Positions 1 through 64,000 of a stretch of 64,000 nt of DNA are shown here, piece by piece. This stretch comes from a virus. The position numbers and the translations under genes were made by a program. Location: IMG/VR virus record IMGVR_UViG_3300020724_000005. One strand, written 5' to 3'. Each line of letters opens with the position of its first letter. Position 1 is the first letter of the stretch. The notes under the pieces were generated by a model. That model worked only from the letters and a program-made list of their open reading frames with translations. It did not search any database and had not been told where the DNA came from.

Positions 1-110
1 GTTGAGTCTTTGTGGGAGATGTATTTATCTTTCAAAGACATCAACTGATTTCTTCCAAAAAAGGCTGCTGCAGCTAAAGCTGATATCGCCATCACTATTT
101 TCTGTTTCAT
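1..110 (-). CDS. hypothetical secreted/membrane protein (3' end outside window)
   Basis: ATG at 110 opens MKQKIVMAISALAAAAFFGRNQLMSLKDKYISHKDS..., hydrophobic N-terminus; runs off left edge. Confidence 0.35.
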   Translation of the reverse strand, partial: MKQKIVMAISALAAAAFFGRNQLMSLKDKYISHKDS

Positions 111-112
111 TC

Positions 113-454
113 CTACTTTATTTTACCGAGTTGTTGTAACACCGCTATTTTGGATTCAGCCGCTGCTAAAGTGCTATCAGATCTTCTAAGTTGATTGCTT
201 AAGTTCTCTACTCTGACTTCTAACGCCTGTATCTTTTTGCTTTGGTTTTCTATCTGGCCAGTATAATTCATCTTGCCATCTACGTATAAATATCCGATCG
301 CGATGAGAACTATGAATAACATCCCTTTTACAGGATCTTTACTGAAGTCCTTGAAGCTTATCGGCATCAATGAAGGTGCTTTGACAGCAGTCTCTTTGGG
401 CACAACAGCTTTAGGCTTTGCAGCCTTAGGCTTTACAGTTTTAACAGTAGTCAT
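113..454 (-). CDS. hypothetical membrane-anchored coiled-coil protein
   Basis: 113-aa ORF, Lys/Pro-rich N-term, one hydrophobic helix (MLFIVLIAIGYLYV), heptad-like C-term. Confidence 0.6.
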   Translation of the reverse strand: MTTVKTVKPKAAKPKAVVPKETAVKAPSLMPISFKDFSKDPVKGMLFIVLIAIGYLYVDGKMNYTGQIENQSKKIQALEVRVENLSNQLRRSDSTLAAAESKIAVLQQLGKIK

Positions 455-469
455 TTAGATAGGGTTTGA

Positions 470-477
470 TATAAATA
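470..477 (-). promoter_or_regulatory. TATTTATA upstream box (class II)
   Basis: plus-strand tataaata = sense TATTTATA 15 nt upstream of ATG 454. Confidence 0.35.
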
Positions 478-496
478 TCGAAGTGTTTTCGTAACC

Positions 497-967
497 TTAT
501 GATTTTACAAGCTTAGTCTTATCTACAAAATCTGCTCTTCTTACTGATGGTATCTTTCTGACTCTGTCTTCTATTGTTTTTATAGTACTTGTGTCAAAAG
601 TTTCAAATGGGGCTGGGTCTATCTTGATGCTGATGTCCACAACATACTTTTTTAACCTTGCTGCCGATGGCTGACGGTTATTTGTAACACGTACGATGGT
701 AACTCCAGTTAGAGCCCTGATGTCAGAGAGGATGTCTGCAAGTGATCTCTTTGTAGTATCTGCCATGAGTCTGCCTTCTATCTGATAGATCTTAGGACTG
801 AATGTTTCTTTGACAGTAGAATTTATATCTTTAGCCGCTTTCACAGCTTTTTTATATGCTTTACTGCCTTTACGAGCAGGTTTCTCTCCCCTAGCTCTTT
901 TTGCTCGGATGTTCGCCCAGAGTCCAGGCTTTTCTATTTCCTTCAGTATGTCTATGAGCTTTATCAT
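497..967 (-). CDS. hypothetical protein
   Basis: ORF 497..1021; start moved to ATG 967 (MIKLIDILKEI...) forming ATGA overlap with upstream stop. Confidence 0.55.
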   Translation of the reverse strand: MIKLIDILKEIEKPGLWANIRAKRARGEKPARKGSKAYKKAVKAAKDINSTVKETFSPKIYQIEGRLMADTTKRSLADILSDIRALTGVTIVRVTNNRQPSAARLKKYVVDISIKIDPAPFETFDTSTIKTIEDRVRKIPSVRRADFVDKTKLVKS

Positions 968-1221
968 GTCTTTTTTATCTTTATCTTTACGGATCCGGTT
1001 CCTTTTATAGCACGATGCCAAACCCCTCTTGGTATAAATATCTCTCCTTTCATCTTTACAGGTATCTGGTTGTCCATTTGAAACTTCCAGTCTGTGTCTC
1101 CTACCACCTCTATCAACCTATCTTCCTGATCTCTGTGCCACTTAAGCTCTATAGGATCTATGTTCTCATCGAACTCTCTGATCAGGACTTCATCTTCCAA
1201 AATGTCTTTATATGGCCTCAT
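964..1221 (-). CDS. hypothetical small protein
   Basis: 85-aa ORF, ATG start, tightly packed between neighbours. Confidence 0.55.
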   Translation of the reverse strand: MRPYKDILEDEVLIREFDENIDPIELKWHRDQEDRLIEVVGDTDWKFQMDNQIPVKMKGEIFIPRGVWHRAIKGTGSVKIKIKKT

Positions 1222-1223
1222 GT

Positions 1224-1820
1224 CTACCAGTATCCTGAAAAGTTACTCTTCAATCCCAACAGCTTTGCGTATCGCGGAAGTCTGCACGCCCAGTACCCAG
1301 CATGTGTCTTGTCTTTCTTCTGAGCGCATTTGTGTCTCGCTGCGAAGCTCTTTCTTGCTGCTGGGTTGTTGATCTTTGCGCTAAGTCCTGTCGTGTCTCC
1401 AAAGCTGACCTTCTTTATTCCGCCTGTCTTTGGATTCCTTACGAACACATAGAACTTCTTAGATCCTCCTCTGTGTGGTTTGTTCAAAGCCGGCTGTTTC
1501 TTTTTTGACTTTGCCTTTGCTTCGAGTAAAAAATCTCTCGTCATCGGATAGTCTAGCGGAACTGTAATGCCTTTGTAGTTTCCGGTCAATCCTAGGTCAG
1601 TTTCTGTCAGGTACCATATATCTTCATCGCCCAACGACAAAAGTCCCCTATTTAGCAACTGGCGCGCTTCTGTGAACAGGGCTACGAAGTTTGCTGACTG
1701 AGGACGATATATGTTTTCGTTCAAGTCGATGGAATTGTCCAAATGGTAAGCAAGCCCCTCAGATATAAGGAGCTTATTTGCAGTTTCATGTAAAGTTATC
1801 TTGCCTCTATTGCAACACAT
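1224..1820 (-). CDS. conserved viral hypothetical protein
   Basis: C-terminal block GGSKKFYVFVRNPKTGGIKKVSFGD...ARKSFAARHKC...AGYWACR resembles a domain I recall from marine phages/giant viruses (not searched). Confidence 0.6.
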   Translation of the reverse strand: MCCNRGKITLHETANKLLISEGLAYHLDNSIDLNENIYRPQSANFVALFTEARQLLNRGLLSLGDEDIWYLTETDLGLTGNYKGITVPLDYPMTRDFLLEAKAKSKKKQPALNKPHRGGSKKFYVFVRNPKTGGIKKVSFGDTTGLSAKINNPAARKSFAARHKCAQKKDKTHAGYWACRLPRYAKLLGLKSNFSGYW

Positions 1821-1821
1821 G

Positions 1822-2196
1822 TTAGTGTAAGTATTGTAGTTTGTAAAGTGTTGTCTCTATCAGCTGGTAGATCTCATCTATCAAGTTCTGGAGGTATGTG
1901 TCATCTTGCAGCATCGTTCTAGTCCTCTCTACATACTGGGAAAGCGCCTTGAAGTATATGACTGGGTTGCCGTCCTCTCTGAAAGTTGTAGGACCGTCGT
2001 ATCCTGTGATTATGCCGTATTTGCCTTGGAAAGCTTCTACAAATTCATCGACTGCATCAACTATCTCATCATAGTATTCATTGAGCGCTTTATGCTCAGC
2101 AAAAGAAGATTCGTCCTGTACTTGCCAGTGAAATATATGAGCCTGTGTTCTTGATGCCAGAAGGGTTGATATGAACTTTGCTACTGTTGGATTCAT
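1822..2196 (-). CDS. ferritin/Dps-like four-helix-bundle protein
   Basis: start moved to MNPTVAKF (ATG 2196); AHIFHWQV...FAEHKALNEYYDEIVDAVDEFVE helix pattern. Confidence 0.45.
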   Translation of the reverse strand: MNPTVAKFISTLLASRTQAHIFHWQVQDESSFAEHKALNEYYDEIVDAVDEFVEAFQGKYGIITGYDGPTTFREDGNPVIYFKALSQYVERTRTMLQDDTYLQNLIDEIYQLIETTLYKLQYLH

Positions 2197-2197
2197 G

Positions 2198-2995
2198 CTA
2201 TAATTCCATTTTTTTAATAGTATTTGTAACAAATCTTGCTGCATCTTTAATAGAATATTCAAACTCTTTTGCTATCCTTTTTAAAAATGTTTCAACCATT
2301 TTTTCCTCAAGTGACAGACTTTTAACAGCTTCATTCACTTTTTTCTTCTTTCCGTCTTCTTGCTCTTCTGATTCTTCTTCTTTCTTAGACTTAGAAACTT
2401 TTTCGAGTTTATCCATCAGGTCTTCTATCTTGCCTTGGATCTGGGATATGTGTTGTTTGTGTTCTCCTGCATGGTCCGGATTCTCCTTTGCCATCTTCAT
2501 GTGGTCTTTTCTTTTAGATTCCAGCTTATCGATCATAGAAGTCAGCTTCTTTGCCACTGTGCCTTTCTTCTCTTCGAGCTTTTTCATCTCGTCAAGGTGA
2601 TCTTTATGGAGTCCTTCTGCGCATTTCATCGCCTCGTCTTGGTCTCCGTATACTCCATGGATCGTCTGAGCATCGATGCCTTTGTGGCTTGCACCCAATA
2701 CTGGATCTATCTCGTGAACCATGTCTTTTACATCACACCCTGGGTATGGTTTTAGCACTGCGTGGAGAGAACCTACTTTGTTCTCGTAGTTCTCTTTTAC
2801 GACTTTCTTAGTCTTTTTCACCTTTACTGGCAGCTTCTTTGTCTTTGTAGATGCAAAGGCAGTAGCTCCTTTCTTGCTTATATGTTTTGCAACATCTTGA
2901 GCTTTTTTAGACACTGAAGATGGTTTTACAGTCCCTTTTTGGATACCGTGTACTATTCCAAAGAATTTCTGTTGTTTTTGGGATTTTGCTGGCAT
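2198..2995 (-). CDS. Lys/Glu-rich protein with DUF3008-like N-terminus
   Basis: MPAKSQKQQKFFGIVHGIQKG start resembles DUF3008 signature; charged coiled-coil-like C-half. Confidence 0.5.
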   Translation of the reverse strand: MPAKSQKQQKFFGIVHGIQKGTVKPSSVSKKAQDVAKHISKKGATAFASTKTKKLPVKVKKTKKVVKENYENKVGSLHAVLKPYPGCDVKDMVHEIDPVLGASHKGIDAQTIHGVYGDQDEAMKCAEGLHKDHLDEMKKLEEKKGTVAKKLTSMIDKLESKRKDHMKMAKENPDHAGEHKQHISQIQGKIEDLMDKLEKVSKSKKEEESEEQEDGKKKKVNEAVKSLSLEEKMVETFLKRIAKEFEYSIKDAARFVTNTIKKMEL

Positions 2996-3009
2996 GGATT
3001 TGTATTTTC

Positions 3010-3017
3010 TATAAATA
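3010..3017 (-). promoter_or_regulatory. TATTTATA upstream box (class II)
   Basis: sense TATTTATA 14 nt upstream of ATG 2995. Confidence 0.35.
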
Positions 3018-3019
3018 TA

Positions 3020-3595
3020 CTAGATTTCGATAGCTTTGATCTTCTTCAGGTTCTCCTTGATCTCGTCGTAAACCTTGGTCTTGTCTCCGCCTTTCCAGCT
3101 TTCGACCTCTCCGTTCTCAGATACAAATGACTCGTCTTGCATCTCAAACCAGGAATCTATCGCCTTTTCTATGTCTTCTAGGGTAGCATTCTTGTTTGAG
3201 TTCAGAATTCCTTTTTCGTACTCTTCCCAACGACCTTCTTGCTTTATCTTAGACTCCATGTCTATGACGCAGTCAAAGCACATCTGGTGTATCGAATACA
3301 TCTTCTTATTGAGATCATGGGATTTCATTGGGTTCAAACACTTTGGACAGCACAAAGGCAGACTCAACAGCTTTTTCACGGAATCCAGCTTTGTCACTGT
3401 CTGTTTTATCCCTCGTTTTATAGTCCAAGTCTTACCATCTTCTTCCCAAATATCGCCCTCTAAATGATCTTCAGCCTTCTTTTCGTATCCAGACTGTATT
3501 TGGGTCTTGTCTCCCGTCTTTCCGGTTAGGAGGTTTCTCAGTCTTGTGACGTCCTTTTTAGAGAACTCTTTTTTTAGGTTTGATTCCTTTGCCAT
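3020..3595 (-). CDS. hypothetical zinc-ribbon protein
   Basis: 191 aa; CCPKC...CFDC four-Cys cluster. Confidence 0.55.
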   Translation of the reverse strand: MAKESNLKKEFSKKDVTRLRNLLTGKTGDKTQIQSGYEKKAEDHLEGDIWEEDGKTWTIKRGIKQTVTKLDSVKKLLSLPLCCPKCLNPMKSHDLNKKMYSIHQMCFDCVIDMESKIKQEGRWEEYEKGILNSNKNATLEDIEKAIDSWFEMQDESFVSENGEVESWKGGDKTKVYDEIKENLKKIKAIEI

Positions 3596-4505
3596 ATTTC
3601 GTAACTTTTGATTAATAATATTTTAATTTCACCCCTTTTTGTAAGTCTTTCCACACTTTGGATACACTACATTTATTTTGTCTAGAATATTCTGCTAAAG
3701 AACAGAAAACTAACCCTGATTCAATTTCTATTATTTTTTTACTTTTTTTAGGATGATTTTTAAGTGCATTACTTAATTTAAGTTTTACATCTTTTGAAGT
3801 AGTCTTTCCATACATCGGATTTTTTTCTCCTTTTCTATTATCACTTAATGTTTTTCTACTTTTTTTATCCATGTAATGTTTTCCTTTATTATTAATCGAT
3901 ATTTTAATTTTATGTTCTTCAGATAAAGATTTTGTTTTTATTCCAAAATTCCAAGGAATATTACCTTTTAGAGATTCTCTTATTTTATTTTTAATATCGT
4001 CTGATATTTTTTTATTTTTATGTATTTTAGAGTTGCTTTTACAAAATTCAATTTTTAATCTTTCATAAACCCGACTAGATACTTTATATTCAACTATAGA
4101 TTTTTTTCTTCTTTTATTACTCATTGCCCATGATATGTATTTTATTTTTTTATTTCTGGGGTATATTTCACAGAGTAAAAGATGACATAAAAAATGTTCT
4201 CCTGCTGTTAGCGGTATTATATTTTCATCATTCCAATTTGAACTTTTACCTTTTCCTCCTAAGCATTTTGGAATAATATGATGTCCTTCATAATAACCTC
4301 CATTCTTTTTATGTAATTTTCTTTGTTCTAGTTCAGATTTTGCTCTTTGACAGATTTGATTATATATCTTATAGTAATTCATAAAAAAATAGGCCGAAGA
4401 TAAAAGAGTTCTAGTCCAACTCAAAAATCAAACGGCCAATAAATTCATATTTATAATAGCTAGGACTAGTAGTATTATCTACTATAAATATTAGTCTTTT
4501 GAAAT
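3596..4505 (-). mobile_element. free-standing homing-endonuclease island
   Basis: visibly more AT-rich than both flanks; carries only the HNH gene; flanked by ~80 nt AT-rich non-coding DNA. Confidence 0.45.
3612..4382 (-). CDS. HNH homing endonuclease with NUMOD3-like repeats
   Basis: GHHIIPKCLGGKG...NIIPLTAGEHFLCH HNH motif; repeated GxxxxxxGKxxSEEHKxKIS-type NUMOD3 units; start set to MNYYKIY. Confidence 0.8.
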   Translation of the reverse strand: MNYYKIYNQICQRAKSELEQRKLHKKNGGYYEGHHIIPKCLGGKGKSSNWNDENIIPLTAGEHFLCHLLLCEIYPRNKKIKYISWAMSNKRRKKSIVEYKVSSRVYERLKIEFCKSNSKIHKNKKISDDIKNKIRESLKGNIPWNFGIKTKSLSEEHKIKISINNKGKHYMDKKSRKTLSDNRKGEKNPMYGKTTSKDVKLKLSNALKNHPKKSKKIIEIESGLVFCSLAEYSRQNKCSVSKVWKDLQKGVKLKYY

Positions 4506-4868
4506 TTACTCATATATATCTGGGCATATTTTACCCCACTCTCTTAGACAAATTCCAGCTACATCATGAGCATCGTTCTCTATTGGGCTTCCAGTCTCTC
4601 CAGATTTTGGCCCCAGAGTTCCCATCTCGTTCTGCTTGTGGTGAGTCATTTCATGCGCCAGAGTCCTACATATGTCAGCGAGGTTTCTGTTCTTTATGTA
4701 AACGACTAGAGATCTTGTCTCATTGGTGTACTCTCCCATGGTGCCTTTCTTCTTAGACCAGGCGTTGTCAGATATGAATTTGATCTTTGGAAGAGCCTCA
4801 AGGTCGAGAGCTTCTTTTGTGAAATTTATGAAGTCGGCGATTATTTCAGCCCTTTTTTGTAGTTCCAT
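4506..4868 (-). CDS. putative small Zn metallopeptidase
   Basis: HEMTHH (HExxH) motif in 120-aa protein. Confidence 0.5.
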   Translation of the reverse strand: MELQKRAEIIADFINFTKEALDLEALPKIKFISDNAWSKKKGTMGEYTNETRSLVVYIKNRNLADICRTLAHEMTHHKQNEMGTLGPKSGETGSPIENDAHDVAGICLREWGKICPDIYE

Positions 4869-4872
4869 ATAT

Positions 4873-4880
4873 TATAAATA
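4873..4880 (-). promoter_or_regulatory. TATTTATA upstream box (class II)
   Basis: sense TATTTATA only 4 nt from ATG 4868 (leaderless-type spacing). Confidence 0.3.
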
Positions 4881-4882
4881 TG

Positions 4883-7800
4883 CTACTCGTGGTATACCTT
4901 TGAAAAACCGTCTTTGACTTTGTCTATGGAGATCTGATGATCTACTATGTCTTTTATGGATTCTATGTGAGATATTATGACCACAAATTTGAACTGAGTC
5001 TTTAGGTATTCCATCAATATAGAGACGTTTCTAAGATTTCCTTGGTCTAAAGTTCCCCAGCCCTCATCTATAACCAGGAAGTTAGGTCTTGGCAAAGAAG
5101 TCAAATTTATCAAAGAAGACCTTATTGCTAGAGAAGATATGAATTTTTCCATGCCACTGGACAGCTCTATTGGCCACTTTTTGGTCTCATCATACACTAT
5201 ATAAGCATTTATGTTCTTACCGTCAGACTGTATTGAGATACAGAAATCTACTATCTGAGCCAGTATGTTGTTTATCTCATCCTGTATTTTTGGTATCACC
5301 GAGCTTATCAAATCATATGGAAGTCCGTCTCTTCCTGTTGCAGAAAGATAATACTCGTAGTATTTGAACTTATCTTCTAAAGCCTTCAGGTTGTTTATGT
5401 TTAGGTTTGTTTTTGCTATCTCTTCTTCACACACGTTGATGTTTGTATTACAGCTCATAACGTATCCAGACACCTTAGAAAGATCAGACTTTAAAGAAGA
5501 TATCTCAGCCTGTAAAACATTTAGCCTTGATCTTATGTCTTTGTTCGATTCTATGGCGGCTTCTTTTTCATCATGCAGTTTGATCTTCGACTCTACATCC
5601 TTTATTGATGTCTCATTTTTATGAAGGTCCAGATCTATCTTATTCAGATCAGACTCTGTCTTCATCTTTTCATTCTTCTTCTTTGTTAAATTTACTTGGG
5701 CAGATTCATACGATGCAACTTTTGTATTTAAAATTTGAACTCTTCCTTTTAATTCCTCCAGCTCTAATACTACTTTTTTTGAATTTTCTTTGTCAGATTC
5801 TATAGAACCTTTTGTGGCTATTGCATCTTTCACAAATGCATTTTCCATGCAATACTTGCAGCTTTCATCATATTTTAAATCCTCAAGCTTTTTCATCTTT
5901 TCTAGCTTCTGGGATATATCATACTTTAGATTTTCTGAAAGTATAGACAGCTGAGCTATCTTATCAGTAGAATTTTTGAGATCAAGCTTTGCATCATTAT
6001 AGCTCAATTCATCTGATTTTTGAGCTTCATCTTCTGCTTTTTTTAGCTCTAATTCATTGTCTTTTAGCTTTTTTTCAAGGTCTTTCTTTTTATCATTTAA
6101 AGCAGATCTTACGTCAGTCATTGCTTTCTTTTGTGATTCTAACCTCTCTATGTCAAGTATATCTGAGTCTATCACCGCCAACTTTGAGCTCATTTTGACG
6201 TAATCTTCAGTTGCAATGTCTATTTGCTCTTCCAATATTTTTTTCTTTTCTTCGAGCTCTCTGTATTCTACAGAATACGATTTTAGACTTGAGTCTAGAT
6301 CCTTCAACTTTGAAAAGTAGTCGTATTTTTTGTATTCTTTTATGAGCACTGAATACTCTTTTATATTCTCACTTGCAATGCTGTTTAGGTCTTCAAAAAC
6401 TTTTATGTCCAAAAACTGAGACAGCAGATCCTTTCTTTCAGACTGCCCCATATCAATAAAACCAATGTTGTTATTCTGCATTGACATGCTAGTAAGAACA
6501 AAATCGTCATATGTTCCTATCACCGATCTTATTGATGCATTTGTGTCTGCTCTATCTTTACCGTTAAGGAGGATGATATTTCCTTGATCATCTGCGTAAT
6601 AAAAGCTTACATCTTGCTTTACACTGTCTGAGTTAGATCTGTATGACGCTCTTCTCTCTATGGTATAGATGTTTCCATCAAGTTCAAATTCAAATTTGCA
6701 ATAGAAGTCATTGCTGCGGTTGTTCATAACCATTGCTGCTTTGTTAGTCTTGGATGACTTGTCAAAAAGACAATACACAAGTGCTTCTATTGCAGAGCTT
6801 TTTCCAGATGCATTTCTGGCAAACACTCCATAAGATCCATTCATATCTGTAAAGTCTATTACATTGTCTTTTCCATAGCTGAACATGTTAGAGAACTCAA
6901 ATCTCTTTGGATTCCAGTGTATGTTTCTTATAGAATCTGTCTTTGGCAAGCTTTTATTTATCTCTGTGTTGAGTTCACACACCTTTTCTATATCTTCTTG
7001 AGATAATCCAAATTTAGACTTTAAATGATCTGTCAGCAGAAAGTTTTGATATGACACATCTCTTACATTAGAGTTGTTTACATTAACAAGAGATGCAGAT
7101 GTTTGGTCTTTTACAACCTGTTGAGTAAGCTCTATGACATTTTTTTGATCTTTTATTTCAGCCACTATGCTTTTTATTTCTGCTGGAGAAGTGTTTTTTG
7201 ATCTTATCTTCAAGTATATGTTTACAGGAAGATCTTTTGGGAGGTCTTTGTATATACCATTTTCTACGTCTATAGTATAAAACGCTGTATCATTTTGTAT
7301 CCTTACAAATTCTGAAGTTTTTGACTCTACATCCCACACAAGTATTCCATGGTCTAAAGACTCTCCATGGTCTTGTTGTATCAGGCTTCCTGGATAAGCT
7401 GCTGTCTTCTTGTCATTTACATACTGGCACGCAACATGTATGTCTCCAAGCAGTGCAAGATCAAACCCACCAAAGTCAGATGGGCTTACGCTATTGCCAG
7501 TAAGCTTGAACCCAAGATCAGTGTAAGAATCATTAACTGGTCCGTGGTACAGACATATCTTACATTCAGACTTTATATCAGACGCTTTTATGTAGTTTTT
7601 TACGTCATCAAATACTGACCAATGTACAAAATCTATGTTTGCTATCTTAAATACCCCGCTGTCTTTTAGATAAGTTATATTCTTGTCTGCCATTGCATTT
7701 ATGATAGGACTTAAGCTATCTAGCCTATCATTGTTGTTTAGATTTGCGTCATGATTGCCAGGTATAACTACAACTGGCAACAGCGCACTCATCATCCTTA

Positions 7801-8008
7801 AGAACTCTTGCACTTCTTGCACAAGCTCCGGCGTTATGTCTGTTTTTGAATGCACAACATCTCCAGTTATGCAAATTATGCTTTCATCTGTCTTTGTATT
7901 TTTTATGTAGTCTGAGACTTTTTGAAACACCCTTTTGTATTCAGCGTGTCTTTTAAAATTTCGCAGATGTATGTCTGATATGTGGTAGATCTTTTTTATT
8001 TTTAGCAT
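4883..8008 (-). CDS. fused Mre11/SbcD-like nuclease + Rad50/SbcC-like ATPase
   Basis: N-term phosphoesterase motifs SDIHL, GDVVH, GNHD, GDIH; then Walker A ARNASGKSS, long coiled coils with CKYC hook, LSSGM signature, Walker B FLVIDEG, ISH. Confidence 0.85.
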   Translation of the reverse strand: MLKIKKIYHISDIHLRNFKRHAEYKRVFQKVSDYIKNTKTDESIICITGDVVHSKTDITPELVQEVQEFLRMMSALLPVVVIPGNHDANLNNNDRLDSLSPIINAMADKNITYLKDSGVFKIANIDFVHWSVFDDVKNYIKASDIKSECKICLYHGPVNDSYTDLGFKLTGNSVSPSDFGGFDLALLGDIHVACQYVNDKKTAAYPGSLIQQDHGESLDHGILVWDVESKTSEFVRIQNDTAFYTIDVENGIYKDLPKDLPVNIYLKIRSKNTSPAEIKSIVAEIKDQKNVIELTQQVVKDQTSASLVNVNNSNVRDVSYQNFLLTDHLKSKFGLSQEDIEKVCELNTEINKSLPKTDSIRNIHWNPKRFEFSNMFSYGKDNVIDFTDMNGSYGVFARNASGKSSAIEALVYCLFDKSSKTNKAAMVMNNRSNDFYCKFEFELDGNIYTIERRASYRSNSDSVKQDVSFYYADDQGNIILLNGKDRADTNASIRSVIGTYDDFVLTSMSMQNNNIGFIDMGQSERKDLLSQFLDIKVFEDLNSIASENIKEYSVLIKEYKKYDYFSKLKDLDSSLKSYSVEYRELEEKKKILEEQIDIATEDYVKMSSKLAVIDSDILDIERLESQKKAMTDVRSALNDKKKDLEKKLKDNELELKKAEDEAQKSDELSYNDAKLDLKNSTDKIAQLSILSENLKYDISQKLEKMKKLEDLKYDESCKYCMENAFVKDAIATKGSIESDKENSKKVVLELEELKGRVQILNTKVASYESAQVNLTKKKNEKMKTESDLNKIDLDLHKNETSIKDVESKIKLHDEKEAAIESNKDIRSRLNVLQAEISSLKSDLSKVSGYVMSCNTNINVCEEEIAKTNLNINNLKALEDKFKYYEYYLSATGRDGLPYDLISSVIPKIQDEINNILAQIVDFCISIQSDGKNINAYIVYDETKKWPIELSSGMEKFISSLAIRSSLINLTSLPRPNFLVIDEGWGTLDQGNLRNVSILMEYLKTQFKFVVIISHIESIKDIVDHQISIDKVKDGFSKVYHE

Positions 8009-8940
8009 AATGCTGTTTGCATTTTTAACATTAATAAACTTGATGCTGTCAAAGGTTTTGCCTTATGTAAGTATTCTATCGTTCCTTTAAATCCTATCTC
8101 AGAAGGATCTTTTCCTTCAAGCTTGATCAGGTAAACTTCCTTTCCAAAGTCTAGTAGCTTTTGTGCGTGGTCTATAGATTCCATTAGAGCATCTTCATCC
8201 AAAGCAAGATATATGGTCTTGACTTCATGTTGAAGCAGCTTGATCATTAGTGCCTTTGATATTGTCTTTCCAAATAATGGAACTGCATTTCTTTTTACAG
8301 CCATAGCGTCAAATATGCCTTCGCACAATATGATCGGAACTTCCCAGTTTATATAATATTCAAAGCCGATGATCTCAGATTTTTTGCATTCTGGAGAGTC
8401 TATCTTAAGCTTAGGCTCCTTTTCAAAAGACCTAGCTATAAAATAATTGATCTTGCCATCTTTGTTGTAGGATGGTATGATAACTTTGTTTTTATATCTG
8501 CCTGAAGCACAATACCCTATGTTGTATTTTTTGATATCTAAGTCTGTTAAATTTCTCTTTTTTAGATAGATCATAGCCTGTCTTTTTTCTAAACTCAAAT
8601 CAGAGTTGTCTAACAAGCTAACAAACTCTTTAGGCATAGATACAGATTTCTGTTCTTTATCTACATCAACACTTGTAGTATCATTTAAAAAATAGCTCTT
8701 CATCTCTCTTATGGCTTCAGATGGAGCTTCTATCTTTTTTAACAAAGATACTGGAGTTTTCCCCTTTGTTGCAGGGTGGCACGTAAAGCAGTTGTAGTTT
8801 CCAGAAATAACATTGATTATAAGCTTTGGATTTTTATGCTTACATATAGGACAATAGAATGATACATCTCCTTTTGAAAGATTTTTACCTTTTCCTATAT
8901 AAACTTCAAGTAAACTTTGAACCAATCGGGAATTATCCAT
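8002..8940 (-). CDS. DNA primase (DnaG-type Zn finger + TOPRIM)
   Basis: CPICKHK...CFTCH zinc finger; ILCEGIFDAMAV and LALDEDA TOPRIM motifs; start set to MDNSRLV (ATG 8940). Confidence 0.8.
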   Translation of the reverse strand: MDNSRLVQSLLEVYIGKGKNLSKGDVSFYCPICKHKNPKLIINVISGNYNCFTCHPATKGKTPVSLLKKIEAPSEAIREMKSYFLNDTTSVDVDKEQKSVSMPKEFVSLLDNSDLSLEKRQAMIYLKKRNLTDLDIKKYNIGYCASGRYKNKVIIPSYNKDGKINYFIARSFEKEPKLKIDSPECKKSEIIGFEYYINWEVPIILCEGIFDAMAVKRNAVPLFGKTISKALMIKLLQHEVKTIYLALDEDALMESIDHAQKLLDFGKEVYLIKLEGKDPSEIGFKGTIEYLHKAKPLTASSLLMLKMQTALC

Positions 8941-9153
8941 ATTACAGAATATGATAAAAAACTTATTAATAGATAAATTTAAAAAAAAAGTGAACAAAAA
9001 TAATTCCACTTTAAACGAGAATTTTTTTATTCCACAGAATTTTTTATTTTCTCTAAACGGAACGGGGAGATAGTAGTGGAACAAAGGGGCTGGCGCCCAA
9101 GCTACTTAATAACATAAGAATATAATAATACTATAAGTATACTATATAATACT
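8941..9153. promoter_or_regulatory. divergent AT-rich control region
   Basis: between leftward primase and rightward genes; TTCCAC at 9004 and 9030, inverted GTGGAA at 9076, GC hairpin GGGCTGGCGCCC ~9087. Confidence 0.3.
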
Positions 9154-9312
9154 ATGAATATAGAAGATTATAAAGACAGAAAAGAATTAACTGAAGATGA
9201 ACTGGACGCATTGTATATGTATCTTGCTATAGAATTAGAAGGAATGCAAGATGAACAAAGAGCTATGTGGGCAGATATTCTTGATAAAATTGACCCAGAT
9301 GACCAGATATAA
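9154..9312 (+). CDS. hypothetical acidic 52-aa protein
   Basis: MNIEDYKDRKELTEDELDALYMYLAIELEGMQDEQRAMWADILDKIDPDDQI; below ORF-track cutoff. Confidence 0.35.
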   Translation: MNIEDYKDRKELTEDELDALYMYLAIELEGMQDEQRAMWADILDKIDPDDQI

Positions 9313-9625
9313 AATCGTATTAGCAACTCTTACTGGATGTAAGTCTTGCCAAGGACTTAAAGAACTTTTAAATGCAAATCAAATAAAATTTGTAGAAGTT
9401 CCGTGTGATAAAGATCCTGGAATGTGTGACCAGCTTGAAAAGATAACTGGAAAGTCACACTATCCTATGGCAGTAATAAAGGACTTGACTAAAAACTTAG
9501 ACTACATATATTTCACAAGTTTTGATTATAATGAATTAGGAAAAGAAAGAATTGTTGATGAAAAAGTTAGAGCTGTCCCGTTCTTTTCCCAGGAAGAAAT
9601 ACTAAAAAAGATAAAAAATATATGA
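9299..9625 (+). CDS. glutaredoxin/NrdH-like redoxin
   Basis: start set to MTRYKIVLATLTGCKSCQGLKELL; CxxC after beta1, YPMAV later. Confidence 0.55.
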   Translation: MTRYKIVLATLTGCKSCQGLKELLNANQIKFVEVPCDKDPGMCDQLEKITGKSHYPMAVIKDLTKNLDYIYFTSFDYNELGKERIVDEKVRAVPFFSQEEILKKIKNI

Positions 9626-10269
9626 TGAAACAACTTACAGAGCAGAAGCTAATAGACAATGTCGCAAAGTTCTATGATCTGATAAATAAATATCTTCCAG
9701 ATAATTCAAGAACAAAGAAGCTGATTAAATTCTATGAAGGAATAGAAGTCACTTTGACCACATCGCCAGCATCTACAAAAATACACCACCACAACTGCTT
9801 CATAGGAGGATACGTAGATCATGTTATTAGAGTCACAGAAGCTGCACTGGTAATGGACAAGGTTTGGGATAAATTTGGTGCTGCAAAAAACCATACAACT
9901 GAAGAACTTGTGTTTTCTGCTATAAATCATGATCTTGGGAAGCTTGGTACGAACTCAGATCCATACTATTTACCACAACCGTCAGAGTGGCACCAAAAGA
10001 ACCAAGGGAAGTATTTTACTTACAATCCAAAGGTAACTCACATGAAGATAGCAGATAGAAGCCTGTTTTACCTTCAGCAAGCAGGCATACAAGTATCTGA
10101 AAATGAATACATTGCAATAAAAATACATGACGGACTTTTTGAATCTGGAAATGAATCATATCTAATAACAAGTTCTCCAGACTTACAACTGAAAAGCCAC
10201 CTTCCTTGCATATTGCACCAAGCTGATCTGATGGCATCCAGAGTAGAAAACGACGTAAACAAAGCATAA
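9622..10269 (+). CDS. HD-domain phosphohydrolase
   Basis: HVIRV...INHDLGK...KIHDG...HQADLMAS spacing typical of HD superfamily. Confidence 0.7.
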   Translation: MMKQLTEQKLIDNVAKFYDLINKYLPDNSRTKKLIKFYEGIEVTLTTSPASTKIHHHNCFIGGYVDHVIRVTEAALVMDKVWDKFGAAKNHTTEELVFSAINHDLGKLGTNSDPYYLPQPSEWHQKNQGKYFTYNPKVTHMKIADRSLFYLQQAGIQVSENEYIAIKIHDGLFESGNESYLITSSPDLQLKSHLPCILHQADLMASRVENDVNKA

Positions 10270-10270
10270 T

Positions 10271-10543
10271 ATGATAGAAGTAATTTCAATAGCAATTTGG
10301 CCGCTCACAATCATCGGATATGTGATCTGGAATCTATACAACAAGAACGTTAGACTAGAAAAGATGCTCAAAAAGGAAGACGAATTTGTGAGAAAAGTTT
10401 TATCTTTGGCCGATAACATAGACAAGACAGCCGCAAAGATAGATGCAACTATGTGGGTGTCAGCTGATCAAGAGCTCAAGACGATGTTTGAAGACATCAA
10501 GACTATGCAAGAGAGCATAAAACAATTCACAGGTAAACTATGA
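10271..10543 (+). CDS. hypothetical membrane/coiled-coil protein
   Basis: N-terminal TM helix, 90 aa, ATGA-type coupling to neighbours. Confidence 0.5.
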   Translation: MIEVISIAIWPLTIIGYVIWNLYNKNVRLEKMLKKEDEFVRKVLSLADNIDKTAAKIDATMWVSADQELKTMFEDIKTMQESIKQFTGKL

Positions 10544-11280
10544 GCATGGCAGAAGAAGTTTTACTGACAAAGAAAGGGAATCCTAGAAAGAGAAAGCCAA
10601 AGTCAAAGATAGATTACTTCACTTTAGAGACACAGGATGCGATACTTAGGTACAGAGAGAGTCACAGCCAAGACGAAAGAAACAGGATATACAACGCTGA
10701 GATCCACAATGCTTTATACAAATTAGCCGAGAACATAATCCACACTTTCAAGTTTTATCACACTGAGGTTGAGAATTTGGAAGATCTAAAGTATGAAGTG
10801 ATCTCTTTCATGCTCCAAAAGCTGCATCTGTACGATACTACTAAAGGAAAGGCGTATTCTTATTTTGGCACTATAGCAAAAAGGTATCTCATAGCATACT
10901 GCCAGAGAAACTACAACAAGCTTGTAGAAAAGAAGTCTATAGATAACGTAGACAATGATGAAATGACAATAGACAGCTTGGTAATGACGCCTGGAAACGG
11001 TGAACTTAACAGGCTTGAGGTGATAGACGAGCTCATCCAGCACATAGAACTCAACATGTTCAATATGTTTGAGAAAGAAGATGAGATAAAAGCAGCAGAT
11101 GCTGTAGTTGAGATCTTGAGAAGGTCAGATACGATAGACATCTCAAACAAAAAAGTGCTCTACATCTACGTAAAGGAGATAGCGAACGTAAAATCTACAG
11201 CTATAACCCATGTGATAAACCGAATGAAAGTCATCTATAAAGGAATACTCAACAGAAAAATAGAAAACGAGGATTACTAA
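10540..11280 (+). CDS. gp55-like late sigma factor (putative)
   Basis: region-2-like layout; KAYSYFGTIAKRYLIAY resembles T4 gp55 NPHAYITQACFNAFV block; sits directly upstream of structural module. Confidence 0.5.
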   Translation: MSMAEEVLLTKKGNPRKRKPKSKIDYFTLETQDAILRYRESHSQDERNRIYNAEIHNALYKLAENIIHTFKFYHTEVENLEDLKYEVISFMLQKLHLYDTTKGKAYSYFGTIAKRYLIAYCQRNYNKLVEKKSIDNVDNDEMTIDSLVMTPGNGELNRLEVIDELIQHIELNMFNMFEKEDEIKAADAVVEILRRSDTIDISNKKVLYIYVKEIANVKSTAITHVINRMKVIYKGILNRKIENEDY

Positions 11281-11288
11281 TATTTATA
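11281..11288 (+). promoter_or_regulatory. TATTTATA upstream box (class II)
   Basis: 12 nt upstream of ATG 11301, first gene of structural block. Confidence 0.4.
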
Positions 11289-11300
11289 TAGAAAAGAACT

Positions 11301-11663
11301 ATGGCTTTAGATTTGAGTCAGACAGTGTTTGAGGGCAAAAAGCTTGAAGATCTTGTCAAAGAGGTGTATGATAACCACAAAGATCAAGACCAAAAACTAA
11401 AAACTGAGATCACTAGGCTAGCCGGGATGATATCTAATCCTGGAGACGCAGTAGTGATCATTCCTATGTTGAAAGGTCTCATGGATTCTAGCTTAAAGAA
11501 CGATGAGACTATATTGAAGCTTGTGAATGTGTTCCAGAAAGCTGCAGAAAGCTCCAAAAAAGACGACTCTGAAGATCTTGGGATACTTACAGAGAAAGAC
11601 GTAGAACAGCTTTTTCAAGAGATAAACATTATAAAAGCCCCAAAGGAGAAAGAAAATGTCTGA
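11301..11663 (+). CDS. hypothetical structural-module protein
   Basis: 120-aa ORF, overlaps next gene by 8 nt. Confidence 0.55.
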   Translation: MALDLSQTVFEGKKLEDLVKEVYDNHKDQDQKLKTEITRLAGMISNPGDAVVIIPMLKGLMDSSLKNDETILKLVNVFQKAAESSKKDDSEDLGILTEKDVEQLFQEINIIKAPKEKENV

Positions 11664-12573
11664 TGCTTTAGGTAGGAACCATGGATCTGGCATAATGCCA
11701 AAAGGAAGCACCAGCTTTTTTATGGGACGTGTCAAAAACATAGTCCTTGGTCCGTATTTAGATAATACAAAAACACCAAATCCAGACTACAATTCAGCAG
11801 CAGATGTAGGAAAGATCATATTTGAGCTTCCTTACGGAGACATAACTAGCACCAAGTACAATAAAGAAAACAGACCAGCATACCCAATGTTCGGTTTTCT
11901 CAGACAGTACCCTTTGATAGGAGAGATAGTTTTTATAGTAGCTGGACCATCTGACAAGCTAAACGATCATAAAGATCACCAAAAGTTGTTTTACTTGCCT
12001 GCGTATGCTCTGTGGAATTCTGTGAACCACAACGTGTTCCCAAACATGCAGGAATTCAACCAATTCCAACAGCAGATAGCAATGAAACCTGGGTATACAG
12101 GATACCCATCTAGGTCAGGCAACCCTCCAGAGTTTCCTAAAGGAAGTACATTTACAGAATCTTCTGACATAAGGACTTTAACTCCGTTTGAGGGAGATGC
12201 TGTGATAGAAGGAAGATTCGGTCAATCTATAAGATTTGGATCTACTGTAAGCAAATTCAAAGGATATAACTCTTGGTCTGATGTTGGGACGAATGGATCT
12301 CCTATAACTATAATAAGGAATGGTCAGGGCAAAGTTACTAGCCCAAAAGATCCTTTTGCGAGCACAGTAGAAGACATAAACACAGATGGAGCATCTATAT
12401 ACATGACTTCTGACCAGAGGATAGTTATAGATGATCTTTCAAACTTTCCTATGAATTCTTACGGAAAGTCAATAGTGTCTACTGCAGTGTCTAATGTGGT
12501 GTCAGTGTTTGAAAAGCCTACTTCTAATGACTACTCGGCTGCTTCAGATCAAGACGAAAAAACGTTCAGCTAA
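11656..12573 (+). CDS. baseplate hub/central spike-like protein
   Basis: N-terminal GRVKNIVLG OB-like start and GDAVIEGRFGQSIRFGS block reminiscent of gp5/gpV spikes; position before gp25/J genes. Confidence 0.4.
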   Translation: MSDALGRNHGSGIMPKGSTSFFMGRVKNIVLGPYLDNTKTPNPDYNSAADVGKIIFELPYGDITSTKYNKENRPAYPMFGFLRQYPLIGEIVFIVAGPSDKLNDHKDHQKLFYLPAYALWNSVNHNVFPNMQEFNQFQQQIAMKPGYTGYPSRSGNPPEFPKGSTFTESSDIRTLTPFEGDAVIEGRFGQSIRFGSTVSKFKGYNSWSDVGTNGSPITIIRNGQGKVTSPKDPFASTVEDINTDGASIYMTSDQRIVIDDLSNFPMNSYGKSIVSTAVSNVVSVFEKPTSNDYSAASDQDEKTFS

Positions 12574-13025
12574 TGACAAAACCAGAATTTCCATTCTTAG
12601 GACCACAGACTATAATCAGTTCAGATAGAGTTACTCTCCATTCAAAAAAGGATGGTGTTTTTCTTTTCGGTAAATCGACTGTTGGATTATCTTCAGTTGG
12701 AACTGTAAATCTGGATTCTAATGAGCAAGTGCTAATAGATGCACCAAAAATAACTTTAGGACATCAAGCAGATATTCTGGGAAATCAAGCAGTCTTAGGA
12801 AATCAGCTTCTTGGATCTTTAAACACTCTGCTAGATTCTTTAAATACTTTAGGAGATGCTCTAGCAAAAGTAGATGGAACTACTCCGATTTCTACTAAAA
12901 TAAGCCTTACCATGCTTAAAGTAGTAGGAGATAATCTAAAACAGGTCGTGACTATAATTAAAACAACGATAAATGATACAGATCCAGACGTAGGGATACT
13001 GTCAAACACAACATACACAAGGTAA
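12573..13025 (+). CDS. spike/needle-like beta-rich protein
   Basis: ATGA-coupled; short beta-strand repeats (VTLHSKKDGVFLFGKSTVGLSSVGTVNLDS). Confidence 0.4.
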   Translation: MTKPEFPFLGPQTIISSDRVTLHSKKDGVFLFGKSTVGLSSVGTVNLDSNEQVLIDAPKITLGHQADILGNQAVLGNQLLGSLNTLLDSLNTLGDALAKVDGTTPISTKISLTMLKVVGDNLKQVVTIIKTTINDTDPDVGILSNTTYTR

Positions 13026-14836
13026 TGCCACAAAAAACACCAGGACCCATAGCAGATCTTTCAGCATCTTACATGAGATTGATGGAAGCCTTAAGCACAT
13101 CTACGGCGATCTCAACGTCTTTAGATGCTTCTGTTGGTACTACTGCTGCCACTGGAATGGCCAAAGCATCAAAAAGCATATGGCAGACTATGTGGGATTA
13201 CCTAAAAAAGATACCTGGACAGCTGTTTGGGGGCACTGGAGGATCTGGAAAAAGTGCTAGTGACCCTAGTCAGTTAGGCATAGCTAAGGTTTTAGAAATA
13301 CTAGCTTCTATAGACTTGTGTTCTGTGATAAACACGTTGTCTAATCTTAAAGGAAAAGCGATATTTGATCCAAATAACCCACCAAAAGAATCAGGACTTC
13401 CATATACTAAATGGAAAGTACAAAAGGCGGCATATGACATCCAAAAAAGCCTGGATGCATTTTCTGCAGTATATGAAGCAACATCAGATCCTGCTGCTAC
13501 AATAAACAACTTGCTACTAGAGCTTGTTCCACTGCTAGAAGTAATAGTGGGACCTGCCTATTTAGGAGATCCTCAGATAAAACAATCATTTCCACAGACC
13601 TCGCCCTTCAACAATTTTATATCAGATCTAATACAAAAGCTGCTTAAAACAGAGAGGATAAACAATTCTAATAAGCCAGCAATAAAATCTATACTGACTT
13701 CAGTCGGACTTTTAAGACAGATATGCGTATTAATACAAGGCCTAACATCTCCAGCCAACCTGGCATCATATACAAGTAGCATTATAGATCCAAAGGTCGT
13801 GAAGTCTATAGATAGGCTTGGAGTAAATAACATGAACGTAAAGCAGATCATCGTGACTCTTACCCAGGTTCAAAAGAAACTAACTGCGATAGAAAGAACT
13901 CTTGCTGTAATAACAAACACCCTGTCTAGGGTGCAAGCATTCATAAAGATCTGTCTTTCTATAGTAAAGATATTCAAAATAATAATAAACTTCTTGAAAG
14001 CGCTTCCTATGCCTACCATGTACACTACAGTGGGCATAAATGTAACAATGTCTGAGGCAGAAAGGGAGCTGTCAGACGAATCAGACAGAATGATCGCAAT
14101 ATTAAGCGAGCTGAATATCATGATGGCCATAATAATATCAATGCTCCAAGCAGTAACAGGGGTCATAGATCTATTACTGACAAGCATGGATTCTATAGTA
14201 ACAAATCTTGAGTCTTGCACTAGAGGTGGAACAAATGAACCTCACATGCAAATGCTAAAAGATATCAAGCAGACAGTTCAAAACATAAGATCTAGCAATG
14301 ATGATGTTAAATCGTATATAGACAACTGTAGAAACAAAAAGAATAATAGCGATCTTTCATATTATAACTACACTATAAAAATACTCACCGAAGTAATAAA
14401 TGACAAGGAAGTTCAGAGTATCACTATACCTAGAAGGTATGGAATAGCAGTAAATTCAGCTGGAATAGAAGTAGTATCTACCGACCCTACGTATGCTTCA
14501 GATGATAGTATAATAATATCAGAGGTCAAATTGCTTTTAAACTCAAAACATCTAATAAAATCAAATCCGAACGCGTTGTCTTTAGAAGAACAGGCCATCG
14601 TGGAAGAATCTTCAAATTTTTTGGTAGACGATACAACTCCTATGGATGACATCCCTATAGATAGCCCAACAGACCAGATAGATGCTCCAGACAACGAAGA
14701 CGATAATAAAGGACTCGGAATCAACGCGTTCTTCAATAAACAGAAAGGTGGAAGGAAAATGAGAGAGAAAGTAAGAAAAATAATGAATCAGAGCAAACAA
14801 AAGCTAAATTCTGATCTACAAAACGTAAAAAAATAG
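13025..14836 (+). CDS. large baseplate/tail-associated protein
   Basis: 603 aa, long helical and hydrophobic segments (IKICLSIVKIFKIIINFL, IMMAIIISMLQAV); function unassigned. Confidence 0.6.
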   Translation: MPQKTPGPIADLSASYMRLMEALSTSTAISTSLDASVGTTAATGMAKASKSIWQTMWDYLKKIPGQLFGGTGGSGKSASDPSQLGIAKVLEILASIDLCSVINTLSNLKGKAIFDPNNPPKESGLPYTKWKVQKAAYDIQKSLDAFSAVYEATSDPAATINNLLLELVPLLEVIVGPAYLGDPQIKQSFPQTSPFNNFISDLIQKLLKTERINNSNKPAIKSILTSVGLLRQICVLIQGLTSPANLASYTSSIIDPKVVKSIDRLGVNNMNVKQIIVTLTQVQKKLTAIERTLAVITNTLSRVQAFIKICLSIVKIFKIIINFLKALPMPTMYTTVGINVTMSEAERELSDESDRMIAILSELNIMMAIIISMLQAVTGVIDLLLTSMDSIVTNLESCTRGGTNEPHMQMLKDIKQTVQNIRSSNDDVKSYIDNCRNKKNNSDLSYYNYTIKILTEVINDKEVQSITIPRRYGIAVNSAGIEVVSTDPTYASDDSIIISEVKLLLNSKHLIKSNPNALSLEEQAIVEESSNFLVDDTTPMDDIPIDSPTDQIDAPDNEDDNKGLGINAFFNKQKGGRKMREKVRKIMNQSKQKLNSDLQNVKK

Positions 14837-14844
14837 TATTTATA
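14837..14844 (+). promoter_or_regulatory. TATTTATA upstream box (class II)
   Basis: 4 nt before ATG 14849. Confidence 0.3.
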
Positions 14845-14848
14845 GAAT

Positions 14849-15319
14849 ATGACAAAGTCGCAGTTATTTAGAAAAATGATCCGAGAAGAGGTACAAAAGG
14901 CTCTTCGTGAGGAAATGCCTAAGATACTTAGGGAGATCAAGTCTGTGCCAGAATCAAAGACTTCGTTGAAAGAGACAGTAGCGGACATGTACGGAGTGCC
15001 TTTAACGTTGAATCAACCAAAAAAGACGCCACAAAACAAACAAAACATGCCAGCTTTTGCAAACAACCAAGCTTTGAATAGCCTTTTGCAAGAAACTATG
15101 TTAAGCATGACCAGCGATGATGCTGCTGGATTTGGATACAACACAGAAGAACAGCATCCAGGAGTGGTATTTCAACCGAAAGAAGACAAAGTAGGTAGCG
15201 TAGATGACATGCTGGCAACTGCAAGAGGAGCTGGAAACATAGAGGCTGTACAAGTAAACGTGGTACCTGACTTTAGTGCTTTGATGGACAGATTACTAGA
15301 AAAAGGAGACATAAAGTAA
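14849..15319 (+). CDS. hypothetical structural-module protein
   Basis: 156-aa ORF in co-oriented operon. Confidence 0.55.
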   Translation: MTKSQLFRKMIREEVQKALREEMPKILREIKSVPESKTSLKETVADMYGVPLTLNQPKKTPQNKQNMPAFANNQALNSLLQETMLSMTSDDAAGFGYNTEEQHPGVVFQPKEDKVGSVDDMLATARGAGNIEAVQVNVVPDFSALMDRLLEKGDIK

Positions 15320-15320
15320 C

Positions 15321-15734
15321 ATGGCATACAATCTGACCCAGATCCCTATAGCAGACCTAAAGCCGTCAATGGCGCTTGGTGTGGCGATACCGTTTCAAGC
15401 ACCTGGAGCATTCACATCAGTCTATACGACATTAGAGCAGACAAAGTATAACATAATTAACTTTATGCTTACTGATCAGGGAGAGAGGCCGTTCAATCCA
15501 AACTTTGGAGCAGGGCTTAGATCTAGATTGTTTGAGCAGATAACTCAAGATGGACTTGACAGCCTAAAGCAGACAATATCCAACCAAATAGAGTTATACT
15601 TCTCAAATGTGATGGTAGATCAACTAAGCATCACTGGAAATCCAAACGACAATTCCATATCTATAATATTGACGTACACTCTAAAGAACATACAATCAAG
15701 CGACAGCTTAGTGCTAAAGATACAAAACGGATAA
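15321..15734 (+). CDS. baseplate wedge protein, gp25/GPW-like
   Basis: NIINFMLTDQGERPFNPNFGAGLRSRLFE matches GPW_gp25 core (TxxGERxxxPxFGxxLxxxxFE). Confidence 0.75.
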   Translation: MAYNLTQIPIADLKPSMALGVAIPFQAPGAFTSVYTTLEQTKYNIINFMLTDQGERPFNPNFGAGLRSRLFEQITQDGLDSLKQTISNQIELYFSNVMVDQLSITGNPNDNSISIILTYTLKNIQSSDSLVLKIQNG

Positions 15735-15737
15735 AAG

Positions 15738-17576
15738 ATGGCAAATCAAACCATAGACATAAAATACATAAACAAGAACTTTTCTTCGTTTAAAAATGAC
15801 CTGATAGAGTATGCACAAGCATACTATCCCACAGTCTACACTGATTTCAATCAGGCATCTCCAGGCACAATGTTCATTGAGATGGCATCTTATATAGGAG
15901 ATGTTATGTCATTCTACTTAGACAACCAGATACAAGAAACGTTTGTTCAGTATGCAAAGCAACCAAACAATCTGTACACCCTTGCATACATGTTAGGTTA
16001 CAGACCAAAGGTGACATCTGTAGCTTTAGTAGATCTAGATGTATACCAACAAGTCCCAGCAGTTACTGTAGGTGGTCTGCAGTATCCAGATTTTTCCTAT
16101 GCCTTTACCATAAACGAAGGCATGCAAGTAAAATCTAACGTAAACTCTTCTGTGGTATTCTATGTTCCGGAAAAGGTAGATTTTACAACGTCCTCTTCTT
16201 TGAGTCCTACAGACGTAACAATATATACCGCTACTGGAACTGGAGTTCCGACTTCATATCTCCTAAAGAAAACTGTACAGGCAATATCTGGACAAATGAA
16301 GACTGCAAATTTCAGCTTTGGATCTGCTCAAAGGTTTAGCACAGTGTCAATAAACGACACGAACATAGTATCTATAGTATCTGCAAAAGATACTGCTGGA
16401 AACAACTGGTATGAAGTGCCTTATCTTGCCCAAGACTACATTCTTTTGAGATCTAACAATACGGCGTCTGATAATAACCAGGTACCTTACATGATACAAA
16501 AGACGTATGTTCCTGGAAGATTCACTTCTAGATTCAAATCAGATTCATCTCTCACCATAGAGTTTGGATCTGGAGTAAACAATGTAGCAGACACCGCAGT
16601 AGTGCCTGATCCAAACACAGTGAGTGTGGGCCTTACTCCAGGCGGGCTAAGCCAGATGTACACAGCATTTGATCCAACTAACTTTGTAACTACTCAGACT
16701 TACGGACTTGCTCCTCAAAACACCACTATAACAATATCATATCTAGTGGGCGGTGGTGCATCTGCAAATGTTTTGTCAAATCAACTTACAAGCGTAGGAA
16801 ACTTTACGATCACAGGAAACTCAACCTACCAGAATACTGTAGTTACAAACAACCCAAATCCGGCATCTGGAGGAGGTGACGGAGATACGGTAGATGAGGT
16901 GAGGATGAACTCTATGGTCCAATTTGGAACACAATACAGAGCAGTGACGCAACAAGACTACCTTGCAAGAGCACTCAGCATGCCTGGAGATTTTGGGAAA
17001 GTATCTAAAGCATACATAACTAAAGATGACGTTACGTTTGGAAGCTATTTAGCAAATGATCCAGCTGACAGAGACCCAATACTCGTCAGTCTTTATGTTC
17101 TTGGGCTTGACATCAATGGAAATCTTGCAGCTCCTACTGAAAACCTGATAAGCAATTTACAGACGTATCTTCAAGATTATAGAATGCTGACTGATGCTAT
17201 CAATATAAAACCTGGATACATCATCAACATAGGAGTCAACTTTGATATATCATTGAGACCTAACTACAACTCCCAAGATGTTCTTGCAAGAGCACTATCA
17301 GCAGTACAGGACTTTTTTAATACAGATAACTGGCAGATAAACCAACCAATAATACTAAGCAACCTATACTCAACGCTAGACTCAGTAGAAGGAGTTCAAA
17401 CTGTAAAGAACGTGCAAATAGTGAATTTGACTGGTGTAGCAAACGGATACTCTCAATATAGCTATGACATACAAGCTGGAACATTTGACAATGTGATCTA
17501 TCCATCTTTGGACCCAAGCATTTTTGAAGTAAAATACCTGAACACAGACATAAAAGGACGTGTTGTAACAATGTAA
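15738..17576 (+). CDS. baseplate J / gp6-like wedge protein
   Basis: follows gp25-like gene; N-term FNQASPGTMFIEMASYIGDVMSFYLDNQIQE typical of Baseplate_J. Confidence 0.7.
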   Translation: MANQTIDIKYINKNFSSFKNDLIEYAQAYYPTVYTDFNQASPGTMFIEMASYIGDVMSFYLDNQIQETFVQYAKQPNNLYTLAYMLGYRPKVTSVALVDLDVYQQVPAVTVGGLQYPDFSYAFTINEGMQVKSNVNSSVVFYVPEKVDFTTSSSLSPTDVTIYTATGTGVPTSYLLKKTVQAISGQMKTANFSFGSAQRFSTVSINDTNIVSIVSAKDTAGNNWYEVPYLAQDYILLRSNNTASDNNQVPYMIQKTYVPGRFTSRFKSDSSLTIEFGSGVNNVADTAVVPDPNTVSVGLTPGGLSQMYTAFDPTNFVTTQTYGLAPQNTTITISYLVGGGASANVLSNQLTSVGNFTITGNSTYQNTVVTNNPNPASGGGDGDTVDEVRMNSMVQFGTQYRAVTQQDYLARALSMPGDFGKVSKAYITKDDVTFGSYLANDPADRDPILVSLYVLGLDINGNLAAPTENLISNLQTYLQDYRMLTDAINIKPGYIINIGVNFDISLRPNYNSQDVLARALSAVQDFFNTDNWQINQPIILSNLYSTLDSVEGVQTVKNVQIVNLTGVANGYSQYSYDIQAGTFDNVIYPSLDPSIFEVKYLNTDIKGRVVTM

Positions 17577-17586
17577 AATACCAACA

Positions 17587-18684
17587 ATGGCAGTATATAA
17601 GATATTCGCTTCGGCAGATGCAACGCTATACTCAGCGTATCCTACACAGAACACAGGTCTTGATGAGATCTTAGAAGTCGCATGTAAAAATAGCTCTGTG
17701 CCATCTGCTGTTCTTAGCTCAGGTGGAGGCGATGACATTCGTAGAGCGATGATTAAATTTAGCGGTGCTGATTTAAATACAGCATTTAGATTTTTTAATA
17801 CAAGTGGGTATACTTATGATGCGTATCTAAGATTGTATCTTGCAACAGCAGAGAATCTTTCAAAAAACTATACATTAGAGATCGGAGAAGTATCTCAGTC
17901 TTGGACTATGGGAACGGGTAAATTCTTAGATGACCCTGCTGCCACAAACGGAGTATGTTGGTCTACTTCTGATTCTATTACTCCATGGGTAAATCCTATA
18001 TATTACAACACTCCAGGAGGGGGTAATTGGGTATCAGGAAAAATTTCAGAAGACGTATTTGATTATAAAGATAATAAAGACATAAATGTTCAAGTAAATG
18101 ATATTGTAAATTCGTGGGCTACTACCGGTACAAATAACGGATTCATCGTTAAGTTTCCAATAGAAGTAGAACAGAACTCTGGTAGCTACATAGGGCTTAG
18201 CTTTTTCAGCGTAGATACTCACACCATATATGCACCTACGTTGGAGTTCAGATGGGACGATTCTACCTATGATACTTCTAGTCTCAGCGTGGTAGACAAC
18301 AGCAACATCATAGTGACCATAGCAAACAATCCAGGGACTTTCAAGTATGAGACGTCTGGATATGGTGGACTATACAACTTCAGGATAGCGGCAAGGGATA
18401 AGTTCCCAGCAAGAGCGTTCGTTACTTCTTCTGTGTACACCGTCAATAAAGTCTTGCCTGCTACTTCTTACTGGGCTATACAAGACGTTAAGACAGAAGA
18501 GATGGTGATCGATTATGACGTAAATTATACAAAGATAAGCTGTGATTCTAACGGATCTTTCTTTCCTTTTTTTACCGGAGGATTGGAACCCGAAAGATAT
18601 TATAAAATATTAATAAAAATTGTATTAGATTCTGGAGAGACTATAGAGATCGATAACAACAGCGTATTTAAAATAGTAAGATAG
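17587..18684 (+). CDS. structural protein (carbohydrate-binding-like N-domain)
   Basis: 365 aa; ASADATLYSAYPTQNTGLDEILEV resembles DNRLRE-type domain start (low certainty). Confidence 0.55.
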   Translation: MAVYKIFASADATLYSAYPTQNTGLDEILEVACKNSSVPSAVLSSGGGDDIRRAMIKFSGADLNTAFRFFNTSGYTYDAYLRLYLATAENLSKNYTLEIGEVSQSWTMGTGKFLDDPAATNGVCWSTSDSITPWVNPIYYNTPGGGNWVSGKISEDVFDYKDNKDINVQVNDIVNSWATTGTNNGFIVKFPIEVEQNSGSYIGLSFFSVDTHTIYAPTLEFRWDDSTYDTSSLSVVDNSNIIVTIANNPGTFKYETSGYGGLYNFRIAARDKFPARAFVTSSVYTVNKVLPATSYWAIQDVKTEEMVIDYDVNYTKISCDSNGSFFPFFTGGLEPERYYKILIKIVLDSGETIEIDNNSVFKIVR

Positions 18685-18685
18685 C

Positions 18686-19024
18686 ATGGAAAGCTTTGAT
18701 CTAGTAAAAGAAGTCAGAGGTTTAAATACCTACAAGAAGGCGATAGATACAGGCTTTTCTGAGCTTGTAAGTCCTGCTCCTACGGTTAACGTGAGCGCAG
18801 TTACCGTATCAGACTTTTTCACTTACTACGATCAGCTTTTCTTTGACATACCAGTTTCAGGATCTACAAACTCCCACATGTACTTGGTACAAAGAAGCCA
18901 ACAATACATAGGAGGAAATACAGTAGATATAGAAAAACAAGCTCTCATAGAAGAAATAAACTCTCTGAGACAGCAGCTTGTTAGTTTGAGTGAAACATAC
19001 CTTAACATAAGTGAAATATCATAA
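18686..19024 (+). CDS. hypothetical structural-module protein
   Basis: 112 aa, coiled-coil C-term, ATAATG coupling. Confidence 0.5.
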   Translation: MESFDLVKEVRGLNTYKKAIDTGFSELVSPAPTVNVSAVTVSDFFTYYDQLFFDIPVSGSTNSHMYLVQRSQQYIGGNTVDIEKQALIEEINSLRQQLVSLSETYLNISEIS

Positions 19025-22000
19025 TGGCAGAGATAGTAAATATATCATACATAGGAGCAGGAAATGAAACTCAGACGTACAGTCAAAAAGACGATGCGCT
19101 GATAACCAATAATACTATCTACTCAAAATTTGGTGATCCTAATGACTACATTGAGTACTTCATATACGATCTGAATAATCAACTGATCGACTACAACTAT
19201 GACGCAAACAACTACTATCCTGGACGTGGCGCCAGCAATCCTGTAACTCAGCAGTATGGTACTATAAATCTAGATCCTCAATCAGATCTAAAGTCTAGAG
19301 GATATGACAGAGGTTCTTTGAACATCCAGTATAATTTTCACAGAAACCTGTTCAATTCAAGCTATGGCAGATTCTTTTGGATAAAAGAAATATCTCCTAG
19401 CAGAACTGAAATAAAGCTTGCATCACAAAACATAAGCAACACTGATATTCTAAATGGGTATACTCAGTATCAAGCATATGCCGCAGGTCTAAATTACTAT
19501 AACGACTTTTATCTAAACTTTGGCAATAATGAGCTTTTGATAGCAGTGAATGTTGCCTATACAGAAGATGCTGATGGAAGCTACATTCTGATAAAACTGT
19601 ATGAACCGCTTCCAGCAGACCACGACGTAAAAGACCAGCTCTGGATAGTAGAAAAGCTTGCAGAACCTGCCACATACAACGTTGATGTGCAAGTAGAGGC
19701 TGTAGATGTTGTTCAACAAAACAGGCTAAAAGGACCAAATTTTAACGTAAAAGTAAACCAAACCGTTAATCAGACTACTCCTTACTACTCTCATGATAGT
19801 CTATTCTCTACATCTGTATCAAGCTCTTATCAGAAGATGATAAGCTATTACCAAGATAAGTCAATATCGATCAATGTAGACTACTCCGACTTTTCAAACT
19901 TCATACACTTTTCTAGCGCCACTAGCAGAATAAACAATTTTGTTTACAAGCTAAAAAGCATAGAGACTTACAATACTCAGATCTTAGCAAGCCTTGCACT
20001 CCAGGGTGGAATATCAAACCCTAGCGTGTCTGCGTCTGTTATTCTGCTTCAAAATTCAATAAGTGATCTCATAACAAACTTTGATGGATACGAGTACTAC
20101 TTATACTATTCTTCTGGATCATCTGCTTGGCCAAAATCAAACTCAAAACAGCCATATACGCTGTACTCTGTTACATCTTCTCAAGCGTTGAACTGGCTTG
20201 GATCTAGTACAACAGTGCCTACTCTGTCAACATACTCAATACTGTATTCTGCGTCTTACTATGACGCAACAAACAAAGATCTGCTGACGAATTCAATACC
20301 TCAGTATCTGCAAGATGATTCTACAAATGAGCCATATGTAACTTTTGTAAACATGGTGGCTCAACACTTTGATAACATCTGGATATACTATAAGGACGTC
20401 ACCAATAGATTCAATGCTACCAATAATCCAAACACTGGAGTGTCTCCTGATGTTGTTGCAGATGCAATAATAGGCCTTGGAACTACTCTATATACTAACA
20501 CGAACGTATCAGACAACCTGTATTATAGTCTTTTTGGGATAAACCAAGACGGATCTTTGCTCCCTCCTACAGGATCTGAAAAAATAACTACCTATGTAAC
20601 ATCCAGCATAGCAACTGAATCTGCCAATGATGTTCAAAAAGAGATCTATAAAAGGATCTACCACAACATCCCCTATCTGTATAAGACCAAAGGAACAAGA
20701 GCAAGCATACAAGCGTTGATCAACATATTCGGTATACCAAAGTCAGTGTTGACAATAAACGAGTTTGGGGGGTATAACAGGTATTCAAAGGACGGAGTAT
20801 TTGAGATAAACAACAACAAGATCACAGGATCTCTTTCTGTTCCAATGCTGAGTGGATCTGGAAATCTGCTACACCCCGATGTTACTATACAGTACTATCA
20901 GAACGACAACAGACTAAATTCTAGGAACTTAGAGGTAGGATTTTCTCCTGCAGATGAGATAAACTCTGTGGTGACTTCGTCTCTTGGGCTATTCAACATA
21001 GACCAATACATAGGCGATCCATCATACCAGTACTCAGGATCTTATCCAGCGCTTGATCAAGTGAAGAGGAACTTCTTCTCTGGATACAGCTACTACCACA
21101 ACGTTTACGAGTACATAAGGATTCTGAAATACTACAACAACTCTCTGTTCAAGATGGTGCAAGATTTTGTACCGGCAAGGGCAGATCTGTCTACTGGCTT
21201 GATCGTAAAATCTCACTTGCTTGAAAGAAACAAGTATCAGAGACACGAACCGGCTGTAGACATGAGCATGAACTTCTCTGAGTCTATAGATCTGATAAAA
21301 GTATCAGGCGCAGATCCAGGTGAGATACCGTTCTCAACAGCAAACAACACATACTCTCAGTTTACTCTGATACCTCTATCGAACCCAACAGGATCTGCCC
21401 CAGTATACGGTCCAGTTCCGATCTCAAACACATACTCTTGGGAGAAATATACAGGTGAATTCGGAGGCTCTGAGATACAAGCTGACTATCATAACTTTGA
21501 TCAAACTGAGTACACTTCTATAACAAGTCCTTGGACATCTTCTGTAGCTGGAGGTTGTCAATTAATTAAGATACAAAATAGCAACTTAATTGGACAAAAT
21601 ATAACTGCTAATTTTACTCTGTGTGACGGTACTCCATCTAGCTCCTATATCGCAGGTGGAGCTGACTCATCAACGCCAAATATCTGTATGAGAACTGGAG
21701 CTCCGATAACTATAACTCCAACATACGGATTGACTTATATATTTCGTAATGGAGATTGTACTCCTCCTAAAATGTATGTAGGTCAAGATCAAGGAGCTCT
21801 ATACAACAACGTGACGTCTTCTGTGACTTCAAAACTGGTGACAGAAGCAGAATACAGCTATGGGATCAACACTCCTGTGAATTTTGATAACATAAAGACA
21901 CAGAACTCTTGTCAAAATTGTAATAGGGTATACTGCTCTCAGTACGTAATATCTAATCCAGACTCTATCAACCACGTATTTTCTTATCAGAATTGCGATA

Positions 22001-24531
22001 ATAATACTGTTGTAATAGGTATTCCTGCGAGTGGAAGCACTATAGTATGTGCAAAACCAGGAACTCTTAATTCTTACGATACTCCTGCTTACAGAGGATT
22101 TACTTTTTCTAGCGGAAGCATCTGTGGAACTCAGTTTTCAAACTACTCTTATCCCTCTGATTGTAAAGTGGTAAGCGTTAGCAATCTTGGAACTACTAAT
22201 ATACTAGCCGCCTATCTAGATTGTGCAGGAAACTTTCAATCCAAAACTATATCTTCAGGAACATCGGCAGGTCTAAGCTGTGTACAACTGAGCAGTGTAT
22301 CTTTGCGATCAATATCTCTGGCTCCTTTTACAGCATCTATAATCGACGGCGGATACTGTAGTCCATACTATTCTCCTTATGAATATTGTCAGAATACAAA
22401 CTTTACAGCATCTTCTGCATTTACGTTAGGATATACAACATGCGCTGGATACAGAGTCAGTCAAGCTGTTACTTCAGGCACTAGATTAAACTTAGGGTGC
22501 ATTCAGGTAGGATCAATAATTGGAGGAACGTTTACCACTTCTAGCTTAGGACCTTGTAATAACCTAAGCAGCTATACGAAATATTGTGACTACTTCTTAG
22601 GTGCAAATTCGTCATGGGGTTTAGGTAATGGACCAGTAACTGCATCATTTATAGACTGTGGTGGCACTCCAAGAACTATATCACAGTATTCAGCTGGTAC
22701 GCCGTTCATCTATATTACTCAGTGCATAAGGTCTGGTTCTCTTGTACTTACAAACTTAGACAGTCCTACGATACTAACCGGATCTATAGGCTACTGCGGC
22801 TACTATGAAGATCCAACTCCTTACACAGGAAGCAGACTTTTAGCAGAGGTACAAGACTACAACTACAATAGAACGAGCACAGTAAATTCCAAGTATGCAG
22901 GAGCCAAGAGCACTAGTAATACTTACAATGTATTCACAAAAGGAGACAAATCATATGGAACTTCTCCAGCAATGGACTACTATGTTGACTATACAGGACT
23001 TTTCACTAGTGTAGAATCAAGCTCATACTTCCCTGATCAGATGGTTGCCAAGATGAGCTACATGGCAGATCTTTCAGGAGGTCTTCAGGAATTGAATTTG
23101 CAGAACAACAACTGGGTGTACTTCCAAAACATGTATAAACCAGGAGATACTGTTACCATAAAGCAGTTCAATGCGACACAGTACTCAAACCAGAAATATC
23201 TTGATAGAGGATTGACGGTGGTTGAGAGCGGATATTCTTATCCTCCTTATTGGTATAGACAGTCTGGATCTTTAGAGTGCTACATTGTAGAAGATGGGGC
23301 AGTAGATTCATTTGCTACAACTGCGTCTTTTGCTCAGATCTTCGCATCTACTTTTGGACCAACAACGACGATTATAGATGAAATAAAATACACACCGTCG
23401 TATGATCCAGATTCTACATATCCGTACATGTATCCAACTATTCCGAGTGGATCTTTTTCTGGAGTATCAAATTACAATTGGTATAACGTAAGTCTTGCTT
23501 TTTCTAGCTCTTGGTCTAGTAAAAACGATCCATATTCGATAATAACAAATTTTTCAAGTGGAAGCAGGTATAATTATATATCGGGATCTTATTTTACAAT
23601 TCCTAGAGATGGTGTATATAACATAAGCAGCGTTTTTGGTTTTGCTTACTATATAACACCCCCTGGAACTACTGGAGTAAATAGCATAAAATTAGATATA
23701 ATAAAATGGAACGGTTCATCTACAACATATGGATTTGTAGAAGGTACTTCCATTTATAATTCAGGAATAAACCAATGGAATATACCTTCAGGAACAACTG
23801 TTGGAGGATTAACTATTTCATTAAATTCTCAAGCAAATAATGTATTCCTATCGGCTGGAGATAAAGTATCAGTAAAAATTACAGCGTATTTGAATTTTTC
23901 AGAAATAAGTTTATATGGAAGAGGCCATACTGAAACCTATCAAGCAATACCATCTAATGGATCACTATGTATAGACACAACATCGACAAACCACGCTTTA
24001 TTCAATACGGGAAGTTACATCAGAGGTGGAAACACTTTAACTCTATCTTCTGGAATGAGTCAATATTTCAATTCTCTCACTACATATAATCCTGGGTATG
24101 AGTCAAATCCATCTCCGTTATATCCTAGATTTGGAGATGTAAATTACCCTACAGAAATAGATCCAGGAGATTACGTGATCTTATATTATAGTGGATCTGA
24201 TGTAGGATATTCGTCTGATACTATATACCCTATAAGCAGAAGGATAACTGGAGTAAATTACGACTACTCTGGAAGCGTTACAAGCAGTGTGGCAAGCTTT
24301 ACTGTGTATCCAAACATGCCAGGATTCATAAGCGGATCTAACATAAACAACTATCAAAAGGCCGTATTCGTAAAAAGAGTATCAGACGAAACAGTGCTTA
24401 CTCTCCAAGGTAAAAAAAGACCAGGTCAAACTTCATATGGATTTGTGGTGCCAGAGAACTTGAATCCAAACATAGCAAAGAACATAAACACGCTTCAATC
24501 AACGATACAGTCTCAGATACTAAACTACTAA
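19024..24531 (+). CDS. giant tail-fibre/baseplate-associated protein
   Basis: 1835-aa uninterrupted ORF, Ser/Thr/Asn/Tyr-rich, contains five tandem Cys-containing domains. Confidence 0.8.
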   Translation: MAEIVNISYIGAGNETQTYSQKDDALITNNTIYSKFGDPNDYIEYFIYDLNNQLIDYNYDANNYYPGRGASNPVTQQYGTINLDPQSDLKSRGYDRGSLNIQYNFHRNLFNSSYGRFFWIKEISPSRTEIKLASQNISNTDILNGYTQYQAYAAGLNYYNDFYLNFGNNELLIAVNVAYTEDADGSYILIKLYEPLPADHDVKDQLWIVEKLAEPATYNVDVQVEAVDVVQQNRLKGPNFNVKVNQTVNQTTPYYSHDSLFSTSVSSSYQKMISYYQDKSISINVDYSDFSNFIHFSSATSRINNFVYKLKSIETYNTQILASLALQGGISNPSVSASVILLQNSISDLITNFDGYEYYLYYSSGSSAWPKSNSKQPYTLYSVTSSQALNWLGSSTTVPTLSTYSILYSASYYDATNKDLLTNSIPQYLQDDSTNEPYVTFVNMVAQHFDNIWIYYKDVTNRFNATNNPNTGVSPDVVADAIIGLGTTLYTNTNVSDNLYYSLFGINQDGSLLPPTGSEKITTYVTSSIATESANDVQKEIYKRIYHNIPYLYKTKGTRASIQALINIFGIPKSVLTINEFGGYNRYSKDGVFEINNNKITGSLSVPMLSGSGNLLHPDVTIQYYQNDNRLNSRNLEVGFSPADEINSVVTSSLGLFNIDQYIGDPSYQYSGSYPALDQVKRNFFSGYSYYHNVYEYIRILKYYNNSLFKMVQDFVPARADLSTGLIVKSHLLERNKYQRHEPAVDMSMNFSESIDLIKVSGADPGEIPFSTANNTYSQFTLIPLSNPTGSAPVYGPVPISNTYSWEKYTGEFGGSEIQADYHNFDQTEYTSITSPWTSSVAGGCQLIKIQNSNLIGQNITANFTLCDGTPSSSYIAGGADSSTPNICMRTGAPITITPTYGLTYIFRNGDCTPPKMYVGQDQGALYNNVTSSVTSKLVTEAEYSYGINTPVNFDNIKTQNSCQNCNRVYCSQYVISNPDSINHVFSYQNCDNNTVVIGIPASGSTIVCAKPGTLNSYDTPAYRGFTFSSGSICGTQFSNYSYPSDCKVVSVSNLGTTNILAAYLDCAGNFQSKTISSGTSAGLSCVQLSSVSLRSISLAPFTASIIDGGYCSPYYSPYEYCQNTNFTASSAFTLGYTTCAGYRVSQAVTSGTRLNLGCIQVGSIIGGTFTTSSLGPCNNLSSYTKYCDYFLGANSSWGLGNGPVTASFIDCGGTPRTISQYSAGTPFIYITQCIRSGSLVLTNLDSPTILTGSIGYCGYYEDPTPYTGSRLLAEVQDYNYNRTSTVNSKYAGAKSTSNTYNVFTKGDKSYGTSPAMDYYVDYTGLFTSVESSSYFPDQMVAKMSYMADLSGGLQELNLQNNNWVYFQNMYKPGDTVTIKQFNATQYSNQKYLDRGLTVVESGYSYPPYWYRQSGSLECYIVEDGAVDSFATTASFAQIFASTFGPTTTIIDEIKYTPSYDPDSTYPYMYPTIPSGSFSGVSNYNWYNVSLAFSSSWSSKNDPYSIITNFSSGSRYNYISGSYFTIPRDGVYNISSVFGFAYYITPPGTTGVNSIKLDIIKWNGSSTTYGFVEGTSIYNSGINQWNIPSGTTVGGLTISLNSQANNVFLSAGDKVSVKITAYLNFSEISLYGRGHTETYQAIPSNGSLCIDTTSTNHALFNTGSYIRGGNTLTLSSGMSQYFNSLTTYNPGYESNPSPLYPRFGDVNYPTEIDPGDYVILYYSGSDVGYSSDTIYPISRRITGVNYDYSGSVTSSVASFTVYPNMPGFISGSNINNYQKAVFVKRVSDETVLTLQGKKRPGQTSYGFVVPENLNPNIAKNINTLQSTIQSQILNY
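21550..22805 (+). repeat. five tandem ~70-80-aa Cys-containing domains (protein level)
   Basis: units starting GGCQLIKIQN, CQNCNRVYCSQYV, CKVVSVSNLG, CQNTNFTASS, CDYFLGANSS each with ~4 Cys at similar spacing and motif FxxCxG/YxDCxG. Confidence 0.55.
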
Positions 24532-24537
24532 TCCATA

Positions 24538-24545
24538 TATTTATA
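24538..24545 (+). promoter_or_regulatory. TATTTATA upstream box (class II)
   Basis: 22 nt upstream of ATG 24568. Confidence 0.35.
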
Positions 24546-24567
24546 AACATAAACGAGATACAACAAA

Positions 24568-25227
24568 ATGGCGTACTTAAATAATACATCGGTGGTGATA
24601 GATGCCATCCTGACGAAGAAAGGAAGAGAGCTCCTAGCGAGAAACGATGGCAGCTTTCAAATAACCCAGTTCAGCCTTGCAGATGATGAGGTAGACTACA
24701 GCCTCTATAACCCCTATCACCCGTCAGGTTCTGCTTTCTACGGAGAAGCTATTCAAGCAATGCCGATAATCCAAGCGTATCCAGAAGACCAGGAGATCAT
24801 GAAGTACAAGCTTCTGACGCTGCCTAGAGGAACTGGAGCGATACCTGTGATAAATGCTGGATATCAAAAGATATCTCTTCCTATAGGGTCTTCTCTGAGC
24901 ATCCAGCCACAGACGCTAAACTATATTGGATCTAGCACCACGTATGAAACATCTGGATATCAGTTCACCATAGGAGACGTTAGGACTATGTCTAACTTTA
25001 CAGGAGTCGGCTTGAATACTCCAGAAGCAACATCAATGAATAGCACTCTGACAGTTGGAACAAACGTATCTAAAACTGTGATAGGAACTTCACTGAACAT
25101 GACAGCGACTACGGTAAAAAGCCTATTCGGATCAAGCACTACTTCTTTTCTTACTACACAAATTACTATAGTCGGTAGAGACTCAGGAGCAAGATTAACA
25201 GTATCAGTAACAATAACTCAAAGCTAA
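24568..25227 (+). CDS. hypothetical structural protein
   Basis: 219 aa Ser/Thr-rich. Confidence 0.6.
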   Translation: MAYLNNTSVVIDAILTKKGRELLARNDGSFQITQFSLADDEVDYSLYNPYHPSGSAFYGEAIQAMPIIQAYPEDQEIMKYKLLTLPRGTGAIPVINAGYQKISLPIGSSLSIQPQTLNYIGSSTTYETSGYQFTIGDVRTMSNFTGVGLNTPEATSMNSTLTVGTNVSKTVIGTSLNMTATTVKSLFGSSTTSFLTTQITIVGRDSGARLTVSVTITQS

Positions 25228-25244
25228 AAAACACAAGATAACAT

Positions 25245-26303
25245 ATGTCTTTTTCAACACTAGCACCTACAGACTTTGTAGTAAGCTCAGACTCAGTAGT
25301 AGCGCCAGCTTGGACCTCAGGGCTTCCAACACTGACTGCATTTTATACGTCATCTACAGCAGTATCTCCTGCTCCAAACTTTTATCTTGATGTGTACGAT
25401 ACCCAACTGACTGGATCTACTGCGCAGGTTCAATTCTCAATAGCATACGGAAACGTTTTGGGCTCTGGATCTCAGCTGTATAACGATCTTGTTCCTGGAA
25501 TGAGTCCTTCAAGAACTACATACGGTCAGTATAGAAACCTTGTATATGCAGATGAGACCATGCTGTTTAATTTTGGTACAGGAAACATCGCTTCAGTAGA
25601 TATGTTTGCTATAAACATAGACAGGAACAGATACAAAGAGAGTTTATTTCCAGGCACTTTAAAATTAACTTTGGGAAATGGTACCACTTTCATAAACCTA
25701 ACAGACGATAGCGTTTATACGACCAATAACAATCTCACTATAAACTACGGAGACTGTGGACGCATATTCAACATCATATCAGGATCTTATGGCATGCCTA
25801 CGACTTCTACGATAATATCTGCTCAAGCTGGATACACCCCCTCTGGGTCTTATGGTCTGTTCTTGCCTGACATCGGTACGATCATATTAAACCCTAGAGC
25901 GCTTGCACTACCTGCTGCTTCTGGAGGTATCGCGATGACCATAGATACTGCTACTTATAACTCTACAAGTCCTCTATCTGTATCCAACAATAACAAATAT
26001 CTCTACAATGCGATAAAGACAGGAGTGTGCTTCCAGTTAAACTCTCAGGAGACGATCTCAGCAAACTATGTGTTTGTCAGAGTAGGAAACCAAGACTACA
26101 ACTACAGCAATAACCCGTCTTTCCTTTCAGGCTCTAGCGGACAACTGATATATCCAACTTTGGTAAACAGCCCTCAGACTTTCCCTACGACGGTCGGTTT
26201 ATACAACGACAATGGAGACCTGCTAGCTGTGGCCAAGATGAGTAAACCGCTGCTTAAAGATTTCACGCATGAGGCATTAATTAGAGTGCGTTTAGATTGG
26301 TAA
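25245..26303 (+). CDS. tail-fibre-related structural protein
   Basis: C-term TTVGLYNDNGDLLAVAKMSKPLLK resembles tail-collar-fibre motif (xIGLFDxxGxLIAVAK) and recurs in 27737..28033. Confidence 0.6.
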   Translation: MSFSTLAPTDFVVSSDSVVAPAWTSGLPTLTAFYTSSTAVSPAPNFYLDVYDTQLTGSTAQVQFSIAYGNVLGSGSQLYNDLVPGMSPSRTTYGQYRNLVYADETMLFNFGTGNIASVDMFAINIDRNRYKESLFPGTLKLTLGNGTTFINLTDDSVYTTNNNLTINYGDCGRIFNIISGSYGMPTTSTIISAQAGYTPSGSYGLFLPDIGTIILNPRALALPAASGGIAMTIDTATYNSTSPLSVSNNNKYLYNAIKTGVCFQLNSQETISANYVFVRVGNQDYNYSNNPSFLSGSSGQLIYPTLVNSPQTFPTTVGLYNDNGDLLAVAKMSKPLLKDFTHEALIRVRLDW

Positions 26304-26341
26304 TCAACGAGTTACTATACTTATTTGAATTAAAATAAAAT

Positions 26342-27733
26342 ATGGGAAGAAGTTATAATACTCTCAAGGCTTCTGATGTTACTGTTACTCCTGTGAAGTT
26401 GAAATACTCTGCTTCATACTACAGTAGCACATTTGGTCCTGGGTCGATAAACGTGCTCACCGGCTCTAACGGCGCTACGTCACCTACAGGCAGCTATCCT
26501 GATAGTTTCTTGCTGTATAGATCTATGCGAAATAGGTTTTACATGCAGTACATATCGGGTTCTCTTTTGGGCTCAGCAAGCGCATACGAGTGGTTTCCTC
26601 AGTCAACAGCTGCAACTGGCACCAACGATGACGATAACAGATACTTCCCTACAGATCCTACGTCGACTATAAACGTGATCACTGTGCCAAAAGCGAACTT
26701 TGGAGAGAACATAGCCAAAGGATCGTTCAAGATAAAAGCAAGCAGCAGCATATTCAATACGGTAGACGACGGAAACGGAAACCTTGTGGCAGAGAGCAAC
26801 CATACCATCCACGTAGGAAACATATTCTATCCCCAAGGTCTTGCTGTGATCACAAATCCAGACTACCAAGCTATGTTCACAGTTGCTAGTACGGGTGGTG
26901 GTGGATTTACTTATCCATCAGGTCTTATTGCCGCCTACGATCCTGCTATAAACGTGACTTCTGGTATTGGTGGAGTAGTTACCTCATGGGGAAACTGGGT
27001 ATCTGGAGCTCCTGTTGGAACGAATCTGCTGGTCAGCACTCCCACAGGCGCTAACATACTTCCGCCTGTTTACGTAAGCAACCTAATAAACGGAAAACCT
27101 GGAATAAAGATACAGGACTCACAAACGCCGACTTACTTAACAGGATACGTAACACAGTCTTTGGGATTTTATGCTACATTGCCATTTAACACATATGGCC
27201 CATCATTTCCAACTGCCATAACAGTAATATACGTAGCAAACATACCAAGTAATACCATACCAGCAGCATCGTCTGGAATAATTACACCTTTTTACATGGC
27301 TAGCGGTCCAAAATATTTTGGAACTAAAATAGTGTCGTCTTCAGCGGGTTATATACAAACGAGCTTTTCAGATTCTTCTATATCTCCCGCAGTATATCAA
27401 GAGTTAGACTACTCAACTAACGTGTTGGGGTCTCCGCCGTATGGAGTGTCTCCTTATATAATATCACAGACAGTATCATATGGTCCTACCCCTTTGATTT
27501 CTGGACAGATAAATAATACAAACGAATCAGTAACTATAAATCTTGGAACAAGTCCAGTTGTAGGAAGCTTCAACTCGATCATGACTTTCTTCATGGGTGC
27601 TGGATCATTGAGCGCAGGTTCTACAATAGGAACTAACTTTGGAGAGATACTCATTTGGTCAAGACAGCTTAGCTTAACTGAGATAGCATCAGTGAAAAAT
27701 TACCTTTATACAAAATACAGCATAACACCTTAA
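26342..27733 (+). CDS. structural protein with LamG/concanavalin-like C-domain
   Basis: C-term GEILIWSRQLSLTEIASVKNYLYTKY typical end of LamG-type domains. Confidence 0.55.
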   Translation: MGRSYNTLKASDVTVTPVKLKYSASYYSSTFGPGSINVLTGSNGATSPTGSYPDSFLLYRSMRNRFYMQYISGSLLGSASAYEWFPQSTAATGTNDDDNRYFPTDPTSTINVITVPKANFGENIAKGSFKIKASSSIFNTVDDGNGNLVAESNHTIHVGNIFYPQGLAVITNPDYQAMFTVASTGGGGFTYPSGLIAAYDPAINVTSGIGGVVTSWGNWVSGAPVGTNLLVSTPTGANILPPVYVSNLINGKPGIKIQDSQTPTYLTGYVTQSLGFYATLPFNTYGPSFPTAITVIYVANIPSNTIPAASSGIITPFYMASGPKYFGTKIVSSSAGYIQTSFSDSSISPAVYQELDYSTNVLGSPPYGVSPYIISQTVSYGPTPLISGQINNTNESVTINLGTSPVVGSFNSIMTFFMGAGSLSAGSTIGTNFGEILIWSRQLSLTEIASVKNYLYTKYSITP

Positions 27734-27736
27734 AAT

Positions 27737-28033
27737 ATGCCTCTAGCCGCAACCACAATGTCGTTCCAAGCAGAATCTACAATATATCAAGTAGAGGTGA
27801 GGTGTCATGTCAATGAGAATGAGTTCAATTACACCACAAACCCATCAGCTGTAAAATCAGGATCTTTGGGTCAACTGAACAACAGTGTGACTGGATCGGA
27901 TTTCAATCCTTTTGCCACTACGATAGGTCTGTATAATGCGCAGAACGAGCTGTTGGTAGTAGGCAAGTTCGGCACTCCATATCCCATCCCAAGAAACACA
28001 GACGTAACTTTTGTTGTAAAATACGATACATGA
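27737..28033 (+). CDS. small tail-fibre-related protein
   Basis: ATTIGLYNAQNELLVVGKFGTPYPIP paralogous to C-term of 25245..26303. Confidence 0.55.
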   Translation: MPLAATTMSFQAESTIYQVEVRCHVNENEFNYTTNPSAVKSGSLGQLNNSVTGSDFNPFATTIGLYNAQNELLVVGKFGTPYPIPRNTDVTFVVKYDT

Positions 28034-28470
28034 TGAAATGGTTATTAAAGAATGAAGAGATAACAGGCGTAGAGCAATTCCCAGCAGGCGCAGTGGGATT
28101 TGTGTATAAGATCACAAACAACGCAACTGGCAAGTTTTACATCGGAAAGAAGATCCTCGAGAATAAGACAAAAAAGCTTCTCACTAAAAAGGAACAGTCT
28201 GAATGGACCAAACCAGGACGTATCCCAAAAAAGAAGATAGTGATTAAAGAAAGCAACTGGGCAGATTACTGGGGGAGCTGTAAACCGCTGTTAGAAGACG
28301 TAAAGACCGTAGGAAAAGACGGCTTCAAAAGAGAGATCTTGATCGTGTGTTTCAACAAAAAAAGTTTGAGCTACTGGGAGACTTACCACCAGTTTGAATA
28401 CAAAGTCCTCCATGTAGATAGTTACAACGAAAACGTGCTTGGAAAATACTTCAGAAAAGACACGCAGTAG
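28030..28470 (+). CDS. GIY-YIG family nuclease (seg-like)
   Basis: GFVYKITNNATGKFYIGKK (GIY-x10-YIG), later FKREIL; ATGA overlap; interrupts structural genes. Confidence 0.55.
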   Translation: MMKWLLKNEEITGVEQFPAGAVGFVYKITNNATGKFYIGKKILENKTKKLLTKKEQSEWTKPGRIPKKKIVIKESNWADYWGSCKPLLEDVKTVGKDGFKREILIVCFNKKSLSYWETYHQFEYKVLHVDSYNENVLGKYFRKDTQ

Positions 28471-28488
28471 TCAATATTTATTATAGAA

Positions 28489-28496
28489 TATTTATA
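28489..28496 (+). promoter_or_regulatory. TATTTATA upstream box (class II)
   Basis: 16 nt upstream of ATG 28513; a TATTTATT variant lies 15 nt further up. Confidence 0.35.
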
Positions 28497-28512
28497 CTAA
28501 ACCCAGAACATA

Positions 28513-28914
28513 ATGTCTACGATAAACGCAACGCTGAGTCTACAAACCAGCGATATATTCCCAGATCCAGTGTCATTGAGCACAACTGTATCAAACCAAG
28601 TGAATCTGAATGCTGACTTTGCGTCTGATGTTCTGCCTATGAATAAGAAGGTGGCCATATACGGTCCTTCTCAGAAATCAAACCCATCAGGCACAACATA
28701 CATGTACATAAAATCTCTGCCCACAAACTCAGCGAAGATAAACGTGTACCTTGTGGATAAAAACAGCACTGAGATCTTGGCGATGAATCTGTGGCCTGGA
28801 GACTTTGCTTGGTTCCCTCTGTTAGACGATGCTCAAATAGTTTCCGTAAAAGTTCTGAATCTGTCAACGACCACAACTGCAAAACTAGACTACTTCTTCG
28901 GAGAACGCGGATAA
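28513..28914 (+). CDS. hypothetical structural protein (paralog module)
   Basis: 133 aa; LWPGDFAWFPL...LDYFFGERG matches N-domain of next gene. Confidence 0.6.
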   Translation: MSTINATLSLQTSDIFPDPVSLSTTVSNQVNLNADFASDVLPMNKKVAIYGPSQKSNPSGTTYMYIKSLPTNSAKINVYLVDKNSTEILAMNLWPGDFAWFPLLDDAQIVSVKVLNLSTTTTAKLDYFFGERG

Positions 28915-28933
28915 CATAAAACAAAAACAAAAA

Positions 28934-31330
28934 ATGGGAACTTTTTCTACAAAACTCAATATATTCACCAACAACACGCTTCCTGTGTCTGTCAGTTCCA
29001 TAAGATCGAAAGACTTTGGCATCGATGGAAACTACAGCGAGTATGGCAGATTGGTGTTGACCAGCGGTGTTTATGAGCCTCTGTCTACCCAAGATTGCGG
29101 ACCTCACGGAGCCTTTGTGTTTGCACAATCTCTTCCGTCGAACGATCCTGGTACTGCCATCAAGCTATACGTAAGGCCTGACTTTTACACCTCAGGAAGC
29201 GAATATCTCCCTGTTTCACAATCGATTCAAAGCTTTGCAACCCTATACCCAGGAGACACAGCGATGATCCCGGTCACTCCTCAGCAAAAGGGTCTGATAG
29301 CGTCAGTTACACAAGACAACGCTACTCTTGACTACTACATAGGAGATCGTGGCGGGGAATTCGGACACAGCGTACATGTGCTAACGACTCAAGGTGAGTT
29401 CAGTCCTACATACGAATATTTCGTTATGGACGCTCAGCTTGGAGAAACAACTCCGATCGTGGATACTGGGGTATTAATAGGCGATTGGTCTTTTGCATAC
29501 TCTGGGATAGTCAACAACAAAGGATACGTGCTTGCTTTTGACAGTGGAAGCTTTCAACAGACTGTTTTTGTGAATACAAGAGGAGAGATAGTGAGCTCGT
29601 CTATGCCCGTGATAGATGATGGTACGTTTTTTGGAGTAGAACCTCTTGATTACTATGGATATGCATATTTTTATCCTATCAGTGGAGGCGTAGAGCTGAC
29701 ATACTTTGACGGAGATAGCACGTATACTCACACGTTTACGGGATCTACTAACGTGCATTTGGACAATAACTACGACTCAGTAAACAACGTAGGATGCTTT
29801 GTGGCGTATGTCACAGACTACAATGGGGTTTCAGGAGACTATGCAACCGTGTTGATAAACAAAGATAAAGCGTATGTGTTAAACATATTGAACTCTTCTA
29901 CGAATCAATATGCTCAGAGCTACGTTTACAACTACGCTGGATTTGTTTTCTTATCTACGTATGATAGCGTTGCAATGACATACCAGACAATACAGTTCTG
30001 GGACACCAATGGCAATCTGATGAAGAGCATAGATGTTTCTTCATACCATTTTGATACGATGGATAGATTCTTCTATGGCACAGGAAAGCTACAACTGGTG
30101 CTCCACAACTCTTTGGACACAACTCAGCCTTTCTACATGATCAACTACGATGAAACTGTAGACGTGTATCAAGGAGATGATCTGACTTGGTGGCATGAGC
30201 AAGGAACGAACTTTACAAACTACAATATCTATGCAAGAAACAAGAGCGGATTAAATCCTTATCTTGATTCATCTACGGCAAGCTCCTATTATCCAGAATC
30301 TGTAGCAATACTGTTCTATACAGGATCTCAAGACAGCACGTACTTCTTGAACTGGACTGTAAACTACGCAGATGTAACTTATCTGTTCCCAGGATCAACC
30401 CACAAAAACCACGTATTTGCTTCAAGTAGTATGTCTGGCAGCTTATTGAGAATCCCAAGACAGGAGTCTATGTATCCGACAAGCAATAACATAGTACTGA
30501 ACTACAACTTAGTAAATTCTGCCTCTGGAGATCTAAATGCGCTTGTGATAACAGACGTAGGCGTGAATACTATTCAAGTCATTCCAGATATCAGCGTAGT
30601 AAACAACGGATATTACGATATAGCATTCGAACCTATCGGAGACTATACGATGTACGGATATTACGTTTCAGGAGACGATCAGACATACTACAAGATGATC
30701 ACTCCAAACACAGTGGCAGACACGCTGATACTGAACGGAAACGAACCGAATTACAGATTTAGATACAACTCTCTGTACATAAGAACTTGGTCTTACGCAA
30801 ACTACAACTGGTACTTCAACTCTGCTACGAACGCATTTAAACAGATAGACACGTTCTACAGCAGAAGATACTTTACTTATGGATTTGGAGAATCTGGAAT
30901 AAACAACGGCGCGATGCTGCTGGTTAAACCTGATTACTATGCCCCTACTGGAAGCATCACAGGAAGAGTGTTGACTTCTAACTCCATAACAGACGAGGTG
31001 ACTTTTCCGTATGCTCCCTATGGATCTTGGGAATTTTATATGGGAAGCGAATCGGTGGTTTACATATACACAGATCAACCTGATTACGTGAACTCCGAGC
31101 TGCACATCTTTGTATACGATCTCAATCTCAATCTGAAGAAGACAGTATCAAGCTCACTTGCTCCTATGGGAATGGGCGCAATAGATGTGGTAAACGATAG
31201 AATATTCTTAACTTTTGAAAATGGGATCGGAGAACAGGTGTACTACATGATCACTCAAACCACAGTACAAAGAAAAGTCATCGATTCGAGTACAGTCATA
31301 ACCGTAGACGACGGGGTTTGGGAATCATAA
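28934..31330 (+). CDS. large structural protein (fibre/receptor-binding candidate)
   Basis: 798 aa; N-domain LYPGDTAMIPV...LDYYIGDRGG paralogous to 28513..28914; Tyr/Asn/Ser/Thr-rich. Confidence 0.7.
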   Translation: MGTFSTKLNIFTNNTLPVSVSSIRSKDFGIDGNYSEYGRLVLTSGVYEPLSTQDCGPHGAFVFAQSLPSNDPGTAIKLYVRPDFYTSGSEYLPVSQSIQSFATLYPGDTAMIPVTPQQKGLIASVTQDNATLDYYIGDRGGEFGHSVHVLTTQGEFSPTYEYFVMDAQLGETTPIVDTGVLIGDWSFAYSGIVNNKGYVLAFDSGSFQQTVFVNTRGEIVSSSMPVIDDGTFFGVEPLDYYGYAYFYPISGGVELTYFDGDSTYTHTFTGSTNVHLDNNYDSVNNVGCFVAYVTDYNGVSGDYATVLINKDKAYVLNILNSSTNQYAQSYVYNYAGFVFLSTYDSVAMTYQTIQFWDTNGNLMKSIDVSSYHFDTMDRFFYGTGKLQLVLHNSLDTTQPFYMINYDETVDVYQGDDLTWWHEQGTNFTNYNIYARNKSGLNPYLDSSTASSYYPESVAILFYTGSQDSTYFLNWTVNYADVTYLFPGSTHKNHVFASSSMSGSLLRIPRQESMYPTSNNIVLNYNLVNSASGDLNALVITDVGVNTIQVIPDISVVNNGYYDIAFEPIGDYTMYGYYVSGDDQTYYKMITPNTVADTLILNGNEPNYRFRYNSLYIRTWSYANYNWYFNSATNAFKQIDTFYSRRYFTYGFGESGINNGAMLLVKPDYYAPTGSITGRVLTSNSITDEVTFPYAPYGSWEFYMGSESVVYIYTDQPDYVNSELHIFVYDLNLNLKKTVSSSLAPMGMGAIDVVNDRIFLTFENGIGEQVYYMITQTTVQRKVIDSSTVITVDDGVWES

Positions 31331-31352
31331 TCTAGTTAATAAAACGCAAGAC

Positions 31353-31748
31353 ATGCAATATACAGCAAACATAAACATATTCGACAAGGTACTGGTAAAC
31401 TCAACTACTTCTAGCCTGTCCCCTTCTCAGAGCTACGCGATAACTCCGGTTCTCAAACTGTCAACGGACATCGTATCTTCTGGATATATGACTTTCGATG
31501 CTCTCAAAGCAAAGATGAGAGACCTAGCATACATACCATCAGGTTCTGTATTCGAAGAAGAGATCTTGAAGCTGACAGACGCACCAAAGTCGTTGGTCTA
31601 CTCTGGCTCTATGGTGGTCGAATACACTAATCCATACTACAGCGCAACACTGAGAGCGTACAGTGGATCTGTCTCTGTCGACCCTGAACCAACCAGCTCT
31701 GTTGCTCCTATCACTAAGACCAGATCTAAGAAGTCAGGTTCAGTATAA
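31353..31748 (+). CDS. hypothetical structural protein
   Basis: 131 aa; start ANINIFDKVLVNSTT similar to TKLNIFTNNTL of 28934 gene. Confidence 0.55.
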   Translation: MQYTANINIFDKVLVNSTTSSLSPSQSYAITPVLKLSTDIVSSGYMTFDALKAKMRDLAYIPSGSVFEEEILKLTDAPKSLVYSGSMVVEYTNPYYSATLRAYSGSVSVDPEPTSSVAPITKTRSKKSGSV

Positions 31749-31828
31749 CCTCTAGAACCACCATAGAAGCTTCCCAGATGCTCAAGGTTTGATTTTGACG
31801 TCGTTTTGATATAGAACATAGACCACAC

Positions 31829-31853
31829 AAAAAAAGAGCCCTAAATGAGCTCT
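31829..31853 (-). terminator. intrinsic terminator between convergent blocks
   Basis: AGAGC..GCTCT stem; on minus strand followed by TTTTTTT. Confidence 0.5.
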
Positions 31854-31872
31854 AATTCAATATTGCAGTTTT

Positions 31873-32316
31873 TCATATCTGACTTCGTGCCCACTCGCAA
31901 AAAGGTCTAAGCACCTTGTCTCCTGGTTCAAAATCGTACTCGTATAGCTGGAATATCCTCCAAGAATCTAGAGCGTATTCTCCTACGCCTTTCAGCTTTT
32001 TCAACACGTCTATGGGGACTTTCGTGAGGTCTCTGTGCTGCGACTTTATCTCTGTCCACTGTCTCGAGAACTCTATCCACGACTTTGCCCTTCTGTTGTA
32101 GAATCCCAAGGGCTTTATCAGCTGCGCTATCTCTTGCGGATCTGCCTGAGAAAGAGACTCTGAGTCTGGCCACCTTCTAAAGAACTCGTGCCGGATCTGA
32201 TCCATCTGTTTGTGGCTGGTCTGGTTGAGCATCATGCAAGCCAAGAGCATCTTCCAAGGATCGTCTCTGTACTCTTCTTGTCTCGTGTTTAGCGGGGATG
32301 TGCGTAACCTTTTCAT
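31873..32316 (-). CDS. HhH-GPD DNA glycosylase, MBD4-like
   Basis: DPWKMLLACMMLNQTSHKQ, LIKPLGFYNRRAKSWIEFS, LKGVGEYALDSWRIFQ align by eye with the MBD4 glycosylase domain. Confidence 0.8.
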   Translation of the reverse strand: MKRLRTSPLNTRQEEYRDDPWKMLLACMMLNQTSHKQMDQIRHEFFRRWPDSESLSQADPQEIAQLIKPLGFYNRRAKSWIEFSRQWTEIKSQHRDLTKVPIDVLKKLKGVGEYALDSWRIFQLYEYDFEPGDKVLRPFCEWARSQI

Positions 32317-32393
32317 TTCGTAACCATTTAGATCGAAAAAGGGACGTTGGAAGCGCCCCTTTTCTTTTTATAGTGTGTCAAACTTCAAACTTA

Positions 32394-32942
32394 TCAGTAG
32401 AGATCTTCGTCTTCTTCGTCGTCTCCGTAAAGAAGATCGTGGATGTCTTTGTCAGGGTTCAAGCCTTTTATCGCTTTTGCCCCCTTCTTGGCCTGCTTCA
32501 TCGCCATCGAGGCCATCTTCTCGTCTTCGTCTTCTTCAGGTTCAGTTATCTTGGCTTTCATCACTTTGTCAGTTATCAGCTCTCTAACCTCTTCCGGTAT
32601 CATCTTCCAGCCCATGTATGCATAGTCAGCAAGGCCCTCTTCTGAGAAATCTTCTGAGTCTAAAATTTCTTCTTTTTCTTCTACTGATATCAAGTCCCAC
32701 TTTTTAGAGATTTCCATTTCTGTATTTTCATACATGTCTTCAACTTCATCCATCTCCTCCTCTTCTCTCATGATGCCATTGATAGCCTGAAGATCCATCA
32801 TCCCCATGAGTCCTTCGTTGAGTCCTGTCTTGGATTTTGGTCTTGAAGATTTGAAAGAGACCCTCTCTGCCCCTTTAGCTCCTGTGTAAGGTCCTTGCTT
32901 CTGCTCACGCATCCAGCCCTGTAAATCAAAATTATCTGCCAT
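32394..32942 (-). CDS. hypothetical highly acidic protein
   Basis: start set to MADNFDLQGW (ATG 32942) downstream of TATTTATA box; Glu/Asp-rich. Confidence 0.55.
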   Translation of the reverse strand: MADNFDLQGWMREQKQGPYTGAKGAERVSFKSSRPKSKTGLNEGLMGMMDLQAINGIMREEEEMDEVEDMYENTEMEISKKWDLISVEEKEEILDSEDFSEEGLADYAYMGWKMIPEEVRELITDKVMKAKITEPEEDEDEKMASMAMKQAKKGAKAIKGLNPDKDIHDLLYGDDEEDEDLY

Positions 32943-32957
32943 GTCGTTTGTTTTTGT

Positions 32958-32965
32958 TATAAATA
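32958..32965 (-). promoter_or_regulatory. TATTTATA upstream box (class II)
   Basis: 15 nt upstream of ATG 32942. Confidence 0.35.
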
Positions 32966-32973
32966 TACAAGAA

Positions 32974-33213
32974 TTATGCTTCAATGACTTCTGTGCTGAC
33001 CATTTCGAACTCGATCTCCTCGATCTTTTTACAGAAGAAGAACCTGGAGTCGTTTTTCAAGGCAACATCAGCACCAAGATGCCCTTTCCAACTGCCAAAT
33101 AGTTCCTGTTTCAAAAGCTTTTCGTCATTGTAAAAGTACTCGATCCCGAAAGTCTCTATCACCTCGTACAGATCGTCTTTCTGTCTAAGGAGTTTTCTGT
33201 GCGCTGTGATCAT
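32974..33213 (-). CDS. hypothetical protein
   Basis: 79-aa ORF, ATG start, overlaps next by 4 nt. Confidence 0.5.
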   Translation of the reverse strand: MITAHRKLLRQKDDLYEVIETFGIEYFYNDEKLLKQELFGSWKGHLGADVALKNDSRFFFCKKIEEIEFEMVSTEVIEA

Positions 33214-33401
33214 GCTCCTACCTTGTTTATCATGTGGCTGGAATCGACATAATGGAGCTTGCCAGTTTCTAGCTCTATCGTGTAGACGTCTTCGTACTCG
33301 TCTTGGTGCAGAACGTTTTTCGTATCCTTTACGACGCCTATCTTTACTGTGCCTTTTTGAGTGGAGAACATCACAGTGTCTCCGATGTTGTATGTGATCA
33401 T
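33210..33401 (-). CDS. hypothetical protein
   Basis: 63-aa ORF, beta-rich. Confidence 0.5.
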   Translation of the reverse strand: MITYNIGDTVMFSTQKGTVKIGVVKDTKNVLHQDEYEDVYTIELETGKLHYVDSSHMINKVGA

Positions 33402-33421
33402 GTGTTGTGAATTTTAAAGTT

Positions 33422-33595
33422 TTAGTTCATATAGCCACCCTCATGAAGTCTTATGTATGCTTCACAATCTGCAAGTGAGCCTATTATTAAAGCTGAGCCA
33501 AGTTCTCCATTTACCATGCCAGATTCATCTTCTTCTACTTTAAAAACGGCATAATTACCATCTTGCCAATATTGTACTTTGTATTTCTTTTCCAT
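33422..33595 (-). CDS. hypothetical protein
   Basis: track start 33604 is TTG; first ATG 33595 (MEKKYKVQYW). Confidence 0.5.
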   Translation of the reverse strand: MEKKYKVQYWQDGNYAVFKVEEDESGMVNGELGSALIIGSLADCEAYIRLHEGGYMN

Positions 33596-33596
33596 G

Positions 33597-34127
33597 TTAT
33601 TCAAAGTTTGGGTCGTTTATGATGATGTCGTAATTCTCAAAATCTTCAAAGTCTTTTCTGTCTGCTTCAAGCCTTCTGTCAACCGTATCCGCGTCAGATC
33701 TCAGCGCAAGCCTTTCTCTTCTGACATCCTCTGTAATATCAAAGCATACCACCAAAGATTCTTTCCTGTCCTCCTCTGACATGTGAGCAAGACCAGACGG
33801 TGTCATGATGAATATGCAACCTTTTGTCTTCATCTGGGCATTAGACGTGCCGTATTGCCATCCGTTGAAAGAGACGTGTTCGTAGAAGAAGTTCATCTTG
33901 ACCAGATCTTGAAACTTGTACTCTGGGATGAAATAATAGTCTTTTCCGTGGACTTCACCCGCCCTCATAGGCCTGGTTGTGTAAGAGATCTGGTAGGGAT
34001 ATCCTCTTTCTTCAAGGATCTTTCTCGCATGATCTTTTCCAGAAGCCGCTTTACCTATCAAGACGATCCTCTTCTTGTCTTCGGCATCAAACAGAGAGAT
34101 GAGATGATCTATGTTTTTTATGACCAT
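33597..34127 (-). CDS. guanylate kinase-like nucleotide kinase
   Basis: GKAASGKD P-loop, SYTTRPMRAGEVHGKDYYFI, FFYEHVSFNGWQYGTS match Gmk motifs. Confidence 0.75.
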   Translation of the reverse strand: MVIKNIDHLISLFDAEDKKRIVLIGKAASGKDHARKILEERGYPYQISYTTRPMRAGEVHGKDYYFIPEYKFQDLVKMNFFYEHVSFNGWQYGTSNAQMKTKGCIFIMTPSGLAHMSEEDRKESLVVCFDITEDVRRERLALRSDADTVDRRLEADRKDFEDFENYDIIINDPNFE

Positions 34128-34128
34128 G

Positions 34129-34293
34129 CTATTCTCCGATTATTTCCGTGACGAATTCTGTTCTTTCCATCTCCCTGTCGATGAGTTCTAAGCACACCCG
34201 TCTTACATCCTCGGAAGTAAATGAGCTCTTTTCAAAGCACAGGGAGTGGAATGTCTTTTCTACCAGCTCTTTTGCCGCTTGTTCTCTTGTCAT
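34129..34293 (-). CDS. hypothetical protein
   Basis: start set to MTREQAAKEL (ATG 34293), avoiding overlap with lysin gene. Confidence 0.45.
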   Translation of the reverse strand: MTREQAAKELVEKTFHSLCFEKSSFTSEDVRRVCLELIDREMERTEFVTEIIGE

Positions 34294-34343
34294 AACGTTG
34301 TTTTTATAAAAGTAATTGGAAATGTCTACCTGGAGAAATCTAA

Positions 34344-34844
34344 CTATAGAGTAGAACAGTAATATACGCTGTCTTGTGACCTCATGAACTCGCGATTTTC
34401 TTTTATCACTCGAAGGATCCTCTTTTTGTAAGTCCCGCACTCGGAGTATCTCTTACCGATGAATGCCATATATTGAGATCTTGTAAGTGGCTTCTTTTCA
34501 AGTATGCTTTTTTGGTATAGCAAGTAGTCTTGAATGCAAGCCTCCCATCCAGGATATAGGGCGTATCCATTCAACTGACCGGCGGCGGTGGTAGGTCTCT
34601 TTGTCGGCATCTTCATCCCAAGAAAGTTGTTGTTGGATCTGGTGATGTGACTTTTGAGTTCAGCAGATTCTAGCAAGATCTGAGCAAACACGACGTCTAC
34701 GTATGCTACCCCAGACCTTTTAAGCTCAAGGTACACGTTCTCCTTAGTGCATTGCTTGGATTTTTCGTTGTCTGTGTTAGAGAAGCACAAAAAAGCGCCG
34801 CTGGCGATCGTGATCAGTATCAGTAATAGTACCTTTTTCATCAT
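34344..34844 (-). CDS. secreted glucosaminidase-type endolysin
   Basis: N-term signal/anchor MMKKVLLLILITIASGAFLCFS; FAQILLESAELKS...NNNFLGMK matches mannosyl-glycoprotein endo-beta-N-acetylglucosaminidase. Confidence 0.65.
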   Translation of the reverse strand: MMKKVLLLILITIASGAFLCFSNTDNEKSKQCTKENVYLELKRSGVAYVDVVFAQILLESAELKSHITRSNNNFLGMKMPTKRPTTAAGQLNGYALYPGWEACIQDYLLYQKSILEKKPLTRSQYMAFIGKRYSECGTYKKRILRVIKENREFMRSQDSVYYCSTL

Positions 34845-34868
34845 GTAACGTTTTTGAGTTAATAAATA

Positions 34869-35471
34869 TCAGTCCCACCAAGACCTGAGATGTGTCTCTA
34901 GCATCTTGAACAGGATCCTATTGGCCTTTTTGTCAAGGTAGTATCCCATGTTCATCGCTATCTTCTCCTTGGTATCGTTTTCGAAGATGTATTTGTCAGA
35001 CTTTGTGACCTCTCTGTATGCGTGTGGGTATTTTGCAAAGTAGTCATAGAAGTTCTCTGACAGCTCTGTGACCTCCATCTGGTAAAAAGGGCCGTCATCT
35101 TCTATGTCTCCGTCTTCTCTGAACTTCTCCATGACGTCTTCTGGAACTTCGCATGGCGTCCAATCGAATTTAGACTTGTGATAGTCTGTGTACTCGCTCT
35201 GATAGGTCTCTTCTTTGACTCTATCGATCAGTCTCACGCAGGTCATCATCTTCTGGGCATCTGTTTTGGCATCGACATGATAACCGTTCTTGCCTATGTA
35301 GTCTGCTTGGTGTTCCAGTTTCGTCTTCAGGATCTCAAAGATGTATGAATGATCCCAGTCGCGATCTTTCCAAATCACTTTGAACCAACGTATCAAATTT
35401 TTAATGCCCCTGTAAACGTCTTTGTGGTAATATCTGCCTTCAAACTTCCACCATAGTCTTATCTTTCTCAT
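34869..35471 (-). CDS. hypothetical protein
   Basis: 200-aa ORF, Trp/Tyr/Lys-rich. Confidence 0.6.
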   Translation of the reverse strand: MRKIRLWWKFEGRYYHKDVYRGIKNLIRWFKVIWKDRDWDHSYIFEILKTKLEHQADYIGKNGYHVDAKTDAQKMMTCVRLIDRVKEETYQSEYTDYHKSKFDWTPCEVPEDVMEKFREDGDIEDDGPFYQMEVTELSENFYDYFAKYPHAYREVTKSDKYIFENDTKEKIAMNMGYYLDKKANRILFKMLETHLRSWWD

Positions 35472-36382
35472 ATCGAAAAGTCTTTTATATACTTGAATAC
35501 TGCTAGGTCCTTTGCTTTTGCCTCTATCTCCACGTCAAACTGAATATCAAACGCCTCTATCCTCTCATAAATGTAATCAGCGTGGGCCGTAACCACTGCA
35601 TTTAAGTCCTCAGTACGCCTTGAAGATGACATGTGGGTTATCGGCACTGTCTTCCAAGTCGATACTGCCAACCTAAGAGCCTCCTCCATGGTCTGATCTT
35701 TTGGACCGTAGTTGAAGTGGTGCTGATCGAAGACTATCGATATGCCTATCTTCGTGTAGACCCAATCGTATAGCATCTTTACCGAGTACTGGTTTGGACT
35801 GTCGTCGTTTTCCACAGTCAACCTCTTCTTACAGGATTCAGAAAGCCTCTGGAAGTTATCACAGAAGCGCCTGGATGCGTCCTCTCTGCTAGGTTTTGTG
35901 GTATTGATGTGTATGTTTATGGGATAGTAGGTAGATGCCTCCAGACCCATCATATCGAATATCTGAGCATGCTTGTCCAGATCGACTATGGTCTTATCCA
36001 CCACCGCCTGATTCTCACTTGCCAGCACATCGAAAGGACCTGGATGGAAAGAAACTCGTATGTCGTTATCCACGATGAACTTACCTAATTCGGCCAGCTT
36101 GAACTGTATCACGCTGAATCGAGGAAGATCACTGAACTCGTAAAGACCCATGAACGCAAACATATCGCTCGACATCCTGTATAGCTTGATGCCCTTTGAT
36201 AGGTTGTACTTGAGCAATCGCCGGCAGTCGTCTATGTTGGCTATGGCAAGATCGCTTACGTAAGGCAGACCCTTGAGATCGAAAGTACGTTTTACCATGG
36301 TACGATTCACCGATATGTGATCCTTTTTCTGCTTGCCTTGGTTGATGCCCAAAGAGATGCAGCAGTATCCTAGTCTTCTCAT
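35468..36382 (-). CDS. UV damage endonuclease (UVDE/UvsE)
   Basis: MRRLGYCCISLG, FHPGPF, NIHI, TVENDD, FDQHH, THMSS, HADY, EIEAKAKD follow UvdE family order. Confidence 0.85.
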   Translation of the reverse strand: MRRLGYCCISLGINQGKQKKDHISVNRTMVKRTFDLKGLPYVSDLAIANIDDCRRLLKYNLSKGIKLYRMSSDMFAFMGLYEFSDLPRFSVIQFKLAELGKFIVDNDIRVSFHPGPFDVLASENQAVVDKTIVDLDKHAQIFDMMGLEASTYYPINIHINTTKPSREDASRRFCDNFQRLSESCKKRLTVENDDSPNQYSVKMLYDWVYTKIGISIVFDQHHFNYGPKDQTMEEALRLAVSTWKTVPITHMSSSRRTEDLNAVVTAHADYIYERIEAFDIQFDVEIEAKAKDLAVFKYIKDFSI

Positions 36383-36388
36383 GTCTTT

Positions 36389-36571
36389 TTATTTTACCCA
36401 CTCGTAATACCCATCGGCCATCGCCTGAGACAGTGTTAATCTTGGATCGTTTTTCATCGCCTGTAGAGCCCAACACACCACTTCGGTCTCCAATCCCCAC
36501 TCTTTAGCGCTTTTTAAGAAATCGTGTACAGATTGCATCTGATCTAAAAAATCGTCTTGTTGATTCTCCAT
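36389..36571 (-). CDS. hypothetical protein
   Basis: 60-aa helical ORF. Confidence 0.5.
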   Translation of the reverse strand: MENQQDDFLDQMQSVHDFLKSAKEWGLETEVVCWALQAMKNDPRLTLSQAMADGYYEWVK

Positions 36572-36908
36572 AACTTTGATTTTACTGATTTGATGATGTG
36601 AGCTACTTCATGTATCTGGACGTTTGCAAGACTAGCCAGGCTGAAATGACTTAAAGAATCTGGACATAGGCCAAGCACGTGTAATATAGAATCTACCATC
36701 GTTTATTTTTTGAATCTTTTTGGAGAATATGTCTTTATATTGCTGTTATACTTTTTACCCTTGAATGTGTTACCAAAATGTTTTTTTCTTTTGCCTTTTC
36801 TATCCTCGTTTCGTCTCTGTCTTGCTTTTTCATGAAATCTAAAAGAAAGTCTCTGTGCTTTTCATAGTCTGGATGTCTTGGAGTAGTGCTTGGTATTGAG
36901 AATCTATG

Positions 36909-37343
36909 TTATTCATTCCTGAGTTCTTTTTGTGTTTGTATCTTGATGTCTCTTTCCTTTATCGCCTCCTTCTTGTCGTACAACCGCTTTCCTTTGGCTA
37001 TCGCCACCTTTAGCTTTATCTTGCCGTCCAGATCGAATATCTCCAACGGTACAAGCGTCACTCCACGCTCTGTGAGGTTCTTGGCTATGTTCTGGATCTC
37101 CTTTCGGTTGAGCAATAGTTTCTTATCTCTGAGCTCCTCGTGGTCCCTGGATGAGTTCTTAAGACGTCCTATGTGCATTCCTTTGATGTAGGCTTCACCG
37201 TCTGAAACGTAAGCAAAGCTCTCTGATATGCTCGCATCGTTGTTTCTGATCGACCTGACCTCAGAACCGAAAAGCTGGATGCCGGCTGTGTATTCCCTGA
37301 GGATGTGGTACTCGTATCTCGCTTTTCGGTTCGTGATCTTCAT
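36909..37343 (-). CDS. smpB: SsrA-binding protein SmpB
   Basis: NRKARYEYHI, GSEVRSIR, AYIKGMHI, RDKKLLLNRKEI, RGVTLVPL, KVAIAKGKRLYDKKEAIKERD match SmpB along whole length; start set to MKITNRK. Confidence 0.9.
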   Translation of the reverse strand: MKITNRKARYEYHILREYTAGIQLFGSEVRSIRNNDASISESFAYVSDGEAYIKGMHIGRLKNSSRDHEELRDKKLLLNRKEIQNIAKNLTERGVTLVPLEIFDLDGKIKLKVAIAKGKRLYDKKEAIKERDIKIQTQKELRNE

Positions 37344-37345
37344 GT

Positions 37346-37657
37346 CTAGTATGTTTTTCCTGTGGTATCGACTCCTATGAACTCGTCTAACGTTTTCAGG
37401 TCTGGCTTCATAGAACCTGGCTCTTTTGAATAGTCCCAAACCTTTCCTGTCGAGTCTGCGATGGTTATCTTTCCTCTTGTGAAGTCGAAGATCTGCTTCT
37501 CTGTCAGCAATCCTACCGTCTTATTGAGTCTGTCTTTTATCTTGAATCCTGGTTGGGACTTGATCCCGTTTCCGGTGTGCTCAGTCATAGTTGTCTTGAT
37601 TGCCATCAGTATCATGCCCTCTGAGTTCAGTAGTTCTATCGTGTCTTTGTTCTTCAT
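37346..37657 (-). CDS. hypothetical protein
   Basis: 103-aa ORF, stop 2 nt before smpB ATG. Confidence 0.55.
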   Translation of the reverse strand: MKNKDTIELLNSEGMILMAIKTTMTEHTGNGIKSQPGFKIKDRLNKTVGLLTEKQIFDFTRGKITIADSTGKVWDYSKEPGSMKPDLKTLDEFIGVDTTGKTY

Positions 37658-37667
37658 GTCATTGTTT

Positions 37668-37950
37668 TAGTGTGAATCTCCTACGTCGTGCTTCTCTCCG
37701 TATATCACAAAGTCAGAACCAAAATCAGCAGGAGTTGAGAACCTTTTTGCGTATTCCCACAGCCTCTCCTTGATCTTGTACTTGTCAGCGATCGTATACC
37801 ACACATTCGAGTCATAGAATCCCTGAGAATCCGATCCCTTTTCTACGTCGTGATCCAGTTCTCTACGATGAACTCAAGCTCGTTGTGAGTTATGTTGAAT
37901 TTTGTTTTCGTGTTGAGCTTGTCTACTATGCCCCGTCTTGTCGTGTTCAT
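37668..37950 (-). pseudogene. frame-disrupted small gene (or programmed -1 shift)
   Basis: ATG 37950 frame stops at TAG 37843-37845; -1 frame open from 37873 to TAA 37668 without ATG (…EKGSDSQGFYDSNVWYTIADKYK…). Confidence 0.4.
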
Positions 37951-37954
37951 GTTT

Positions 37955-38158
37955 CTATTTTAAGTCTCTGTAAATCTGTACCCCAAAATCCCACACTAGG
38001 AAGTTCATCGATATAACCCAAAGGTCTGTGAACACTCCTGTCTCTATGAAGTATCCTTTTCTGGAATGGGTAAAGTATATCGCTGGAGTTAAACAAATTT
38101 GCTTGAATCCAGCCCAAGTCCAACACGTGTGAACATACGGCATCATTGTGATCTTCAT
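37955..38158 (-). CDS. hypothetical protein
   Basis: 67-aa ORF, Trp/Phe-rich. Confidence 0.45.
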   Translation of the reverse strand: MKITMMPYVHTCWTWAGFKQICLTPAIYFTHSRKGYFIETGVFTDLWVISMNFLVWDFGVQIYRDLK

Positions 38159-38162
38159 ATAT

Positions 38163-38402
38163 CTATTTCAGTTTTTCTATTTCGCGTTCGATGTTCTCTG
38201 CCATGAGTATGATGCTGCCAAGCTCGTTAGTTGGTGCTCCTACGTACAGATCGTTCGCGTCAGTCAGGAATGCGGATATCTTCTTTTGGAGCGCTCCGGC
38301 ACGCTTTCTTGCTTCTTCTTTTGGGATGCTGGCAGATTGTGTTGCATGGACCTTTGAGATCTCAGAACCAGTCCAGTTGATGTTCTCTTGTAGTAAACTC
38401 AT
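38163..38402 (-). CDS. hypothetical protein
   Basis: 79-aa helical ORF. Confidence 0.5.
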   Translation of the reverse strand: MSLLQENINWTGSEISKVHATQSASIPKEEARKRAGALQKKISAFLTDANDLYVGAPTNELGSIILMAENIEREIEKLK

Positions 38403-38422
38403 GACCTTGATCGTTTTTGGTT

Positions 38423-38695
38423 TTAGATCCCCTTTATAGGATATTTTGGGTTTTTAATGCACTCGATCTGTTTATCAGAAAGTCTCCTTTTTTCAGCATA
38501 AAAGTCTATTAGATTCATCTGGAAAGTAGATCTACTTGGATGCATCTTTACATTGTACTTTTTTTCAATTTCGGCTTGAATTGAGGATAATTCGTTAATA
38601 GATAGCATATTTTTTGTTTTAGTTTGACATTCATTTGTTTTTATAAAAGTAACGAAATTTAAGATAAAAGAGTAGATGATCTTCAAAGTGATCAT
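38423..38695 (-). CDS. hypothetical protein
   Basis: 90-aa ORF; alternative start MLSINEL (38608) lies after an internal TACTTTTATAA box. Confidence 0.45.
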   Translation of the reverse strand: MITLKIIYSFILNFVTFIKTNECQTKTKNMLSINELSSIQAEIEKKYNVKMHPSRSTFQMNLIDFYAEKRRLSDKQIECIKNPKYPIKGI

Positions 38696-38892
38696 ATATT
38701 TCCTATCACAAACTCAATGATCTCCATCTCGGTTTTAGTATCTACGAAGTCTCCATTATCGTCATAGACTTCCCAAGACGTGCAACCGCTGTTCGGATCT
38801 GCGTCTTCCGAGTGTGTGACAGAGTATGTCTCACCATTGAATTCGACCTCGTACATGGTCTCTGTCTGTACCCTTTTTAATGTGTTTTCCAT
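38692..38892 (-). CDS. hypothetical protein
   Basis: start set to MENTLKRV (ATG 38892) immediately after GTACTTTTATATC box. Confidence 0.5.
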   Translation of the reverse strand: MENTLKRVQTETMYEVEFNGETYSVTHSEDADPNSGCTSWEVYDDNGDFVDTKTEMEIIEFVIGNI

Positions 38893-39107
38893 GATATAAA
38901 AGTACGTAAAAACAACGAAAACAAAAAGAAAAAGCGCAAAGTCCTTTCGGAAATTACGCTTTCTGTGGGTATTCAATGATGAATTTAGAATCTTTGACAA
39001 CTGAAGGTCTTCTTGTGGAATCCCTTAGGCTTATGGTACACTCCGTATCTGGAGCATGATGTTACTAATGTCAAGATCAATAATATTGTAACTAGCTTTT
39101 TCATATC

Positions 39108-39380
39108 TTATTCTTGTGGAGCTTCTGATTCTGTAGGTGTCTCTTCTTTTTTGCCTTTGAAAGAGAACTTGTCTAGAGAGTCTGCTCCCATTCCGATAGC
39201 GGTGACTATCATCACAGCGTTTACGAGTTCAGGTGCTGGCTTGAATTGCTCATGCGTGTAGCTGTTCAAAAGCATAGTAATGCAAAGGAACAGAGATCCG
39301 ATAAGCGCGATGACCGGTTTGATAGAGGTAGATCCTCTTTCGTCTTTGAAAAGGTCGATGACCCATTGTTTGAAATTCAT
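39108..39380 (-). CDS. holin-like two-TM protein
   Basis: 90 aa, two hydrophobic helices, charged C-tail. Confidence 0.4.
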   Translation of the reverse strand: MNFKQWVIDLFKDERGSTSIKPVIALIGSLFLCITMLLNSYTHEQFKPAPELVNAVMIVTAIGMGADSLDKFSFKGKKEETPTESEAPQE

Positions 39381-39395
39381 AGTGATAAGGTTTTC

Positions 39396-39403
39396 TATAA
39401 ATA
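39396..39403 (-). promoter_or_regulatory. TATTTATA upstream box (class II)
   Basis: 15 nt upstream of ATG 39380. Confidence 0.35.
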
Positions 39404-39407
39404 TCGA

Positions 39408-40103
39408 CTATGTAAATTCGATCTCGTTCGTCTGACTGTCCCAGATGAAGCTTATAGGTTTGTTACTGTATTTGTAGTCCTCTCCCAAGACAGACGCGTT
39501 GAAGTAGTGAGTGTCCCCATCAAAGCGGTAACCGTGTCCGGAATGTATGTGGCCGCAGACGTGTATCTTGGGCTTAACGCTCTTGATCCTCTGTGCAAGC
39601 ATCTCGCATCCTAAATTATCGTAAAGGCCGATGACCTTATCCAAAACTCCGTGTGCAGGACCATGGGTGATCAATATGTCTGTGTTCTCTGGGATCATCA
39701 GCCACTTCTCCCACATTTCGGGTGAGTTTCTTGGAAGATTAAATGCCCAGTTGTAGAACTCAGGCTGCCAAGGTGAGCCCCATATTTTAAGCATCTGCTG
39801 ATAACCTTCTCCTACGCAAAGAAGATCATCTTGTAAATAGACAATATTCTTGTAAAAGTCTAAGATCTCTTTTGTCTTCTCAACGTTGTCTTGGAATCCC
39901 CAATCATGGTTGCCTGCGATGAATACCTTATGATCATACGTGGCTAGCTTATTGTACCATCCACAGAATTCACGAATCTCATGCTCATATCCCATCGAAG
40001 ATATATCGCCAGCATGGATTAATATATCCCCACCAGGAAGATCTTCAGTGATCTGCTTATGCTTAGTGTGAGTATCAGATATGAGCGTAATCTTGTATTT
40101 CAT
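39408..40103 (-). CDS. calcineurin-like metallophosphoesterase
   Basis: ISDTH, HAGDIS, GNHD, THGP, CGHIH motifs in order. Confidence 0.8.
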   Translation of the reverse strand: MKYKITLISDTHTKHKQITEDLPGGDILIHAGDISSMGYEHEIREFCGWYNKLATYDHKVFIAGNHDWGFQDNVEKTKEILDFYKNIVYLQDDLLCVGEGYQQMLKIWGSPWQPEFYNWAFNLPRNSPEMWEKWLMIPENTDILITHGPAHGVLDKVIGLYDNLGCEMLAQRIKSVKPKIHVCGHIHSGHGYRFDGDTHYFNASVLGEDYKYSNKPISFIWDSQTNEIEFT

Positions 40104-40117
40104 AACCTTTATAATTT

Positions 40118-40531
40118 TTAATGTCTGGTCATTGCATATACAGATCCTGCTACGAATACCCCTATGCCCATGTATAAAAATGTCTTGCTTTTGATCTTTT
40201 CAAGCTTGAGAGAAGTCTGTAGCGTCGAGATCATCTTCTCGTACTCTTCTTCTTTGGCTTCCATCAGAAGGACCTGCCTTTTATATATAACGATCTTGTC
40301 TTCGTCTGCCTTGATCACAGTGTCTTGCATCCTAGATCTGTTCTCGGTCATCTTTAGAACATTCTGGGTAACGTTTAATACGCTTTTGGTGCTGTCGTAC
40401 GATACAAGATCTAGCGCTACATGCTTACCTACTTTGTGAGACAGTGTCAGCTTCGGTGTGTCCGTAACGCTTTGCGAAAAAGCTGTCAAGTTGAGTAGGA
40501 GTGTAGTGAGCAACGTGAGTGCGTATTTCAT
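40118..40531 (-). CDS. secreted coiled-coil protein with C-terminal TM
   Basis: signal-like MKYALTLLTTLLLNLTAFSQ; C-term FLYMGIGVFVAGSVYAM; overlaps upstream gene by 107 nt in another frame. Confidence 0.5.
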   Translation of the reverse strand: MKYALTLLTTLLLNLTAFSQSVTDTPKLTLSHKVGKHVALDLVSYDSTKSVLNVTQNVLKMTENRSRMQDTVIKADEDKIVIYKRQVLLMEAKEEEYEKMISTLQTSLKLEKIKSKTFLYMGIGVFVAGSVYAMTRH

Positions 40532-40793
40532 CGTATTTGTGTTTAATGTGAACGTATTTTGTCTTCTCGGTCTCTATCGCCTTATCGACGTAGACTATGC
40601 TGTCTTTGTATACCGTGATGACGCTGTCTTTTTTTACGTGCTGAGAGTCTAGCTTTGCGATCTCTGTTGTAAGGCTGTCTATAGCGTGCTGTTCTTTGGT
40701 CAGCTTAATAGTATTGCCCTGGAGCAGAGTATACCCCAGGTACAATAATCCTATCAATACAGCGACAGTGATTAACTTTGCTGATATTTTCAT
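40425..40793 (-). CDS. i-spanin-like N-terminal-TM coiled-coil protein
   Basis: MKISAKLITVAVLIGLLYLGYTLL anchor then helical periplasmic part. Confidence 0.45.
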   Translation of the reverse strand: MKISAKLITVAVLIGLLYLGYTLLQGNTIKLTKEQHAIDSLTTEIAKLDSQHVKKDSVITVYKDSIVYVDKAIETEKTKYVHIKHKYDEIRTHVAHYTPTQLDSFFAKRYGHTEADTVSQSR

Positions 40794-40967
40794 CTACTTG
40801 TGTTTTGTGGTGTCAGTTGCTGTGACAGTCGGTGTCATTGTCGCAGCGCTGTCTACGTGAACTGCCGTTTTTGTTGAGTCTACTGTGCTCTTTGGAGCGT
40901 TTGAAGCGTCGCCGCATGACGATAATACAAGTGACACGATCGCGCAAAGCATTGTGAAATTTCTCAT
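40794..40967 (-). CDS. small lipoprotein (o-spanin-like)
   Basis: 57 aa MRNFTMLCAIVSLVLSSCGDAS... lipobox LSSC; stop abuts ATG 40793; below ORF-track cutoff. Confidence 0.45.
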   Translation of the reverse strand: MRNFTMLCAIVSLVLSSCGDASNAPKSTVDSTKTAVHVDSAATMTPTVTATDTTKHK

Positions 40968-41072
40968 TTCGTTTTTCTTTTTGTTTGGTTAGTACTCCCA
41001 AGCGGTGCCGACCCGCCTTCTCCACCGTGAAAGGGTGGCGATCTAGCCAACGTGATCTATAGGAGCAATGTC

Positions 41073-41252
41073 TTATGCTAGGTAATATCCTGTGAAGCTT
41101 GGTTCCAACGCCCTCGCAAGGTTTTTAGCCTCTGACTCGATCACTGCTCCTGCCTTCGTGTATCCTTGCCAAAGAGGTGATGGTGTTATAGACCTCAGAA
41201 CGATCTTGTTTGGATTACCTTCTTCTTTTCTGAAAATTACTATCTTTCTCAT
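41073..41252 (-). CDS. hypothetical protein
   Basis: start set to MRKIVIFRKEEG; track N-extension reads through tRNA-Met. Confidence 0.5.
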   Translation of the reverse strand: MRKIVIFRKEEGNPNKIVLRSITPSPLWQGYTKAGAVIESEAKNLARALEPSFTGYYLA

Positions 41253-41281
41253 TATTTTTTGATTGAAACCTGTTAATTTGG

Positions 41282-41353
41282 TTGCGCCAGTGGGATTCGA
41301 ACCCACGACCCCCGGGTTATGAGCCCGATAAGCTACCGCTGCTCTACAGCGCA
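41282..41353 (-). tRNA. tRNA-Met (CAT)
   Basis: hand-folded cloverleaf, loop CTCATAA, T-arm GTGGG-TTCGAAT-CCCAC; three G:C pairs next to loop (initiator-like). Confidence 0.85.
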
Positions 41354-41516
41354 ATATAATTTTAAAAACGATCGTGGGTTGTCAACATCTTTCTTGTTGT
41401 CATCAGCCCCTTTTTCGCCGATCATTTTTATTTGATTGCTATATTATAAAAGTATTGAAACTTCTTTAACTTTTGCAATCTTTGTTTTGAGTGATCAGAT
41501 ATTTTATTCTCTGATC

Positions 41517-41913
41517 TGGTGTGGAACATGAGGGATTCGAACCCTCGTCCAAACAATGTTATCTAAGTAATTCTTTCACAAGCTTAGTGGATTTTTCTAA
41601 AAACACAAAATATGAAGTTTGATGTATGTGGGAAACCAACTTCTAAACAACCTGGTCTTGGAATTATTTTATAAGGGCTCCAACCTGCGACCCTCTCATT
41701 TGCACTTCTGTTTCTAGGCACGTGTGCACCGGCCCAAGGACTTAGGCGGCCATCTCTAGCTCACCTTCGGCGAACGCCATAGCGTCTTCGAATGTCCATG
41801 TAGAAAGCTCTACGTTTGCATTTGTGTTTTGATAGTCAGATTTAAGTGCGTCCGATCTAGCACTGCTTGCATCATCTCAAAGAGCTCTATCGCTGTCAAA
41901 ACCAGTATGCCCC
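41517..41913 (-). ncRNA. ssrA: tmRNA (SsrA)
   Basis: 5' GGGGCATACTGGTTTTGACAGCG; 3' GGACGAGGGTTCGAATCCCTCATGTTCCA; acceptor GGGGCAT/ATGTTCC with G3-U70; tag frame GCA(41819)...GCCGCCTAA(41742). Confidence 0.8.
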
Positions 41914-41932
41914 AGTCTCGTGCTTTATATAC

Positions 41933-41940
41933 TATAAATA
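41933..41940 (-). promoter_or_regulatory. TATTTATA upstream box (class II)
   Basis: 19 nt upstream of tmRNA 5' G (41913). Confidence 0.4.
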
Positions 41941-41948
41941 TACGTCTT

Positions 41949-42296
41949 TTAGTTTGATATTGGAAGTTTTTCTTTTGAGTTTATCCTTTTCTTCTTTTCT
42001 AGCGCTTCTTTGATCTCCGCACATAACTCATACTCCTCGAATCTGATCATATCATCCATCACAGCCTTAAGAGTTGGGATATAGTCCGCCTTATCTTTTG
42101 TAAATATTAACTCTTTTAAGTCTGCGGAATATTTCACATCAGTAAAGATCACTTCAAAAATACTGACTGTTTGTTTCTTATGCTTGATCGCATACAATAT
42201 TGTCTTGACCATCTTAACCAAAAGGTCGCGGTCTTTTTCTTTTATCTTTTGGAAGAACTCCTCCTTATTTTTAAAAGACAATACGTGTGATGCCAT
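41949..42296 (-). CDS. hypothetical protein
   Basis: 115-aa helical ORF, ATGA-type junction with upstream gene. Confidence 0.55.
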   Translation of the reverse strand: MASHVLSFKNKEEFFQKIKEKDRDLLVKMVKTILYAIKHKKQTVSIFEVIFTDVKYSADLKELIFTKDKADYIPTLKAVMDDMIRFEEYELCAEIKEALEKKKRINSKEKLPISN

Positions 42297-43033
42297 TAGT
42301 CATATGTGGATTTTACTTCAATATCTTTAATTTTTTCCAAAGCGATCGGCGGAATGTTATTCAATGTATAATATCCAGCTTTTAGATAATTTGGATCTTG
42401 ATAAAGTTTAAAATACTCACCAGGTATCATATCTGTATCTATCTTTAAAATAGCATACTTCTTAATCCCAGTCTTACTATACATTTGATAAGCTAATTGT
42501 TTGGCTACATTTTCCGTTTTTGCAAGATAAACTCTTTCTGGATGATATGATGCTTTTGATCTCGATTTGGGAACTAATCCTATGTCTTCAATCTTTTTCC
42601 AATTATCTAATGGGGCAATGTGATAGAGGGTTTTTGGGATCTTATTTACTTTAAAATCAAATTTAGCTTCACATCTTAAAAATATAGAATGTATTTTTTC
42701 ACTTTTTAGAGAACTTAAAAATGTAGTTTTATTGTATCTATCTTCAAACCTATTGGTATTACTATGAAGCTTCATATATGATATAAACCAGCCTAGATTA
42801 TTTAAGAGAACTAGTAGATCTTCTGCATCTTTAAGAGAAAAAGCATCTTTGCTTTTTAATATATCAATCTCAAAAGTATTTTCATCTTTCTCACTATATA
42901 TTTCATAATTAGGAAAGCGTCTATGCAGAATATCTATAGATTGTCCAATAGGAGTGGTCTTTATCTCACCTTCTCTAAGATTGAGATCATATTCTTCTTT
43001 ATAGAATTCTAAAAGTAATGTGAGTAACTTCAT
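42296..43033 (-). CDS. Tpt1/KptA-like (ADP-ribosyltransferase fold) protein, putative
   Basis: C-half LYHIAPLDNWKKIEDIGLVPKSR...RVYLAK...YAILKIDTDMIPGEYF...YYTLNNIPPIAL parallels KptA pattern LYHGT..I...GL.p..R..VHLS. Confidence 0.35.
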   Translation of the reverse strand: MKLLTLLLEFYKEEYDLNLREGEIKTTPIGQSIDILHRRFPNYEIYSEKDENTFEIDILKSKDAFSLKDAEDLLVLLNNLGWFISYMKLHSNTNRFEDRYNKTTFLSSLKSEKIHSIFLRCEAKFDFKVNKIPKTLYHIAPLDNWKKIEDIGLVPKSRSKASYHPERVYLAKTENVAKQLAYQMYSKTGIKKYAILKIDTDMIPGEYFKLYQDPNYLKAGYYTLNNIPPIALEKIKDIEVKSTYD

Positions 43034-43037
43034 CGAG

Positions 43038-43045
43038 TATAAATA
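43038..43045 (-). promoter_or_regulatory. TATTTATA upstream box (class II)
   Basis: 4 nt before ATG 43033. Confidence 0.3.
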
Positions 43046-43504
43046 TCAACCCTTAACAAGTGAGTCAGCCGCGTAGGTCATCATAGGGCTGTCTCCTTTG
43101 TGCCTCACGGTGTACCCAAGGCCCTCTGCCCAACCCACAGCCTCTCTCAAGACTTCGTTGGATTTGTATCTCGGATCAGGATTCAGATCGATGTCGATGT
43201 ACTTCGCTCTTGGCAGCCCGGCTTCCATTATATAATTTGCAAGGTCTATCGAATACCACACCTCGTTGATGAGCCTGGTCGAGATCTCTCTGTCCTTTGG
43301 AGTGGTGAACTTATCGTATATGACATGGGCGCCCTTGCCTGGAGTGTACATTGCCAAAACCAAAGCGTAAACTGTCACCCGGCCTTTTACCTGAGAGTCA
43401 CATCCGATGAGTATCTCTATGTCTTTGTGAGAACTCATGTACTGCTTCATGTAATCCAGAACTTCTACTGGAGTGTTTTCGTTTAACGTTTTGAACTTTC
43501 TCAT
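43046..43504 (-). CDS. YkuK/DUF458-type RNase H-like protein
   Basis: IGCDSQ, TPGKGAHV, DIDLNPDPRYKSN, AADSLVK match remembered DUF458 signature. Confidence 0.55.
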   Translation of the reverse strand: MRKFKTLNENTPVEVLDYMKQYMSSHKDIEILIGCDSQVKGRVTVYALVLAMYTPGKGAHVIYDKFTTPKDREISTRLINEVWYSIDLANYIMEAGLPRAKYIDIDLNPDPRYKSNEVLREAVGWAEGLGYTVRHKGDSPMMTYAADSLVKG

Positions 43505-43929
43505 GACACTGTGTGGTTTATCTGTACTCTAACGCAACTCTGTGGCCGTCTGCTCCTCATCAGATAGTTGTTTATGTACCCCATGATGTTAGCGCTGCCT
43601 ATAGGGTTTGCGCTGTGCGTATATATCTGCGGAAGAGCGATCTGTGTTTCTATGCTATGATCTACCAACCACTTTGCACAATCCATTCCAGTTTTCTCTT
43701 TTATATTATCATAGTCCAGGGTGTAGTTCGGAGACACGTTGGTATAGAACTCTGCCATCGCCGAGTCTCCAAGATCGTGGTCCAAAGATATGACCTCGAT
43801 GTTCTTAAGTCCTATCTCTATAACCTTTGAAACGAACTCATCATAATTTCTTACGACTGTCCACACCTTGTCCATTCCATTTGCTATTGGAGTTCTTACG
43901 TCGTCTAAATAGATCCAAACCTTTTCCAT
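43501..43929 (-). CDS. receiver-like domain protein (cyclic-phosphate-processing REC-like)
   Basis: start set to MEKVWIYLDDVRTP; ISLDHDLGD and THSANPIGSANI match cREC pattern. Confidence 0.5.
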   Translation of the reverse strand: MEKVWIYLDDVRTPIANGMDKVWTVVRNYDEFVSKVIEIGLKNIEVISLDHDLGDSAMAEFYTNVSPNYTLDYDNIKEKTGMDCAKWLVDHSIETQIALPQIYTHSANPIGSANIMGYINNYLMRSRRPQSCVRVQINHTVS

Positions 43930-43948
43930 GTTTTTTTGTTTTATCCTG

Positions 43949-44030
43949 TGCTCCAAGTGGGATTCGAACCCACACGTCTTACGACCACAGATCCTAAGTC
44001 TGTGCTGTCTACCAATTTCATCATCGGAGC
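43949..44030 (-). tRNA. tRNA-Leu (TAG)
   Basis: class II, loop CTTAGGA, long variable arm, T-arm GTGGG-TTCGAAT-CCCAC. Confidence 0.85.
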
Positions 44031-44224
44031 ATTTTACCACGTTTCATATCATCGTAGTTACTTCTGAGGTATCTAGACTGATACGGAATATGATTTAGTC
44101 TTCTTTTATAATTATCCCATTTTGCAATCGTTAGTAACAGTATCATCGCGCTTGTCGATACCACGCAAGCGGCAACGATGATCCATGCAAATACCTTATT
44201 ATCATGGTAGTGTTTGTGTGGCAT
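44021..44224 (-). CDS. hypothetical membrane protein
   Basis: 67 aa, one TM; last 10 nt overlap 5' end of tRNA-Leu. Confidence 0.45.
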   Translation of the reverse strand: MPHKHYHDNKVFAWIIVAACVVSTSAMILLLTIAKWDNYKRRLNHIPYQSRYLRSNYDDMKRGKMLR

Positions 44225-44233
44225 AGTTCATTT

Positions 44234-44353
44234 TTAGTTTTTATGTTCGCATGATTCGCAATATTCAGATCTTCGAGCATCATATTCCAGTCCGCATTTT
44301 TTACATATCATCCAGATCTCGTGGTTGAAAATCTTTATCAGTCTACTTATCAT
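44234..44353 (-). CDS. 39-aa zinc-ribbon peptide
   Basis: MISRLIKIFNHEIWMICKKCGLEYDARRSEYCESCEHKN; ATGA overlap with upstream stop. Confidence 0.35.
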   Translation of the reverse strand: MISRLIKIFNHEIWMICKKCGLEYDARRSEYCESCEHKN

Positions 44354-44520
44354 ATCAGTTTTATTTGAAACCTATCTTTCATCTTCTCCAGACTATCAAA
44401 GTCCCGAGTCCTGTCCAAGTTACCATTCCATGAAGTGACTCCTCGACAGATGTTCTTGTGGTTTATGTGTGTGTCAGAGGTGAAGAACATGTCTTGACCT
44501 TCTTTTAGTGTGATCTTCAT
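44350..44520 (-). pseudogene. N-terminal fragment of a metallophosphoesterase-like gene
   Basis: MKITLKEGQDMFFTSDTHINHKNICRG... has motif I only, ends after 56 aa. Confidence 0.35.
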
Positions 44521-44542
44521 TGCATTGTGTATTTTTATGCTG

Positions 44543-44616
44543 TGACTCGGATTGGATTCGAACCAATGACCCCCAGCTTAGAAGGCTGGTGCTCTATCCA
44601 GCTGAGCTACCGAGCC
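44543..44616 (-). tRNA. tRNA-Arg (TCT)
   Basis: canonical fold, loop CTTCTAA. Confidence 0.9.
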
Positions 44617-44622
44617 AAAATA

Positions 44623-44853
44623 TTAGTCTGTCCACTCTACGACCTCGTACTCTGTCTTTGTGAACGAGAGATATGGTGCCGAGGTGACTGGATCTTTTGA
44701 GTCTTTTATGTACTTTGGATTCGTGATGTATACTATCTTCGAATCATCTCCTTGCTCCCTTTCCTGTATTTTGCAAGGGATCGGGGTATCTGGAAGTTTG
44801 TATAATGTCTTCTCTGATCCTGGTTTGATCTTTATTGTCTTTGGTTGTTTCAT
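44623..44853 (-). CDS. hypothetical protein
   Basis: start set to MKQPKTIKIKPG; track extension overlaps tRNA-Thr. Confidence 0.5.
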   Translation of the reverse strand: MKQPKTIKIKPGSEKTLYKLPDTPIPCKIQEREQGDDSKIVYITNPKYIKDSKDPVTSAPYLSFTKTEYEVVEWTD

Positions 44854-44868
44854 TACTTTGATTTTTAG

Positions 44869-44940
44869 AGGACACACCCGGAACCGACCCAGGGACTCAT
44901 GCTTACAAGGCAAGTGTTTTTCCAGTTAAACTACGCGTCC
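44869..44940 (-). tRNA. tRNA-Thr (TGT)
   Basis: loop CTTGTAA; unusual T-loop GTCGGTT; one U-U in anticodon stem. Confidence 0.75.
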
Positions 44941-45104
44941 AAAATGAAGCTTTTAGATTATCCCCAGAGCTTCTCAACTGTGCTGGCATACGTTTTGGCT
45001 GCTCTGAATGAGCTCTCTTCCTCCAGAGGTTTAGTGGCGGGTAGTGTAGCTATACACCTTAACCAGACTTTCCTATCTTCGATCCCTTGGCCTTCGGGCT
45101 TTCG

Positions 45105-45179
45105 TGTACCATACAGGGTTTGAACCTGTGACCTACGGCTATAGGAGGCCGGCGCTCTAACCAACTGAGCTAATGGTAC
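45105..45179 (-). tRNA. atypical tRNA, 8-nt anticodon loop (Arg-CCT-like)
   Basis: good acceptor, D and T arms (ACAGG-TTCAAAC-CCTGT); anticodon stem CGGC/GCCG encloses CTCCTATA. Confidence 0.55.
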
Positions 45180-45186
45180 AAAAATG

Positions 45187-45258
45187 CGGTCCATGACGGT
45201 TTCGATCCGTCTACTCTGCATCGACAGTGCAGTATGATAGCCACTTCACCAAAAGACC
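45187..45258 (-). tRNA. tRNA-Asp (GTC)
   Basis: loop CTGTCGA; T-loop ATCGAAA (A at position 54). Confidence 0.85.
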
Positions 45259-45263
45259 AATTG

Positions 45264-45349
45264 CACGGGTTAAGGGATTTGCACCACCTTACAGTCATCA
45301 TACTTCTTGGCTGCGCTACCAAGTGTGCTTCTCTATACACCAAACCCGT
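45264..45349 (-). tRNA. tRNA-like element, class-II shape, anticodon undetermined
   Basis: perfect 7-bp acceptor ACGGGTT/AACCCGT, T-loop-like TGCAAAT, extra arm AGT..ACT, but central arm CTTGG-TAGCGCAG-CCAAG has 8-nt loop lacking U33 context. Confidence 0.35.
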
Positions 45350-45360
45350 ATTTTTTACTG

Positions 45361-45405
45361 TATTATAAAAGTACTAAAAGATCTTGACAATTATCAAACT
45401 ATCTT
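45361..45405 (-). promoter_or_regulatory. internal promoter of tRNA array (class I box)
   Basis: minus sense TTTG-N21-TACTTTTATAAT ending ~12 nt before element 45349. Confidence 0.4.
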
Positions 45406-45410
45406 TTTAG

Positions 45411-45486
45411 TGGCGGGTATAGTAGGGATCGAACCTACGACCAACAGATTAACAGCCTGCTGCGCTACCAACTGCGCTATATACCC
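45411..45486 (-). tRNA. tRNA-Asn (GTT)
   Basis: loop CTGTTAA; CCA encoded. Confidence 0.9.
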
Positions 45487-45495
45487 AAATTTATG

Positions 45496-45568
45496 TGGAA
45501 CTATCAAGACTCGAACTTGAATTACCTACGTATCAGGCAGGCGTGCTAAACCATTCTACTATAGTTCC
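45496..45568 (-). tRNA. tRNA-Ile (GAT)
   Basis: loop CTGATAC, perfect T-arm; weak D-stem. Confidence 0.8.
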
Positions 45569-45573
45569 ATGTG

Positions 45574-45658
45574 CGGAAGATGGAGGTAACGATCCCCCTT
45601 GGGTTTTATCCCAGCCATAGCTTAGCAAGCCAGCCGATTACCTTTCTCGCAATCTTCC
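45574..45658 (-). tRNA. tRNA-Ser (GCT)
   Basis: class II, loop TTGCTAA, T-loop ATCGTTA. Confidence 0.8.
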
Positions 45659-45663
45659 TTTTG

Positions 45664-45735
45664 GGGTCTAGCCCGGTATCGAACCGAGTTATCATGCTCC
45701 ACAAACATGCGCTTCACCTTAAAGCTTCAAGACCC
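45664..45735 (-). tRNA. tRNA-His (GTG)
   Basis: loop TTGTGGA; extra 5' G(-1) opposite C73. Confidence 0.85.
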
Positions 45736-45738
45736 ATA

Positions 45739-45828
45739 TGGCGGAAGAGGCAGGACTCGAACCTACACACCGAGCAAACGATACCGGTTTTCAAGACCGG
45801 GGCGATACCAATTACGCTTTACCCTTCC
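45739..45828 (-). tRNA. tRNA-Ser (TGA)
   Basis: class II, stem CCGGT/ACCGG, loop CTTGAAA; CCA encoded. Confidence 0.85.
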
Positions 45829-45830
45829 AA

Positions 45831-45908
45831 AATAACCACTACCTATCGGACGTCATCTTTAACCTTTTGGGATCCTAACCTCTCGGTCTCTAAAGGCTTG
45901 TGGTTATT
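45831..45908 (-). other. unassigned 78-nt element filling a tRNA-sized slot
   Basis: 9-bp terminal inverted repeat AATAACCAC/GTGGTTATT; no cloverleaf found on either strand. Confidence 0.2.
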
Positions 45909-45909
45909 G

Positions 45910-45981
45910 TAGTCGCTGATGGGATCGAACCACCATCTTCGGGACCAAAACCCGACGTGTTAGCCTTTATACTAAGCGACT
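45910..45981 (-). tRNA. tRNA-Gln (TTG)
   Basis: loop TTTTGGT, perfect acceptor AGTCGCT/AGCGACT. Confidence 0.85.
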
Positions 45982-45987
45982 ATGAGG

Positions 45988-46058
45988 AGCAGATACCCGG
46001 AATCGAACCGAGGCCTCCTACTTGGAAGGAAGGAGTACTACCACTATACGATATCTGC
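45988..46058 (-). tRNA. tRNA-Gly (TCC)
   Basis: loop CTTCCAA. Confidence 0.85.
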
Positions 46059-46064
46059 TTAAAG

Positions 46065-46136
46065 TAGTCCCTGTGAATTACGATATCACAACCTCTTGGA
46101 TGTAAGCCAAGTGCTCTCCCGTTGAGCTAAGGGACT
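46065..46136 (-). tRNA. tRNA-Val (TAC)
   Basis: loop CTTACAT, T-loop ATCGTAA. Confidence 0.85.
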
Positions 46137-46243
46137 AAGTATATTATTATTCGACTTTACTCACTTATAAACCTAAAACATTTGCAACTGAATTAGGTAT
46201 TTGTCAATTTATTCTGTTCTTAGCTGTGAGACTAATAATATTG

Positions 46244-46316
46244 TGGACCGTTCCAGATTCGAACCGGAGACTCCTGCGTGCAAGGCAAGTGTGTTAGCCA
46301 ACTATACCAACAGCCC
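46244..46316 (-). tRNA. tRNA-Ala (TGC)
   Basis: loop CTTGCAC; G3-U70 present. Confidence 0.9.
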
Positions 46317-46322
46317 ATTGTG

Positions 46323-46395
46323 TCTAGATGAAAGGTGACGATCCTTCCTAGTCTTGCTCCCAAAGCAAGTGCCTCACCAACTCGGCCACATCTAG
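46323..46395 (-). tRNA. tRNA-Pro (TGG)
   Basis: loop TTTGGGA; C1-G72; T-loop ATCGTCA. Confidence 0.85.
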
Positions 46396-46429
46396 ATATT
46401 TACTTTCCAATATGTCAAAGATCACACTG

Positions 46430-46501
46430 AGGTCGATATAGGACTCAAACCCATGTGGCAGGTTTTGCAGACCTGCGCCTAAATCACTCGGCCAATCGAC
46501 C
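46430..46501 (-). tRNA. tRNA-Cys (GCA)
   Basis: loop CTGCAAA; discriminator U73. Confidence 0.9.
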
Positions 46502-46507
46502 TTACTG

Positions 46508-46580
46508 TACCCTCAAAGAGATTCGAACTCCTATCTCCTGGTCCGTAGCCAGACGTTCTGATCCTTTGAACTACAAGGGC
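46508..46580 (-). tRNA. tRNA-Arg (ACG)
   Basis: loop CTACGGA. Confidence 0.85.
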
Positions 46581-46586
46581 ATTCTG

Positions 46587-46659
46587 CGCGCACGTAGGGA
46601 CTCGAACCCTCATCTTTGGTTTTGGAGACCAATACTCTAGCCAATTGAGCTACGCACGC
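46587..46659 (-). tRNA. tRNA-Trp (CCA)
   Basis: loop CTCCAAA. Confidence 0.85.
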
Positions 46660-46667
46660 ATTTTATA

Positions 46668-47051
46668 TTATAGATCCTTTATGAACTCACTCACAAGCCT
46701 TTTGTTCTCTGACTCGTCTCCGTCGTATCCTCCTGTGCTGAATACTGACCCTTCACGATCTCTGTATTTGAGAGAAGATACTGATGAGGACTCTAACTGC
46801 AACTGACCTTCGAATCCGTAGCAAGAACAGTGTGATCCGTGTATTTCAAATAGCCCCCCTGACGTCTTGTCTCTCAGAAGGAAGAACGATCTCGAATCGC
46901 ATCCCCAAGAACCTATAGACTCATAAGCTATGAGGACTTCTTTATTTTCAAGATCCGATCCGTCACCTTCTCCGTATTCCTGTGTGAGACGCTCTATGAT
47001 CTCGAATTCTGTCTTGCCTTGAAGATCTCCTAAAGTTAGTACGCTTGTCAT
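46668..47051 (-). CDS. hypothetical protein
   Basis: 127 aa; GSWGCDSRSFFLL...HGSHCSCYGFEGQ. Confidence 0.6.
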   Translation of the reverse strand: MTSVLTLGDLQGKTEFEIIERLTQEYGEGDGSDLENKEVLIAYESIGSWGCDSRSFFLLRDKTSGGLFEIHGSHCSCYGFEGQLQLESSSVSSLKYRDREGSVFSTGGYDGDESENKRLVSEFIKDL

Positions 47052-47052
47052 A

Positions 47053-47298
47053 TTATCTGTATTTTCTTATGAGTTTAAAAAGCTCTCGTATGTCTGTGAA
47101 TTTCAATGTTTGTCCTGGCTTTATAGGAATGAACGCTATCGTAAATCCGTGGTTGCCGCAAAAGTAGTCTTCCTTCTTTATCCTGTTACCGTTCACGCTA
47201 TCAACATATATCCAAGGAAAATTGCCTGCGAGTTTTACTTCTATCCCGAGTCGTTTCATCCTGTCTATGAATACCGTCAATATGTCTCTCTGCTTCAT
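47053..47298 (-). CDS. hypothetical protein
   Basis: 81-aa ORF. Confidence 0.55.
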   Translation of the reverse strand: MKQRDILTVFIDRMKRLGIEVKLAGNFPWIYVDSVNGNRIKKEDYFCGNHGFTIAFIPIKPGQTLKFTDIRELFKLIRKYR

Positions 47299-47383
47299 TT
47301 CCTATTGCTGTTTGGTATGTTATAAAAGTAAACAAAATAATCGACATTTTAAAGCTTTTTGACGTACATTTGTTTTTTTACTG
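47299..47383 (-). promoter_or_regulatory. intergenic cassette C1
   Basis: sense box TACTTTTATAAC; opposite strand TCGACA(47341)-N18-TACATTTG(47365-47372). Confidence 0.5.
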
Positions 47384-47457
47384 TGCGCCCGGTAGGGTTC
47401 GAACCTACGACCCCCTGGTTAAAAGCCAGGTGCATCTACCAACTGAGCTACGAGCGC
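47384..47457 (-). tRNA. tRNA-Lys (TTT)
   Basis: stem CCTGG/CCAGG, loop CTTTTAA; imperfect D-stem. Confidence 0.85.
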
Positions 47458-47527
47458 ATTCTTTGAAGTTTGCCACCCGTGTTTCAGAGCAGCGCTATCG
47501 TTTTCGTTTCATTTTCGTGTTTTTGTG

Positions 47528-47599
47528 TGGTAATGAGGAATTCCGAGATCCTGCCTACGGTGCTTCAAACCGCCGCTCTGCCATCTGAGCTACATTACC
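47528..47599 (-). tRNA. tRNA-Phe (GAA)
   Basis: loop TTGAAGC; unusual T-loop CTCGGAA. Confidence 0.8.
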
Positions 47600-47604
47600 G
47601 TAAA

Positions 47605-47645
47605 TTAAAAAAGCCCTGAGAGTTTGTAGTTCCCAGGGCTTTTGA
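47605..47645 (-). terminator. intrinsic terminator
   Basis: AGCCCTG..CAGGGCT stem; minus strand followed by TTTTTT. Confidence 0.6.
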
Positions 47646-47663
47646 AGTATGATGTTTTATGTT

Positions 47664-47807
47664 TTATCTGCTGTCAGCATCATGTTGCCCTGGTTTGGAT
47701 CTAGGTTTGTCCTGCACGTTATTGATCGTACTAAAACAATAGCCTATCGAAGTCGCTTGTGTGCGGCCCGCTTGCCAAAGGTTTGTATGTATGTTACTGA
47801 GTTGCAT
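47664..47807 (-). CDS. hypothetical 47-aa protein
   Basis: MQLSNIHTNLWQAGRTQATSIGYCF...; below ORF-track cutoff. Confidence 0.3.
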   Translation of the reverse strand: MQLSNIHTNLWQAGRTQATSIGYCFSTINNVQDKPRSKPGQHDADSR

Positions 47808-47825
47808 TTTTATATAAAATCTGGA

Positions 47826-48035
47826 TTAGTTAGTTGTAGCTGCTGGAGCAAGGCTTGTTGCAAGTGCCTCAAGTGAAGTCGTTGCTGCTGTGATCGATTG
47901 AACCAAAGTATCTGCCTCTGCTGATGTAATTGCACCTGCTTGAGCTGTTTGGAATGTTTTGATTGCACTTTCAACTGTTTCTGCTGCTGTAGTAAGCGCT
48001 GCTGTTGCGTTCTGAAGATCTGTAAATGTTGCCAT
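47826..48035 (-). CDS. Ala/Thr-rich hypothetical protein
   Basis: start set to MATFTDLQNATAAL; low-complexity helical. Confidence 0.5.
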   Translation of the reverse strand: MATFTDLQNATAALTTAAETVESAIKTFQTAQAGAITSAEADTLVQSITAATTSLEALATSLAPAATTN

Positions 48036-48084
48036 AATTTTTTTTCTTTTTAGGAATTTTTTTAAAAAATACATGATGTATATC

Positions 48085-48092
48085 TATAAATA
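48085..48092 (-). promoter_or_regulatory. TATTTATA upstream box (class II)
   Basis: upstream of 47826 gene (10 nt from ATG 48074, 49 nt from ATG 48035). Confidence 0.3.
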
Positions 48093-48133
48093 TCTTATTA
48101 TTAATGTAAATCGAATTCTTGGGATAAAAAAGT

Positions 48134-48349
48134 TTATTTTTTGAGTGGGTATATCACCTCTGCGATCTTGCTCTCTGAACTTGATTTGACCTCGAAGTCC
48201 CCGATCTTGAGAGACTCAAAGTGTTCATACACCCTAGCTTCACTCTCCGTTACCGATTCGGCATCGACCAGGTATTTCACCGTCTCTTTCTTTGGCTTGT
48301 CTTTGTTAGGATCTATGGTCCTAAATTCTACTTTTACTTCAAAAAACAT
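48134..48349 (-). CDS. DUF4494-like small protein
   Basis: MFFEVKVEF...VKYLVDAESVTESEARVYE...GDFEVKS pattern recalled from Bacteroidota DUF4494. Confidence 0.45.
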   Translation of the reverse strand: MFFEVKVEFRTIDPNKDKPKKETVKYLVDAESVTESEARVYEHFESLKIGDFEVKSSSESKIAEVIYPLKK

Positions 48350-48407
48350 ATGCTTTTGGTTTTGATTATACTATGAATGTACGTCTTTTTGCCGATCTTG
48401 AGAACTT

Positions 48408-48899
48408 TTAGTCCTGAGTGACCGTATATTTTTTTCCTAGCTTTGTTATGGCCTCTACTGCCTCGTGCAGCTCGATCCTGAAGAACTCCCTGTTGTTGGC
48501 CACCCTGTACGAGTCCAAGTACTGGTGGATCTCTTCTTCTAAGAACTGGGCCTCATGACATTTGAAGCTGTACTCGACTTTGAAAGGAGACGCTACACCT
48601 GTCGCGTTCGATATCTGGTAGGCTCTCTCCTCAGGCGTGTTCTTCGTGTACCCTATCTTCAAGAGCCCTGGCATAGTTGGGTTTGAGAGCACGTATATCC
48701 AATACCTGCCTTCTCGACCTGGACCTTGGAACGCCTTCTTCCTGGCTGTGTAGTACTTGACCTCGTCCCACTGCCTGCCGTCTTCTCCTACTGGAAGAGG
48801 GGTCAAAGTATAATACTCCACAGGGTAGCCAAGCAAGTCATCCTCCTTTGAGATGTAGGAATCTGCCTCTTCTGTTGTTATACGTTGTATCTTTATCAT
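48408..48899 (-). CDS. T5orf172/MUG113 (GIY-YIG superfamily) domain protein
   Basis: YWIYVLSNPTMPGLLKIGYTKNTPEERAYQIS...PFKVEYSF...EEEIHQYL...REFF. Confidence 0.65.
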   Translation of the reverse strand: MIKIQRITTEEADSYISKEDDLLGYPVEYYTLTPLPVGEDGRQWDEVKYYTARKKAFQGPGREGRYWIYVLSNPTMPGLLKIGYTKNTPEERAYQISNATGVASPFKVEYSFKCHEAQFLEEEIHQYLDSYRVANNREFFRIELHEAVEAITKLGKKYTVTQD

Positions 48900-49060
48900 A
48901 TGATTTTTACGATTTGAAATCTAAGTTCATTGAATAAAATGTAATGAAAATCCTCTCTAAACATCTCATCAACTTCACTTTCGATATTAAGATCTAGCTC
49001 TACGGTTATCGATCTTCCTATGGCTTTAATTGCCAAATTAGTCATCCCTATCGTTTTCAT
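48896..49060 (-). CDS. hypothetical protein
   Basis: start set to MKTIGMTNLA adjacent to upstream stop. Confidence 0.45.
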   Translation of the reverse strand: MKTIGMTNLAIKAIGRSITVELDLNIESEVDEMFREDFHYILFNELRFQIVKII

Positions 49061-49269
49061 TTCCCATCGTCGATTATGAGGTATATACAAAGCATTATCA
49101 GAGGTATTCCCCACCAAGACAAGCAAACCATTACCAGGCACTCTATCAGCAGGCCGAACTTGAAAGCGCGGAGGGCAGTCGTACCGAAGTCAGAACCCAA
49201 GAACGCACACATCAGAGGAAACCAAAAGAGCAAAAGCAGCACAATCAAAATTCTCAGTAACTGTCTCAT
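49057..49269 (-). CDS. hypothetical multi-TM protein
   Basis: 70 aa, two or three hydrophobic helices. Confidence 0.5.
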   Translation of the reverse strand: MRQLLRILIVLLLLFWFPLMCAFLGSDFGTTALRAFKFGLLIECLVMVCLSWWGIPLIMLCIYLIIDDGK

Positions 49270-49270
49270 A

Positions 49271-49483
49271 CTAGCTCTCTAGTGTTACGAATGAACCAAA
49301 ATGCCTATCGAACACCGAGACAAGATTCTCATAGTCTCCACTTTTCATCTCTTCGATTATCGGTTTAGGATCCACGTCCAGCTGTTTGGCGAAATCAGTA
49401 GCGTACGCCATCAGAACATATGCGTTGCCATCAGGACCAGTAAGGTCAATGATCCTCTCCTTTTGTGTCTTTTTACGTATCAT
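49271..49483 (-). CDS. hypothetical 70-aa protein
   Basis: MIRKKTQKERIIDLTGPDGNAYVLMAYATDF...; ATG 11 nt after stop of xSQL gene. Confidence 0.5.
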   Translation of the reverse strand: MIRKKTQKERIIDLTGPDGNAYVLMAYATDFAKQLDVDPKPIIEEMKSGDYENLVSVFDRHFGSFVTLES

Positions 49484-49494
49484 ATTTTTTAATT

Positions 49495-49740
49495 TTAGAG
49501 CTGTGACCTGAGCTGTGACCTGAGCTGTGACCTGAGCTGTGACCTGATGAGCTGTGAACCGAGCTGTGACCTGAGCTGTGAACCGAGCTGTGAACCGAGC
49601 TGTGACCAGAGCTGTGAATAGAGCTGTAACCTGAGCTGTGACCAGAGCTGTGAACCGAGCTGTGAATAGAGCTGTGAATAGAGCTGTGAATTGAGCTGTG
49701 AATAGAGCTGTGAATTGAGCTGTGAATCGATCTGCTTCAT
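49495..49740 (-). CDS. xSQL tetrapeptide-repeat microprotein, copy 1
   Basis: MKQID then ~19 units xSQL (x = N,Y,G,W,R); ATG 3 nt after TACATTTA box; stop right after array. Confidence 0.5.
   Translation of the reverse strand: MKQIDSQLNSQLYSQLNSQLYSQLYSQLGSQLWSQLRLQLYSQLWSQLGSQLGSQLRSQLGSQLIRSQLRSQLRSQLRSQL
49498..49728 (-). repeat. 12-nt tandem array GAGCTGTGA+NNN
   Basis: about 19 head-to-tail units; 9 nt constant, last 3 nt variable; open in all frames. Confidence 0.95.
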
Positions 49741-49803
49741 ATCTAAATGTACGTCTTTTTTGTGAAAATTTTAAGCCATTCTCTAAAGTCCGGCCCAAAC
49801 AGC

Positions 49804-49977
49804 CTATATAAGTCTCATATCCGGATGTGTATAAGTAATCTCATACAGAGAGTCGATGATCCCATAGAAACCAAACTTCTCTAGCTCGTCGTCTAAAAAA
49901 GTATCGTGCGTGGGAGGGAATACGTGTGATATTGACTTATCGCCAAAGAGTTTCTGTATGCTCGTGTATGTTTTCAT
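49804..49977 (-). CDS. hypothetical 57-aa protein
   Basis: MKTYTSIQKLFGDKSISHVFPPTHDTFLDDELEKFGFYGIIDSLYEITYTHPDMRLI. Confidence 0.4.
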   Translation of the reverse strand: MKTYTSIQKLFGDKSISHVFPPTHDTFLDDELEKFGFYGIIDSLYEITYTHPDMRLI

Positions 49978-49978
49978 G

Positions 49979-50185
49979 TTACATCCATTTTGGTGGTTTT
50001 GGAAACTCGGTGCTATCGTCCAGCATCACTGCGATCAAGACGCCTAGCCAAGATAGTAAAAAGCTCCCTATGCATACCGCTACCCTGCCCCAATCAGGAG
50101 AATCTCCGAATTTTCTTATCCACGTTCTTCTCATCCTGCGGTAGGCCAGCACAGAGCCGGTCAATAAAATCATCAATGTTATCAT
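49979..50185 (-). CDS. hypothetical two-TM protein
   Basis: 68-aa ORF. Confidence 0.5.
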   Translation of the reverse strand: MITLMILLTGSVLAYRRMRRTWIRKFGDSPDWGRVAVCIGSFLLSWLGVLIAVMLDDSTEFPKPPKWM

Positions 50186-50190
50186 ATGTT

Positions 50191-50331
50191 TTAAATTAAT
50201 TGTGAAGTGATCATTTGGGACATATCGTAGTAAGGATCTAGGGCTATTATAATTGGAGATCTTCCTTCGAATATTAAAGACGCTTTGGGAAAAAGATCAG
50301 ATAAGTCCCAAAATAAGTCTGTCTTTTTCAT
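50191..50331 (-). CDS. hypothetical 46-aa protein
   Basis: track start 50376 is TTG; ATG 50331 overlaps upstream stop as ATGA. Confidence 0.4.
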   Translation of the reverse strand: MKKTDLFWDLSDLFPKASLIFEGRSPIIIALDPYYDMSQMITSQLI

Positions 50332-50507
50332 TTTCTTGAGTCTATGTTTAATGCGTTGACTATCTCCCAAAGGCAATCCCCAGTCGAGTTGAAGATGTTA
50401 TCCTCGGTATACCACGCTGCCTCTACTTCGTCTTGCCCATACATGTCTTCGAACGCCGCGTTGATCCTTGGCGGAACTGGGTCTATGAAATATTTTGTCT
50501 GTTTCAT
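50328..50507 (-). CDS. hypothetical 59-aa protein
   Basis: MKQTKYFIDPVPPRINAAFEDMYGQDEVEAAWYTEDNIFNSTGDCLWEIVNALNIDSRK; more protein-like than overlapping track ORF 50398..50625. Confidence 0.45.
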   Translation of the reverse strand: MKQTKYFIDPVPPRINAAFEDMYGQDEVEAAWYTEDNIFNSTGDCLWEIVNALNIDSRK

Positions 50508-50655
50508 ATATACATTTTTCTGGGATACTCAAATTTTCCTGGGGTTTGGAGTCGGCTTTTTTGCTTTTTTGCCCAAAACCCGGCGGCCGGATCTGCCCTT
50601 CGAGTAAGTATGCCCTGTTGTTCATATCTAAATGTACCTCTTTTTTTGGTCATCA

Positions 50656-50847
50656 TCACTCTTCTTCTTCAAAGTAGGGCTTTACCCACGGCGTCTCTCT
50701 AAGCATCCTTACATACTCATGTTGATCTTCTCTTGGAACACAGCCAAGCAGCGCTCTGGTCTGCTCATTGTCGTGCAATATAAACCCTCCGGTCATAAGG
50801 ATCTGGCCGTCTTTTTCTATAACTGCGAAGCTATTCTTCTTATTCAT
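50656..50847 (-). CDS. hypothetical protein
   Basis: 63-aa ORF. Confidence 0.5.
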   Translation of the reverse strand: MNKKNSFAVIEKDGQILMTGGFILHDNEQTRALLGCVPREDQHEYVRMLRETPWVKPYFEEEE

Positions 50848-50973
50848 CCTGTTAGCGAGCAGCGATGCCTCTTCGTATCCATTAGAAGAGGGGGGTGACG
50901 TGTAGTACTTTCATATGTTGTATATATTTTTTTGTCAGACGTTGAAAAATTCCCGTGTGCGTAAGTTTACCTT

Positions 50974-51112
50974 AGGCGGGGCCCCCCCTGCTAGCAGGCC
51001 CCTAGCACCATAAATGTGAGCCTTTGGCAGAATGCCAGCATCATGCTAGTGCGCCGCCTCCAAGCTGCCAGCTCAGAAGATCTCCGATACAAAAAAGGTA
51101 CCGGCCCCGCCT
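50974..51112 (-). ncRNA. GC-rich structured element (candidate ncRNA; strand uncertain)
   Basis: AGGCGGGGCC (50974) pairs with GGCCCCGCCT (51103); competing partner GCGCCGCCTCC (51051); internal palindromes CCTGCTAGCAGG, GGCAGAATGCC; no ORF. Confidence 0.35.
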
Positions 51113-51117
51113 CCTAG

Positions 51118-51381
51118 CTAGACCATCGCGCCCGTGTAGTACAGGTGCTCTTTTTCTATCATGTGTGTCGTCACGTGGCACTCCAGCTCTCTGAGCACTT
51201 GAGAGCTCAAGATCTCCTCTAGGGTGTCTACCAACACGTAGTCATCGAACCGCTGGCCTCCGTGCTCTTTCTTTATGCCTATCGAGTAGGTGATCTTGTC
51301 TTCTGTGGCTATCGCCGCCTGGTAGCTTACGTTCTTGCTCAGCCAATAGAGAACTGAGTCTCTGTCCATTATGCGTGTCAT
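51118..51381 (-). CDS. hypothetical protein
   Basis: start set to MTRIMDRDSVLYW (ATG 51381) just after cassette C2. Confidence 0.5.
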   Translation of the reverse strand: MTRIMDRDSVLYWLSKNVSYQAAIATEDKITYSIGIKKEHGGQRFDDYVLVDTLEEILSSQVLRELECHVTTHMIEKEHLYYTGAMV

Positions 51382-51458
51382 GCTGTTGTTGTTTGGTATG
51401 ATGTAAAAGTACGCAATACTTTTTACATTTTTCATTTTTTGGTCGTATATTTGTTTTT
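51382..51458 (-). promoter_or_regulatory. intergenic cassette C2
   Basis: sense box TACTTTTACATCATACC; opposite strand TTTACA(51422)-N18-TATATTTG(51446-51453). Confidence 0.5.
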
Positions 51459-51602
51459 TTAACGCATCACCTCTGACTCTATCCTCTTGGCGATCTCGTC
51501 TAGGTCGTCTGCTGAGACCTCTAGCCAGTATGTGCCAGTGGCGTACTCGTTGAATATCTTCTTTATCTGGTCCTGTATGGACTCGCTGTTCTGTGCGTTC
51601 AT
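51459..51602 (-). CDS. hypothetical 47-aa protein (paralog of 53782..53940)
   Basis: MNAQNSESIQDQIKKIFNEYATGTYWLEVSADDLDEIAKRIESEVMR. Confidence 0.5.
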   Translation of the reverse strand: MNAQNSESIQDQIKKIFNEYATGTYWLEVSADDLDEIAKRIESEVMR

Positions 51603-51686
51603 GCTGATCTGTGTTTGTGAGAGCCCAGGCCATCATCTGACTAATTCCTTGCCGCGCTCTTGGCCAGGTAGCCTGGGCTCCCATGT

Positions 51687-51932
51687 CTACATATGGCTCA
51701 GCGTACTACTGAGCTGTGAATCGAGCTGTGACCTGAGCTGTGAATTGAGCTGTGACCAGAGCTGTGAATCGAGCTGTGAATCGAGCTGTGACCAGAGCTG
51801 TGAATCGAGCTGTGACCTGAGCTGTAAATTGAGCTGTGAATAGAGCTGTTCCCTGAGCTGTGACCTGAGCTGTGAACCGATCTGTGACCTGAGCTGTGAA
51901 TTGAGCTGTGACCTTACGTCTATCTGTTTCAT
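51687..51932 (-). CDS. xSQL tetrapeptide-repeat microprotein, copy 2
   Basis: MKQIDVR then ~17 xSQL units (x = N,R,G,Y,D,W,E). Confidence 0.5.
   Translation of the reverse strand: MKQIDVRSQLNSQLRSQIGSQLRSQLREQLYSQLNLQLRSQLDSQLWSQLDSQLDSQLWSQLNSQLRSQLDSQLSSTLSHM
51711..51914 (-). repeat. 12-nt tandem array GAGCTGTGA+NNN
   Basis: same unit as 49498..49728. Confidence 0.95.
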
Positions 51933-52012
51933 GGTATTATGTTTTGGTAGTTAAATAAGAAAGTAGCGGACGTATTAGCCAGCTCCTCTCTGTGTATCAA
52001 ACAACAACTCTC

Positions 52013-53119
52013 TTATTTGTATTTTGCTATCAGGATCTCCAGCTCTTCTAGGAACTGCGGTAGTCTGTCTGTAGGGATCTGCTCTGTCTGTGCGAACCTC
52101 CATTTGAACATGTGCACCTCATCTCCTTTCTCATTGATCACGTGATAGTACCCGTCCTCTTCTCCTACGATCTGATACTCTTTGCCGTTAGTCAAATGCC
52201 TGTAAGATCCAGCCTCTTGGCATGTCATCATCCTTTTGCGTGGCTTCTCTGCCTCTTCTGCGTATGGTTCAAAGCAATCGTATGGTGTATGGTAGACGGT
52301 ATTCTCCAGATCAAAGAACCATTCTCCTCCTTCGGCAATTCTATTACTACTGAAGCCTGTTATCGTGTAGATCTCTCCTACTTGCAGGTTCGCTTCTTTG
52401 ATATAATATGCTGCACTCTTATAGATCATTGAGTCTGTCTTGACCAGCTTCACTTTCATTCCAGGTTTGTATCCCAGCCTCTTGATCTCCGCAGTGTGGT
52501 CTGTCTTTGGCTCTTCTGGTTCTATCTTCTTACGATCTCCTCTTTTGCCCCTATATGGTAGGTTCATGAAAGTGTCTTCTCGTGGATCTACTAATGTCCA
52601 AGGGTGACCATATTCGTTGATGATCCTGGTCGCGTATCCATCGCTGTCTGTCTCAAGGACTTCGTACTCGTGGCCTTCTATGTAGTATCTTGAATTGGTC
52701 TTTGTGCACCTGACGTATAGATTCCCTTCTAAGGAATTATTCCCGGCTTTGTACTCTTCGAGTCTCCTTTTCAGATCGTTATTATACGCAGGATCCTTCT
52801 TGACGTACTCTCTTCCGTTGTAATATCCATCTTTATATCCCATTAGCGTTTCTAGCGCAAACAGGGACATAAAGTCTGGTACCCGATGTTCTACTCGCCA
52901 AAGTCCTCTCTTGACATTGGTGATGAACCCAGCACGTCTGAAATACGACTGGTAGGCACGTACGCGGTACCACTGTCCGTACCATACTCTGTGTTGACCT
53001 TTTTCTCGAGTCATATCATAGAGTGCATTCTTAAAGTCCTCGCTCGTGTATGTTTCTCCTGGTTTGTAGGCGTTGATGAAGTTGACAACTGCAAAATAGA
53101 TCGTTCCTTGCTTTATCAT
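52013..53119 (-). CDS. hypothetical protein with internal beta-rich repeats
   Basis: 368 aa; three related segments (YIEGHEYEVLETDSDGY, LQVGEIYTITGF, LTNGKEYQIVGEEDGYY). Confidence 0.65.
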   Translation of the reverse strand: MIKQGTIYFAVVNFINAYKPGETYTSEDFKNALYDMTREKGQHRVWYGQWYRVRAYQSYFRRAGFITNVKRGLWRVEHRVPDFMSLFALETLMGYKDGYYNGREYVKKDPAYNNDLKRRLEEYKAGNNSLEGNLYVRCTKTNSRYYIEGHEYEVLETDSDGYATRIINEYGHPWTLVDPREDTFMNLPYRGKRGDRKKIEPEEPKTDHTAEIKRLGYKPGMKVKLVKTDSMIYKSAAYYIKEANLQVGEIYTITGFSSNRIAEGGEWFFDLENTVYHTPYDCFEPYAEEAEKPRKRMMTCQEAGSYRHLTNGKEYQIVGEEDGYYHVINEKGDEVHMFKWRFAQTEQIPTDRLPQFLEELEILIAKYK

Positions 53120-53202
53120 AATATTTTGATTGTTTGTTACTTAGTAAATGTACGTGAAATAATCGACTTAAAAAAGCTTTTTGTCAGGTATTTGTTTTCA
53201 TA
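53120..53202 (-). promoter_or_regulatory. intergenic cassette C3
   Basis: sense box GTACATTTAC; opposite strand TCGACT(53163)-N18-GGTATTTG(53187-53194). Confidence 0.5.
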
Positions 53203-53703
53203 CTATGACATATATCCCCGACCGTCTTCGTAGAATTCCCACCCGTTATCTATAATATGATCGGATATCGCCTCTTCAGAGCAAAGATATTCGTATTCAT
53301 TCTCTAACATATTAAGGTATTCTCTACTGAGGTCTTCGAGATACGCTTCTTCCAATTCTTCCAGTTCTGCTTCAGTCTTGGCTGTGTCTTCTTGGCGCTC
53401 CAGTTCATCCAGATCGCTCAGAAACTTCTTGGCGATGGAATATGTGGCGCAATGCTCACCGTGCTCAGAAACGACCTTGAGAGCGCTAGATTTGGCTGAC
53501 GTAGTGAAATTTGCCTTAATGTATGGAGGATATAGATCGAATTCTTCTATATCAAGGCCTGCTGTCCCCTTGGCGTCTTCTTTGACTGTATCTGACCACC
53601 AACCGTATCCTGTCAGTAGTTCTGAGTTGTCGGCGAGGACTTTGGCCTGTGCCTTTTCTGATAGCTCTTCAAATTTGCAAATGTTCTGTGTTACTGTACG
53701 CAT
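53203..53703 (-). CDS. hypothetical acidic protein
   Basis: start set to MRTVTQNICKFEELSEKAQAKV; ...GYGWWSD...; ends NGWEFYEDGRGYMS. Confidence 0.55.
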   Translation of the reverse strand: MRTVTQNICKFEELSEKAQAKVLADNSELLTGYGWWSDTVKEDAKGTAGLDIEEFDLYPPYIKANFTTSAKSSALKVVSEHGEHCATYSIAKKFLSDLDELERQEDTAKTEAELEELEEAYLEDLSREYLNMLENEYEYLCSEEAISDHIIDNGWEFYEDGRGYMS

Positions 53704-53781
53704 GTTGTTTGTTGTTTGGTATGTTATAAAAGTACGTGAAATAATTGACACTAGAAAGTTTCTGGACGTATATTTGTTTTC
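53704..53781 (-). promoter_or_regulatory. intergenic cassette C4
   Basis: sense box GTACTTTTATAAC; opposite strand TTGACA(53745)-N18-TATATTTG(53769-53776). Confidence 0.55.
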
Positions 53782-53940
53782 TTACTGTGTGATTATCTCG
53801 TCCACAATTCTTTTAGCAAACTCATCCAAGTCGTCTGCTGATATTTCTAACCAATACCCACCAGTCGCATACTCATTAAAGATTTTCTTTATCTGGTCCT
53901 GTATGTTTGCTTTCTGAGCTTCGTTGTTTGCTGTTGACAT
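53782..53940 (-). CDS. hypothetical 52-aa protein (paralog of 51459..51602)
   Basis: MSTANNEAQKANIQDQIKKIFNEYATGGYWLEISADDLDEFAKRIVDEIITQ. Confidence 0.5.
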   Translation of the reverse strand: MSTANNEAQKANIQDQIKKIFNEYATGGYWLEISADDLDEFAKRIVDEIITQ

Positions 53941-54025
53941 TGTTGTTGTTTTTAGTACTAGATAAAAGTAATGAATTAAATTGACACTTGAAAGTTATTT
54001 CTCAAGTATTTGTTTTTCTACTATG
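53941..54025 (-). promoter_or_regulatory. intergenic cassette C5
   Basis: sense box TTACTTTTATCTAG; opposite strand TTGACA(53981)-N18-AGTATTTG(54005-54012), pointing into ORF-free DNA. Confidence 0.5.
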
Positions 54026-54343
54026 AGACATAACCACTATATCCAGCGAATAGCTGGAGGACCAGATAATCAAAGTTGTGAGCTTTTTTACATATAACAG
54101 ATCAAGCTCACTATCCCATAATACAAACCCATATCCTAAGGGCAGACTGTCTGTTGCTATTTATTTCGCTGTCGATAGTTGTCAGGTTAGGACATTGCTA
54201 CCACTTTTAGACGTCTGATGTTTTCTTGGTGTAAAGTTAAAATCAACCACCAAGCTCTATTGTAACTGAGCGGATATTTCATTAGTGATATCTCTGTAAT
54301 AACACAAGGAATGAACCCGATTAAGACCTTATAGGTAGAGACA

Positions 54344-54374
54344 TAAAAAAAGCACCTCCTTTTGGGAGATGCTT
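54344..54374 (-). terminator. intrinsic terminator
   Basis: AGCA-C-CTCC/GGAG-A-TGCT stem; minus strand followed by TTTTTTT. Confidence 0.5.
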
Positions 54375-54407
54375 CAGTATCTGGTCCGGGTTAATAACCC
54401 CTAATGT

Positions 54408-54492
54408 GGAAAGACCCAGAATATTTTAAAGTAATGTATTATTGCGAAAGAATGAAGTCTTCGTAATGAGTGTGTAATTCTTAGGTCTTTCC
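54408..54492 (-). other. long imperfect hairpin in 3' UTR
   Basis: GGAAAGACC..AGAAT paired with ATTCT..GGTCTTTCC (14 bp) around ~55 nt. Confidence 0.4.
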
Positions 54493-54602
54493 AGGACGGT
54501 ATAATTATGTTCTCTGCTTACTGTAATAAATATACACACTTTCTCTAAGATAGAGCTTTGATGTATAAAAGTTTAGATATTATCCAAGTCTTTCTGCAAT
54601 AA

Positions 54603-54764
54603 TTATATAGACCAAGACCCAGACCCAGACTCAGACCAAGACCCAGACCCAGACCTAGACCCAGACCTAGACCTAGACCAAGACCTAGACCAAGACCCAG
54701 ACCAAGACCAAGACCCAGACCAAGACCTAGACCCAGACTTCTTTTTAAATTTAATACAGCTCAT
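54603..54764 (-). CDS. S-x dipeptide-repeat microprotein
   Basis: MSCIKFKKKSGSRSWSGSWSWSGSWSRSWSRSRSGSRSGSGSWSESGSGSWSI; ATG 2 nt after upstream stop. Confidence 0.45.
   Translation of the reverse strand: MSCIKFKKKSGSRSWSGSWSWSGSWSRSWSRSRSGSRSGSGSWSESGSGSWSI
54610..54739 (-). repeat. 6-nt tandem array GACC(C/A/T)A
   Basis: about 21 units; minus sense TCT-NGG with N = G/A/T. Confidence 0.95.
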
Positions 54765-54766
54765 AA

Positions 54767-55039
54767 TTATAGTTTAGAAGATTTACCAAAAGACTCTATA
54801 GCAGAAAGTTGGACATAATATTCGTCTCCTACTTTTTGAGCATCTTTGTATTTCTTATCTGTAAGTGGGCCTGTTTCGTACACTATATGGGCATTCTCCA
54901 GTTTAATACAAGTGTCGTTAACTCCTACCAGCTTTCCCCCATAGAAGTAGTTAGAACACATTATTAATACTTCTTCTCCGAGTAATGACAAAAGACCTTC
55001 ATTCTCTACTTCTACTACTTTAATTGGTTGCATTTTCAT
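54767..55039 (-). CDS. hypothetical small beta-barrel protein (Sm-like pattern, weak)
   Basis: LLSLLGEEVLIMCSNYFYGGKLVGVNDTCIKLENAHIVYE resembles Sm/LSm motif spacing. Confidence 0.5.
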   Translation of the reverse strand: MKMQPIKVVEVENEGLLSLLGEEVLIMCSNYFYGGKLVGVNDTCIKLENAHIVYETGPLTDKKYKDAQKVGDEYYVQLSAIESFGKSSKL

Positions 55040-55063
55040 ATTCTGTTGTTTTTAGTTATTTAT

Positions 55064-55657
55064 TTATATAGCCTTTAGTTGATACTTCTTTCCATCTATC
55101 TCTACTACTTTACCCTCGCAGCAATCTTCTTTTGGTAATCCGGTCTCAATTAACTCACCGTAACACACTTGACCTAGTACTAATTTGCCTACTTTTATTT
55201 GCATCTCTTCTTTAGTAGGTATTTTCCAAGTAGTTAATCCGGCAAATATTCTTAGTTTACTTGATAGCTCTCCTTTACAAATTATACCCCAACCAGCTTC
55301 AATACCCCAACCAGCTTCAATACCCCAACCAGCTTTAATACCCCAACCAGCTTCAATACCCAAACCAGCTTTAATACCCCAACCAGCTTTAATACCCCAA
55401 CCAGCTTTAATACCACAACCAGCTTTAATACCCCCACCAGCTTTAATACCCCCACTAGCTTCAATACCATCGCCAGCTTCAATACCACTACCAGCTTTAA
55501 AGTATATATTACCGGAAGCAGTTAAGTGGCCTTTGAATTTTACTGTTCCGAGGTCTTCTTCTGCTTCTATATGTCCTTGGTAGTTACTTAGGTCTTCTTT
55601 ACCTACGTAGTAATTGTCTTTGTCTAAATGCTCTTTTTTAATTAGAAATGTGTTCAT
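55064..55657 (-). CDS. hexapeptide-repeat (beta-helix-like) protein
   Basis: 197 aa; eleven GI(K/E)AGx units flanked by non-repetitive N- and C-domains. Confidence 0.65.
   Translation of the reverse strand: MNTFLIKKEHLDKDNYYVGKEDLSNYQGHIEAEEDLGTVKFKGHLTASGNIYFKAGSGIEAGDGIEASGGIKAGGGIKAGCGIKAGWGIKAGWGIKAGLGIEAGWGIKAGWGIEAGWGIEAGWGIICKGELSSKLRIFAGLTTWKIPTKEEMQIKVGKLVLGQVCYGELIETGLPKEDCCEGKVVEIDGKKYQLKAI
55284..55500 (-). repeat. 18-nt tandem array
   Basis: ATACCCCAACCAGCTT(C/T)A units, ~12 copies, encode GI(K/E)AG(W/G/L/C/S/D). Confidence 0.9.
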
Positions 55658-55740
55658 ATTGCTTTGTTTGTTTGGTATGATGTAAAAGTAAGTAAAAAGA
55701 TCGACACTAAAAAGAAATAACTCAGGTATTTGTTTTCTTC
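55658..55740 (-). promoter_or_regulatory. intergenic cassette C6
   Basis: sense box TACTTTTACATCATACC; opposite strand TCGACA(55701)-N18-GGTATTTG(55725-55732). Confidence 0.5.
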
Positions 55741-55760
55741 ATATGATCCTCTTCACATAA

Positions 55761-55790
55761 GAAAAAAGCCGGGGGTGGAAACCCCCGGCT
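55761..55790 (-). terminator. intrinsic terminator
   Basis: 9-bp GC stem AGCCGGGGG/CCCCCGGCT; minus strand followed by TTTTTT. Confidence 0.7.
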
Positions 55791-55807
55791 CATATACCAA
55801 CTAACAA

Positions 55808-56638
55808 CTATGCTGTTTCATACTTCTCTGCCAGAGTCCAGAGCTTCTGGTTGATCTCCAGGTCAGTGATCGGGTTCTTTATAGGACGTGCGACTCTCTC
55901 GTTGAGGCTGAATCCTCCTTTGATGATCCCTTCTTGGCACACGTTGTAGGTGACCCAAAGGCTTTTGCCCCTGTCTTCAGTGCGGCGAGGCTGCAGAAGG
56001 TCTACGATCTCGTACTGCTCAGGCTGTCGGTCTGTGTTCATGCGCAGAGCAAGAGCTTCTGTAGCGAACTGGTAGCGCTGGCGGTCTGTCATCTCTATCA
56101 TGTTCCAGCGGTTGATCTTGGTCACTGCCTTCTCCATGTCCACGACCTTCTGGTCAACGATCATCTTCACCTCTTCTTGGTTGTATTTTATGTGGCGCTC
56201 TTTCATGCTGCCGAAGTCCTGTGTCTTGATGATCAACCCGTTAGAGCACACCAGCCTGAAGATGCCGGCTTCTATCTGAAGTGGGCGGCAGCCGTTGCTG
56301 TTGTTGATCACGACCATTGTAGGACGGCCTTCTATTCCTCCGCGTCCGTCTTTCATGTAGAGCTCTTCGTTCTGGAACTCCATGATGTGCGTACCAAACG
56401 TGGTGTAGATCTCGTTTCCTTTGCGGCTCTTTGACTGCTTGGCGTTGGTGAGCTTCCACCCCTGCCCGTCCAGGTGCTCGATCAGGTCGATAGAGCTTAC
56501 GAACTTGTAGTTGCCGCTCAGGCGAGATGCTGGTCCAGGCGCGAATATGCCTGGAGCTTTCTGCTTTGCTGTCTCTAGAGACATGGGAGCGATCATGTTG
56601 TTCTTGTTGTTGCTTGCGAGCATTACTTCTGTCTGCAT
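55808..56638 (-). CDS. DUF932-family protein
   Basis: 276 aa; FRLVCSNGLI core typical of DUF932 (phage/plasmid-like). Confidence 0.6.
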   Translation of the reverse strand: MQTEVMLASNNKNNMIAPMSLETAKQKAPGIFAPGPASRLSGNYKFVSSIDLIEHLDGQGWKLTNAKQSKSRKGNEIYTTFGTHIMEFQNEELYMKDGRGGIEGRPTMVVINNSNGCRPLQIEAGIFRLVCSNGLIIKTQDFGSMKERHIKYNQEEVKMIVDQKVVDMEKAVTKINRWNMIEMTDRQRYQFATEALALRMNTDRQPEQYEIVDLLQPRRTEDRGKSLWVTYNVCQEGIIKGGFSLNERVARPIKNPITDLEINQKLWTLAEKYETA

Positions 56639-56718
56639 AACGTTTGTTTTTAGTTGTTTAGTGCGATGTAAAAGTACAAAATAAAGTTGAAAGTAGGCAA
56701 CGTTCGATCATATATTTG
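56639..56718 (-). promoter_or_regulatory. intergenic cassette C7
   Basis: sense box GTACTTTTACATCGCAC; opposite strand TTGAAA(56687)-N18-TATATTTG(56711-56718). Confidence 0.5.
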
Positions 56719-57258
56719 TTATCCTAATAGCCAGCTCAGCTTTCTTCTAGACTCAGCAACGTGCCATTTGACTGTGTTCTCTACCGTGTCTAGCATGTCT
56801 CCGATCTCGCTGTACTTGTAGCCGATAGCAGCAAGCCTCATGACCTTCTCAGAAGACCTTGGCAGCAGAGACATTGCGGTCTCAAACTGCTTGGCTGCCT
56901 CTGACCTTCCTGCTTCATTGTAGGCCACAGACCTGTACATGCTCTTGATCTCTGCAAGCACTGACCTGTCGTTGGACACATCTCTTCTTTTGATGGCCTT
57001 GGCTGTAGTTATCGCGTTGTTCTTGATCACTGTCCTCATCCAGCCCTCGAACGATCCTATGCCTTGGTATGACTGTATCTTCTGGAACACCTTCAAGAAC
57101 CCATCGTTGATCACCTCTTCAAGGTCTCTGCTGTCTTTGAAGTACTTATAGAGCATGCGATGCATGCCTGGATAGTAGTGCTTATACACCTCTTCTTGGC
57201 ATTTCCTGTCGTTCTCTCTGCATCCGGCTATGAGCTCGTGTATCTGTGTGTGGTCCAT
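56719..57258 (-). CDS. ECF-type sigma-70 family factor
   Basis: region 2 (DLEEVINDGFLKVFQKIQSY..FEGWMRTVIKNNAI) and region 4 HTH (YKYSEIGDMLDTVENTVKWHVAESRRKL). Confidence 0.75.
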   Translation of the reverse strand: MDHTQIHELIAGCRENDRKCQEEVYKHYYPGMHRMLYKYFKDSRDLEEVINDGFLKVFQKIQSYQGIGSFEGWMRTVIKNNAITTAKAIKRRDVSNDRSVLAEIKSMYRSVAYNEAGRSEAAKQFETAMSLLPRSSEKVMRLAAIGYKYSEIGDMLDTVENTVKWHVAESRRKLSWLLG

Positions 57259-57332
57259 GTCATTGTTTTGTAGAGTGTAAAGATAAGCAAAATACCTGGT
57301 ACTTTAAACTAATTTCCCAGGTATTTGTTTTG
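57259..57332 (-). promoter_or_regulatory. intergenic cassette C8
   Basis: hairpin AATACCTGG/CCAGGTATT; opposite strand CTGGTA(57296)-N18-GGTATTTG(57320-57327). Confidence 0.45.
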
Positions 57333-57575
57333 CTAATGTGTGGCAGGTGAAGCTTCTTCTGTGCCCATGAACCCAGCAATGAGATCAAGCGGGGTCTCTG
57401 GATACAAGATCTCATAGACGCTTGGAGCAAAGGTCTTCAGAGTGGTCTTCTTCCCTTCTTGCCATCCGCCCATGTTGCATGCAGATATGATGTCGTAGAT
57501 CTCGAATATCTCGCTGAGGTTGAGCTTGTCTCCTACCAGAGCGTGAACTTTCTTCATTGCTTCTGTTGTTGTCAT
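57333..57575 (-). CDS. hypothetical protein
   Basis: 80-aa ORF. Confidence 0.5.
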   Translation of the reverse strand: MTTTEAMKKVHALVGDKLNLSEIFEIYDIISACNMGGWQEGKKTTLKTFAPSVYEILYPETPLDLIAGFMGTEEASPATH

Positions 57576-57659
57576 AACCGTTAGTTGTTTAGTGTGATGT
57601 AAAAGTAGGAAAAATACCTGACACTTAAAACAAAAGCATCAGGTATTTGTTTTCATAAT
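57576..57659 (-). promoter_or_regulatory. intergenic cassette C9
   Basis: hairpin AATACCTGA/TCAGGTATT; sense box CTACTTTTACATCACAC; opposite strand CTGACA(57618)-N18-GGTATTTG(57642-57649). Confidence 0.5.
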
Positions 57660-57899
57660 TTATTCTTCTCCCATATACATCGCCATATCGTCCTCATCGG
57701 CATAGAATATCTCGGCCAACATATAACGGAGATCTTCATCTGTGCCTGTAAACTGTACCACCGGATTTCCCCCACCTGGTCCACACCAATTTAAAACGTT
57801 CAGTAATATGTTTCTCTTCTCCAAAAGACCCCAGAACTTTTGATCTTCTTTTTCGTTGCCTGTGAATGGAATGCAATCCATCTCGATCGTTTTTGTCAT
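57660..57899 (-). CDS. hypothetical protein
   Basis: track start 57926 is TTG; first ATG 57899 (MTKTIEMD) 24 nt after GTACATTTG box. Confidence 0.5.
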   Translation of the reverse strand: MTKTIEMDCIPFTGNEKEDQKFWGLLEKRNILLNVLNWCGPGGGNPVVQFTGTDEDLRYMLAEIFYADEDDMAMYMGEE

Positions 57900-57995
57900 A
57901 TCTTTTAGTTGTTTAGTGTAGAGCAAATGTACGACAAAAATCTGAAAGCAGGTAACTTTTTATCACATTTATTTCATCATCACGCATCAGCAAAA

Positions 57996-58068
57996 CAAAT
58001 ATATGAAAAATAAGTTCCAAGTATCAAAACTTTGTCGTACTTTTACATCACACTAAAAAACAAACAAC
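57996..58068. promoter_or_regulatory. divergent cassette C11
   Basis: plus sense TACTTTTACATCACAC before ATG 58069; minus strand TTGATA(58027-58022)-N18-TATATTTG(58003-57996) points at 57660..57899. Confidence 0.5.
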
Positions 58069-58299
58069 ATGGCAACAAAGACACTGACAAACAAACAGGC
58101 GCTTACGAAGATGATCAATTCCTTAGATCCTATCCAGTTGGGAATACTTCGAGAGAGGATACTCGCGATGACAGAGAACATACTCGAGAACGAACAGGAC
58201 ATACGTAAGGTGATGGAGGCCGACGGCAGGAGGTCGATGATACATCCAGATTATTATTTCCAGACCATCGAAGCCATCAGGATCACAATGGAATATTAA
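58069..58299 (+). CDS. hypothetical protein
   Basis: 76-aa ORF, only plus-strand gene of this block. Confidence 0.5.
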   Translation: MATKTLTNKQALTKMINSLDPIQLGILRERILAMTENILENEQDIRKVMEADGRRSMIHPDYYFQTIEAIRITMEY

Positions 58300-58360
58300 G
58301 AAAACAAATACCCGACAAATAAGTTTCAAGTGTCGGGTATTTTTCCTACTTTTACGTCAG
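58300..58360 (+). promoter_or_regulatory. cassette C12 (plus orientation) with terminator-like hairpin
   Basis: ATACCCGACA..TGTCGGGTAT stem + TTTTT, then TACTTTTACGTC; minus strand CCGACA-N18-GGTATTTG (58336-58305). Confidence 0.45.
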
Positions 58361-58361
58361 A

Positions 58362-58447
58362 TCAAGCATCGCACGCCAGCGGCCACTGAAAGGTTCGGAG
58401 TTACTTGCCGAAGATGGGTATACTCCGTCCTACGCGACACTTTTTCT
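58362..58447 (+). ncRNA. candidate small RNA
   Basis: GC-rich ORF-free stretch after C12 box; stem CGGAGT..ACTCCG; ends at CTTTTTCTC. Confidence 0.25.
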
Positions 58448-58502
58448 CTATCGTATTAAAGAGATCCTCATACAAGGATTCTCATATGTATTCTTTTTCA
58501 CA

Positions 58503-58745
58503 TCAGTCCAAGATCTCTATGTCTGCAGTCTCCTGGGCACACCTCCACCCATCTGCCTCTAGATCGTAGAACGTCACGACTCCTTTTTTCGGGATCCCGT
58601 AGTAGTCTCTTTTTCCTTGCGCGGGTAGCATGTCTGGGTTGGTCGTGCCTACAGCCACGCGAACAGTCCCGTCCTTTTTAGTGAACTGGAAGCGCACCTT
58701 TCCTGACTTCAGCCGGTCTACCAGTTTTTTTGTTGTGTTTTCCAT
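58503..58745 (-). CDS. DUF2693-like small protein
   Basis: start set to MENTTKKLV; VRFQFTKKDGTVRVAVGT pattern. Confidence 0.45.
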   Translation of the reverse strand: MENTTKKLVDRLKSGKVRFQFTKKDGTVRVAVGTTNPDMLPAQGKRDYYGIPKKGVVTFYDLEADGWRCAQETADIEILD

Positions 58746-58812
58746 AGAGTAAAAGTACAAAATCTTTTTGAATCTAGGAAACTTTTTGTCAGATATTTGT
58801 TTTCTTAATTTA
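58746..58812 (-). promoter_or_regulatory. intergenic cassette C10
   Basis: sense box GTACTTTTACTC; opposite strand TTGAAT(58768)-N18-GATATTTG(58792-58799). Confidence 0.45.
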
Positions 58813-59003
58813 TCTTGGCTTCCAAAACGATCATGACATTATCGATCAAGTTCTCTATATCTTTCATCTCTCTATCGAAGAGTGATCTTGCATTTGGAGA
58901 TACCTTTAACATTAATTGTTCTTTATGAGATCCTGATAAAGGAAAGAGCCACAAAAATATCTTTTTCAATTTACATACCTTTTTTGTTTTCTGGATACCT
59001 TTT

Positions 59004-59393
59004 TTATTTTTGGGTGCAGTTTATCCATCTTCCGTCAAAATTGAATTTGAAGCTTCCCAGGTAGCTGTATCTGTTACCCCACTCCTGTGGGGAGATCAAG
59101 CTCAAAAAATTCCCGCTCTCAGATCCGTACAGGTGATACACTGATCCTGCCTTTGGTTGAAAGTTATACTTGGAAGAGTACACAAGCTCGTTGTCTCTCA
59201 CCTCGTCTAAAAGCTGCTGCCACTCTCTGGACAGGTGGTCGAACTTGGAAGCGTAGTGAGATCTGACCATACTCGTGTTCTCTTGGTTGAACACCGTTAA
59301 GTCTTCTGGCTTGAAGTTGGGAGATCCCACCTCTGTGGGATAGGTCTTAGAGATCCTGTTTTCGACGTAACTCAGAGGCTTGTTGTCGTCCAT
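59004..59393 (-). CDS. DUF2452-like protein
   Basis: 129 aa; YNFQPKAGSVYHLY...FLSLISPQEW pattern recalled from Bacteroidota. Confidence 0.5.
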   Translation of the reverse strand: MDDNKPLSYVENRISKTYPTEVGSPNFKPEDLTVFNQENTSMVRSHYASKFDHLSREWQQLLDEVRDNELVYSSKYNFQPKAGSVYHLYGSESGNFLSLISPQEWGNRYSYLGSFKFNFDGRWINCTQK

Positions 59394-59411
59394 TTTTCAT
59401 TTTGATGTAAA

Positions 59412-59419
59412 TATAAATA
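59412..59419 (-). promoter_or_regulatory. TATTTATA upstream box (class II)
   Basis: 18 nt upstream of ATG 59393. Confidence 0.35.
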
Positions 59420-59448
59420 CCTTTTTTGATCTAAGTACTTTTTTCGTT

Positions 59449-59613
59449 TCAAGTCCAAAGCTTCTGCCTATCTATGGCTGTATCTACTGCTGTCAAGCTC
59501 TCTGCGCCCAAAGAGATCCAGTATACTATTCTAGCGATGTCTGGGTGGTCAAGCTGTGCTCCTATGCTTGAGTTCATAACTCCCATCCACGTTATGCTGT
59601 GCAAGATATTCAT
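59449..59613 (-). CDS. hypothetical 54-aa protein
   Basis: MNILHSITWMGVMNSSIGAQLDHPDIARIVYWISLGAESLTAVDTAIDRQKLWT; ATG 5 nt after exact TACATTTG. Confidence 0.4.
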   Translation of the reverse strand: MNILHSITWMGVMNSSIGAQLDHPDIARIVYWISLGAESLTAVDTAIDRQKLWT

Positions 59614-60030
59614 ATGGACAAATGTACTACAAGTCTGCTTGCATATGAAGCCATTCTTTTTTGTTGCTTGACATTGCAGATCGTTTTTTGTTGTCAGAAA
59701 TACTTTTTTGATCTAAGGAAATATAAGTCCATGGTGGTATGCATTAGCATAAAATATATATGGTGTACTACGGAGATGGATTTTTCTTCGCAAGAGAATG
59801 CTCCGTATTATACCTTTTTTATTTACTGGGTATCTCTTCCTACTTTTGGTAGCTTTTAATACCTTTTACTGCTTTGAAATACCTTTTTTATTATAAGTAC
59901 CACTTTCTCTTGTTGGTACCACACTTAGAAATATCTTCATAGTCGCAGAGCTCGATCTCTCTCTCATCCTATCGTGTCAGCCTCAGCGTGTCTCCTACCC
60001 TGTACAGATCACACCGTCCGTATACTCCTC

Positions 60031-60180
60031 CTATACTTCCGTGTAGTATAGGCATTCGTAGTCGTTCTTGGTGTTCTCTATCTTTACTACTGTTCTCCCT
60101 GAGTGTGGATAGTCGCATGACATGGTACTTGATATAGTCATTGTTATCAGTCCTAGTATCATTATCTGTGTCTTCTTCAT
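60031..60180 (-). CDS. 49-aa lipoprotein-like peptide
   Basis: MKKTQIMILGLITMTISSTMSCDYPHSG... Confidence 0.35.
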   Translation of the reverse strand: MKKTQIMILGLITMTISSTMSCDYPHSGRTVVKIENTKNDYECLYYTEV

Positions 60181-60221
60181 ATAGTTGATTATTATTCTGG
60201 TTTTTTATTTATGATGTGGTT

Positions 60222-60365
60222 CTATTCTTCTAGTCGTATTATAGGTATGAGTGATAGTACCTGTTGTAGTTCTAGGAAATTATCAATTGTGTTCATGATA
60301 TCCTTTGGTAGTCTTTTGATCACTGTGTCTTGGATCGATGTCATCTCTATAATATTCTGTTTCAT
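60222..60365 (-). CDS. hypothetical 47-aa protein
   Basis: MKQNIIEMTSIQDTVIKRLPKDIMNTIDNFLELQQVLSLIPIIRLEE. Confidence 0.3.
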   Translation of the reverse strand: MKQNIIEMTSIQDTVIKRLPKDIMNTIDNFLELQQVLSLIPIIRLEE

Positions 60366-60593
60366 CGTGTCGTCCTCAGTCGTTCTTCTAGTTCAGTCAA
60401 TAGTTGGGATGCTTTTAGCGGGAGTGTCCATAGGATTAGCTTTGTTGTCCAATCGGTTCTTAGTGATCCATAGTCTATATCATATATCCTTTTGGCATGG
60501 AGTAGTACTTGGACTTTACGCTATGTGGAGTGTCCAGTTGTGATCCTATCTTTCCAGGATTTCTGATTATCATCTGGTATGATATCTGTTTCA

Positions 60594-60752
60594 TTATTCT
60601 ATCCTATCTTTTAATGCTGAGATGATCCTGTACATGTGAGCTCTCGTTAGTTCCATGTCTATTGAGCTCGGTTCCAGTTTTATCCTTAGTGTATCTATCT
60701 GTTCTGACCTTAGAGCGTCACTCCTCTCTATGTAACCTGTTATATTTTTCAT
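60594..60752 (-). CDS. hypothetical 52-aa protein
   Basis: MKNITGYIERSDALRSEQIDTLRIKLEPSSIDMELTRAHMYRIISALKDRIE; ATGA overlap. Confidence 0.35.
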   Translation of the reverse strand: MKNITGYIERSDALRSEQIDTLRIKLEPSSIDMELTRAHMYRIISALKDRIE

Positions 60753-60931
60753 TGAATGTGGAGTTGATCTTCTAATGGTCTACCGACTCCTCTTAATTGA
60801 TCGCCAAACGAAGAGTATATGTTATAAATGTGACGATTTAATTCACGTATAGATGGAAACTCCTTTGGATGTCTTTCTGACAGATCGCAAGAATCGACTA
60901 TCTTAGCGAATATGATCTCTGTGTCTTTCAT
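60749..60931 (-). CDS. hypothetical protein
   Basis: 60-aa ORF. Confidence 0.45.
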   Translation of the reverse strand: MKDTEIIFAKIVDSCDLSERHPKEFPSIRELNRHIYNIYSSFGDQLRGVGRPLEDQLHIQ

Positions 60932-60937
60932 GTTATA

Positions 60938-61093
60938 CTAAAAATAATAAATTCTAAGTTGACGCATCTGTGGATACTTTGGATCTATGAGGTTATCGAA
61001 TATCAGATCATTGAATACTACGTTATCTAACCCTCTGAATAGTACCCAAGGTTGTATTTTGCCTAAGAATTCTATACGATGCAGCTGTCTCAT
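60938..61093 (-). CDS. hypothetical 51-aa protein
   Basis: MRQLHRIEFLGKIQPWVLFRGLDNVVFNDLIFDNLIDPKYPQMRQLRIYYF; ATGA overlap. Confidence 0.35.
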   Translation of the reverse strand: MRQLHRIEFLGKIQPWVLFRGLDNVVFNDLIFDNLIDPKYPQMRQLRIYYF

Positions 61094-61275
61094 CTTGAGA
61101 TTGGTTGTATTGTTAGGTTTATGGCCCTTAGTTGGAGCTCGTTGTTAAAAGTATTAAAAGATTCTACAAAGGTTTTGAGTTTGGTCTTTTGGATTTTTAC
61201 GCCTCCATAAAGTTGATCCTCTACTAATCTTCTCCAAGAAAAGACGCTTTGACTTATCGCTATTACTGATTTCAT
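61090..61275 (-). CDS. hypothetical protein
   Basis: 61-aa ORF. Confidence 0.45.
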   Translation of the reverse strand: MKSVIAISQSVFSWRRLVEDQLYGGVKIQKTKLKTFVESFNTFNNELQLRAINLTIQPISR

Positions 61276-61709
61276 CTGATCTGTATCTTATCTATGTATG
61301 TGTATGTGTGGTCTTGCGGTTCAAATGCGAACACCACCACCTGAGTACTCATGTTCCAAGTTCCAGAAAGTATCTTTCTGACCGTAGTCTCTATTCCTCT
61401 GTTGATGTGATCTTCTGTCCAGGCTTTGACCTCGGTGATGTCTACCCCGTTGGGATCTATCAAGTCATGGTAGTATGTATGCTCACCTTTTGAGTTTACA
61501 GTAGGAGGAGCTGGAGTGTATCCCAAATTCTCTATGAGCCACATCTCTGCCGGCTTTCCTTGCCAGACCATCTTCTCTATCACAGACCAAGCTCTGCCTT
61601 TTCTTGCCCTAGGAGATTCGTATATCCTCTTGGTCTCTTCTTGTACCATCTGGGCCAGCGCATGCTGATCTTTGATGTCTTCTTTTCTGAACTTTATTAT
61701 ATCGGCCAT
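61272..61709 (-). CDS. hypothetical protein (possible PD-(D/E)xK fold)
   Basis: 145 aa; YHDLIDPNGVDITEVKAW fits D-x(n)-E-x-K spacing (weak). Confidence 0.55.
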   Translation of the reverse strand: MADIIKFRKEDIKDQHALAQMVQEETKRIYESPRARKGRAWSVIEKMVWQGKPAEMWLIENLGYTPAPPTVNSKGEHTYYHDLIDPNGVDITEVKAWTEDHINRGIETTVRKILSGTWNMSTQVVVFAFEPQDHTYTYIDKIQIR

Positions 61710-61894
61710 GCTGTTTGTACTTGCTCTTTTATAGGAAATGTTGTTGATAATATCGATCTGCTAAAGACTCCTGTCCACTCAAAATATGGCATTGCGGCCG
61801 CATTCATGTACGATCCTATAAGATTTTTTGAGTCAAAAAATTTATGGATGGCATACACAACTCCTTCGTTGTAACCGAATGTGATCTGCTTCAT
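61697..61894 (-). CDS. hypothetical protein
   Basis: 65-aa ORF. Confidence 0.45.
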   Translation of the reverse strand: MKQITFGYNEGVVYAIHKFFDSKNLIGSYMNAAAMPYFEWTGVFSRSILSTTFPIKEQVQTAWPI

Positions 61895-61938
61895 AGATAT
61901 AAAAGTAACACAAGGTCTAATAGGAAAGAAATCTATCT

Positions 61939-62121
61939 CTAAAGTAAGAACATCGTCAACTTAACTCCAAGACAAAGAGCAAAGATCACGAATATGCTTT
62001 CTACTACCAAGATAGGAGACGCCACCGGATCTGCATTTGATATTTTCTTCTTAGATCTGTGTAGCAGTATTATCAACGCGCAATCTATCAGCGACAGCGC
62101 GCACACTATTAACTGGTCCAT
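61939..62121 (-). CDS. hypothetical two-TM protein
   Basis: track start 62160 is TTG; first ATG 62121 (MDQLIVCALSLID). Confidence 0.4.
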   Translation of the reverse strand: MDQLIVCALSLIDCALIILLHRSKKKISNADPVASPILVVESIFVIFALCLGVKLTMFLL

Positions 62122-62218
62122 ATGCTCATTCGGGATTAAAACAGGACAGTCCAGATCCAAACCTATGCGTTGTATAGTCTGAAAGATCTGGATGCCTAGA
62201 ATTGAAACTATTTGATGT

Positions 62219-62356
62219 TTAGTGATTTTCTGGGAGCACCTCTGTCTCCGGCGCTAGGTCTTCTTGGTTTAGGTCTCTGTTTACTCTCAGAAGCATGTTC
62301 CTAGAGTACGATAAGAACTCAAGACAGAAGAACAGTGTGATGATCAGCGATGTCAT
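62219..62356 (-). CDS. hypothetical 45-aa protein
   Basis: MTSLIITLFFCLEFLSYSRNMLLRVNRDLNQEDLAPETEVLPENH; ATGA overlap. Confidence 0.3.
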   Translation of the reverse strand: MTSLIITLFFCLEFLSYSRNMLLRVNRDLNQEDLAPETEVLPENH

Positions 62357-62529
62357 GGCTTGGATTTGGCCTCCTTTTCCAAGATCCTGTCTACTTTGTA
62401 GTCTCGAACATTATTCTTCCATTCTGATTTTGGAACGTACTTGGCCTTGTTTGAAGATACGACAGAGTGTGCCTCTTGGTCGTTCAGCCTTTTGTACTGG
62501 CCGTCTTTTGTGATCTTTACCGTCTTCAT
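62353..62529 (-). CDS. hypothetical 58-aa basic protein
   Basis: MKTVKITKDGQYKRLNDQEAHSVVSSNKAKYVPKSEWKNNVRDYKVDRILEKEAKSKP. Confidence 0.4.
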   Translation of the reverse strand: MKTVKITKDGQYKRLNDQEAHSVVSSNKAKYVPKSEWKNNVRDYKVDRILEKEAKSKP

Positions 62530-62552
62530 ATACTTTATTGTTTTGGGTGTGA

Positions 62553-62741
62553 TTAATCTTCTGTGTAGTCTTCTATCAACTGTTTTATGTAATGTTTGAT
62601 AGCTTTTTCTGGATCGTCAGATGCTGGTTTACCTTGCATTGTATGACTTAGACATTCGGCATATCCTAATGACTTACCGTATTCCAATGCACTCTCTACC
62701 TCTTCAATGAGGCTTTCTAATGTGACTACTATCTGGTCCAT
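62553..62741 (-). CDS. hypothetical protein
   Basis: 62-aa acidic helical ORF. Confidence 0.45.
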   Translation of the reverse strand: MDQIVVTLESLIEEVESALEYGKSLGYAECLSHTMQGKPASDDPEKAIKHYIKQLIEDYTED

Positions 62742-62752
62742 CTTGTCTGGTT

Positions 62753-62938
62753 TTACTCTTCATCATGCAGCACGAGTCCAGAAGACATGTTGCCTCCCTG
62801 TTCTGTGAGGTTAGCGTTGCCTTTGTGTATCAACTCTAACATCTTCTTCTTGATCTCCTTTATCGAAGTTCCGTACTGTTTGAGTTGGTCTTGATCGTCT
62901 GGACTCAGTCCTTTCATGGCTTCTTTAACGTATGACAT
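62753..62938 (-). CDS. hypothetical protein
   Basis: 61-aa ORF. Confidence 0.45.
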   Translation of the reverse strand: MSYVKEAMKGLSPDDQDQLKQYGTSIKEIKKKMLELIHKGNANLTEQGGNMSSGLVLHDEE

Positions 62939-62950
62939 CTCGTTGTGTTT

Positions 62951-63187
62951 CTAATAAATATCTGACTGGTTCGAAGACTTGAGTCTCTCTATCTCTTGGG
63001 CAAGACTAGGGTCTCGAATGACTTGTATCGATGACACCTCTTCGCTCTCTTTTCCCTCTGTGACTATGAGCCCTACGAACTTTTTGGCTTCAGAGTGGTT
63101 GACACACGTGGTCCTGTATCCCAATTCTACTCTCTTAGGGTGTATGGCAGTGTCGCATACTTTGCAATAATATATTGGTTCTTCCAT
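62951..63187 (-). CDS. zinc-finger protein (TraR/DksA-like, weak)
   Basis: CKVCDTAIHPKRVELGYRTTCVNH. Confidence 0.45.
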   Translation of the reverse strand: MEEPIYYCKVCDTAIHPKRVELGYRTTCVNHSEAKKFVGLIVTEGKESEEVSSIQVIRDPSLAQEIERLKSSNQSDIY

Positions 63188-63244
63188 TGGTCTATAACTG
63201 TTTGTGTGTGGTAAATATAAACTTTATCTGCGATAGGGAGAAGT

Positions 63245-63358
63245 CTATTTTTCTTGTTCTTCTTCTTTGTAGTATCTTGCCATCTTGTTGTTCTTCTTCT
63301 TTAAAGACAGGATTACGATCGTAGAGAAGAACAGTATGTAAACGTAGTAGTTAAGCAT
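63245..63358 (-). CDS. 37-aa TM peptide
   Basis: MLNYYVYILFFSTIVILSLKKKNNKMARYYKEEEQEK. Confidence 0.3.
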   Translation of the reverse strand: MLNYYVYILFFSTIVILSLKKKNNKMARYYKEEEQEK

Positions 63359-63362
63359 GGAC

Positions 63363-63671
63363 CTATTTTCTTTCGGTGATCATGAAGTTTAGTATGGTCT
63401 TTTGCAGATCGTTGAGAGCTTGGGTGTTGTCCTGTATCAGTTTTGACATCCTGTCTCTCTCTTCTACAAGCAGATCGTTCATCTCCTGCTGTACTCGGTC
63501 GATCTTCTCTTCCAGCATCTCGTTCCTTTCTACCAGCTTTTGATACTGTTGGAACGCTACGTAGGCCAAAACGACCGTTATCACTCCCAGGATCCCGTAC
63601 TGAAGGACGTAATTCTGTATCCCCTCTGCGTTGACCGGGTTTGCTGGGACCTCTAACATGGATCTGAACAT
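63363..63671 (-). CDS. hypothetical TM + coiled-coil protein
   Basis: 102-aa ORF. Confidence 0.5.
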   Translation of the reverse strand: MFRSMLEVPANPVNAEGIQNYVLQYGILGVITVVLAYVAFQQYQKLVERNEMLEEKIDRVQQEMNDLLVEERDRMSKLIQDNTQALNDLQKTILNFMITERK

Positions 63672-63702
63672 CTGATGAAATTTACTAACAATAAATATCA
63701 GA

Positions 63703-63852
63703 CTATTTGCCAGATTTGTATCTTTCTATCAGTCCTTTTGCGTAAATTTTCAAGCTGCCTATCTTTATATCTACTCCGTTGAAAGTCAGATAGAAAGTAA
63801 ATAGGACGAATGATATTATCCTGATGACGTTTAACTTATTGATCTTCTTCAT
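63703..63852 (-). CDS. 49-aa TM peptide
   Basis: MKKINKLNVIRIISFVLFTFYLTFNGVDIKIGSLKIYAKGLIERYKSGK; ATGA overlap with stop of xSQL copy 3. Confidence 0.35.
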   Translation of the reverse strand: MKKINKLNVIRIISFVLFTFYLTFNGVDIKIGSLKIYAKGLIERYKSGK

Positions 63853-64000
63853 GCTTTTATGTTTTGGAGCTGTGAATCGAGCTGTGACCAGAGCTGTAAA
63901 TTGAGCTGTGAACCGAGCTGTGAACCGAGCTGTGACCAGAGCTGTGAATTGAGCTGTGACCTGAGCTGTGACCTGAGCTGTGAACCGAGCTGTGAATAGA
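63849..64000 (-). CDS. xSQL tetrapeptide-repeat microprotein, copy 3 (5' end outside window)
   Basis: same frame ...DSQLQNIKA stop at 63849-63851; array runs to window edge. Confidence 0.45.
   Translation of the reverse strand, partial: YSQLGSQLRSQLRSQLNSQLWSQLGSQLGSQLNLQLWSQLDSQLQNIKA
63867..64000 (-). repeat. 12-nt tandem array GAGCTGTGA+NNN (truncated by window)
   Basis: same unit as 49498 and 51711 arrays. Confidence 0.95.

Follow-up and report, generated by a model that had tools for sequence, protein, structure and literature searches.

In-frame coding repeats that vary in number are a known phenomenon. The closest mechanistic analogue of the locus described here is provided by the type IC HsdS proteins (EcoR124I/EcoR124II, EcoDXXI), in which a central tetrapeptide of the TAEL/LEAT type is encoded by 12-bp repeats whose number shifts by unequal crossing-over, changing the geometry of the protein. 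A short period combining a framework with a variable position is likewise seen in the RVDs of TALE proteins, in pentapeptide repeats (PF00805) and in the collagen-like G-X-Y repeats of phage fibres, scaffolds whose repeat number is also altered by recombination. In the variable regions of diversity-generating retroelements (DGRs), hypervariation is concentrated on individual codons, and N, D, Y, G, S, H and R are prominent among the residues encoded.

Here, we analyzed a 64,000-nt stretch of viral DNA (IMG/VR virus record IMGVR_UViG_3300020724_000005; hereafter, the window), in which very short genes (microgenes) consist of 12-nt units encoding the tetrad x-S-Q-L, x being the variable residue. 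These arrays share with HsdS the in-frame 12-bp unit and a four-residue, putatively helical repeat, but they comprise 5 to 60 units instead of 2 to 4, and the HsdS repeat has no hypervariable residue per unit. Moreover, the HsdS repeat is flanked by two target-recognition domains, whereas the 81 aa of microgene copy 1 are all repeat and such domains are absent. The microproteins gave marginal matches to positions 156-218 of the PADLOC profile 'Specificity_I' (E values of 1e-3 to 8e-3). Since a low-complexity query can be expected to give matches of this strength by chance, homology to HsdS is not claimed and the comparison is one of analogy only. The four-residue period fits neither the TALE, the PF00805 nor the collagen-like repeats; a Pfam search with the microproteins returned no pentapeptide-repeat match even at E ≤ 1, and no sign of nucleic-acid binding or of a beta-helix was seen in the microprotein analyses. 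In contrast to DGR variable regions, the variation of the microgenes is not adenine-templated (TGG, AGG, CGN and GCC occur) and follows the shuffling of whole units.

An earlier reading of the DNA from its letters only had stated that no described family resembles these arrays. This was borne out in so far as neither the repeat sequence nor the term DUF6745 was mentioned in any paper found and the repeat falls outside all Pfam, PHROG and NCBIfam models; it did not hold for the module itself, which proved to be the central repeat of the DUF6745 family (PF20530). What appears to be undescribed is a tetrad x-S-Q-L in which a single hypervariable residue is drawn from a limited set of amino acids, the spread of this tetrad through a very large family of uncharacterised phage proteins, and its occurrence in arrays that form free, multi-copy microgenes.

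The three arrays of the window consist of 12-nt units arranged head-to-tail and all lie on the minus strand (Table 1). The exact 9-mer TCACAGCTC occurs 42 times in the window, on the minus strand only and never outside the three arrays, whereas dinucleotide-preserving shuffles contain 0.58 on average and never more than 3. Together with the Tandem Repeats Finder results, this confirmed the proposal of one tandem 12-nt array with the same architecture at two further sites. The translations agree with the suggested minus-strand (x-S-Q-L)n reading. In copy 1, the 12-nt array (49498..49725, minus strand) contains 18 perfect TCACAGCTC cores, one TTACAGCTC and one in-frame 3-nt insertion (ATC). As the sequence-only reading had noted, variation is concentrated in one codon: the 47 x codons of the window are AGG (14), GGT (8), AAT (7), TAT (6), TGG (6) and GAT (6), with no others, and the number of 12-nt unit types per genome is small. 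Its description of the array as open in all six frames was incorrect, since the plus-strand frames of copy 1 contain 19, 4 and 9 stops and only the three minus-strand frames are open.

Table 1. Positions of the arrays, microgenes and adjoining features in the 64,000-nt window.
Feature	Position	Strand	Basis or match
Period-12 array of copy 1 (18.8 copies, score 256, 86% matches)	49498-49726	-	Tandem Repeats Finder
Period-12 array of copy 2 (17 copies, score 219)	51708-51911	-	Tandem Repeats Finder
Period-12 array of copy 3 (at least 10.8 copies; cut by the window end)	63867-63996	-	Tandem Repeats Finder
Microgene copy 1 (MKQID + 19 x-S-Q-L units + TAA; 81 aa)	49495..49740	-	translation
Microgene copy 2 (MKQIDVR + ~17 units + SSTLSHM + TAG; 81 aa)	51687..51932	-	translation
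Microgene copy 3, 3' part (11 units + QNIKA + TGA)	63849..64000	-	translation
Conserved gene of 70 aa, lying 11 nt downstream of copy 1	49271..49483	-	phrog_1933, E 4e-9
188-aa ORF, beginning 2 nt past the stop of copy 2	51118..51684	-	without family match
49-aa ORF with hydrophobic stretch, ATG overlapping the stop of copy 3 (ATGA)	63703..63852	-	sequence
24-nt initiation cassette AAAAAAGACGTACATTTAGATATG of copy 1, start codon at its end	49738..49761	-	sequence
Ordinary 75-aa ORF with the cassette upstream	50398-50625		

The start of copy 3 lies 58 nt past the end of the window. A further contig (L006), which is 100% identical to positions 60219-64000 and extends beyond them, contains the complete copy 3 at its positions 1953-2162, encoding a protein of 69 aa (MNEIN...QNIKA*), and two additional microgenes upstream of it. 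The phage thus carries at least five microgenes. An assembly artefact, which the sequence-only reading had considered, can be excluded, as the arrays recur in independent assemblies (L010, L006 and approximately 10 other contigs).

Copy 1 is preceded by a short box, TACATTTA, to which the sequence-only reading had drawn attention. By itself the box is not enriched in the window (7 found, 3.7 expected); it forms part of a 24-nt cassette, AAAAAAGAGGTACATTTAGATATG, which has two matches in the window, the second upstream of the 75-aa ORF, and none in shuffles. Scans for promoters and terminators gave nothing that exceeds the shuffles. A clear Shine-Dalgarno sequence is missing at some of the copies, for example at copy 2. 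Near the arrays lies a second kind of microgene, which encodes (x-S)n with x = G, W or R.

Among the other genes of the window are those for an SbcC-like nuclease and for baseplate wedge proteins, together with approximately 20 tRNAs and a tmRNA confirmed by Rfam. The SbcC-like protein is 43% identical to its counterpart in Microcystis phage Mel-JY01. Methylophilales phage Melnitz (Kyanoviridae, 141 kb) has a homologue of the 70-aa gene after copy 1, gp55 (64% identity), and lacks a microgene at that site. Judged by this gene content, the source is a Melnitz-like, T4-type myovirus. The microgenes sit within a block of small minus-strand ORFs, and blocks of this sort are typical for the accessory regions of T4-type phages. 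Searches with megablast and blastn against 50,697 phage records found no DNA-level match to the locus among cultured phages, and tblastn of the microprotein against the phage records likewise returned no match, probably because of low-complexity masking.

Relatives were collected with an exact three-unit DNA pattern, which yielded 15 stretches of IMG/VR viral contigs with approximately 35 arrays. The SQL frame of each of the 25 microgene arrays that were checked starts from an ATG and a leader of the form MK[QE]I[NDS] directly before the array; the alternative same-strand frames have an ATG in 0 of 50 cases. The irregular unit spacings (15, 24, 27 and 36 nt) are all divisible by 3, and the sole spacing of 38 nt marks the junction of two microgenes with an ATGA overlap. 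Conservation of the SQL frame in relatives had been set in advance as a check on the coding interpretation, and it was found throughout, with every indel in frame and none breaking it. No stops interrupt the arrays, only two of which (L003 and L009) have a stop within their final one or two units. Across approximately 430 units there are neither internal stops nor frameshifts, and 3 of the 27 possible single-base changes of the 9-nt core would create a stop. The ORFs are intact even in phages whose flanks are merely 70-87% identical. The microproteins measure 30-98 aa with 5-20 tetrads, and their genes are coupled to the downstream genes by stop/start overlaps or gaps of 2-11 nt.

The microgenes fall into four positional classes, each with its own conserved upstream element and conserved downstream neighbour. 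Class a is characterized by a 24- to 27-nt cassette upstream and the 70-aa gene downstream, class b by the ATGA overlap with the 49-aa hydrophobic ORF, class c by the upstream element TTTTATATTCTAACAAATCAAGGTTTATG, and class d comprises the copy 2 type. The 24-nt cassette precedes the class a microgenes of L001 (two copies), L009 (three copies) and L010, and the ATGA junction with the 49-aa gene that follows copy 3 recurs in six contigs (L003, L004, L005, L006, L011 and L013). Tandem copies are present in L004 (three), L005 (four), L006 (two or three) and L009 (three). In L012 and L008 a microgene separates genes that directly adjoin each other in the window (near position 34340), i.e., it is present or absent at one and the same site. 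Between conserved genes, entire microgenes thus come and go or are duplicated in tandem, each together with its own upstream cassette.

A wider setting of the tetrad became apparent from one of the related stretches (L015). Here, the same DNA unit is part of an ORF of 370 aa, which consists of an N-terminal domain of approximately 78 aa, 20 x-S-Q-[LI] tetrads and a C-terminal domain matching Pfam DUF6745 (E = 1.9e-51). A search with this protein found 739 homologues at E ≤ 1e-10 in phages and prophages. Proteins of this type have an N-domain of approximately 70-110 aa (M..LT.EQE..IP.Y..KW...SP), a tetrad array and the C-terminal DUF6745 (approximately 206 profile positions). They range from 270 to 530 aa, and the difference is mainly due to the number of units, which varies from 6 to approximately 60. 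A protein carrying the DUF6745 annotation is also encoded by Microcystis phage Ma-LMM01. When phmmer was run with the microprotein, the matches were almost exclusively proteins with an N-domain and an SQL array, ending at contig edges. A peptide-level scan of viral contigs revealed more than 584 stretches with SQL arrays, and among the 88 arrays of the best 80 loci, 54 were of the DUF6745 type, 29 lay at contig ends and five were microgenes, all five from the window's own lineage. Since short-read assemblies break in such arrays and gene callers miss small ORFs, the family is under-counted.

Across lineages, at least 20 different 9-nt codon sets are used for SQL (for example TCG-CAG-CTC, AGC-CAG-TTG, TCC-CAR-TTA, TCT-CAA-CTA and AGT-CAG-CTC), each array being homogeneous. 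That many codon sets encode one tetrad shows that the conserved entity is the peptide, which is thus under selection in the DUF6745 parent family, and the invariance of the nine bases within an array can be attributed to concerted evolution. The stand-alone microgenes all share one codon set by descent, so that the argument from codon diversity is direct for the parent family only. Their set, TCA-CAG-CTC, is also used by the DUF6745-family array genes of L015, L002 and L103. The microproteins have the central x-S-Q-[LIV] array of the DUF6745 family, with x mainly D, Y, R, G, H, N, W or S, and the two kinds of array are alike in their unit, in a similar palette at x, in the polymorphism of unit number and in the codon homogeneity within arrays. 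From this comparison of peptides, the tetrad array is the same module as the variable-length central insertion of the DUF6745 proteins.

In contrast to these proteins, the microgenes have neither the N-domain nor DUF6745 and place just 5 to 8 residues, with a five-residue leader of their own, ahead of the first unit; they occur in several copies per genome and belong to a myovirus. The DUF6745 genes are single and are located in replication/recombination modules (DnaB, ERF, RecT, NinG, methylases, HNH) of phages of approximately 40 kb, mostly beside a conserved gene of approximately 120 aa (phrog_27831) that adjoins DUF6745 in about two thirds of the loci (31 of 91 flanking ORFs). This neighbour has no Pfam or PDB match and is absent from the window. 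A Pfam scan of the microproteins and the flanking ORFs gave zero matches to PF20530, and tblastn searches of the window were negative with the N-domains of L015 and L002 and reached a best E value of only 2.5 with the C-domain of L015. DUF826 (PF05696) was rejected as a candidate family, as the microproteins scored 12.9-20.9 bits against a cut-off of 25 and the matches on large arrays were sums of sub-threshold pieces. A candidate of phage 933W located between nanS-p and S was an ordinary helical protein with no tetrads.

Given the integrity of the ORFs and the parallel with the DUF6745 parent family, the arrays are best read as real protein-coding microgenes.

The rate at which the arrays change could be determined by comparing the window with a close relative (L010) that is 99.4% identical over 6.7 kb. 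The 492 nt of array differ by 10 substitutions and an indel of 24 nt, the 6222 nt of flank by seven substitutions (odds ratio 18, p = 5e-8), although the arrays make up only 7% of the aligned length. Hence, the arrays evolve approximately 18 times faster than their flanks, in agreement with the earlier suggestion of a variable locus driven by recombination. All 10 array substitutions alter the amino acid. Copy 1 has equal length in both genomes and differs by three substitutions, all within three adjacent units and with no others in 1001 aligned bases; copy 2 is two units (24 nt) shorter in L010 and carries the remaining seven. Copy 1 of L010 has an identical run of 132 nt (11 units with the same order of x) in common with copy 3, although the leaders and tails of the two genes are unlike; copy 1 of the window has just 59 nt in common with copy 3. 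Within the large proteins, P0019 and P0020 differ by 10 units alone, and P0023 and P0069 by 20. The arrays thus behave as in-frame coding VNTRs, with unit-number polymorphism between near-identical genomes and the frame kept. The unit indels, the shared runs and the small number of unit types indicate that the variation arises by slippage, unequal recombination and exchange between arrays and not by a targeted mutator.

The variable position is far from random. In the large arrays (2274 units in 101 arrays), x is D in 28%, Y in 21.5%, R in 17% and G in 16% of the units, followed by H (4%), N (3%), W (3%), E (2%) and S (2%). Arg is encoded by five codons in 395 of these units, including CGC, CGT and CGG; there is a single Lys, and Gln, Thr and Met are absent. 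The 383 microgene units have mainly R (63), D (61), N (56), Y (53), W (40), A (38), G (38) and S (19) at this position, with zero K, E, Q, T, M, I and P. These patterns indicate that selection maintains the frame and the residues S, Q and L, and confines x largely to D, Y, R, G, N, W, S, H and A. A test of the dN/dS type on departures from the 9-nt core (30 synonymous and 64 non-synonymous) reveals no signature of purifying selection against point mutations, but it is uninformative, because the units spread by duplication and concerted evolution dominates.

AlphaFold2, run on the single sequence of copy 1, predicted one helix from residue 2 to 80 with a pLDDT of 85.9, a type of prediction that is unreliable for repeats. 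A period of exactly four residues is at odds with the packing of canonical coiled coils, and several of the residues at x (G, N, D and S) are poor helix formers. For a short DUF6745 protein (P0091, alignment of 55 sequences), the N- and C-domains were predicted to pack together (pLDDT 86.7, pTM 0.77), with the repeat as an excursion from this body at a pLDDT below 50. The predicted fold had no PDB match at E ≤ 0.001, and its matches in BFVD were other DUF6745 or uncharacterised phage proteins only. The match of a PDB entry annotated as ARID domain (23fj_R) was rejected, as it concerns an unrelated low-complexity tetrad, PGQM.

Taken as a whole, we consider it fairly probable that the arrays are coding microgenes, that they correspond to the stalk module of DUF6745 proteins, that they are shuffled as arrays and that their products act as helical decoys or competitors. 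The arrays diversify as 12-nt units are added or dropped and as blocks of units pass from one array to another, by slippage, unequal recombination or gene conversion, and each array thereby keeps one codon set. The microprotein would form a long alpha-helical rod or hairpin, as the model of copy 1 suggests, and the x residues a variable recognition stripe along it. Most likely, such a free copy of the DUF6745 stalk would bind the target of the stalk or pair with the stalk itself. In conflicts between phages, or between phage and host, it could thus work as a decoy or competitor. A role in conflict is favoured because the genes for the stalk by itself are numerous, belong to an accessory region and are rapidly gained and lost. 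As the window encodes neither DUF6745 nor its neighbour, the encounter of the microproteins with their partner is presumed.

Unlikely in its full breadth, yet wider in scope, is the idea that x-S-Q-L arrays in general constitute a hitherto undescribed natural combinatorial recognition scaffold that is rewritten without enzymes and deployed either as the variable 'antenna' of DUF6745 proteins or, in this lineage of myoviruses, as free decoy or antagonist microproteins made from several gene copies and directed at other phages or the host. Each four-residue step, approximately 6 angstroms in a helix, would present one specificity residue on invariant S, Q and L, and arrays would be rewritten by unit slippage and inter-array exchange with no dedicated mutator. 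The palette dominated by D, Y, R and G resembles that of minimalist synthetic antibody libraries.

The chief functional rival to the decoy or competitor role is self-assembly, to which we assign a small probability; the readings of the arrays as gene remnants, leader ORFs or DNA elements are less likely. With self-assembly, the microproteins would be a material (fibres, amyloid-like sheets or condensate scaffolds) with no specific partner, in which Leu, Ser and Gln drive assembly and Tyr, Trp and Arg as 'stickers' and Gly, Ser, Asn and Asp as 'spacers' at x possibly tune it. A perfectly periodic low-complexity sequence in which Y, W, R and G abound at x and K is excluded is consistent with this, as are the nearby (x-S)n microgene with its G, W and R, and the several copies per genome, which suggest a need for dosage. 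The four-residue period would also suit the alternating faces of a beta-strand (x,Q and S,L) as well as it suits a helix. However, the sole structure prediction is helical, the parent repeat is an insertion in a globular protein that is no obvious polymer, and the microproteins have no signal peptide.

It is quite unlikely that the arrays are non-functional fragments of a captured DUF6745 gene, kept and expanded through repeat recombination. The microgenes do contain only the repeat part of the DUF6745 proteins and share their codon set with the genes of L015, L002 and L103; their core shows no synonymous excess, and they are present or absent between relatives. A remnant would not be expected, however, to possess an ATG and a conserved five-residue leader at every copy, to stay intact at the flank divergence given above with no internal stop or frameshift in approximately 430 units, or to have an x palette as restricted as that of the functional parent arrays. 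The several positional classes, the conserved upstream cassettes and the tight coupling to downstream genes speak against decay as well.

The coupling, through ATGA overlaps or gaps of 2-11 nt, could instead mean that the microgene is a regulatory leader ORF whose run of TCA, CAG and CTC codons gates the adjacent or overlapping downstream gene, for example by sensing charged tRNA-Ser, -Gln and -Leu or the attack of an anticodon nuclease. The extreme codon monotony would fit such a device, and the tRNA set of the window includes Ser(tga), Gln(ttg) and Leu(tag), the approximately 20 tRNAs and the tmRNA lying 2-8 kb from the microgene. We nevertheless regard this as very unlikely, since the downstream genes vary among the microgene classes, the Melnitz homologue of the gene downstream of copy 1 has no leader, and in L004 and L005 some microgenes are followed only by another microgene. 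Furthermore, the same peptide is found with many codon sets inside large proteins, and the predicted structure of the microgene mRNA is unremarkable (z = -0.16).

That the array acts as DNA, as protein-binding iterons, an origin or a recombination hotspot with an incidental ORF, is highly improbable. Nine of the 12 bases are near-invariant in every microgene, including synonymous sites, and the arrays are hotspots of change, both of which would agree with a DNA element. Yet concerted evolution accounts for the invariance, and the sequence-only reading's option of a DNA-level protein-binding array is not supported, because in related proteins at least 20 other 9-nt codon sets, homogeneous within each lineage, encode the same peptide repeat. 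The start codon and leader in 25 of 25 arrays, the exclusively in-frame indels, and a variable triplet that avoids stops and encodes a restricted amino-acid palette with synonymous codons also point to the peptide; the 12-bp period differs from the helical repeat of DNA, and no Rfam family matched the arrays.

Diversification of the x codon by a DGR or another targeted mutator, to which the confinement of variation to one codon per unit and the NNT form of four of the six window codons (as expected from adenine mutagenesis of AAT) would be suited, is hardly credible, because TGG and AGG, together 20 of 47 units, cannot be derived from an AAT template, the x codons include CGN (Arg CGC, CGT and CGG) and GCC, none of the approximately 35 arrays is an all-AAT, template-like one, and the few whole-unit types and the blocks shared between arrays indicate cassette shuffling.

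If the peptides are made and act through the stripe of x residues, they would represent a new enzyme-free route to diversity in phage binding, in which repeat slippage shuffles a few 12-nt cassettes that carry one specificity residue each. They would also offer a first handle on DUF6745, a family of at least 739 members with no structural relative in the PDB. As the minimal form of its most variable part, the stand-alone microproteins would be the simplest reagent for the binding target of the stalk.

Stand-alone microgenes were seen in a single Melnitz-like myovirus lineage, with at least five copies per genome. A search with a degenerate leader+SQL pattern recovered the same lineage only and no stand-alone microgenes with other codon sets. 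In a search of genomes for the TCA-CAG-CTC codon set, 12 matches were chance repeats of three units, and one was a true array, located on a 3.2-kb MAG fragment (L103).

SQL microgenes, in which a start codon and short leader open an array of 12-nt repeats encoding x-Ser-Gln-Leu, were also found outside the window. Window positions 60219-64000 are matched at 100% identity by a contig that continues beyond the window end and carries two more such microgenes back to back, ending in QNT*. In another lineage, a called ORF of 78 amino acids was found between an ORF of 189 amino acids and a Trypsin_2 protease gene, and the context of DUF6745, the phage family bearing the array as a central insertion, is absent there. 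This ORF, which has only a putative start codon, may be an independent stand-alone array. Contig ends hold 29 of the 88 SQL arrays on the viral contigs L021-L099, and many protein matches to the arrays are cut off within the repeat. The arrays systematically break short-read assemblies, and the family is therefore under-counted.

Features within and outside the window (locations are window positions unless a viral contig stretch, L006 or L115, is named)
Feature	Location	Strand	Basis or description
Phage-encoded tmRNA	41519-41913	-	Rfam RF00023, 69.6 bits, E 1.8e-25
tRNA gene cluster, ~21 genes	40992-47599	-	ARAGORN + Rfam
tRNA, 8-nt anticodon loop, four-base anticodon 'ccta'	45104-45179	-	ARAGORN
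T5orf172/MUG113 (GIY-YIG-like) domain protein	48408-48899	-	E 9e-18
(x-S)n microgene, MSCIKFKKK then (x-S)n, x = G/W/R/E	54603-54764	-	period 6/18 nt, 21.7 copies
197-aa protein, ~12 hexapeptide repeats GI[KE]AG[WLC]	55064-55657	-	18-nt period, 12.1 copies
Two SQL microgenes (MKQINSQLRLQLRLRLY..., 67 + ~75 aa)	L006 1310-1750		beyond window end
78-aa ORF, ~10 x-S-Q-L-like units written TCC-CAG-CTC	L115 953-1189		other lineage

The DUF6745 genes themselves are directly adjoined by a conserved gene of ~110-130 amino acids (phrog_27831) at L024 4096-4485 and 30 other loci, which amounts to 31 of the 91 ORFs flanking these genes. It has no match in Pfam or PDB and is likely a functional partner of the family.

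Within the window, a related contig (L010) lacks ~1.8 kb directly upstream of microgene copy 2 (51976-53763) and is otherwise 99.4% identical. This segment, an accessory-gene indel adjoining the microgene, contains two ORFs (52013-53119 and 53203-53751), for which PHROG gives only weak matches of unknown function. The T5orf172/MUG113 gene sits 0.6 kb downstream of copy 1, and its PHROG matches, which are weak, are to homing endonucleases.

Two other repeat genes were identified. The (x-S)n microgene has no family match, and its x residues overlap those of the SQL arrays. The hexapeptide-repeat protein has no Pfam or PHROG match. Its C-terminal part is similar to the tail of a protein with (SSGxxSQLA)n repeats (L082 979-2433).

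The tRNA cluster lies 2-8 kb from copy 1 and includes Ser(tga), Gln(ttg), Leu(tag), Asp, Asn, His, Trp and two Arg tRNAs; one further tRNA (47528-47599), missing from the ARAGORN list, was found with Rfam. The tmRNA, for which the RF00023 gathering score is 47, encodes the tag peptide ANVELSTWTFEDAMAFAEGELEMAA according to ARAGORN. Since the standard code leaves the large structural ORFs intact, genome-wide recoding seems unlikely in this phage. The tRNA with the four-base anticodon scores 61 bits as a tRNA (Rfam) and could belong to the suppressor or frameshift type, as CTA would read TAG.

Follow-up and report, generated by a model that had tools for sequence, protein, structure and literature searches.

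Free-standing xSQL-repeat microgenes in a large phage genome and their probable relationship to the central repeat of DUF6745 proteins

The window analysed here is a 64,000-nt stretch of viral DNA (IMG/VR record IMGVR_UViG_3300020724_000005). Its minus strand carries at 51687..51932 a short gene, listed as an ORF of 81 codons (stop included) with an ATG start, to which we refer as xSQL microgene copy 2. The product runs MKQIDVRSQLNSQLRSQIGSQL...DSQLSSTLSHM in the ORF listing, and codon-by-codon parsing divides it into MKQIDV, 16 units of the x-S-Q-L type and a degenerate SSTL unit, which begins the tail SSTLSHM. Beneath the gene, Tandem Repeats Finder reports a 12-nt tandem array at 51708..51911 (17.0 copies, 78% matches, score 219). 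On the minus strand the unit in copy 2 consists of a variable codon, x, followed by TCA CAG CTC, and chance cannot account for a 17-unit array of one such 9-mer. The window arrays use only six x codons (GAT, AAT, TAT, GGT, TGG and AGG), and their units depart rarely from the invariant part (TTA or GAA for TCA, ATC for CTC). The 12-nt unit, the MKQID start, the roughly 17 units and the DSQLSSTLSHM ending noticed in a first-pass annotation of the sequence are all borne out by the ORF listing and by Tandem Repeats Finder, and the S-to-L (NLQL), S-to-E (REQL) and L-to-I (RSQI) changes that it mentioned are present in the codon parsing. Its list of x residues requires one amendment: R, N, G, Y, D and W occupy x in copy 2 as stated, but E does not, and instead replaces S once (REQL).

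A GC-rich inverted repeat (51618..51683, minus strand) separates copy 2 from a 47-aa gene (51459..51602, minus strand) that is a paralogue of a 52-aa gene at 53782-53940. Both features had been pointed out earlier, the repeat as a 10-bp one; its arms (51618-51630 and 51671-51683) measure 13 nt, are 92% complementary and lie 40 nt apart, and the RNA fold has an energy of -37.9 kcal/mol (z = -2.9). We rejected its reading as a classical intrinsic terminator because no T-run follows the hairpin. The inverted repeat was looked for at the other xSQL copies and was absent there, and is specific to copy 2 rather than a feature of the family. Sigma-70-type promoters and terminators near copies 1 and 2 showed no excess over shuffled expectation. 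There is no Bacteroidetes-like TAnnTTTA box directly upstream of copy 2; such a box (TACATTTA) lies 4 nt upstream of the copy 1 ATG. The TAG codon that ends copy 2 was also considered as a candidate for amber suppression. We take it to be a normal stop, since the odd tRNA at 45104-45179 is Arg-CCU-like and not CUA (with an 8-nt anticodon loop, CUCCUAUA) and since TAG terminates 16 of the 62 long ORFs of the window.

Two sister copies are present on the same strand. Copy 1 (49495..49740, minus strand) encodes 81 aa, beginning MKQID and ending RSQL before the stop, over an array at 49498-49726 (18.8 copies, Tandem Repeats Finder), and carries one in-frame 3-nt insertion (ATC). Immediately downstream of it is a 70-aa gene (49271..49483, minus strand) that belongs to PHROG 1933, function not assigned. 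Copy 3 is cut by the window end, which leaves its 3' part (63849..64000, minus strand) and an array detected by Tandem Repeats Finder from 63867 to the window end; the full gene, taken from the identical contig L006, encodes 69 aa (MNEINSQL...QNIKA). Its TGA stop is overlapped by the ATG of a gene for a 49-aa predicted membrane protein (63703..63852, minus strand), forming ATGA, and this overlap is kept in all seven relatives checked. Copies 1 and 2 differ in the order of their x residues and share no identical run longer than 26 nt, in agreement with the earlier view that the copies are not recent exact duplicates.

The microgenes sit on the minus strand among many small genes, which form a block of the kind usual in early or accessory regions. 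The phage genome represented by the window has about 21 tRNA genes and a tmRNA gene, and the window encodes a baseplate wedge protein, an SbcC-like nuclease, a primase, an ECF-type sigma factor, a DUF932 protein and an HNH endonuclease. Megablast of positions 49000-56000 found no DNA relatives among cultured phages; by its primase, the best cultured relative is a 160-kb Flavobacterium myophage (38% amino-acid identity). On direct reading of the sequence, the genes show no obvious Shine-Dalgarno sequences. From the Flavobacterium primase relative and the lack of obvious Shine-Dalgarno sequences we infer a Bacteroidota host. The xSQL family belongs to large myovirus-like phages of about 150 kb, the hosts of which are probably Bacteroidota.

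We scanned viral contigs with an exact pattern of three consecutive units, which returned 15 loci. Together with two long contigs fetched later, these loci supplied 33 different xSQL ORFs that stand alone; they encode 29-98 aa, and a contig usually has several of them. Contig L006 is 100% identical to window positions 60219-64000 and runs about 2 kb past the window end. It contains, in order, a 340-aa DUF6745-like gene (171-1193), microgenes A and B, a 66-aa gene, microgene C (copy 3 of the window) and the gene for the 49-aa membrane protein. Microgene A (67 aa) begins 116 nt past the DUF6745 stop, microgene B encodes 75 aa (78 aa from an alternative upstream ATG), and from stop codon to start codon the microgenes and the small genes that follow them either touch or overlap. 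As L006 adds two further copies just past the window end, the source genome holds at least five; three of them come straight after the DUF6745 gene, and copies 1 and 2 follow some 12-14 kb beyond. L020, a relative of 152.8 kb, carries seven or more microgenes no further than 6 kb from its DUF6745 gene. Multiple xSQL copies are kept in every related genome examined, and each upstream class of microgenes has its own conserved leader sequence of 25-55 nt.

Eight of the stand-alone products were sought in a collection of 15 billion proteins and none was present, from which it follows that gene callers skip the microgenes; the absence says nothing for expression. In cellular genomes, a 33-nt pattern matched 13 contigs, all of them through 3-unit chance repeats except one small contig bearing DUF6745, and no long arrays were found there outside DUF6745 genes.

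The ORF listing shows several frames open on both strands at the arrays. We dropped the openness of the reading frame as coding evidence because the unit cannot form a stop in any sense frame, so that all three sense frames of an array are necessarily open. Other features of the sequences are informative. All 33 stand-alone copies begin with M-K-(Q/E)-I, in which Ile is invariant, and the motif is written with varying codons (Ile as ATT in 17 copies, ATA in 13 and ATC in 3; Lys as AAA in 26 and AAG in 6; Gln as CAA in 11 and CAG in 7). Between copies 1 and 2 there are three synonymous changes within MKQID itself. The slot between the 66-aa and 49-aa genes, which copy 3 fills in this genome, retains a microgene in at least five lineages in which the flanking proteins are 67-88% identical. 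In every case the slot microgene starts 1-2 nt past the upstream stop and overlaps the downstream gene through ATGA, and these junctions hold for arrays that range from 6 to 15 units and are unrelated in their order of x. Stop codons occur at none of 294 x positions, against about 9 expected from position-wise base frequencies (P about 1e-4), and TAT, TAC and TGG are common among these codons. No array continues beyond its stop.

Within a genome, the Ser, Gln and Leu codons of the unit show no synonymous variation at all, a uniformity that fits concerted evolution and would equally fit constraint at the nucleotide level. Between lineages the spelling differs: xSQL is written with TCA CAG CTC here, TCG CAG CTC in a Bryobacteraceae MAG of 61% GC, AGC CAG TTG in L018 and AGC CAG CTC in L022. 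These differences exclude a purely nucleotide-level function, and the uniformity within genomes is then explained as concerted evolution. They weigh directly on the reading that the array functions as DNA or RNA (by binding proteins, by serving replication or partition, as a hot spot of recombination or as an RNA sponge) and that the ORF is incidental. That reading could draw on the conservation of the 9-mer TCACAGCTC across units and in many related contigs, with rare departures in the window, on the loss of homology between the window and the related contig L010 about 40 nt upstream of copy 2, and on the open frames on both strands. However, other lineages encode the motif with different nucleotides, some of them from the other Ser codon box; the three variable nucleotides fall exactly on one codon of the xSQL frame; start, stop and coupling are conserved; Rfam has no match; and long arrays are missing from cellular genomes save inside DUF6745 genes. 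We consider it highly improbable, and it is the least compatible with the data of the readings considered. At the level of sequence comparison, protein-level selection is shown to act on the xSQL motif and on the N-terminus, and copy 2 is very probably a genuine translated gene. Five independent kinds of evidence, namely the conserved start, the coupling, the avoidance of stops at x, the reading of an identical nucleotide unit in the xSQL frame within DUF6745 proteins and the differing codons for the motif in distant relatives, likewise support the original description of a repeat microgene that is one of three non-identical copies.

To follow array evolution over a short distance, the window was compared with L010, which matches positions 45263-51975 with 99.4% identity by BLAST (indels counted) and with 99.9% identity at the substitution level outside the microgenes. 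The L010 orthologue of copy 2 has 15 units and differs by four substitutions, with flanks that are 99.9% identical, and the comparison includes a clean two-unit deletion. The two 246-nt microgenes hold 7 of the 14 substitutions within 492 of the 6712 nt compared, a 12.6-fold excess over the flanks (Fisher p = 2.4e-5), and all seven are non-synonymous. The consensus is restored by two of the microgene changes, and one of these involves two neighbouring nucleotides. Copy 1 of L010 shares a 132-nt identical run with copy 3 whereas copy 1 of the window shares only 59 nt, and three clustered differences between the two versions of copy 1 track the match to copy 3; no donor was found for the window-specific variant segment of copy 1. 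The arrays undergo both rapid change at x and conversion-like exchange, which is how the unit-by-unit alignment that had been recommended to separate gene conversion from drift turned out: fast point change at x, plus a conversion-like tract.

Each x amino acid is encoded by a single codon within a genome. The third bases are fixed, as T or G here and as C or G in other lineages, so diversity is generated at the first two codon positions. The x codons are mostly NNT or NNC, which gives them a DGR-like look. The 12.6-fold non-synonymous excess, the changes in unit number and the restricted, binding-site-like alphabet at x point to diversifying selection; such selection is the usual mark of host-phage or phage-phage conflict.

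The same instability could be expected if the arrays were fragments of the DUF6745 repeat spread by recombination and driven by slippage, functionless whether translated or not. Unit indels, clustered changes and a very high turnover fit this explanation, as do the Ser, Gln and Leu codons, whose identity within a genome is what recent slippage predicts. There is also a degenerate copy in L020 (11190-11453), in-frame stops are present in arrays of L019 (TAA) and L022 (TAG), and gene callers ignore the microgenes. Debris would not be expected, however, to keep an ATG-K-(Q/E)-I start with synonymous variation through 33 copies, to avoid stops at x, to retain a syntenic, coupled copy across lineages whose flanking proteins have diverged to 67-88% identity, to carry a conserved 25-55-nt leader in each upstream class or to persist in multiple copies in every related genome examined. 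We therefore regard non-functional debris as quite unlikely.

The relatives of the repeat point to its origin. With the 81-aa product as query, phmmer gave 16 word-index matches, mostly truncated by contig ends, in which an N-domain of about 70 aa is followed by xSQL repeats. An exhaustive search returned 616 cluster representatives; nearly all of the best 150 are 300-530 aa long with the repeat setting in around residues 70-180, the very long matches among the 616 are unrelated low-complexity proteins, and no short stand-alone form was found among the matches. The DUF6745 domain (PF20530) is present in six of the eight matches tested. L015 has the TCA CAG CTC unit itself within a gene for a 370-aa protein, where it is read as xSQL/xSQI; the C-terminus of this protein is a DUF6745 domain (E = 1.9e-51). 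For the DUF6745-like protein of this phage there are 275 homologues, and their lengths differ in steps of four residues. In these proteins a repeat of consensus x-(S/D/A)-(Q/S/N)-(L/V/I) is placed between a conserved N-domain of about 70 aa (pattern ..LT.EQ...IP.Y...W..IG.....ID...A...Y...G...P.I....SP..) and the C-terminal DUF6745 domain of about 200 aa. It takes the form xSQL, xSSL, x(D/A)QV or x(D/A)SV in 0 to more than 50 units, and near-identical flanks bear from about 7 to about 35 units. DUF6745 also bears invariant Cys and His residues.

The central repeat of DUF6745 thus resembles the microgene in its motif, which is literally xSQL in many members, in its x alphabet (W, R, G, D, Y, N), in its unstable unit number and, in some viral contigs, in the TCA CAG CTC unit. 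Unlike DUF6745 proteins, the microgene has its own ATG, stop and upstream sequence and exists in 5 to 7 or more copies per genome. Of the parts of a DUF6745 protein it has the central variable-number repeat and lacks the N-domain and the C-domain: a Pfam scan found no PF20530 in copies 1 and 2, tblastn of DUF6745 N-domains and C-domains against the window found nothing, and the microgene opens straight into the repeat, MKQI being itself a unit-like tetrapeptide. The DUF6745 gene of this phage, just past the window end, has no internal repeat. In its closest relatives with one, P0028 and P0029 (48-55% identity), a stretch of 6-31 xSQL units stands at precisely the site that about 40 non-repeat residues occupy in the phage protein. 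On these comparisons, the microgene repeat is in all likelihood homologous to the central tetrapeptide repeat of DUF6745. Literature searches found nothing on DUF6745, PF20530, its repeat strings or hypervariable phage tetrapeptide repeats. DUF6745 is already catalogued and is uncharacterised, and no description or annotation appears to exist of hypervariable tetrapeptide-repeat microgenes that stand free in several copies and are linked to a repeat-less DUF6745 gene.

Structure prediction gives an impression of what the repeat might look like. AlphaFold models the repeat-less DUF6745 partner as one compact body (pLDDT 91.6, pTM 0.80). In P0029 it draws the 31-unit repeat as two antiparallel helices (96-147 and 155-213) with pLDDT of 45-63, and the domains stay confident. 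With low confidence, then, the DUF6745 repeat may be modelled as a projecting helical hairpin of variable length. The strict period of 4.0 residues is awkward for a canonical coiled coil. The model of the repeat-less partner has no relative in the PDB (best E = 0.03, TM about 0.1), its BFVD matches are DUF6745 proteins only (for example from Microcystis phage LMM01), and PDB sequence searches were empty.

DUF6745 genes have a constant companion. In 15 of the 16 contexts that could be inspected, among them very distant ones and a prophage-like region of Chitinophaga, DUF6745 directly adjoins a His-rich protein of about 122 aa (113-125 aa). This neighbour has seven invariant His residues and several invariant Asp and Glu residues (HQGDV, GEHSGHxH, QHxHE, ADH), and their invariance suggests that it may bind metal. 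Its identity is 55-60% in comparisons in which the DUF6745 proteins reach only about 40-46%. Searches of Pfam, NCBIfam and the PDB gave no match, and it falls in PHROG 27831, function not assigned. For DUF6745 and its 122-aa partner alike, no fold or sequence relative of known function was found, and tblastn of P0017, the repeat-less DUF6745 protein, found no relative among cultured phages. Stand-alone arrays accompany DUF6745 genes in variable ways. L022, with a more distant repeat-less gene, has a stand-alone xSQL array 90 nt upstream of it, and L024 has a repeat-bearing DUF6745 gene without a stand-alone array. No stand-alone array lies within 8 kb of the repeat-less genes of L023 and L025, so a gene without the repeat need not have stand-alone repeats beside it.

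This arrangement resembles that of RiPP clusters, in which several small ORFs in tandem, alike at their start and variable in the rest, stand beside conserved genes, here ones likely to be catalytic or metal-binding. The repeat peptides could accordingly be imagined as substrates or precursors that are modified or processed by the DUF6745 domain, the 122-aa protein or both. The tandem microgenes directly beside the DUF6745 gene, each with a conserved short N-terminus, would suit such a role, as would the invariant Cys and His of DUF6745, the possible metal binding of the His-rich neighbour that adjoins it in the 15 contexts and the nature of the invariant repeat positions (Ser/Asp/Ala, Gln/Ser/Asn and Leu/Val/Ile). 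Yet for neither partner was an enzyme fold or an enzyme family, known tailoring enzymes included, found. The only leader would be four residues long, which is far below the length of known recognition leaders and not recognisable as one. No protease, transporter or immunity genes were seen nearby, nor genes for export; copies 1 and 2 are remote from the module; and in most family members the repeat is internal to a protein, unlike a released product. A precursor role is in our judgement unlikely.

The genomic setting of cellular DUF6745 genes raises another explanation, in which the microproteins act independently on a target in the host or in a rival element, for example by dominant-negative pairing with the stalks of prophage DUF6745 proteins, and x diversifies in an arms race. 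Cellular DUF6745 genes occur in the early regions of prophages, with repressor-like HTH genes on one side and genes for replication or recombination on the other, and DUF6745 is common in prophage-like early regions of this kind in bacteria (for example in Chitinophaga). Seven non-synonymous changes out of seven between near-isogenic arrays, the lack of synonymous codon pairs at x within a genome and the location of copies 1 and 2, which are surrounded by small, early-type genes and lie far away from the DUF6745 gene, would all be in keeping with a decoy. On the other side, DUF6745 is uncharacterised, the only match to defence and anti-defence families is one weak, low-complexity hit, and at least three copies are tightly linked to the phage's own DUF6745 gene, which favours a partnership within the genome. 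We hold this explanation to be very unlikely.

We return to a relationship with the phage's own DUF6745 gene. That copy 2 belongs to a translated, fast-evolving family of xSQL microproteins and represents a detached, diversifying DUF6745 stalk is a reading to which we give about an even chance on the sequence comparisons. In this lineage the DUF6745 gene has lost its internal repeat, and at least five small genes of their own encode the repeat instead. The xSQL peptides would be helical and might work in trans with, or compete with, the DUF6745 protein and its His-rich neighbour of about 122 aa, with the x positions as a variable contact surface and their action timed to early infection. This functional model, of a detached stalk that acts in trans with the DUF6745/122-aa module early in infection, was drawn from the linkage, from the complementary occurrence of internal and free repeats in the lineage and from the hairpin model, and we put it forward tentatively. 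Because DUF6745 and the 122-aa partner have no relative of known function, the trans-acting role is purely conjectural. The 12-14 kb that separate the DUF6745 gene from copies 1 and 2 speak against a partner model. More speculatively, and somewhat improbably, the split-out stalk might form a small library of independently expressed microproteins that dock onto the two-gene module or compete with it, a trans-acting and swappable determinant of specificity under arms-race selection. Such a library would diversify by unit slippage, by point change at one codon per unit and by conversion between arrays.

If this last proposal were true, the stalk library would be a new route to protein diversity in phages, distinct from DGRs and tail-fibre cassettes, and would open a first way to the function of a widespread DUF. 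Should the microproteins be expressed and functional, they would constitute a hidden gene family that annotation pipelines skip or call in the wrong frame, and they illustrate how low-complexity filters and gene-length cut-offs hide short phage repeat genes. They also tie the stand-alone repeats, DUF6745 (hundreds of cluster representatives) and the His-rich 122-aa neighbour into one testable system, which makes both a widespread DUF and a putative mechanism of diversification accessible to experiment.

Several known systems offer themselves for comparison. Matches of the microgene to DUF826, DUF668 and a type I S subunit (in Pfam, PHROGs, PADLOC and NCBIfam) are sub-threshold and were set aside as artefacts of composition. 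A DGR variable region was rejected because the adenines of TCA CAG never vary, because TGG and AGG misfit A-to-N changes and because no template repeat is evident. An iteron, CRISPR or other non-coding array was likewise rejected: the units run head to tail, their 3-nt variable part equals one codon, conservation is at the amino-acid level and Rfam gave no match. Pentapeptide-repeat proteins such as Qnr and MfpA are built from an A-(D/N)-L-x-x unit. The xSQL repeat recalls these in its long uninterrupted arrays and in its succession of a small residue, a polar amide or acid, an aliphatic residue and a variable one, which is their consensus minus one position. It differs in its period, which is 4 aa (12 nt) and not 5, and in that AlphaFold prefers helices over a beta-helix; a Pfam scan of the microgene found no Pentapeptide model at E <= 0.01.

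A closer parallel is found in type IC restriction-modification specificity subunits. In HsdS of EcoR124I/II and EcoDXXI, a 12-bp repeat encodes TAEL in the central helical spacer (PMC3874165). The TAEL copy number shifts by recombination or slippage and sets molecular length or distance, and the spacer forms an antiparallel coiled coil (PMC3874165). PADLOC matched the microgene to the central helical spacer of its Specificity_I model (E = 0.0012, 16 bits), which we rejected as evidence of homology since it is a low-complexity match. There are no genes for an HsdM methyltransferase or HsdR among the neighbouring ORFs and no TRDs in the 81-aa protein, and the microgene has none of the target-recognition domains and M and R partners of HsdS. 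The numbers of repeats also differ, with 2-3 in HsdS and 6 to more than 50 in the xSQL/DUF6745 family. The likeness lies in the 12-bp repeat, in the 4-residue unit ending in Leu and in the antiparallel helix pair of the DUF6745 model. We regard the TAEL repeat of HsdS as the nearest mechanistic precedent for the xSQL repeat, as an analogy in the way the two may work and not in descent.

The DUF6745 gene, whose central tetrapeptide repeat is homologous to the xSQL arrays, is directly adjoined in 15 of 16 contexts by a gene for a His-rich protein of approximately 113 to 125 aa. This gene lies outside the window, at 9463-9831 in the 152.8-kb relative L020, at 1515-1880 in the more distant relative L022 and at 8448-8816 in a further locus, L039; the protein was also found in the contigs L003-L005, L011, L013, L015-L017, L019, L021 and L023-L025. 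The His-rich protein is more conserved than its DUF6745 neighbour and carries the motif HQGDV..GEHSGHxH..TGDV..QHxHE..ADH, with seven invariant histidines. It had no match in Pfam, NCBIfam or the PDB, and its group is PHROG 27831, which is annotated as unknown function. The His-rich protein is probably a metal-binding partner of DUF6745, the pair forming a conserved two-gene module.

The arrays of one sub-lineage (L001, L003, L004, L008, L009 and L012) each contain one or several copies of a recurrent irregular unit that reads W-R-(S/P)-L or W-H-P-L and precedes A/D-SQL. This unit could act as a turn element or helix breaker, or could merely be a variant unit that has been propagated. Two metagenomic relatives have in-frame stops inside their xSQL arrays: a TAA at an x position in L019 (~5340) and, in L022, a TAG at a Q position that exactly replaces CAG (143-145). 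These stops could reflect pseudogenisation, sequencing or assembly error in the repeats, or on/off variation.

The window encodes a phage tmRNA (41519-41913, minus strand; Rfam RF00023, 69.6 bits) with the tag ANVELSTWTFEDAMAFAEGELEMAA. Adjoining it is a minus-strand cluster of approximately 21 tRNA genes (40992-47599), one of which (47528-47599) was found by Rfam and missed by ARAGORN. In the tRNA at 45104-45179 (minus strand) the anticodon loop is 8 nt long (CUCCUAUA), and ARAGORN assigns it a four-base anticodon, ccta. An amber suppressor identity was considered and rejected, as this tRNA is most simply read as Arg-CCU-like with an expanded loop. Wherever arginine stands at the x position of the xSQL arrays, its codon is AGG.

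The +1 frame of the xSQL arrays (FTAQ/VTAL...) is continuous with the downstream gene at copies 1 and 3, i.e. in two of three cases, which is not beyond chance. This open frame spans 49271-49798 (minus strand) in the window and 11685-12014 in L020, where running into the downstream gene has given rise to a chimeric 90-aa ORF from the JGI gene caller. Such continuity of the +1 frame is a likely source of mis-annotation.

Two paralogous small genes, of 47 aa (51459-51602) and 52 aa (53782-53940), both on the minus strand, share IQDQIKKIFNEYATG.YWLE.SADDLDE. One lies directly downstream of copy 2 in the window, and a homologue of the other lies directly upstream of copy 2 in the related contig L010. 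A mosaic breakpoint between the window and L010 extends over 51975-53764. Identity (99.4% by BLAST) ends at 51975, ~40 nt upstream of the copy 2 ATG, and L010 resumes with a homologue of 53764-54195; the 368-aa and 182-aa genes (52013-53751) of the window are therefore missing from L010.

Besides xSQL, the window has a second repeat microgene (54603-54764, minus strand; 53 aa), which starts with MSCIKFKKKS and continues with (G/W/R/E)-S dipeptide repeats (period 6/18 nt, ~22 units). Its counterpart in the related contig L001 (10763-10990) is conserved, but has 69 aa and a different unit order. The variable residues G, W and R of this microgene are written with NGG codons and share their alphabet with the x position of the xSQL arrays. 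Nearby, a 197-aa protein (55064-55657, minus strand) contains ~13 hexapeptide repeats, GI(K/E)AG(W/G/L/C/D/S), encoded by an array with an 18-nt period (12 copies, 90% matches). It had no match in Pfam or PHROG, and looks like a beta-helix-type repeat.

What the first reader, a model, noticed from the sequence alone, without database searches (positions are those of the whole stretch)
63849..64000. xSQL repeat microgene, copy 3 (runs off the window)
The third array has the same GAGCTGTGA+NNN unit. The SQL frame terminates ...DSQLQNIKA-TGA, and its stop overlaps the ATG of a 49-aa TM peptide as ATGA (63852). Translational coupling to a downstream gene in the SQL frame is the best internal evidence that this frame is the one read.
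Basis: seen in the sequence. Interest (0 to 1): 0.65.

Follow-up and report, generated by a model that had tools for sequence, protein, structure and literature searches.

The report
Detached repeat-helix microgene of a phage
This is the tail end of a real 69-codon phage gene made almost only of the four-residue repeat x-Ser-Gln-Leu. It is a free-standing copy of the fast-changing helical repeat that normally sits inside an uncharacterised phage protein family (DUF6745). In four unrelated phage lineages such mini-genes lie next to a DUF6745 gene that has lost its own repeat.

Summary
Window 63867-64000 is a 12-nt array (GAGCTGTGA+NNN). Its minus-strand xSQL frame ends ...DSQLQNIKA-TGA, and the stop overlaps the ATG of a 49-aa membrane peptide as ATGA.

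A public contig that is 100% identical over 3.8 kb extends the window. The gene starts 58 nt beyond the edge with ATG (MNEINSQL...), one base after the stop of the upstream gene, and is 69 codons long. The start is not MKQID, and there is no TACATTTA box.

Two more copies and a repeat-less DUF6745 homologue (340 aa) lie just upstream in the same operon.

Only the xSQL frame can be started: 25 of 25 arrays have an in-frame ATG, against 0 of 25 for the other two forward frames. The ATGA overlap is kept in five orthologues of 29-69 codons.

In full-length DUF6745 proteins the same tetrad is encoded by different codons (TCA, AGC or TCG for Ser), so the peptide is what is selected. The x codon varies only at its first two bases.

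AlphaFold2 predicts one continuous helix (pLDDT 94).

The genes are accessory: a complete 158-kb relative has none. They also evolve about 12 times faster than their flanks.

Function is unknown. The best guess is a detached helical subunit of a split DUF6745 protein.

The parts
63849..64000 (-). 3' part (49 codons plus the TGA stop) of xSQL microgene copy 3. The full gene is 69 codons and starts at virtual coordinate 64058 (L001 1953-2162).
   Evidence: JGI's gene caller also calls it as a 69-aa gene on a 157,443-bp contig.
63867..63996 (-). 12-nt tandem array. On the minus strand the unit is NNN-TCA-CAG-CTC = x-S-Q-L.
63849..63852 (-). ATGA: the microgene's TGA stop overlaps the ATG of the next gene. 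This is a translational-coupling junction, conserved in 5 orthologous loci.
63703..63852 (-). 49-aa gene for a small hydrophobic, presumably membrane-spanning peptide, downstream and coupled to the microgene. The exact sequence is seen on 32 public contigs.
63363..63671 (-). 102-aa gene (hydrophobic N-terminal stretch plus helical tail), the next gene of the conserved block.
49495..49740 (-). xSQL microgene copy 1 (81 aa, MKQIDSQL...), a paralogue.
51687..51932 (-). xSQL microgene copy 2 (81 aa, MKQIDVRSQL...), a paralogue.

Best explanation
Copy 3 is a genuine, translated 69-codon gene of an uncultured T4-like phage of about 157 kb. It lies in an operon on the minus strand: repeat-less DUF6745 homologue (340 aa), xSQL microgene, xSQL microgene, 66-aa gene, xSQL copy 3, 49-aa hydrophobic peptide, 102-aa protein.

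It starts one base after the stop of the 66-aa gene, and its own stop overlaps the next start (ATGA). Ribosomes therefore most likely pass from gene to gene.

The product is nothing but tetrads. The first tetrad is M-N-E-I (M-K-Q-I in the paralogues), that is, a tetrad whose variable residue is Met.

It is a free-standing version of the hypervariable central repeat of DUF6745 proteins, and it is predicted to be one helix about 100 Angstrom long, with Leu at every fourth residue.

Inferred, not shown: the helix acts as a separately encoded subunit that pairs, coiled-coil fashion, with itself or with the repeat-less DUF6745 core. This would be a split version of the usual one-chain protein. Its length and its one variable residue per turn would be kept diverse by selection in some phage-host or phage-phage conflict.

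The arrays change by gain and loss of units and by conversion between units. New copies insert at the 5' ends of genes and borrow their start regions.
For: Extension and start:
- L001 equals the window at 100% over 3,782 bp.
- ATG at L001 1953, and TAA of the upstream gene at 1949-1951.

Reading frame:
- An in-frame ATG with no intervening stop is present in 25/25 arrays for the xSQL frame and 0/25 for each other forward frame.
- The FTAx frame that runs into the 49-aa gene has no ATG, GTG or TTG.

Conservation:
- The block 340-aa / arrays / 66-aa / microgene / 49-aa / 102-aa / 78-aa is found in 5 further contig lineages. All keep the ATGA overlap while the microgene ranges from 29 to 69 aa.

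Selection on the peptide:
- All 120 listed DUF6745 proteins, of 749 with E <= 1e-5, were screened for a central tetrad repeat. In most it is xSQL; variants include xDQV, xSAV, xSNL and xSQI.
- The codons differ between lineages (TCA-CAG-CTC, TCA-CAG-CTT, AGC-CAG-CTC, TCG-CAG-CTT) but are uniform inside each gene.
- The x codon varies at bases 1-2 while base 3 stays fixed. In L018, 10 of 12 bases are invariant over 41 units.
- A DUF6745 profile matches copy 3 at E 3.6e-13 over its repeat columns.

The split arrangement recurs:
- The 340-aa neighbour is a DUF6745 homologue over its whole length but lacks the repeat (hhalign 99%, E 4e-18).
- The same pairing of repeat-less DUF6745 with adjacent tetrad microgenes occurs in three other unrelated phages that use other codons or tetrads: L062, L198 and the complete 83-kb G012.

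Structure:
- AlphaFold2 gives a helix over residues 2-68 with pLDDT 94.4.

Fast evolution:
- Against a 99.4% identical strain there are 7 substitutions plus a 24-nt indel in 492 nt of arrays, compared with 7 substitutions in 6,221 nt of flanks. Fisher p = 2e-5, and all 7 array substitutions are non-synonymous.
Against: - There is no direct evidence of transcription, translation or a stable peptide.
- The microproteins are absent from the 15-billion-protein collection.
- Within the T4-like group the 9-mer TCACAGCTC is almost invariant (340/343 TCA, 343/343 CAG). A DNA- or RNA-level constraint therefore cannot be excluded there, and the copies share ancestry, so they are not independent.
- The genes are dispensable. 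Relatives with 81-89% identical neighbours lack them, and a complete 158-kb genome has none.
- Copies 1 and 2 are 12-14 kb away from the DUF6745 homologue.
- A lone 100-Angstrom helix from AlphaFold says nothing about partners.
- The DUF6745 fold matches nothing in the PDB, and no paper mentions the family. The functional part is therefore inference.
Confidence: 0.68

Rival explanations
1. Selfish or neutral minisatellite. The array is a recombination-prone DNA repeat, originally copied from a DUF6745 gene, that has inserted into operons. It is translated only because insertions that break translational coupling of the downstream gene are lost. The peptide itself has no function.
For: - Presence/absence polymorphism among close relatives, and none in a complete 158-kb genome.
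- The same slot holds other unrelated ORFs, or nothing, in relatives.
- The cluster upstream of the 66-aa gene is flanked by a direct repeat of that gene's start region, AAAATGAAAGTTATGA.
- Copy number ranges from 0 to 5 per site, and turnover is fast.
Against: - Free-standing tetrad microgenes with their own ATG recur in four unrelated lineages with different codons and tetrads, each time next to a repeat-less DUF6745.
- The x codon shows variation at bases 1-2 only, which fits selection on the residue.
- The start, the stop and the Q-N/K-N/E-N tail are kept across orthologues.
Confidence: 0.2
2. The functional unit is the DNA or RNA repeat (protein-binding iterons, a recombination hotspot, or an RNA sponge), and the open frame is incidental.
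For: - The 9-mer is nearly invariant inside the T4-like group.
- The period of 12 nt is close to one DNA turn.
- All three forward frames are free of stops inside the array, because of the unit's composition.
Against: - The same peptide repeat is written with other codons elsewhere, including AGC versus TCA for Ser, and as xDQL or xGQL microgenes.
- ATG and stop flank the array only in the xSQL frame.
- No Rfam family matches 48-64 kb.
- Non-12 unit spacings inside arrays are multiples of 3, with one exception that ends an ORF.
Confidence: 0.08
3. The array is read in the FTAx frame as an N-terminal extension of the 49-aa membrane peptide, or it is reached by frameshifting.
For: The FTAx frame is continuous with the 49-aa ORF in copy 3, and with the downstream ORF in copy 1.
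Against: - In that frame there is no ATG, GTG or TTG between the upstream stop (L001 1958-1960) and the 49-aa gene's own ATG.
- 0/25 arrays have a start in that frame.
- Relatives have the 49-aa gene without any array.
Confidence: 0.02
4. The arrays are silent donor cassettes that diversify the repeat of a DUF6745 gene by gene conversion, as pilS cassettes do for pilin.
For: Several dispersed copies with different x series, and conversion-like double substitutions between strains.
Against: - This phage's DUF6745 homologue has no repeat to convert.
- No repeat-bearing DUF6745 gene is present in the window.
- Every cassette keeps its own start and stop.
Confidence: 0.02

Closest known systems
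Central tetrad repeat of DUF6745 (Pfam PF20530) proteins of phages and prophages
   Same: - The repeat is the same: x-S-Q-L with a 12-nt unit.
- The x codon is hypervariable and the unit number varies.
- A profile of the family matches copy 3 over the repeat columns at E 3.6e-13.
- The gene sits next to a DUF6745 homologue.
   Different: - The microprotein has neither the ~75-aa N-terminal domain nor the ~206-aa DUF6745 domain. It is the repeat alone, with its own start and stop.
- DUF6745 itself has no known function, no solved structure, no PDB fold match and no literature.
TAEL / ELSA / TELS tetrad repeats in the dimerisation (coiled-coil) regions of type I restriction specificity subunits HsdS (EcoR124I/II, Mycoplasma pneumoniae)
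   Same: - A 12-bp tandem repeat encodes four residues of the pattern small-small-E/Q-Leu, just over one helical turn.
- Copy number changes by slippage or unequal crossing-over and alters the length of an alpha-helical spacer (PMC3874165, PMC8836594).
- The microprotein is predicted to be fully helical.
   Different: - HsdS repeats are few (2-3; more in Mycoplasma) and lie between DNA-recognition domains.
- They show no hypervariable position.
- The only sequence link is a weak PADLOC match to an HsdS model (E 1.6e-3, 15.9 bits).
- This is a resemblance in how it may work, not membership.
Repeat proteins with one or two hypervariable residues per otherwise identical unit (e.g. TALE repeats)
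   Same: The units are nearly identical at the DNA level, and variation is confined to one codon per unit. This resemblance rests on my own knowledge.
   Different: - The unit is 4 residues rather than about 34.
- There is no evidence of nucleic-acid binding.
- No sequence or fold relation was tested or expected.

Membership tests
DUF6745 (PF20530) repeat module | Tandem tetrads x-[S/D/N/G]-Q-[L/I/V] encoded by 12-nt units | tested here: met
   The family-wide repeat is shown. The profile built from alignment A2 matches copy 3 at E 3.6e-13 over profile positions 79-127.
DUF6745 (PF20530) domain protein | C-terminal DUF6745 domain (206 positions) above the Pfam cut-off of 27 bits | tested here: not met
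   No DUF6745 hit for any microprotein. The neighbouring 340-aa protein scores 19.9 bits with Pfam, below the cut-off, but is homologous by profile comparison (99%, E 4e-18).
DUF6745 (PF20530) domain protein | N-terminal ~75-aa domain (consensus M-I-x-K-L-T-x-E-Q-E-x-x-I-P...) | tested here: not met
   The microprotein starts directly with tetrads.
Split DUF6745 arrangement (proposed here) | A repeat-less DUF6745 gene within about 2 kb of free-standing tetrad microgenes | tested here: met
   - This phage: the DUF6745 homologue is L001 171-1193 and the arrays run from 1310.
- L062.
- L198.
- G012/L208.
- Not met for L106, whose record is 42% complete.
HsdS coiled-coil tetrad repeats (type I R-M) | A 12-bp repeat encoding about one helical turn with Leu every fourth residue, alpha-helical | tested here: met
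   Period 12. AlphaFold2 gives a helix over residues 2-68 with pLDDT 94. The precedent comes from PMC3874165 and PMC8836594. The helix is a prediction only.
HsdS coiled-coil tetrad repeats (type I R-M) | Homology to HsdS, with flanking target-recognition domains | tested here: not met
   The only match is a weak PADLOC hit, E 1.6e-3 and 15.9 bits, to model positions 159-221. There are no flanking domains.
DUF826 (PF05696) | Score above the curated cut-off of 25 bits | tested here: not met
   14.6-20.9 bits and 12.8 bits in related records. This is a low-complexity resemblance.
Diversity-generating retroelement target | Variation confined to positions that are adenine in a template repeat, plus a reverse transcriptase nearby | tested here: not met
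   The adenines of TCA and CAG are invariant (340/343 and 343/343) while only the x codon varies. No template repeat was seen. A reverse transcriptase was not searched for in the whole genome, which is not held.

The most novel reading that the evidence does not exclude
The tetrad microproteins are exchangeable helical subunits of a split DUF6745 machine. The phage keeps a repeat-less core and several separately encoded rods. The length of each rod (13-19 turns) and its single selected residue per turn (mostly D, R, Y, G, W, N) would set spacing or partner specificity. This would resemble the TAEL ruler of type I restriction enzymes, but be made modular and kept diverse by an arms race with the host or with rival phages.
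Probability: 0.2. Interest if true: 0.8.

Novelty: new variant of a known kind. Interest (0 to 1): 0.58.

Why it matters
DUF6745 is a large phage family with no known function. At least 749 proteins match at E <= 1e-5, and many sit on ~40-kb phage contigs or next to replication and recombination genes.

Its most striking feature is a helix-forming tetrad repeat whose DNA is homogenised except for two bases per unit. That pattern points to strong diversifying selection on one residue per helical turn.

In four unrelated lineages the repeat is encoded as separate microgenes beside a repeat-less core. This indicates that the repeat is an independent functional module, and it gives a simple experimental handle: express the core with and without the rods.

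The work also adds real, very small, low-complexity genes to T4-like genomes. Such genes are missing from a 15-billion-protein collection that was searched here, and assemblies often break at these arrays.

Tried and rejected
- Whole genome of the window: not held. The 157-kb JGI contig could not be searched as a record.
- Near-identical phage records in GenBank: none.
- Protein search with the 69-aa product: it found only N-terminal fragments of DUF6745 proteins cut at the repeat. Exact look-up of five microproteins found none in the collection.
- Literature on DUF6745 / PF20530: none.
- Solved-structure sequence search and Foldseek of the DUF6745 model against the PDB: no match with E <= 0.001.
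- PHROGs and PADLOC: nothing informative.
- DUF826: below cut-off.
- Diversity-generating retroelement: rejected, because the adenines outside the x codon are invariant.
- TACATTTA box as a general signal: not enriched. It belongs to a ~25-nt element in front of copy 1 and of a leader at 50,625-50,650.
- Rfam on 48-64 kb: no family.
- Fold-back charge complementarity of the x residues: none (z = -0.4). Only avoidance of identical neighbours was seen (z = -5.6).
- Codon-agnostic DNA scan: mostly unrelated QLQL-type repeats. Two AGC-codon hits were a KPAP-repeat protein read in another frame.
- Orthologous fused versus split states at the same locus: the repeat-bearing relative L032 is not syntenic.

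Full report
**1. The observation**

Window 63867-63996 is a period-12 tandem array with 10.8 copies and consensus GAGCTGTGAACC. Two sister arrays lie at 49498-49726 and 51708-51911. The two-unit pattern matches 41 times in the window and never in 100 shuffles.

On the minus strand the unit reads NNN-TCA-CAG-CTC, which is x-S-Q-L. That frame ends ...WSQLDSQLQNIKA with TGA at 63851-63849. The ATG of a 49-aa hydrophobic ORF (63703-63852) is at 63852-63850, so the two overlap as ATGA.

**2. Extending beyond the window**

No genome is held for this window. An exact-match scan of IMG/VR found contig L001 (5,792 bp), and L001 2011-5792 equals window 64000-60219 at 100% identity over 3,782 bp.

In L001 the xSQL frame opens with ATG at 1953, which is virtual window coordinate 64058. 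It runs for 69 codons: MNEINSQLDSQLNSQLYSQLYSQLGSQLRSQLRSQLNSQLWSQLGSQLGSQLNLQLWSQLDSQLQNIKA. The ATG lies one base after the TAA of an upstream 66-aa gene (L001 1751-1951).

The start is not MKQID and no TACATTTA box precedes it. That octamer is not enriched in the window (7 sites against 3.6 expected). It is part of a ~25-nt element in front of copy 1 and of a leader near 50,640.

Upstream in L001 lie two further microgenes (1310-1513, 67 aa; 1514-1750, 78 aa) and a 340-aa gene (171-1193). JGI's own gene calls on an identical 157,443-bp contig include the 69-aa gene.

PHROG matches in the window fit a T4-type phage: an SbcC-like nuclease, a primase and baseplate wedge proteins. The Bacteroidota host is taken from earlier notes and was not tested here.

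**3. Which frame is read**

All three forward frames are stop-free inside the array, simply because of the unit's composition. An open frame alone therefore proves nothing.

Among 25 distinct arrays of this phage group, an in-frame ATG with no intervening stop precedes the array in 25/25 cases for the xSQL frame. It is within 8 codons in 23 of them. For each of the other two forward frames the count is 0/25.

The FTAx frame, which is continuous with the 49-aa gene, has no ATG, GTG or TTG between its upstream stop and that gene's own start.

The first four codons, M-K-Q-I or M-N-E-I, are themselves a tetrad whose variable residue is Met.

**4. Conservation and coupling**

The block 340-aa / arrays / 66-aa / microgene / 49-aa / 102-aa / 78-aa recurs in five other contig lineages: L004, L005 (with L011 and L014), L006 and L013. 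The copy-3 orthologue is 29, 53, 53, 65 or 69 codons long, and in every case its stop overlaps the 49-aa gene's ATG as ATGA.

In relatives without the microgene, the 49-aa start is likewise overlapped by the end of whatever ORF lies upstream. That is the 66-aa gene itself in L028, a DUF6717 gene in L026, and a 126-aa ORF in L030.

Coupling does not by itself show that the peptide matters, because changes in unit number keep every frame.

**5. The peptide is what is conserved**

A search with a repeat-bearing relative (L015) found 749 proteins at E <= 1e-5, nearly all carrying Pfam DUF6745. All 120 listed proteins were screened for a central tetrad repeat. In most it is xSQL, and the variants include xDQV, xSAV, xASV, xSNL and xSQI.

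The codons differ between lineages: TCA-CAG-CTC, TCA-CAG-CTT, AGC-CAG-CTC and TCG-CAG-CTT. Inside any one gene they are uniform.

The x codon varies only at its first two bases, while its third base is fixed within a lineage. In L018, 10 of the 12 bases are identical in all 41 units. Synonymous sites frozen by homogenisation, together with two free non-synonymous bases, point to selection for diversity at x, or less likely to a site-specific mutational process.

A diversity-generating retroelement is excluded, because the adenines of TCA and CAG never vary.

Over 2,321 x positions the residues are D 22%, R 19%, Y 15%, G 14%, then S, H, W and N. Identical neighbours are avoided (z = -5.6).

**6. 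A split architecture**

The 340-aa neighbour aligns with a DUF6745 profile over residues 4-335 (99% probability, E 4e-18). It has a short non-repeat linker where the family has its tetrads. The window itself holds no DUF6745 N- or C-terminal domain.

The same arrangement was found in three unrelated phages:
- L062 (GC 56%) has a bona fide repeat-less DUF6745 (Pfam E 1.9e-19) with xSQL micro-ORFs written with AGC on both sides.
- L198 has a repeat-less DUF6745 preceded by xDQL microgenes that start M-T/I-K-H-K-Q-I/L-N. Two of the three share ATGA overlaps with the upstream gene.
- G012, a complete 83-kb phage, has four tetrad microgenes around a 293-aa repeat-less DUF6745. One of them overlaps its start.

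A fifth microgene carrier, L106, showed no core, but its record is only 42% complete.

Conversely, with the other codon sets the arrays lie almost always inside full-length genes. This recurrence is the main reason to think the free-standing repeat works together with the core. It is an inference from synteny only.

**7. Structure**

AlphaFold2 models a DUF6745 protein well (pLDDT 84), but its repeat region only as low-confidence helices. The model matches nothing in the PDB.

The copy-3 microprotein is predicted as one helix over residues 2-68, with pLDDT 94.4 in the best model and 90 or more in all five. That is a rod of about 100 Angstrom, which presumably needs a partner.

The closest documented precedent is the 12-bp TAEL repeat of EcoR124I/II, together with the ELSA and TELS repeats of Mycoplasma pneumoniae HsdS. 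These are helical, lie in coiled-coil spacers, and change in number to alter spacing (PMC3874165, PMC8836594). A PADLOC match of the microprotein to an HsdS model is too weak to count (E 1.6e-3).

**8. Dynamics**

The comparison is with a 99.4% identical strain (L010). Copies 1 and 2 carry 7 substitutions and a two-unit deletion in 492 nt. The flanks carry 7 substitutions and one indel in 6,221 nt (odds ratio 12.8, p = 2e-5). All 7 array substitutions change an amino acid.

Relatives whose 340-aa gene is 81-89% identical have no arrays nearby. A complete 158-kb relative has none at all. The microgenes are therefore accessory.

Where arrays precede the 66-aa gene, the cluster is bracketed by a direct repeat of that gene's start region, AAAATGAAAGTTATGA. 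Array-less relatives have a single copy of it. New copies thus appear to insert at the 5' ends of genes and to use their initiation regions.

**9. Verdict**

Three things are shown:
- The ORF is complete.
- Only the xSQL frame can be started.
- The coupling junction is conserved.

Strongly supported by comparison: the repeat belongs to the DUF6745 tetrad module and is selected as a peptide.

Inferred: it is a detached helical subunit of a split DUF6745 protein and is under diversifying selection.

Unknown: what DUF6745 or the rods do.

The main rival is a tolerated, self-propagating minisatellite whose translation merely preserves coupling.

Noticed in passing
L039 2975-4834 (compare L037 3176-4834): A DUF6745-like ORF whose tetrad array switches frame in mid-array, from xSEL to V/I-A-N-L/F for about 45 units and back to xSEL. 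The near-identical L037 reads xSEL throughout. Either this is a compensated pair of frameshifts that is tolerated, or it is an assembly artefact.
   Followed up: no
window 55064-55657 (-): A 197-aa ORF with about 12 hexapeptide units G-I-K/E-A-G-W, encoded by an 18-nt tandem repeat (55284-55500). It is a second fast-looking repeat protein in this phage.
   Followed up: no
window 54609-54738: A further tandem array of period 6/18 (AGACCAAGACCAAGACCC, 7 copies). It lies outside any ORF of 60 aa or more.
   Followed up: no
window 50510-50650 (-) and 49741-49770 (-): The ~25-nt element AAAAAGA(G/C)GTACATTTAGATATGAA stands directly in front of microgene copy 1. It also stands in front of a GC-rich, hairpin-prone ~110-nt leader that precedes the 59-aa gene 50328-50507. 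It looks like a shared promoter/start module, and it recurs in L002, L009 and L010.
   Followed up: partly
window 50900-51684 (-): The 188-aa ORF downstream of copy 2 has an Arg/Gln-rich, GC-rich N-terminal half (GC about 0.5 against 0.35-0.45 around it) that does not look like the rest of the phage. The real start may lie further downstream, or the stretch may be non-coding.
   Followed up: no
L026 5461-5886; L030 5765-6145: In relatives, the slot between the 66-aa and 49-aa genes that copy 3 occupies here holds a DUF6717 gene instead (Pfam E 1.2e-12). This slot is a hot spot for accessory genes.
   Followed up: partly
many loci (e.g. L003, L042, L048, L054, L096): Public contigs very often end inside these arrays: 33 of 118 array-bearing frames in one scan were cut by a contig end. 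The repeats break short-read assemblies, and truncated DUF6745 fragments populate protein databases.
   Followed up: partly
L016 2758-3441: A pentapeptide-repeat protein gene lies two genes upstream of a full-length DUF6745 gene in a 43-kb phage contig, beside SSB, a DnaB-like helicase and an HNH gene.
   Followed up: no
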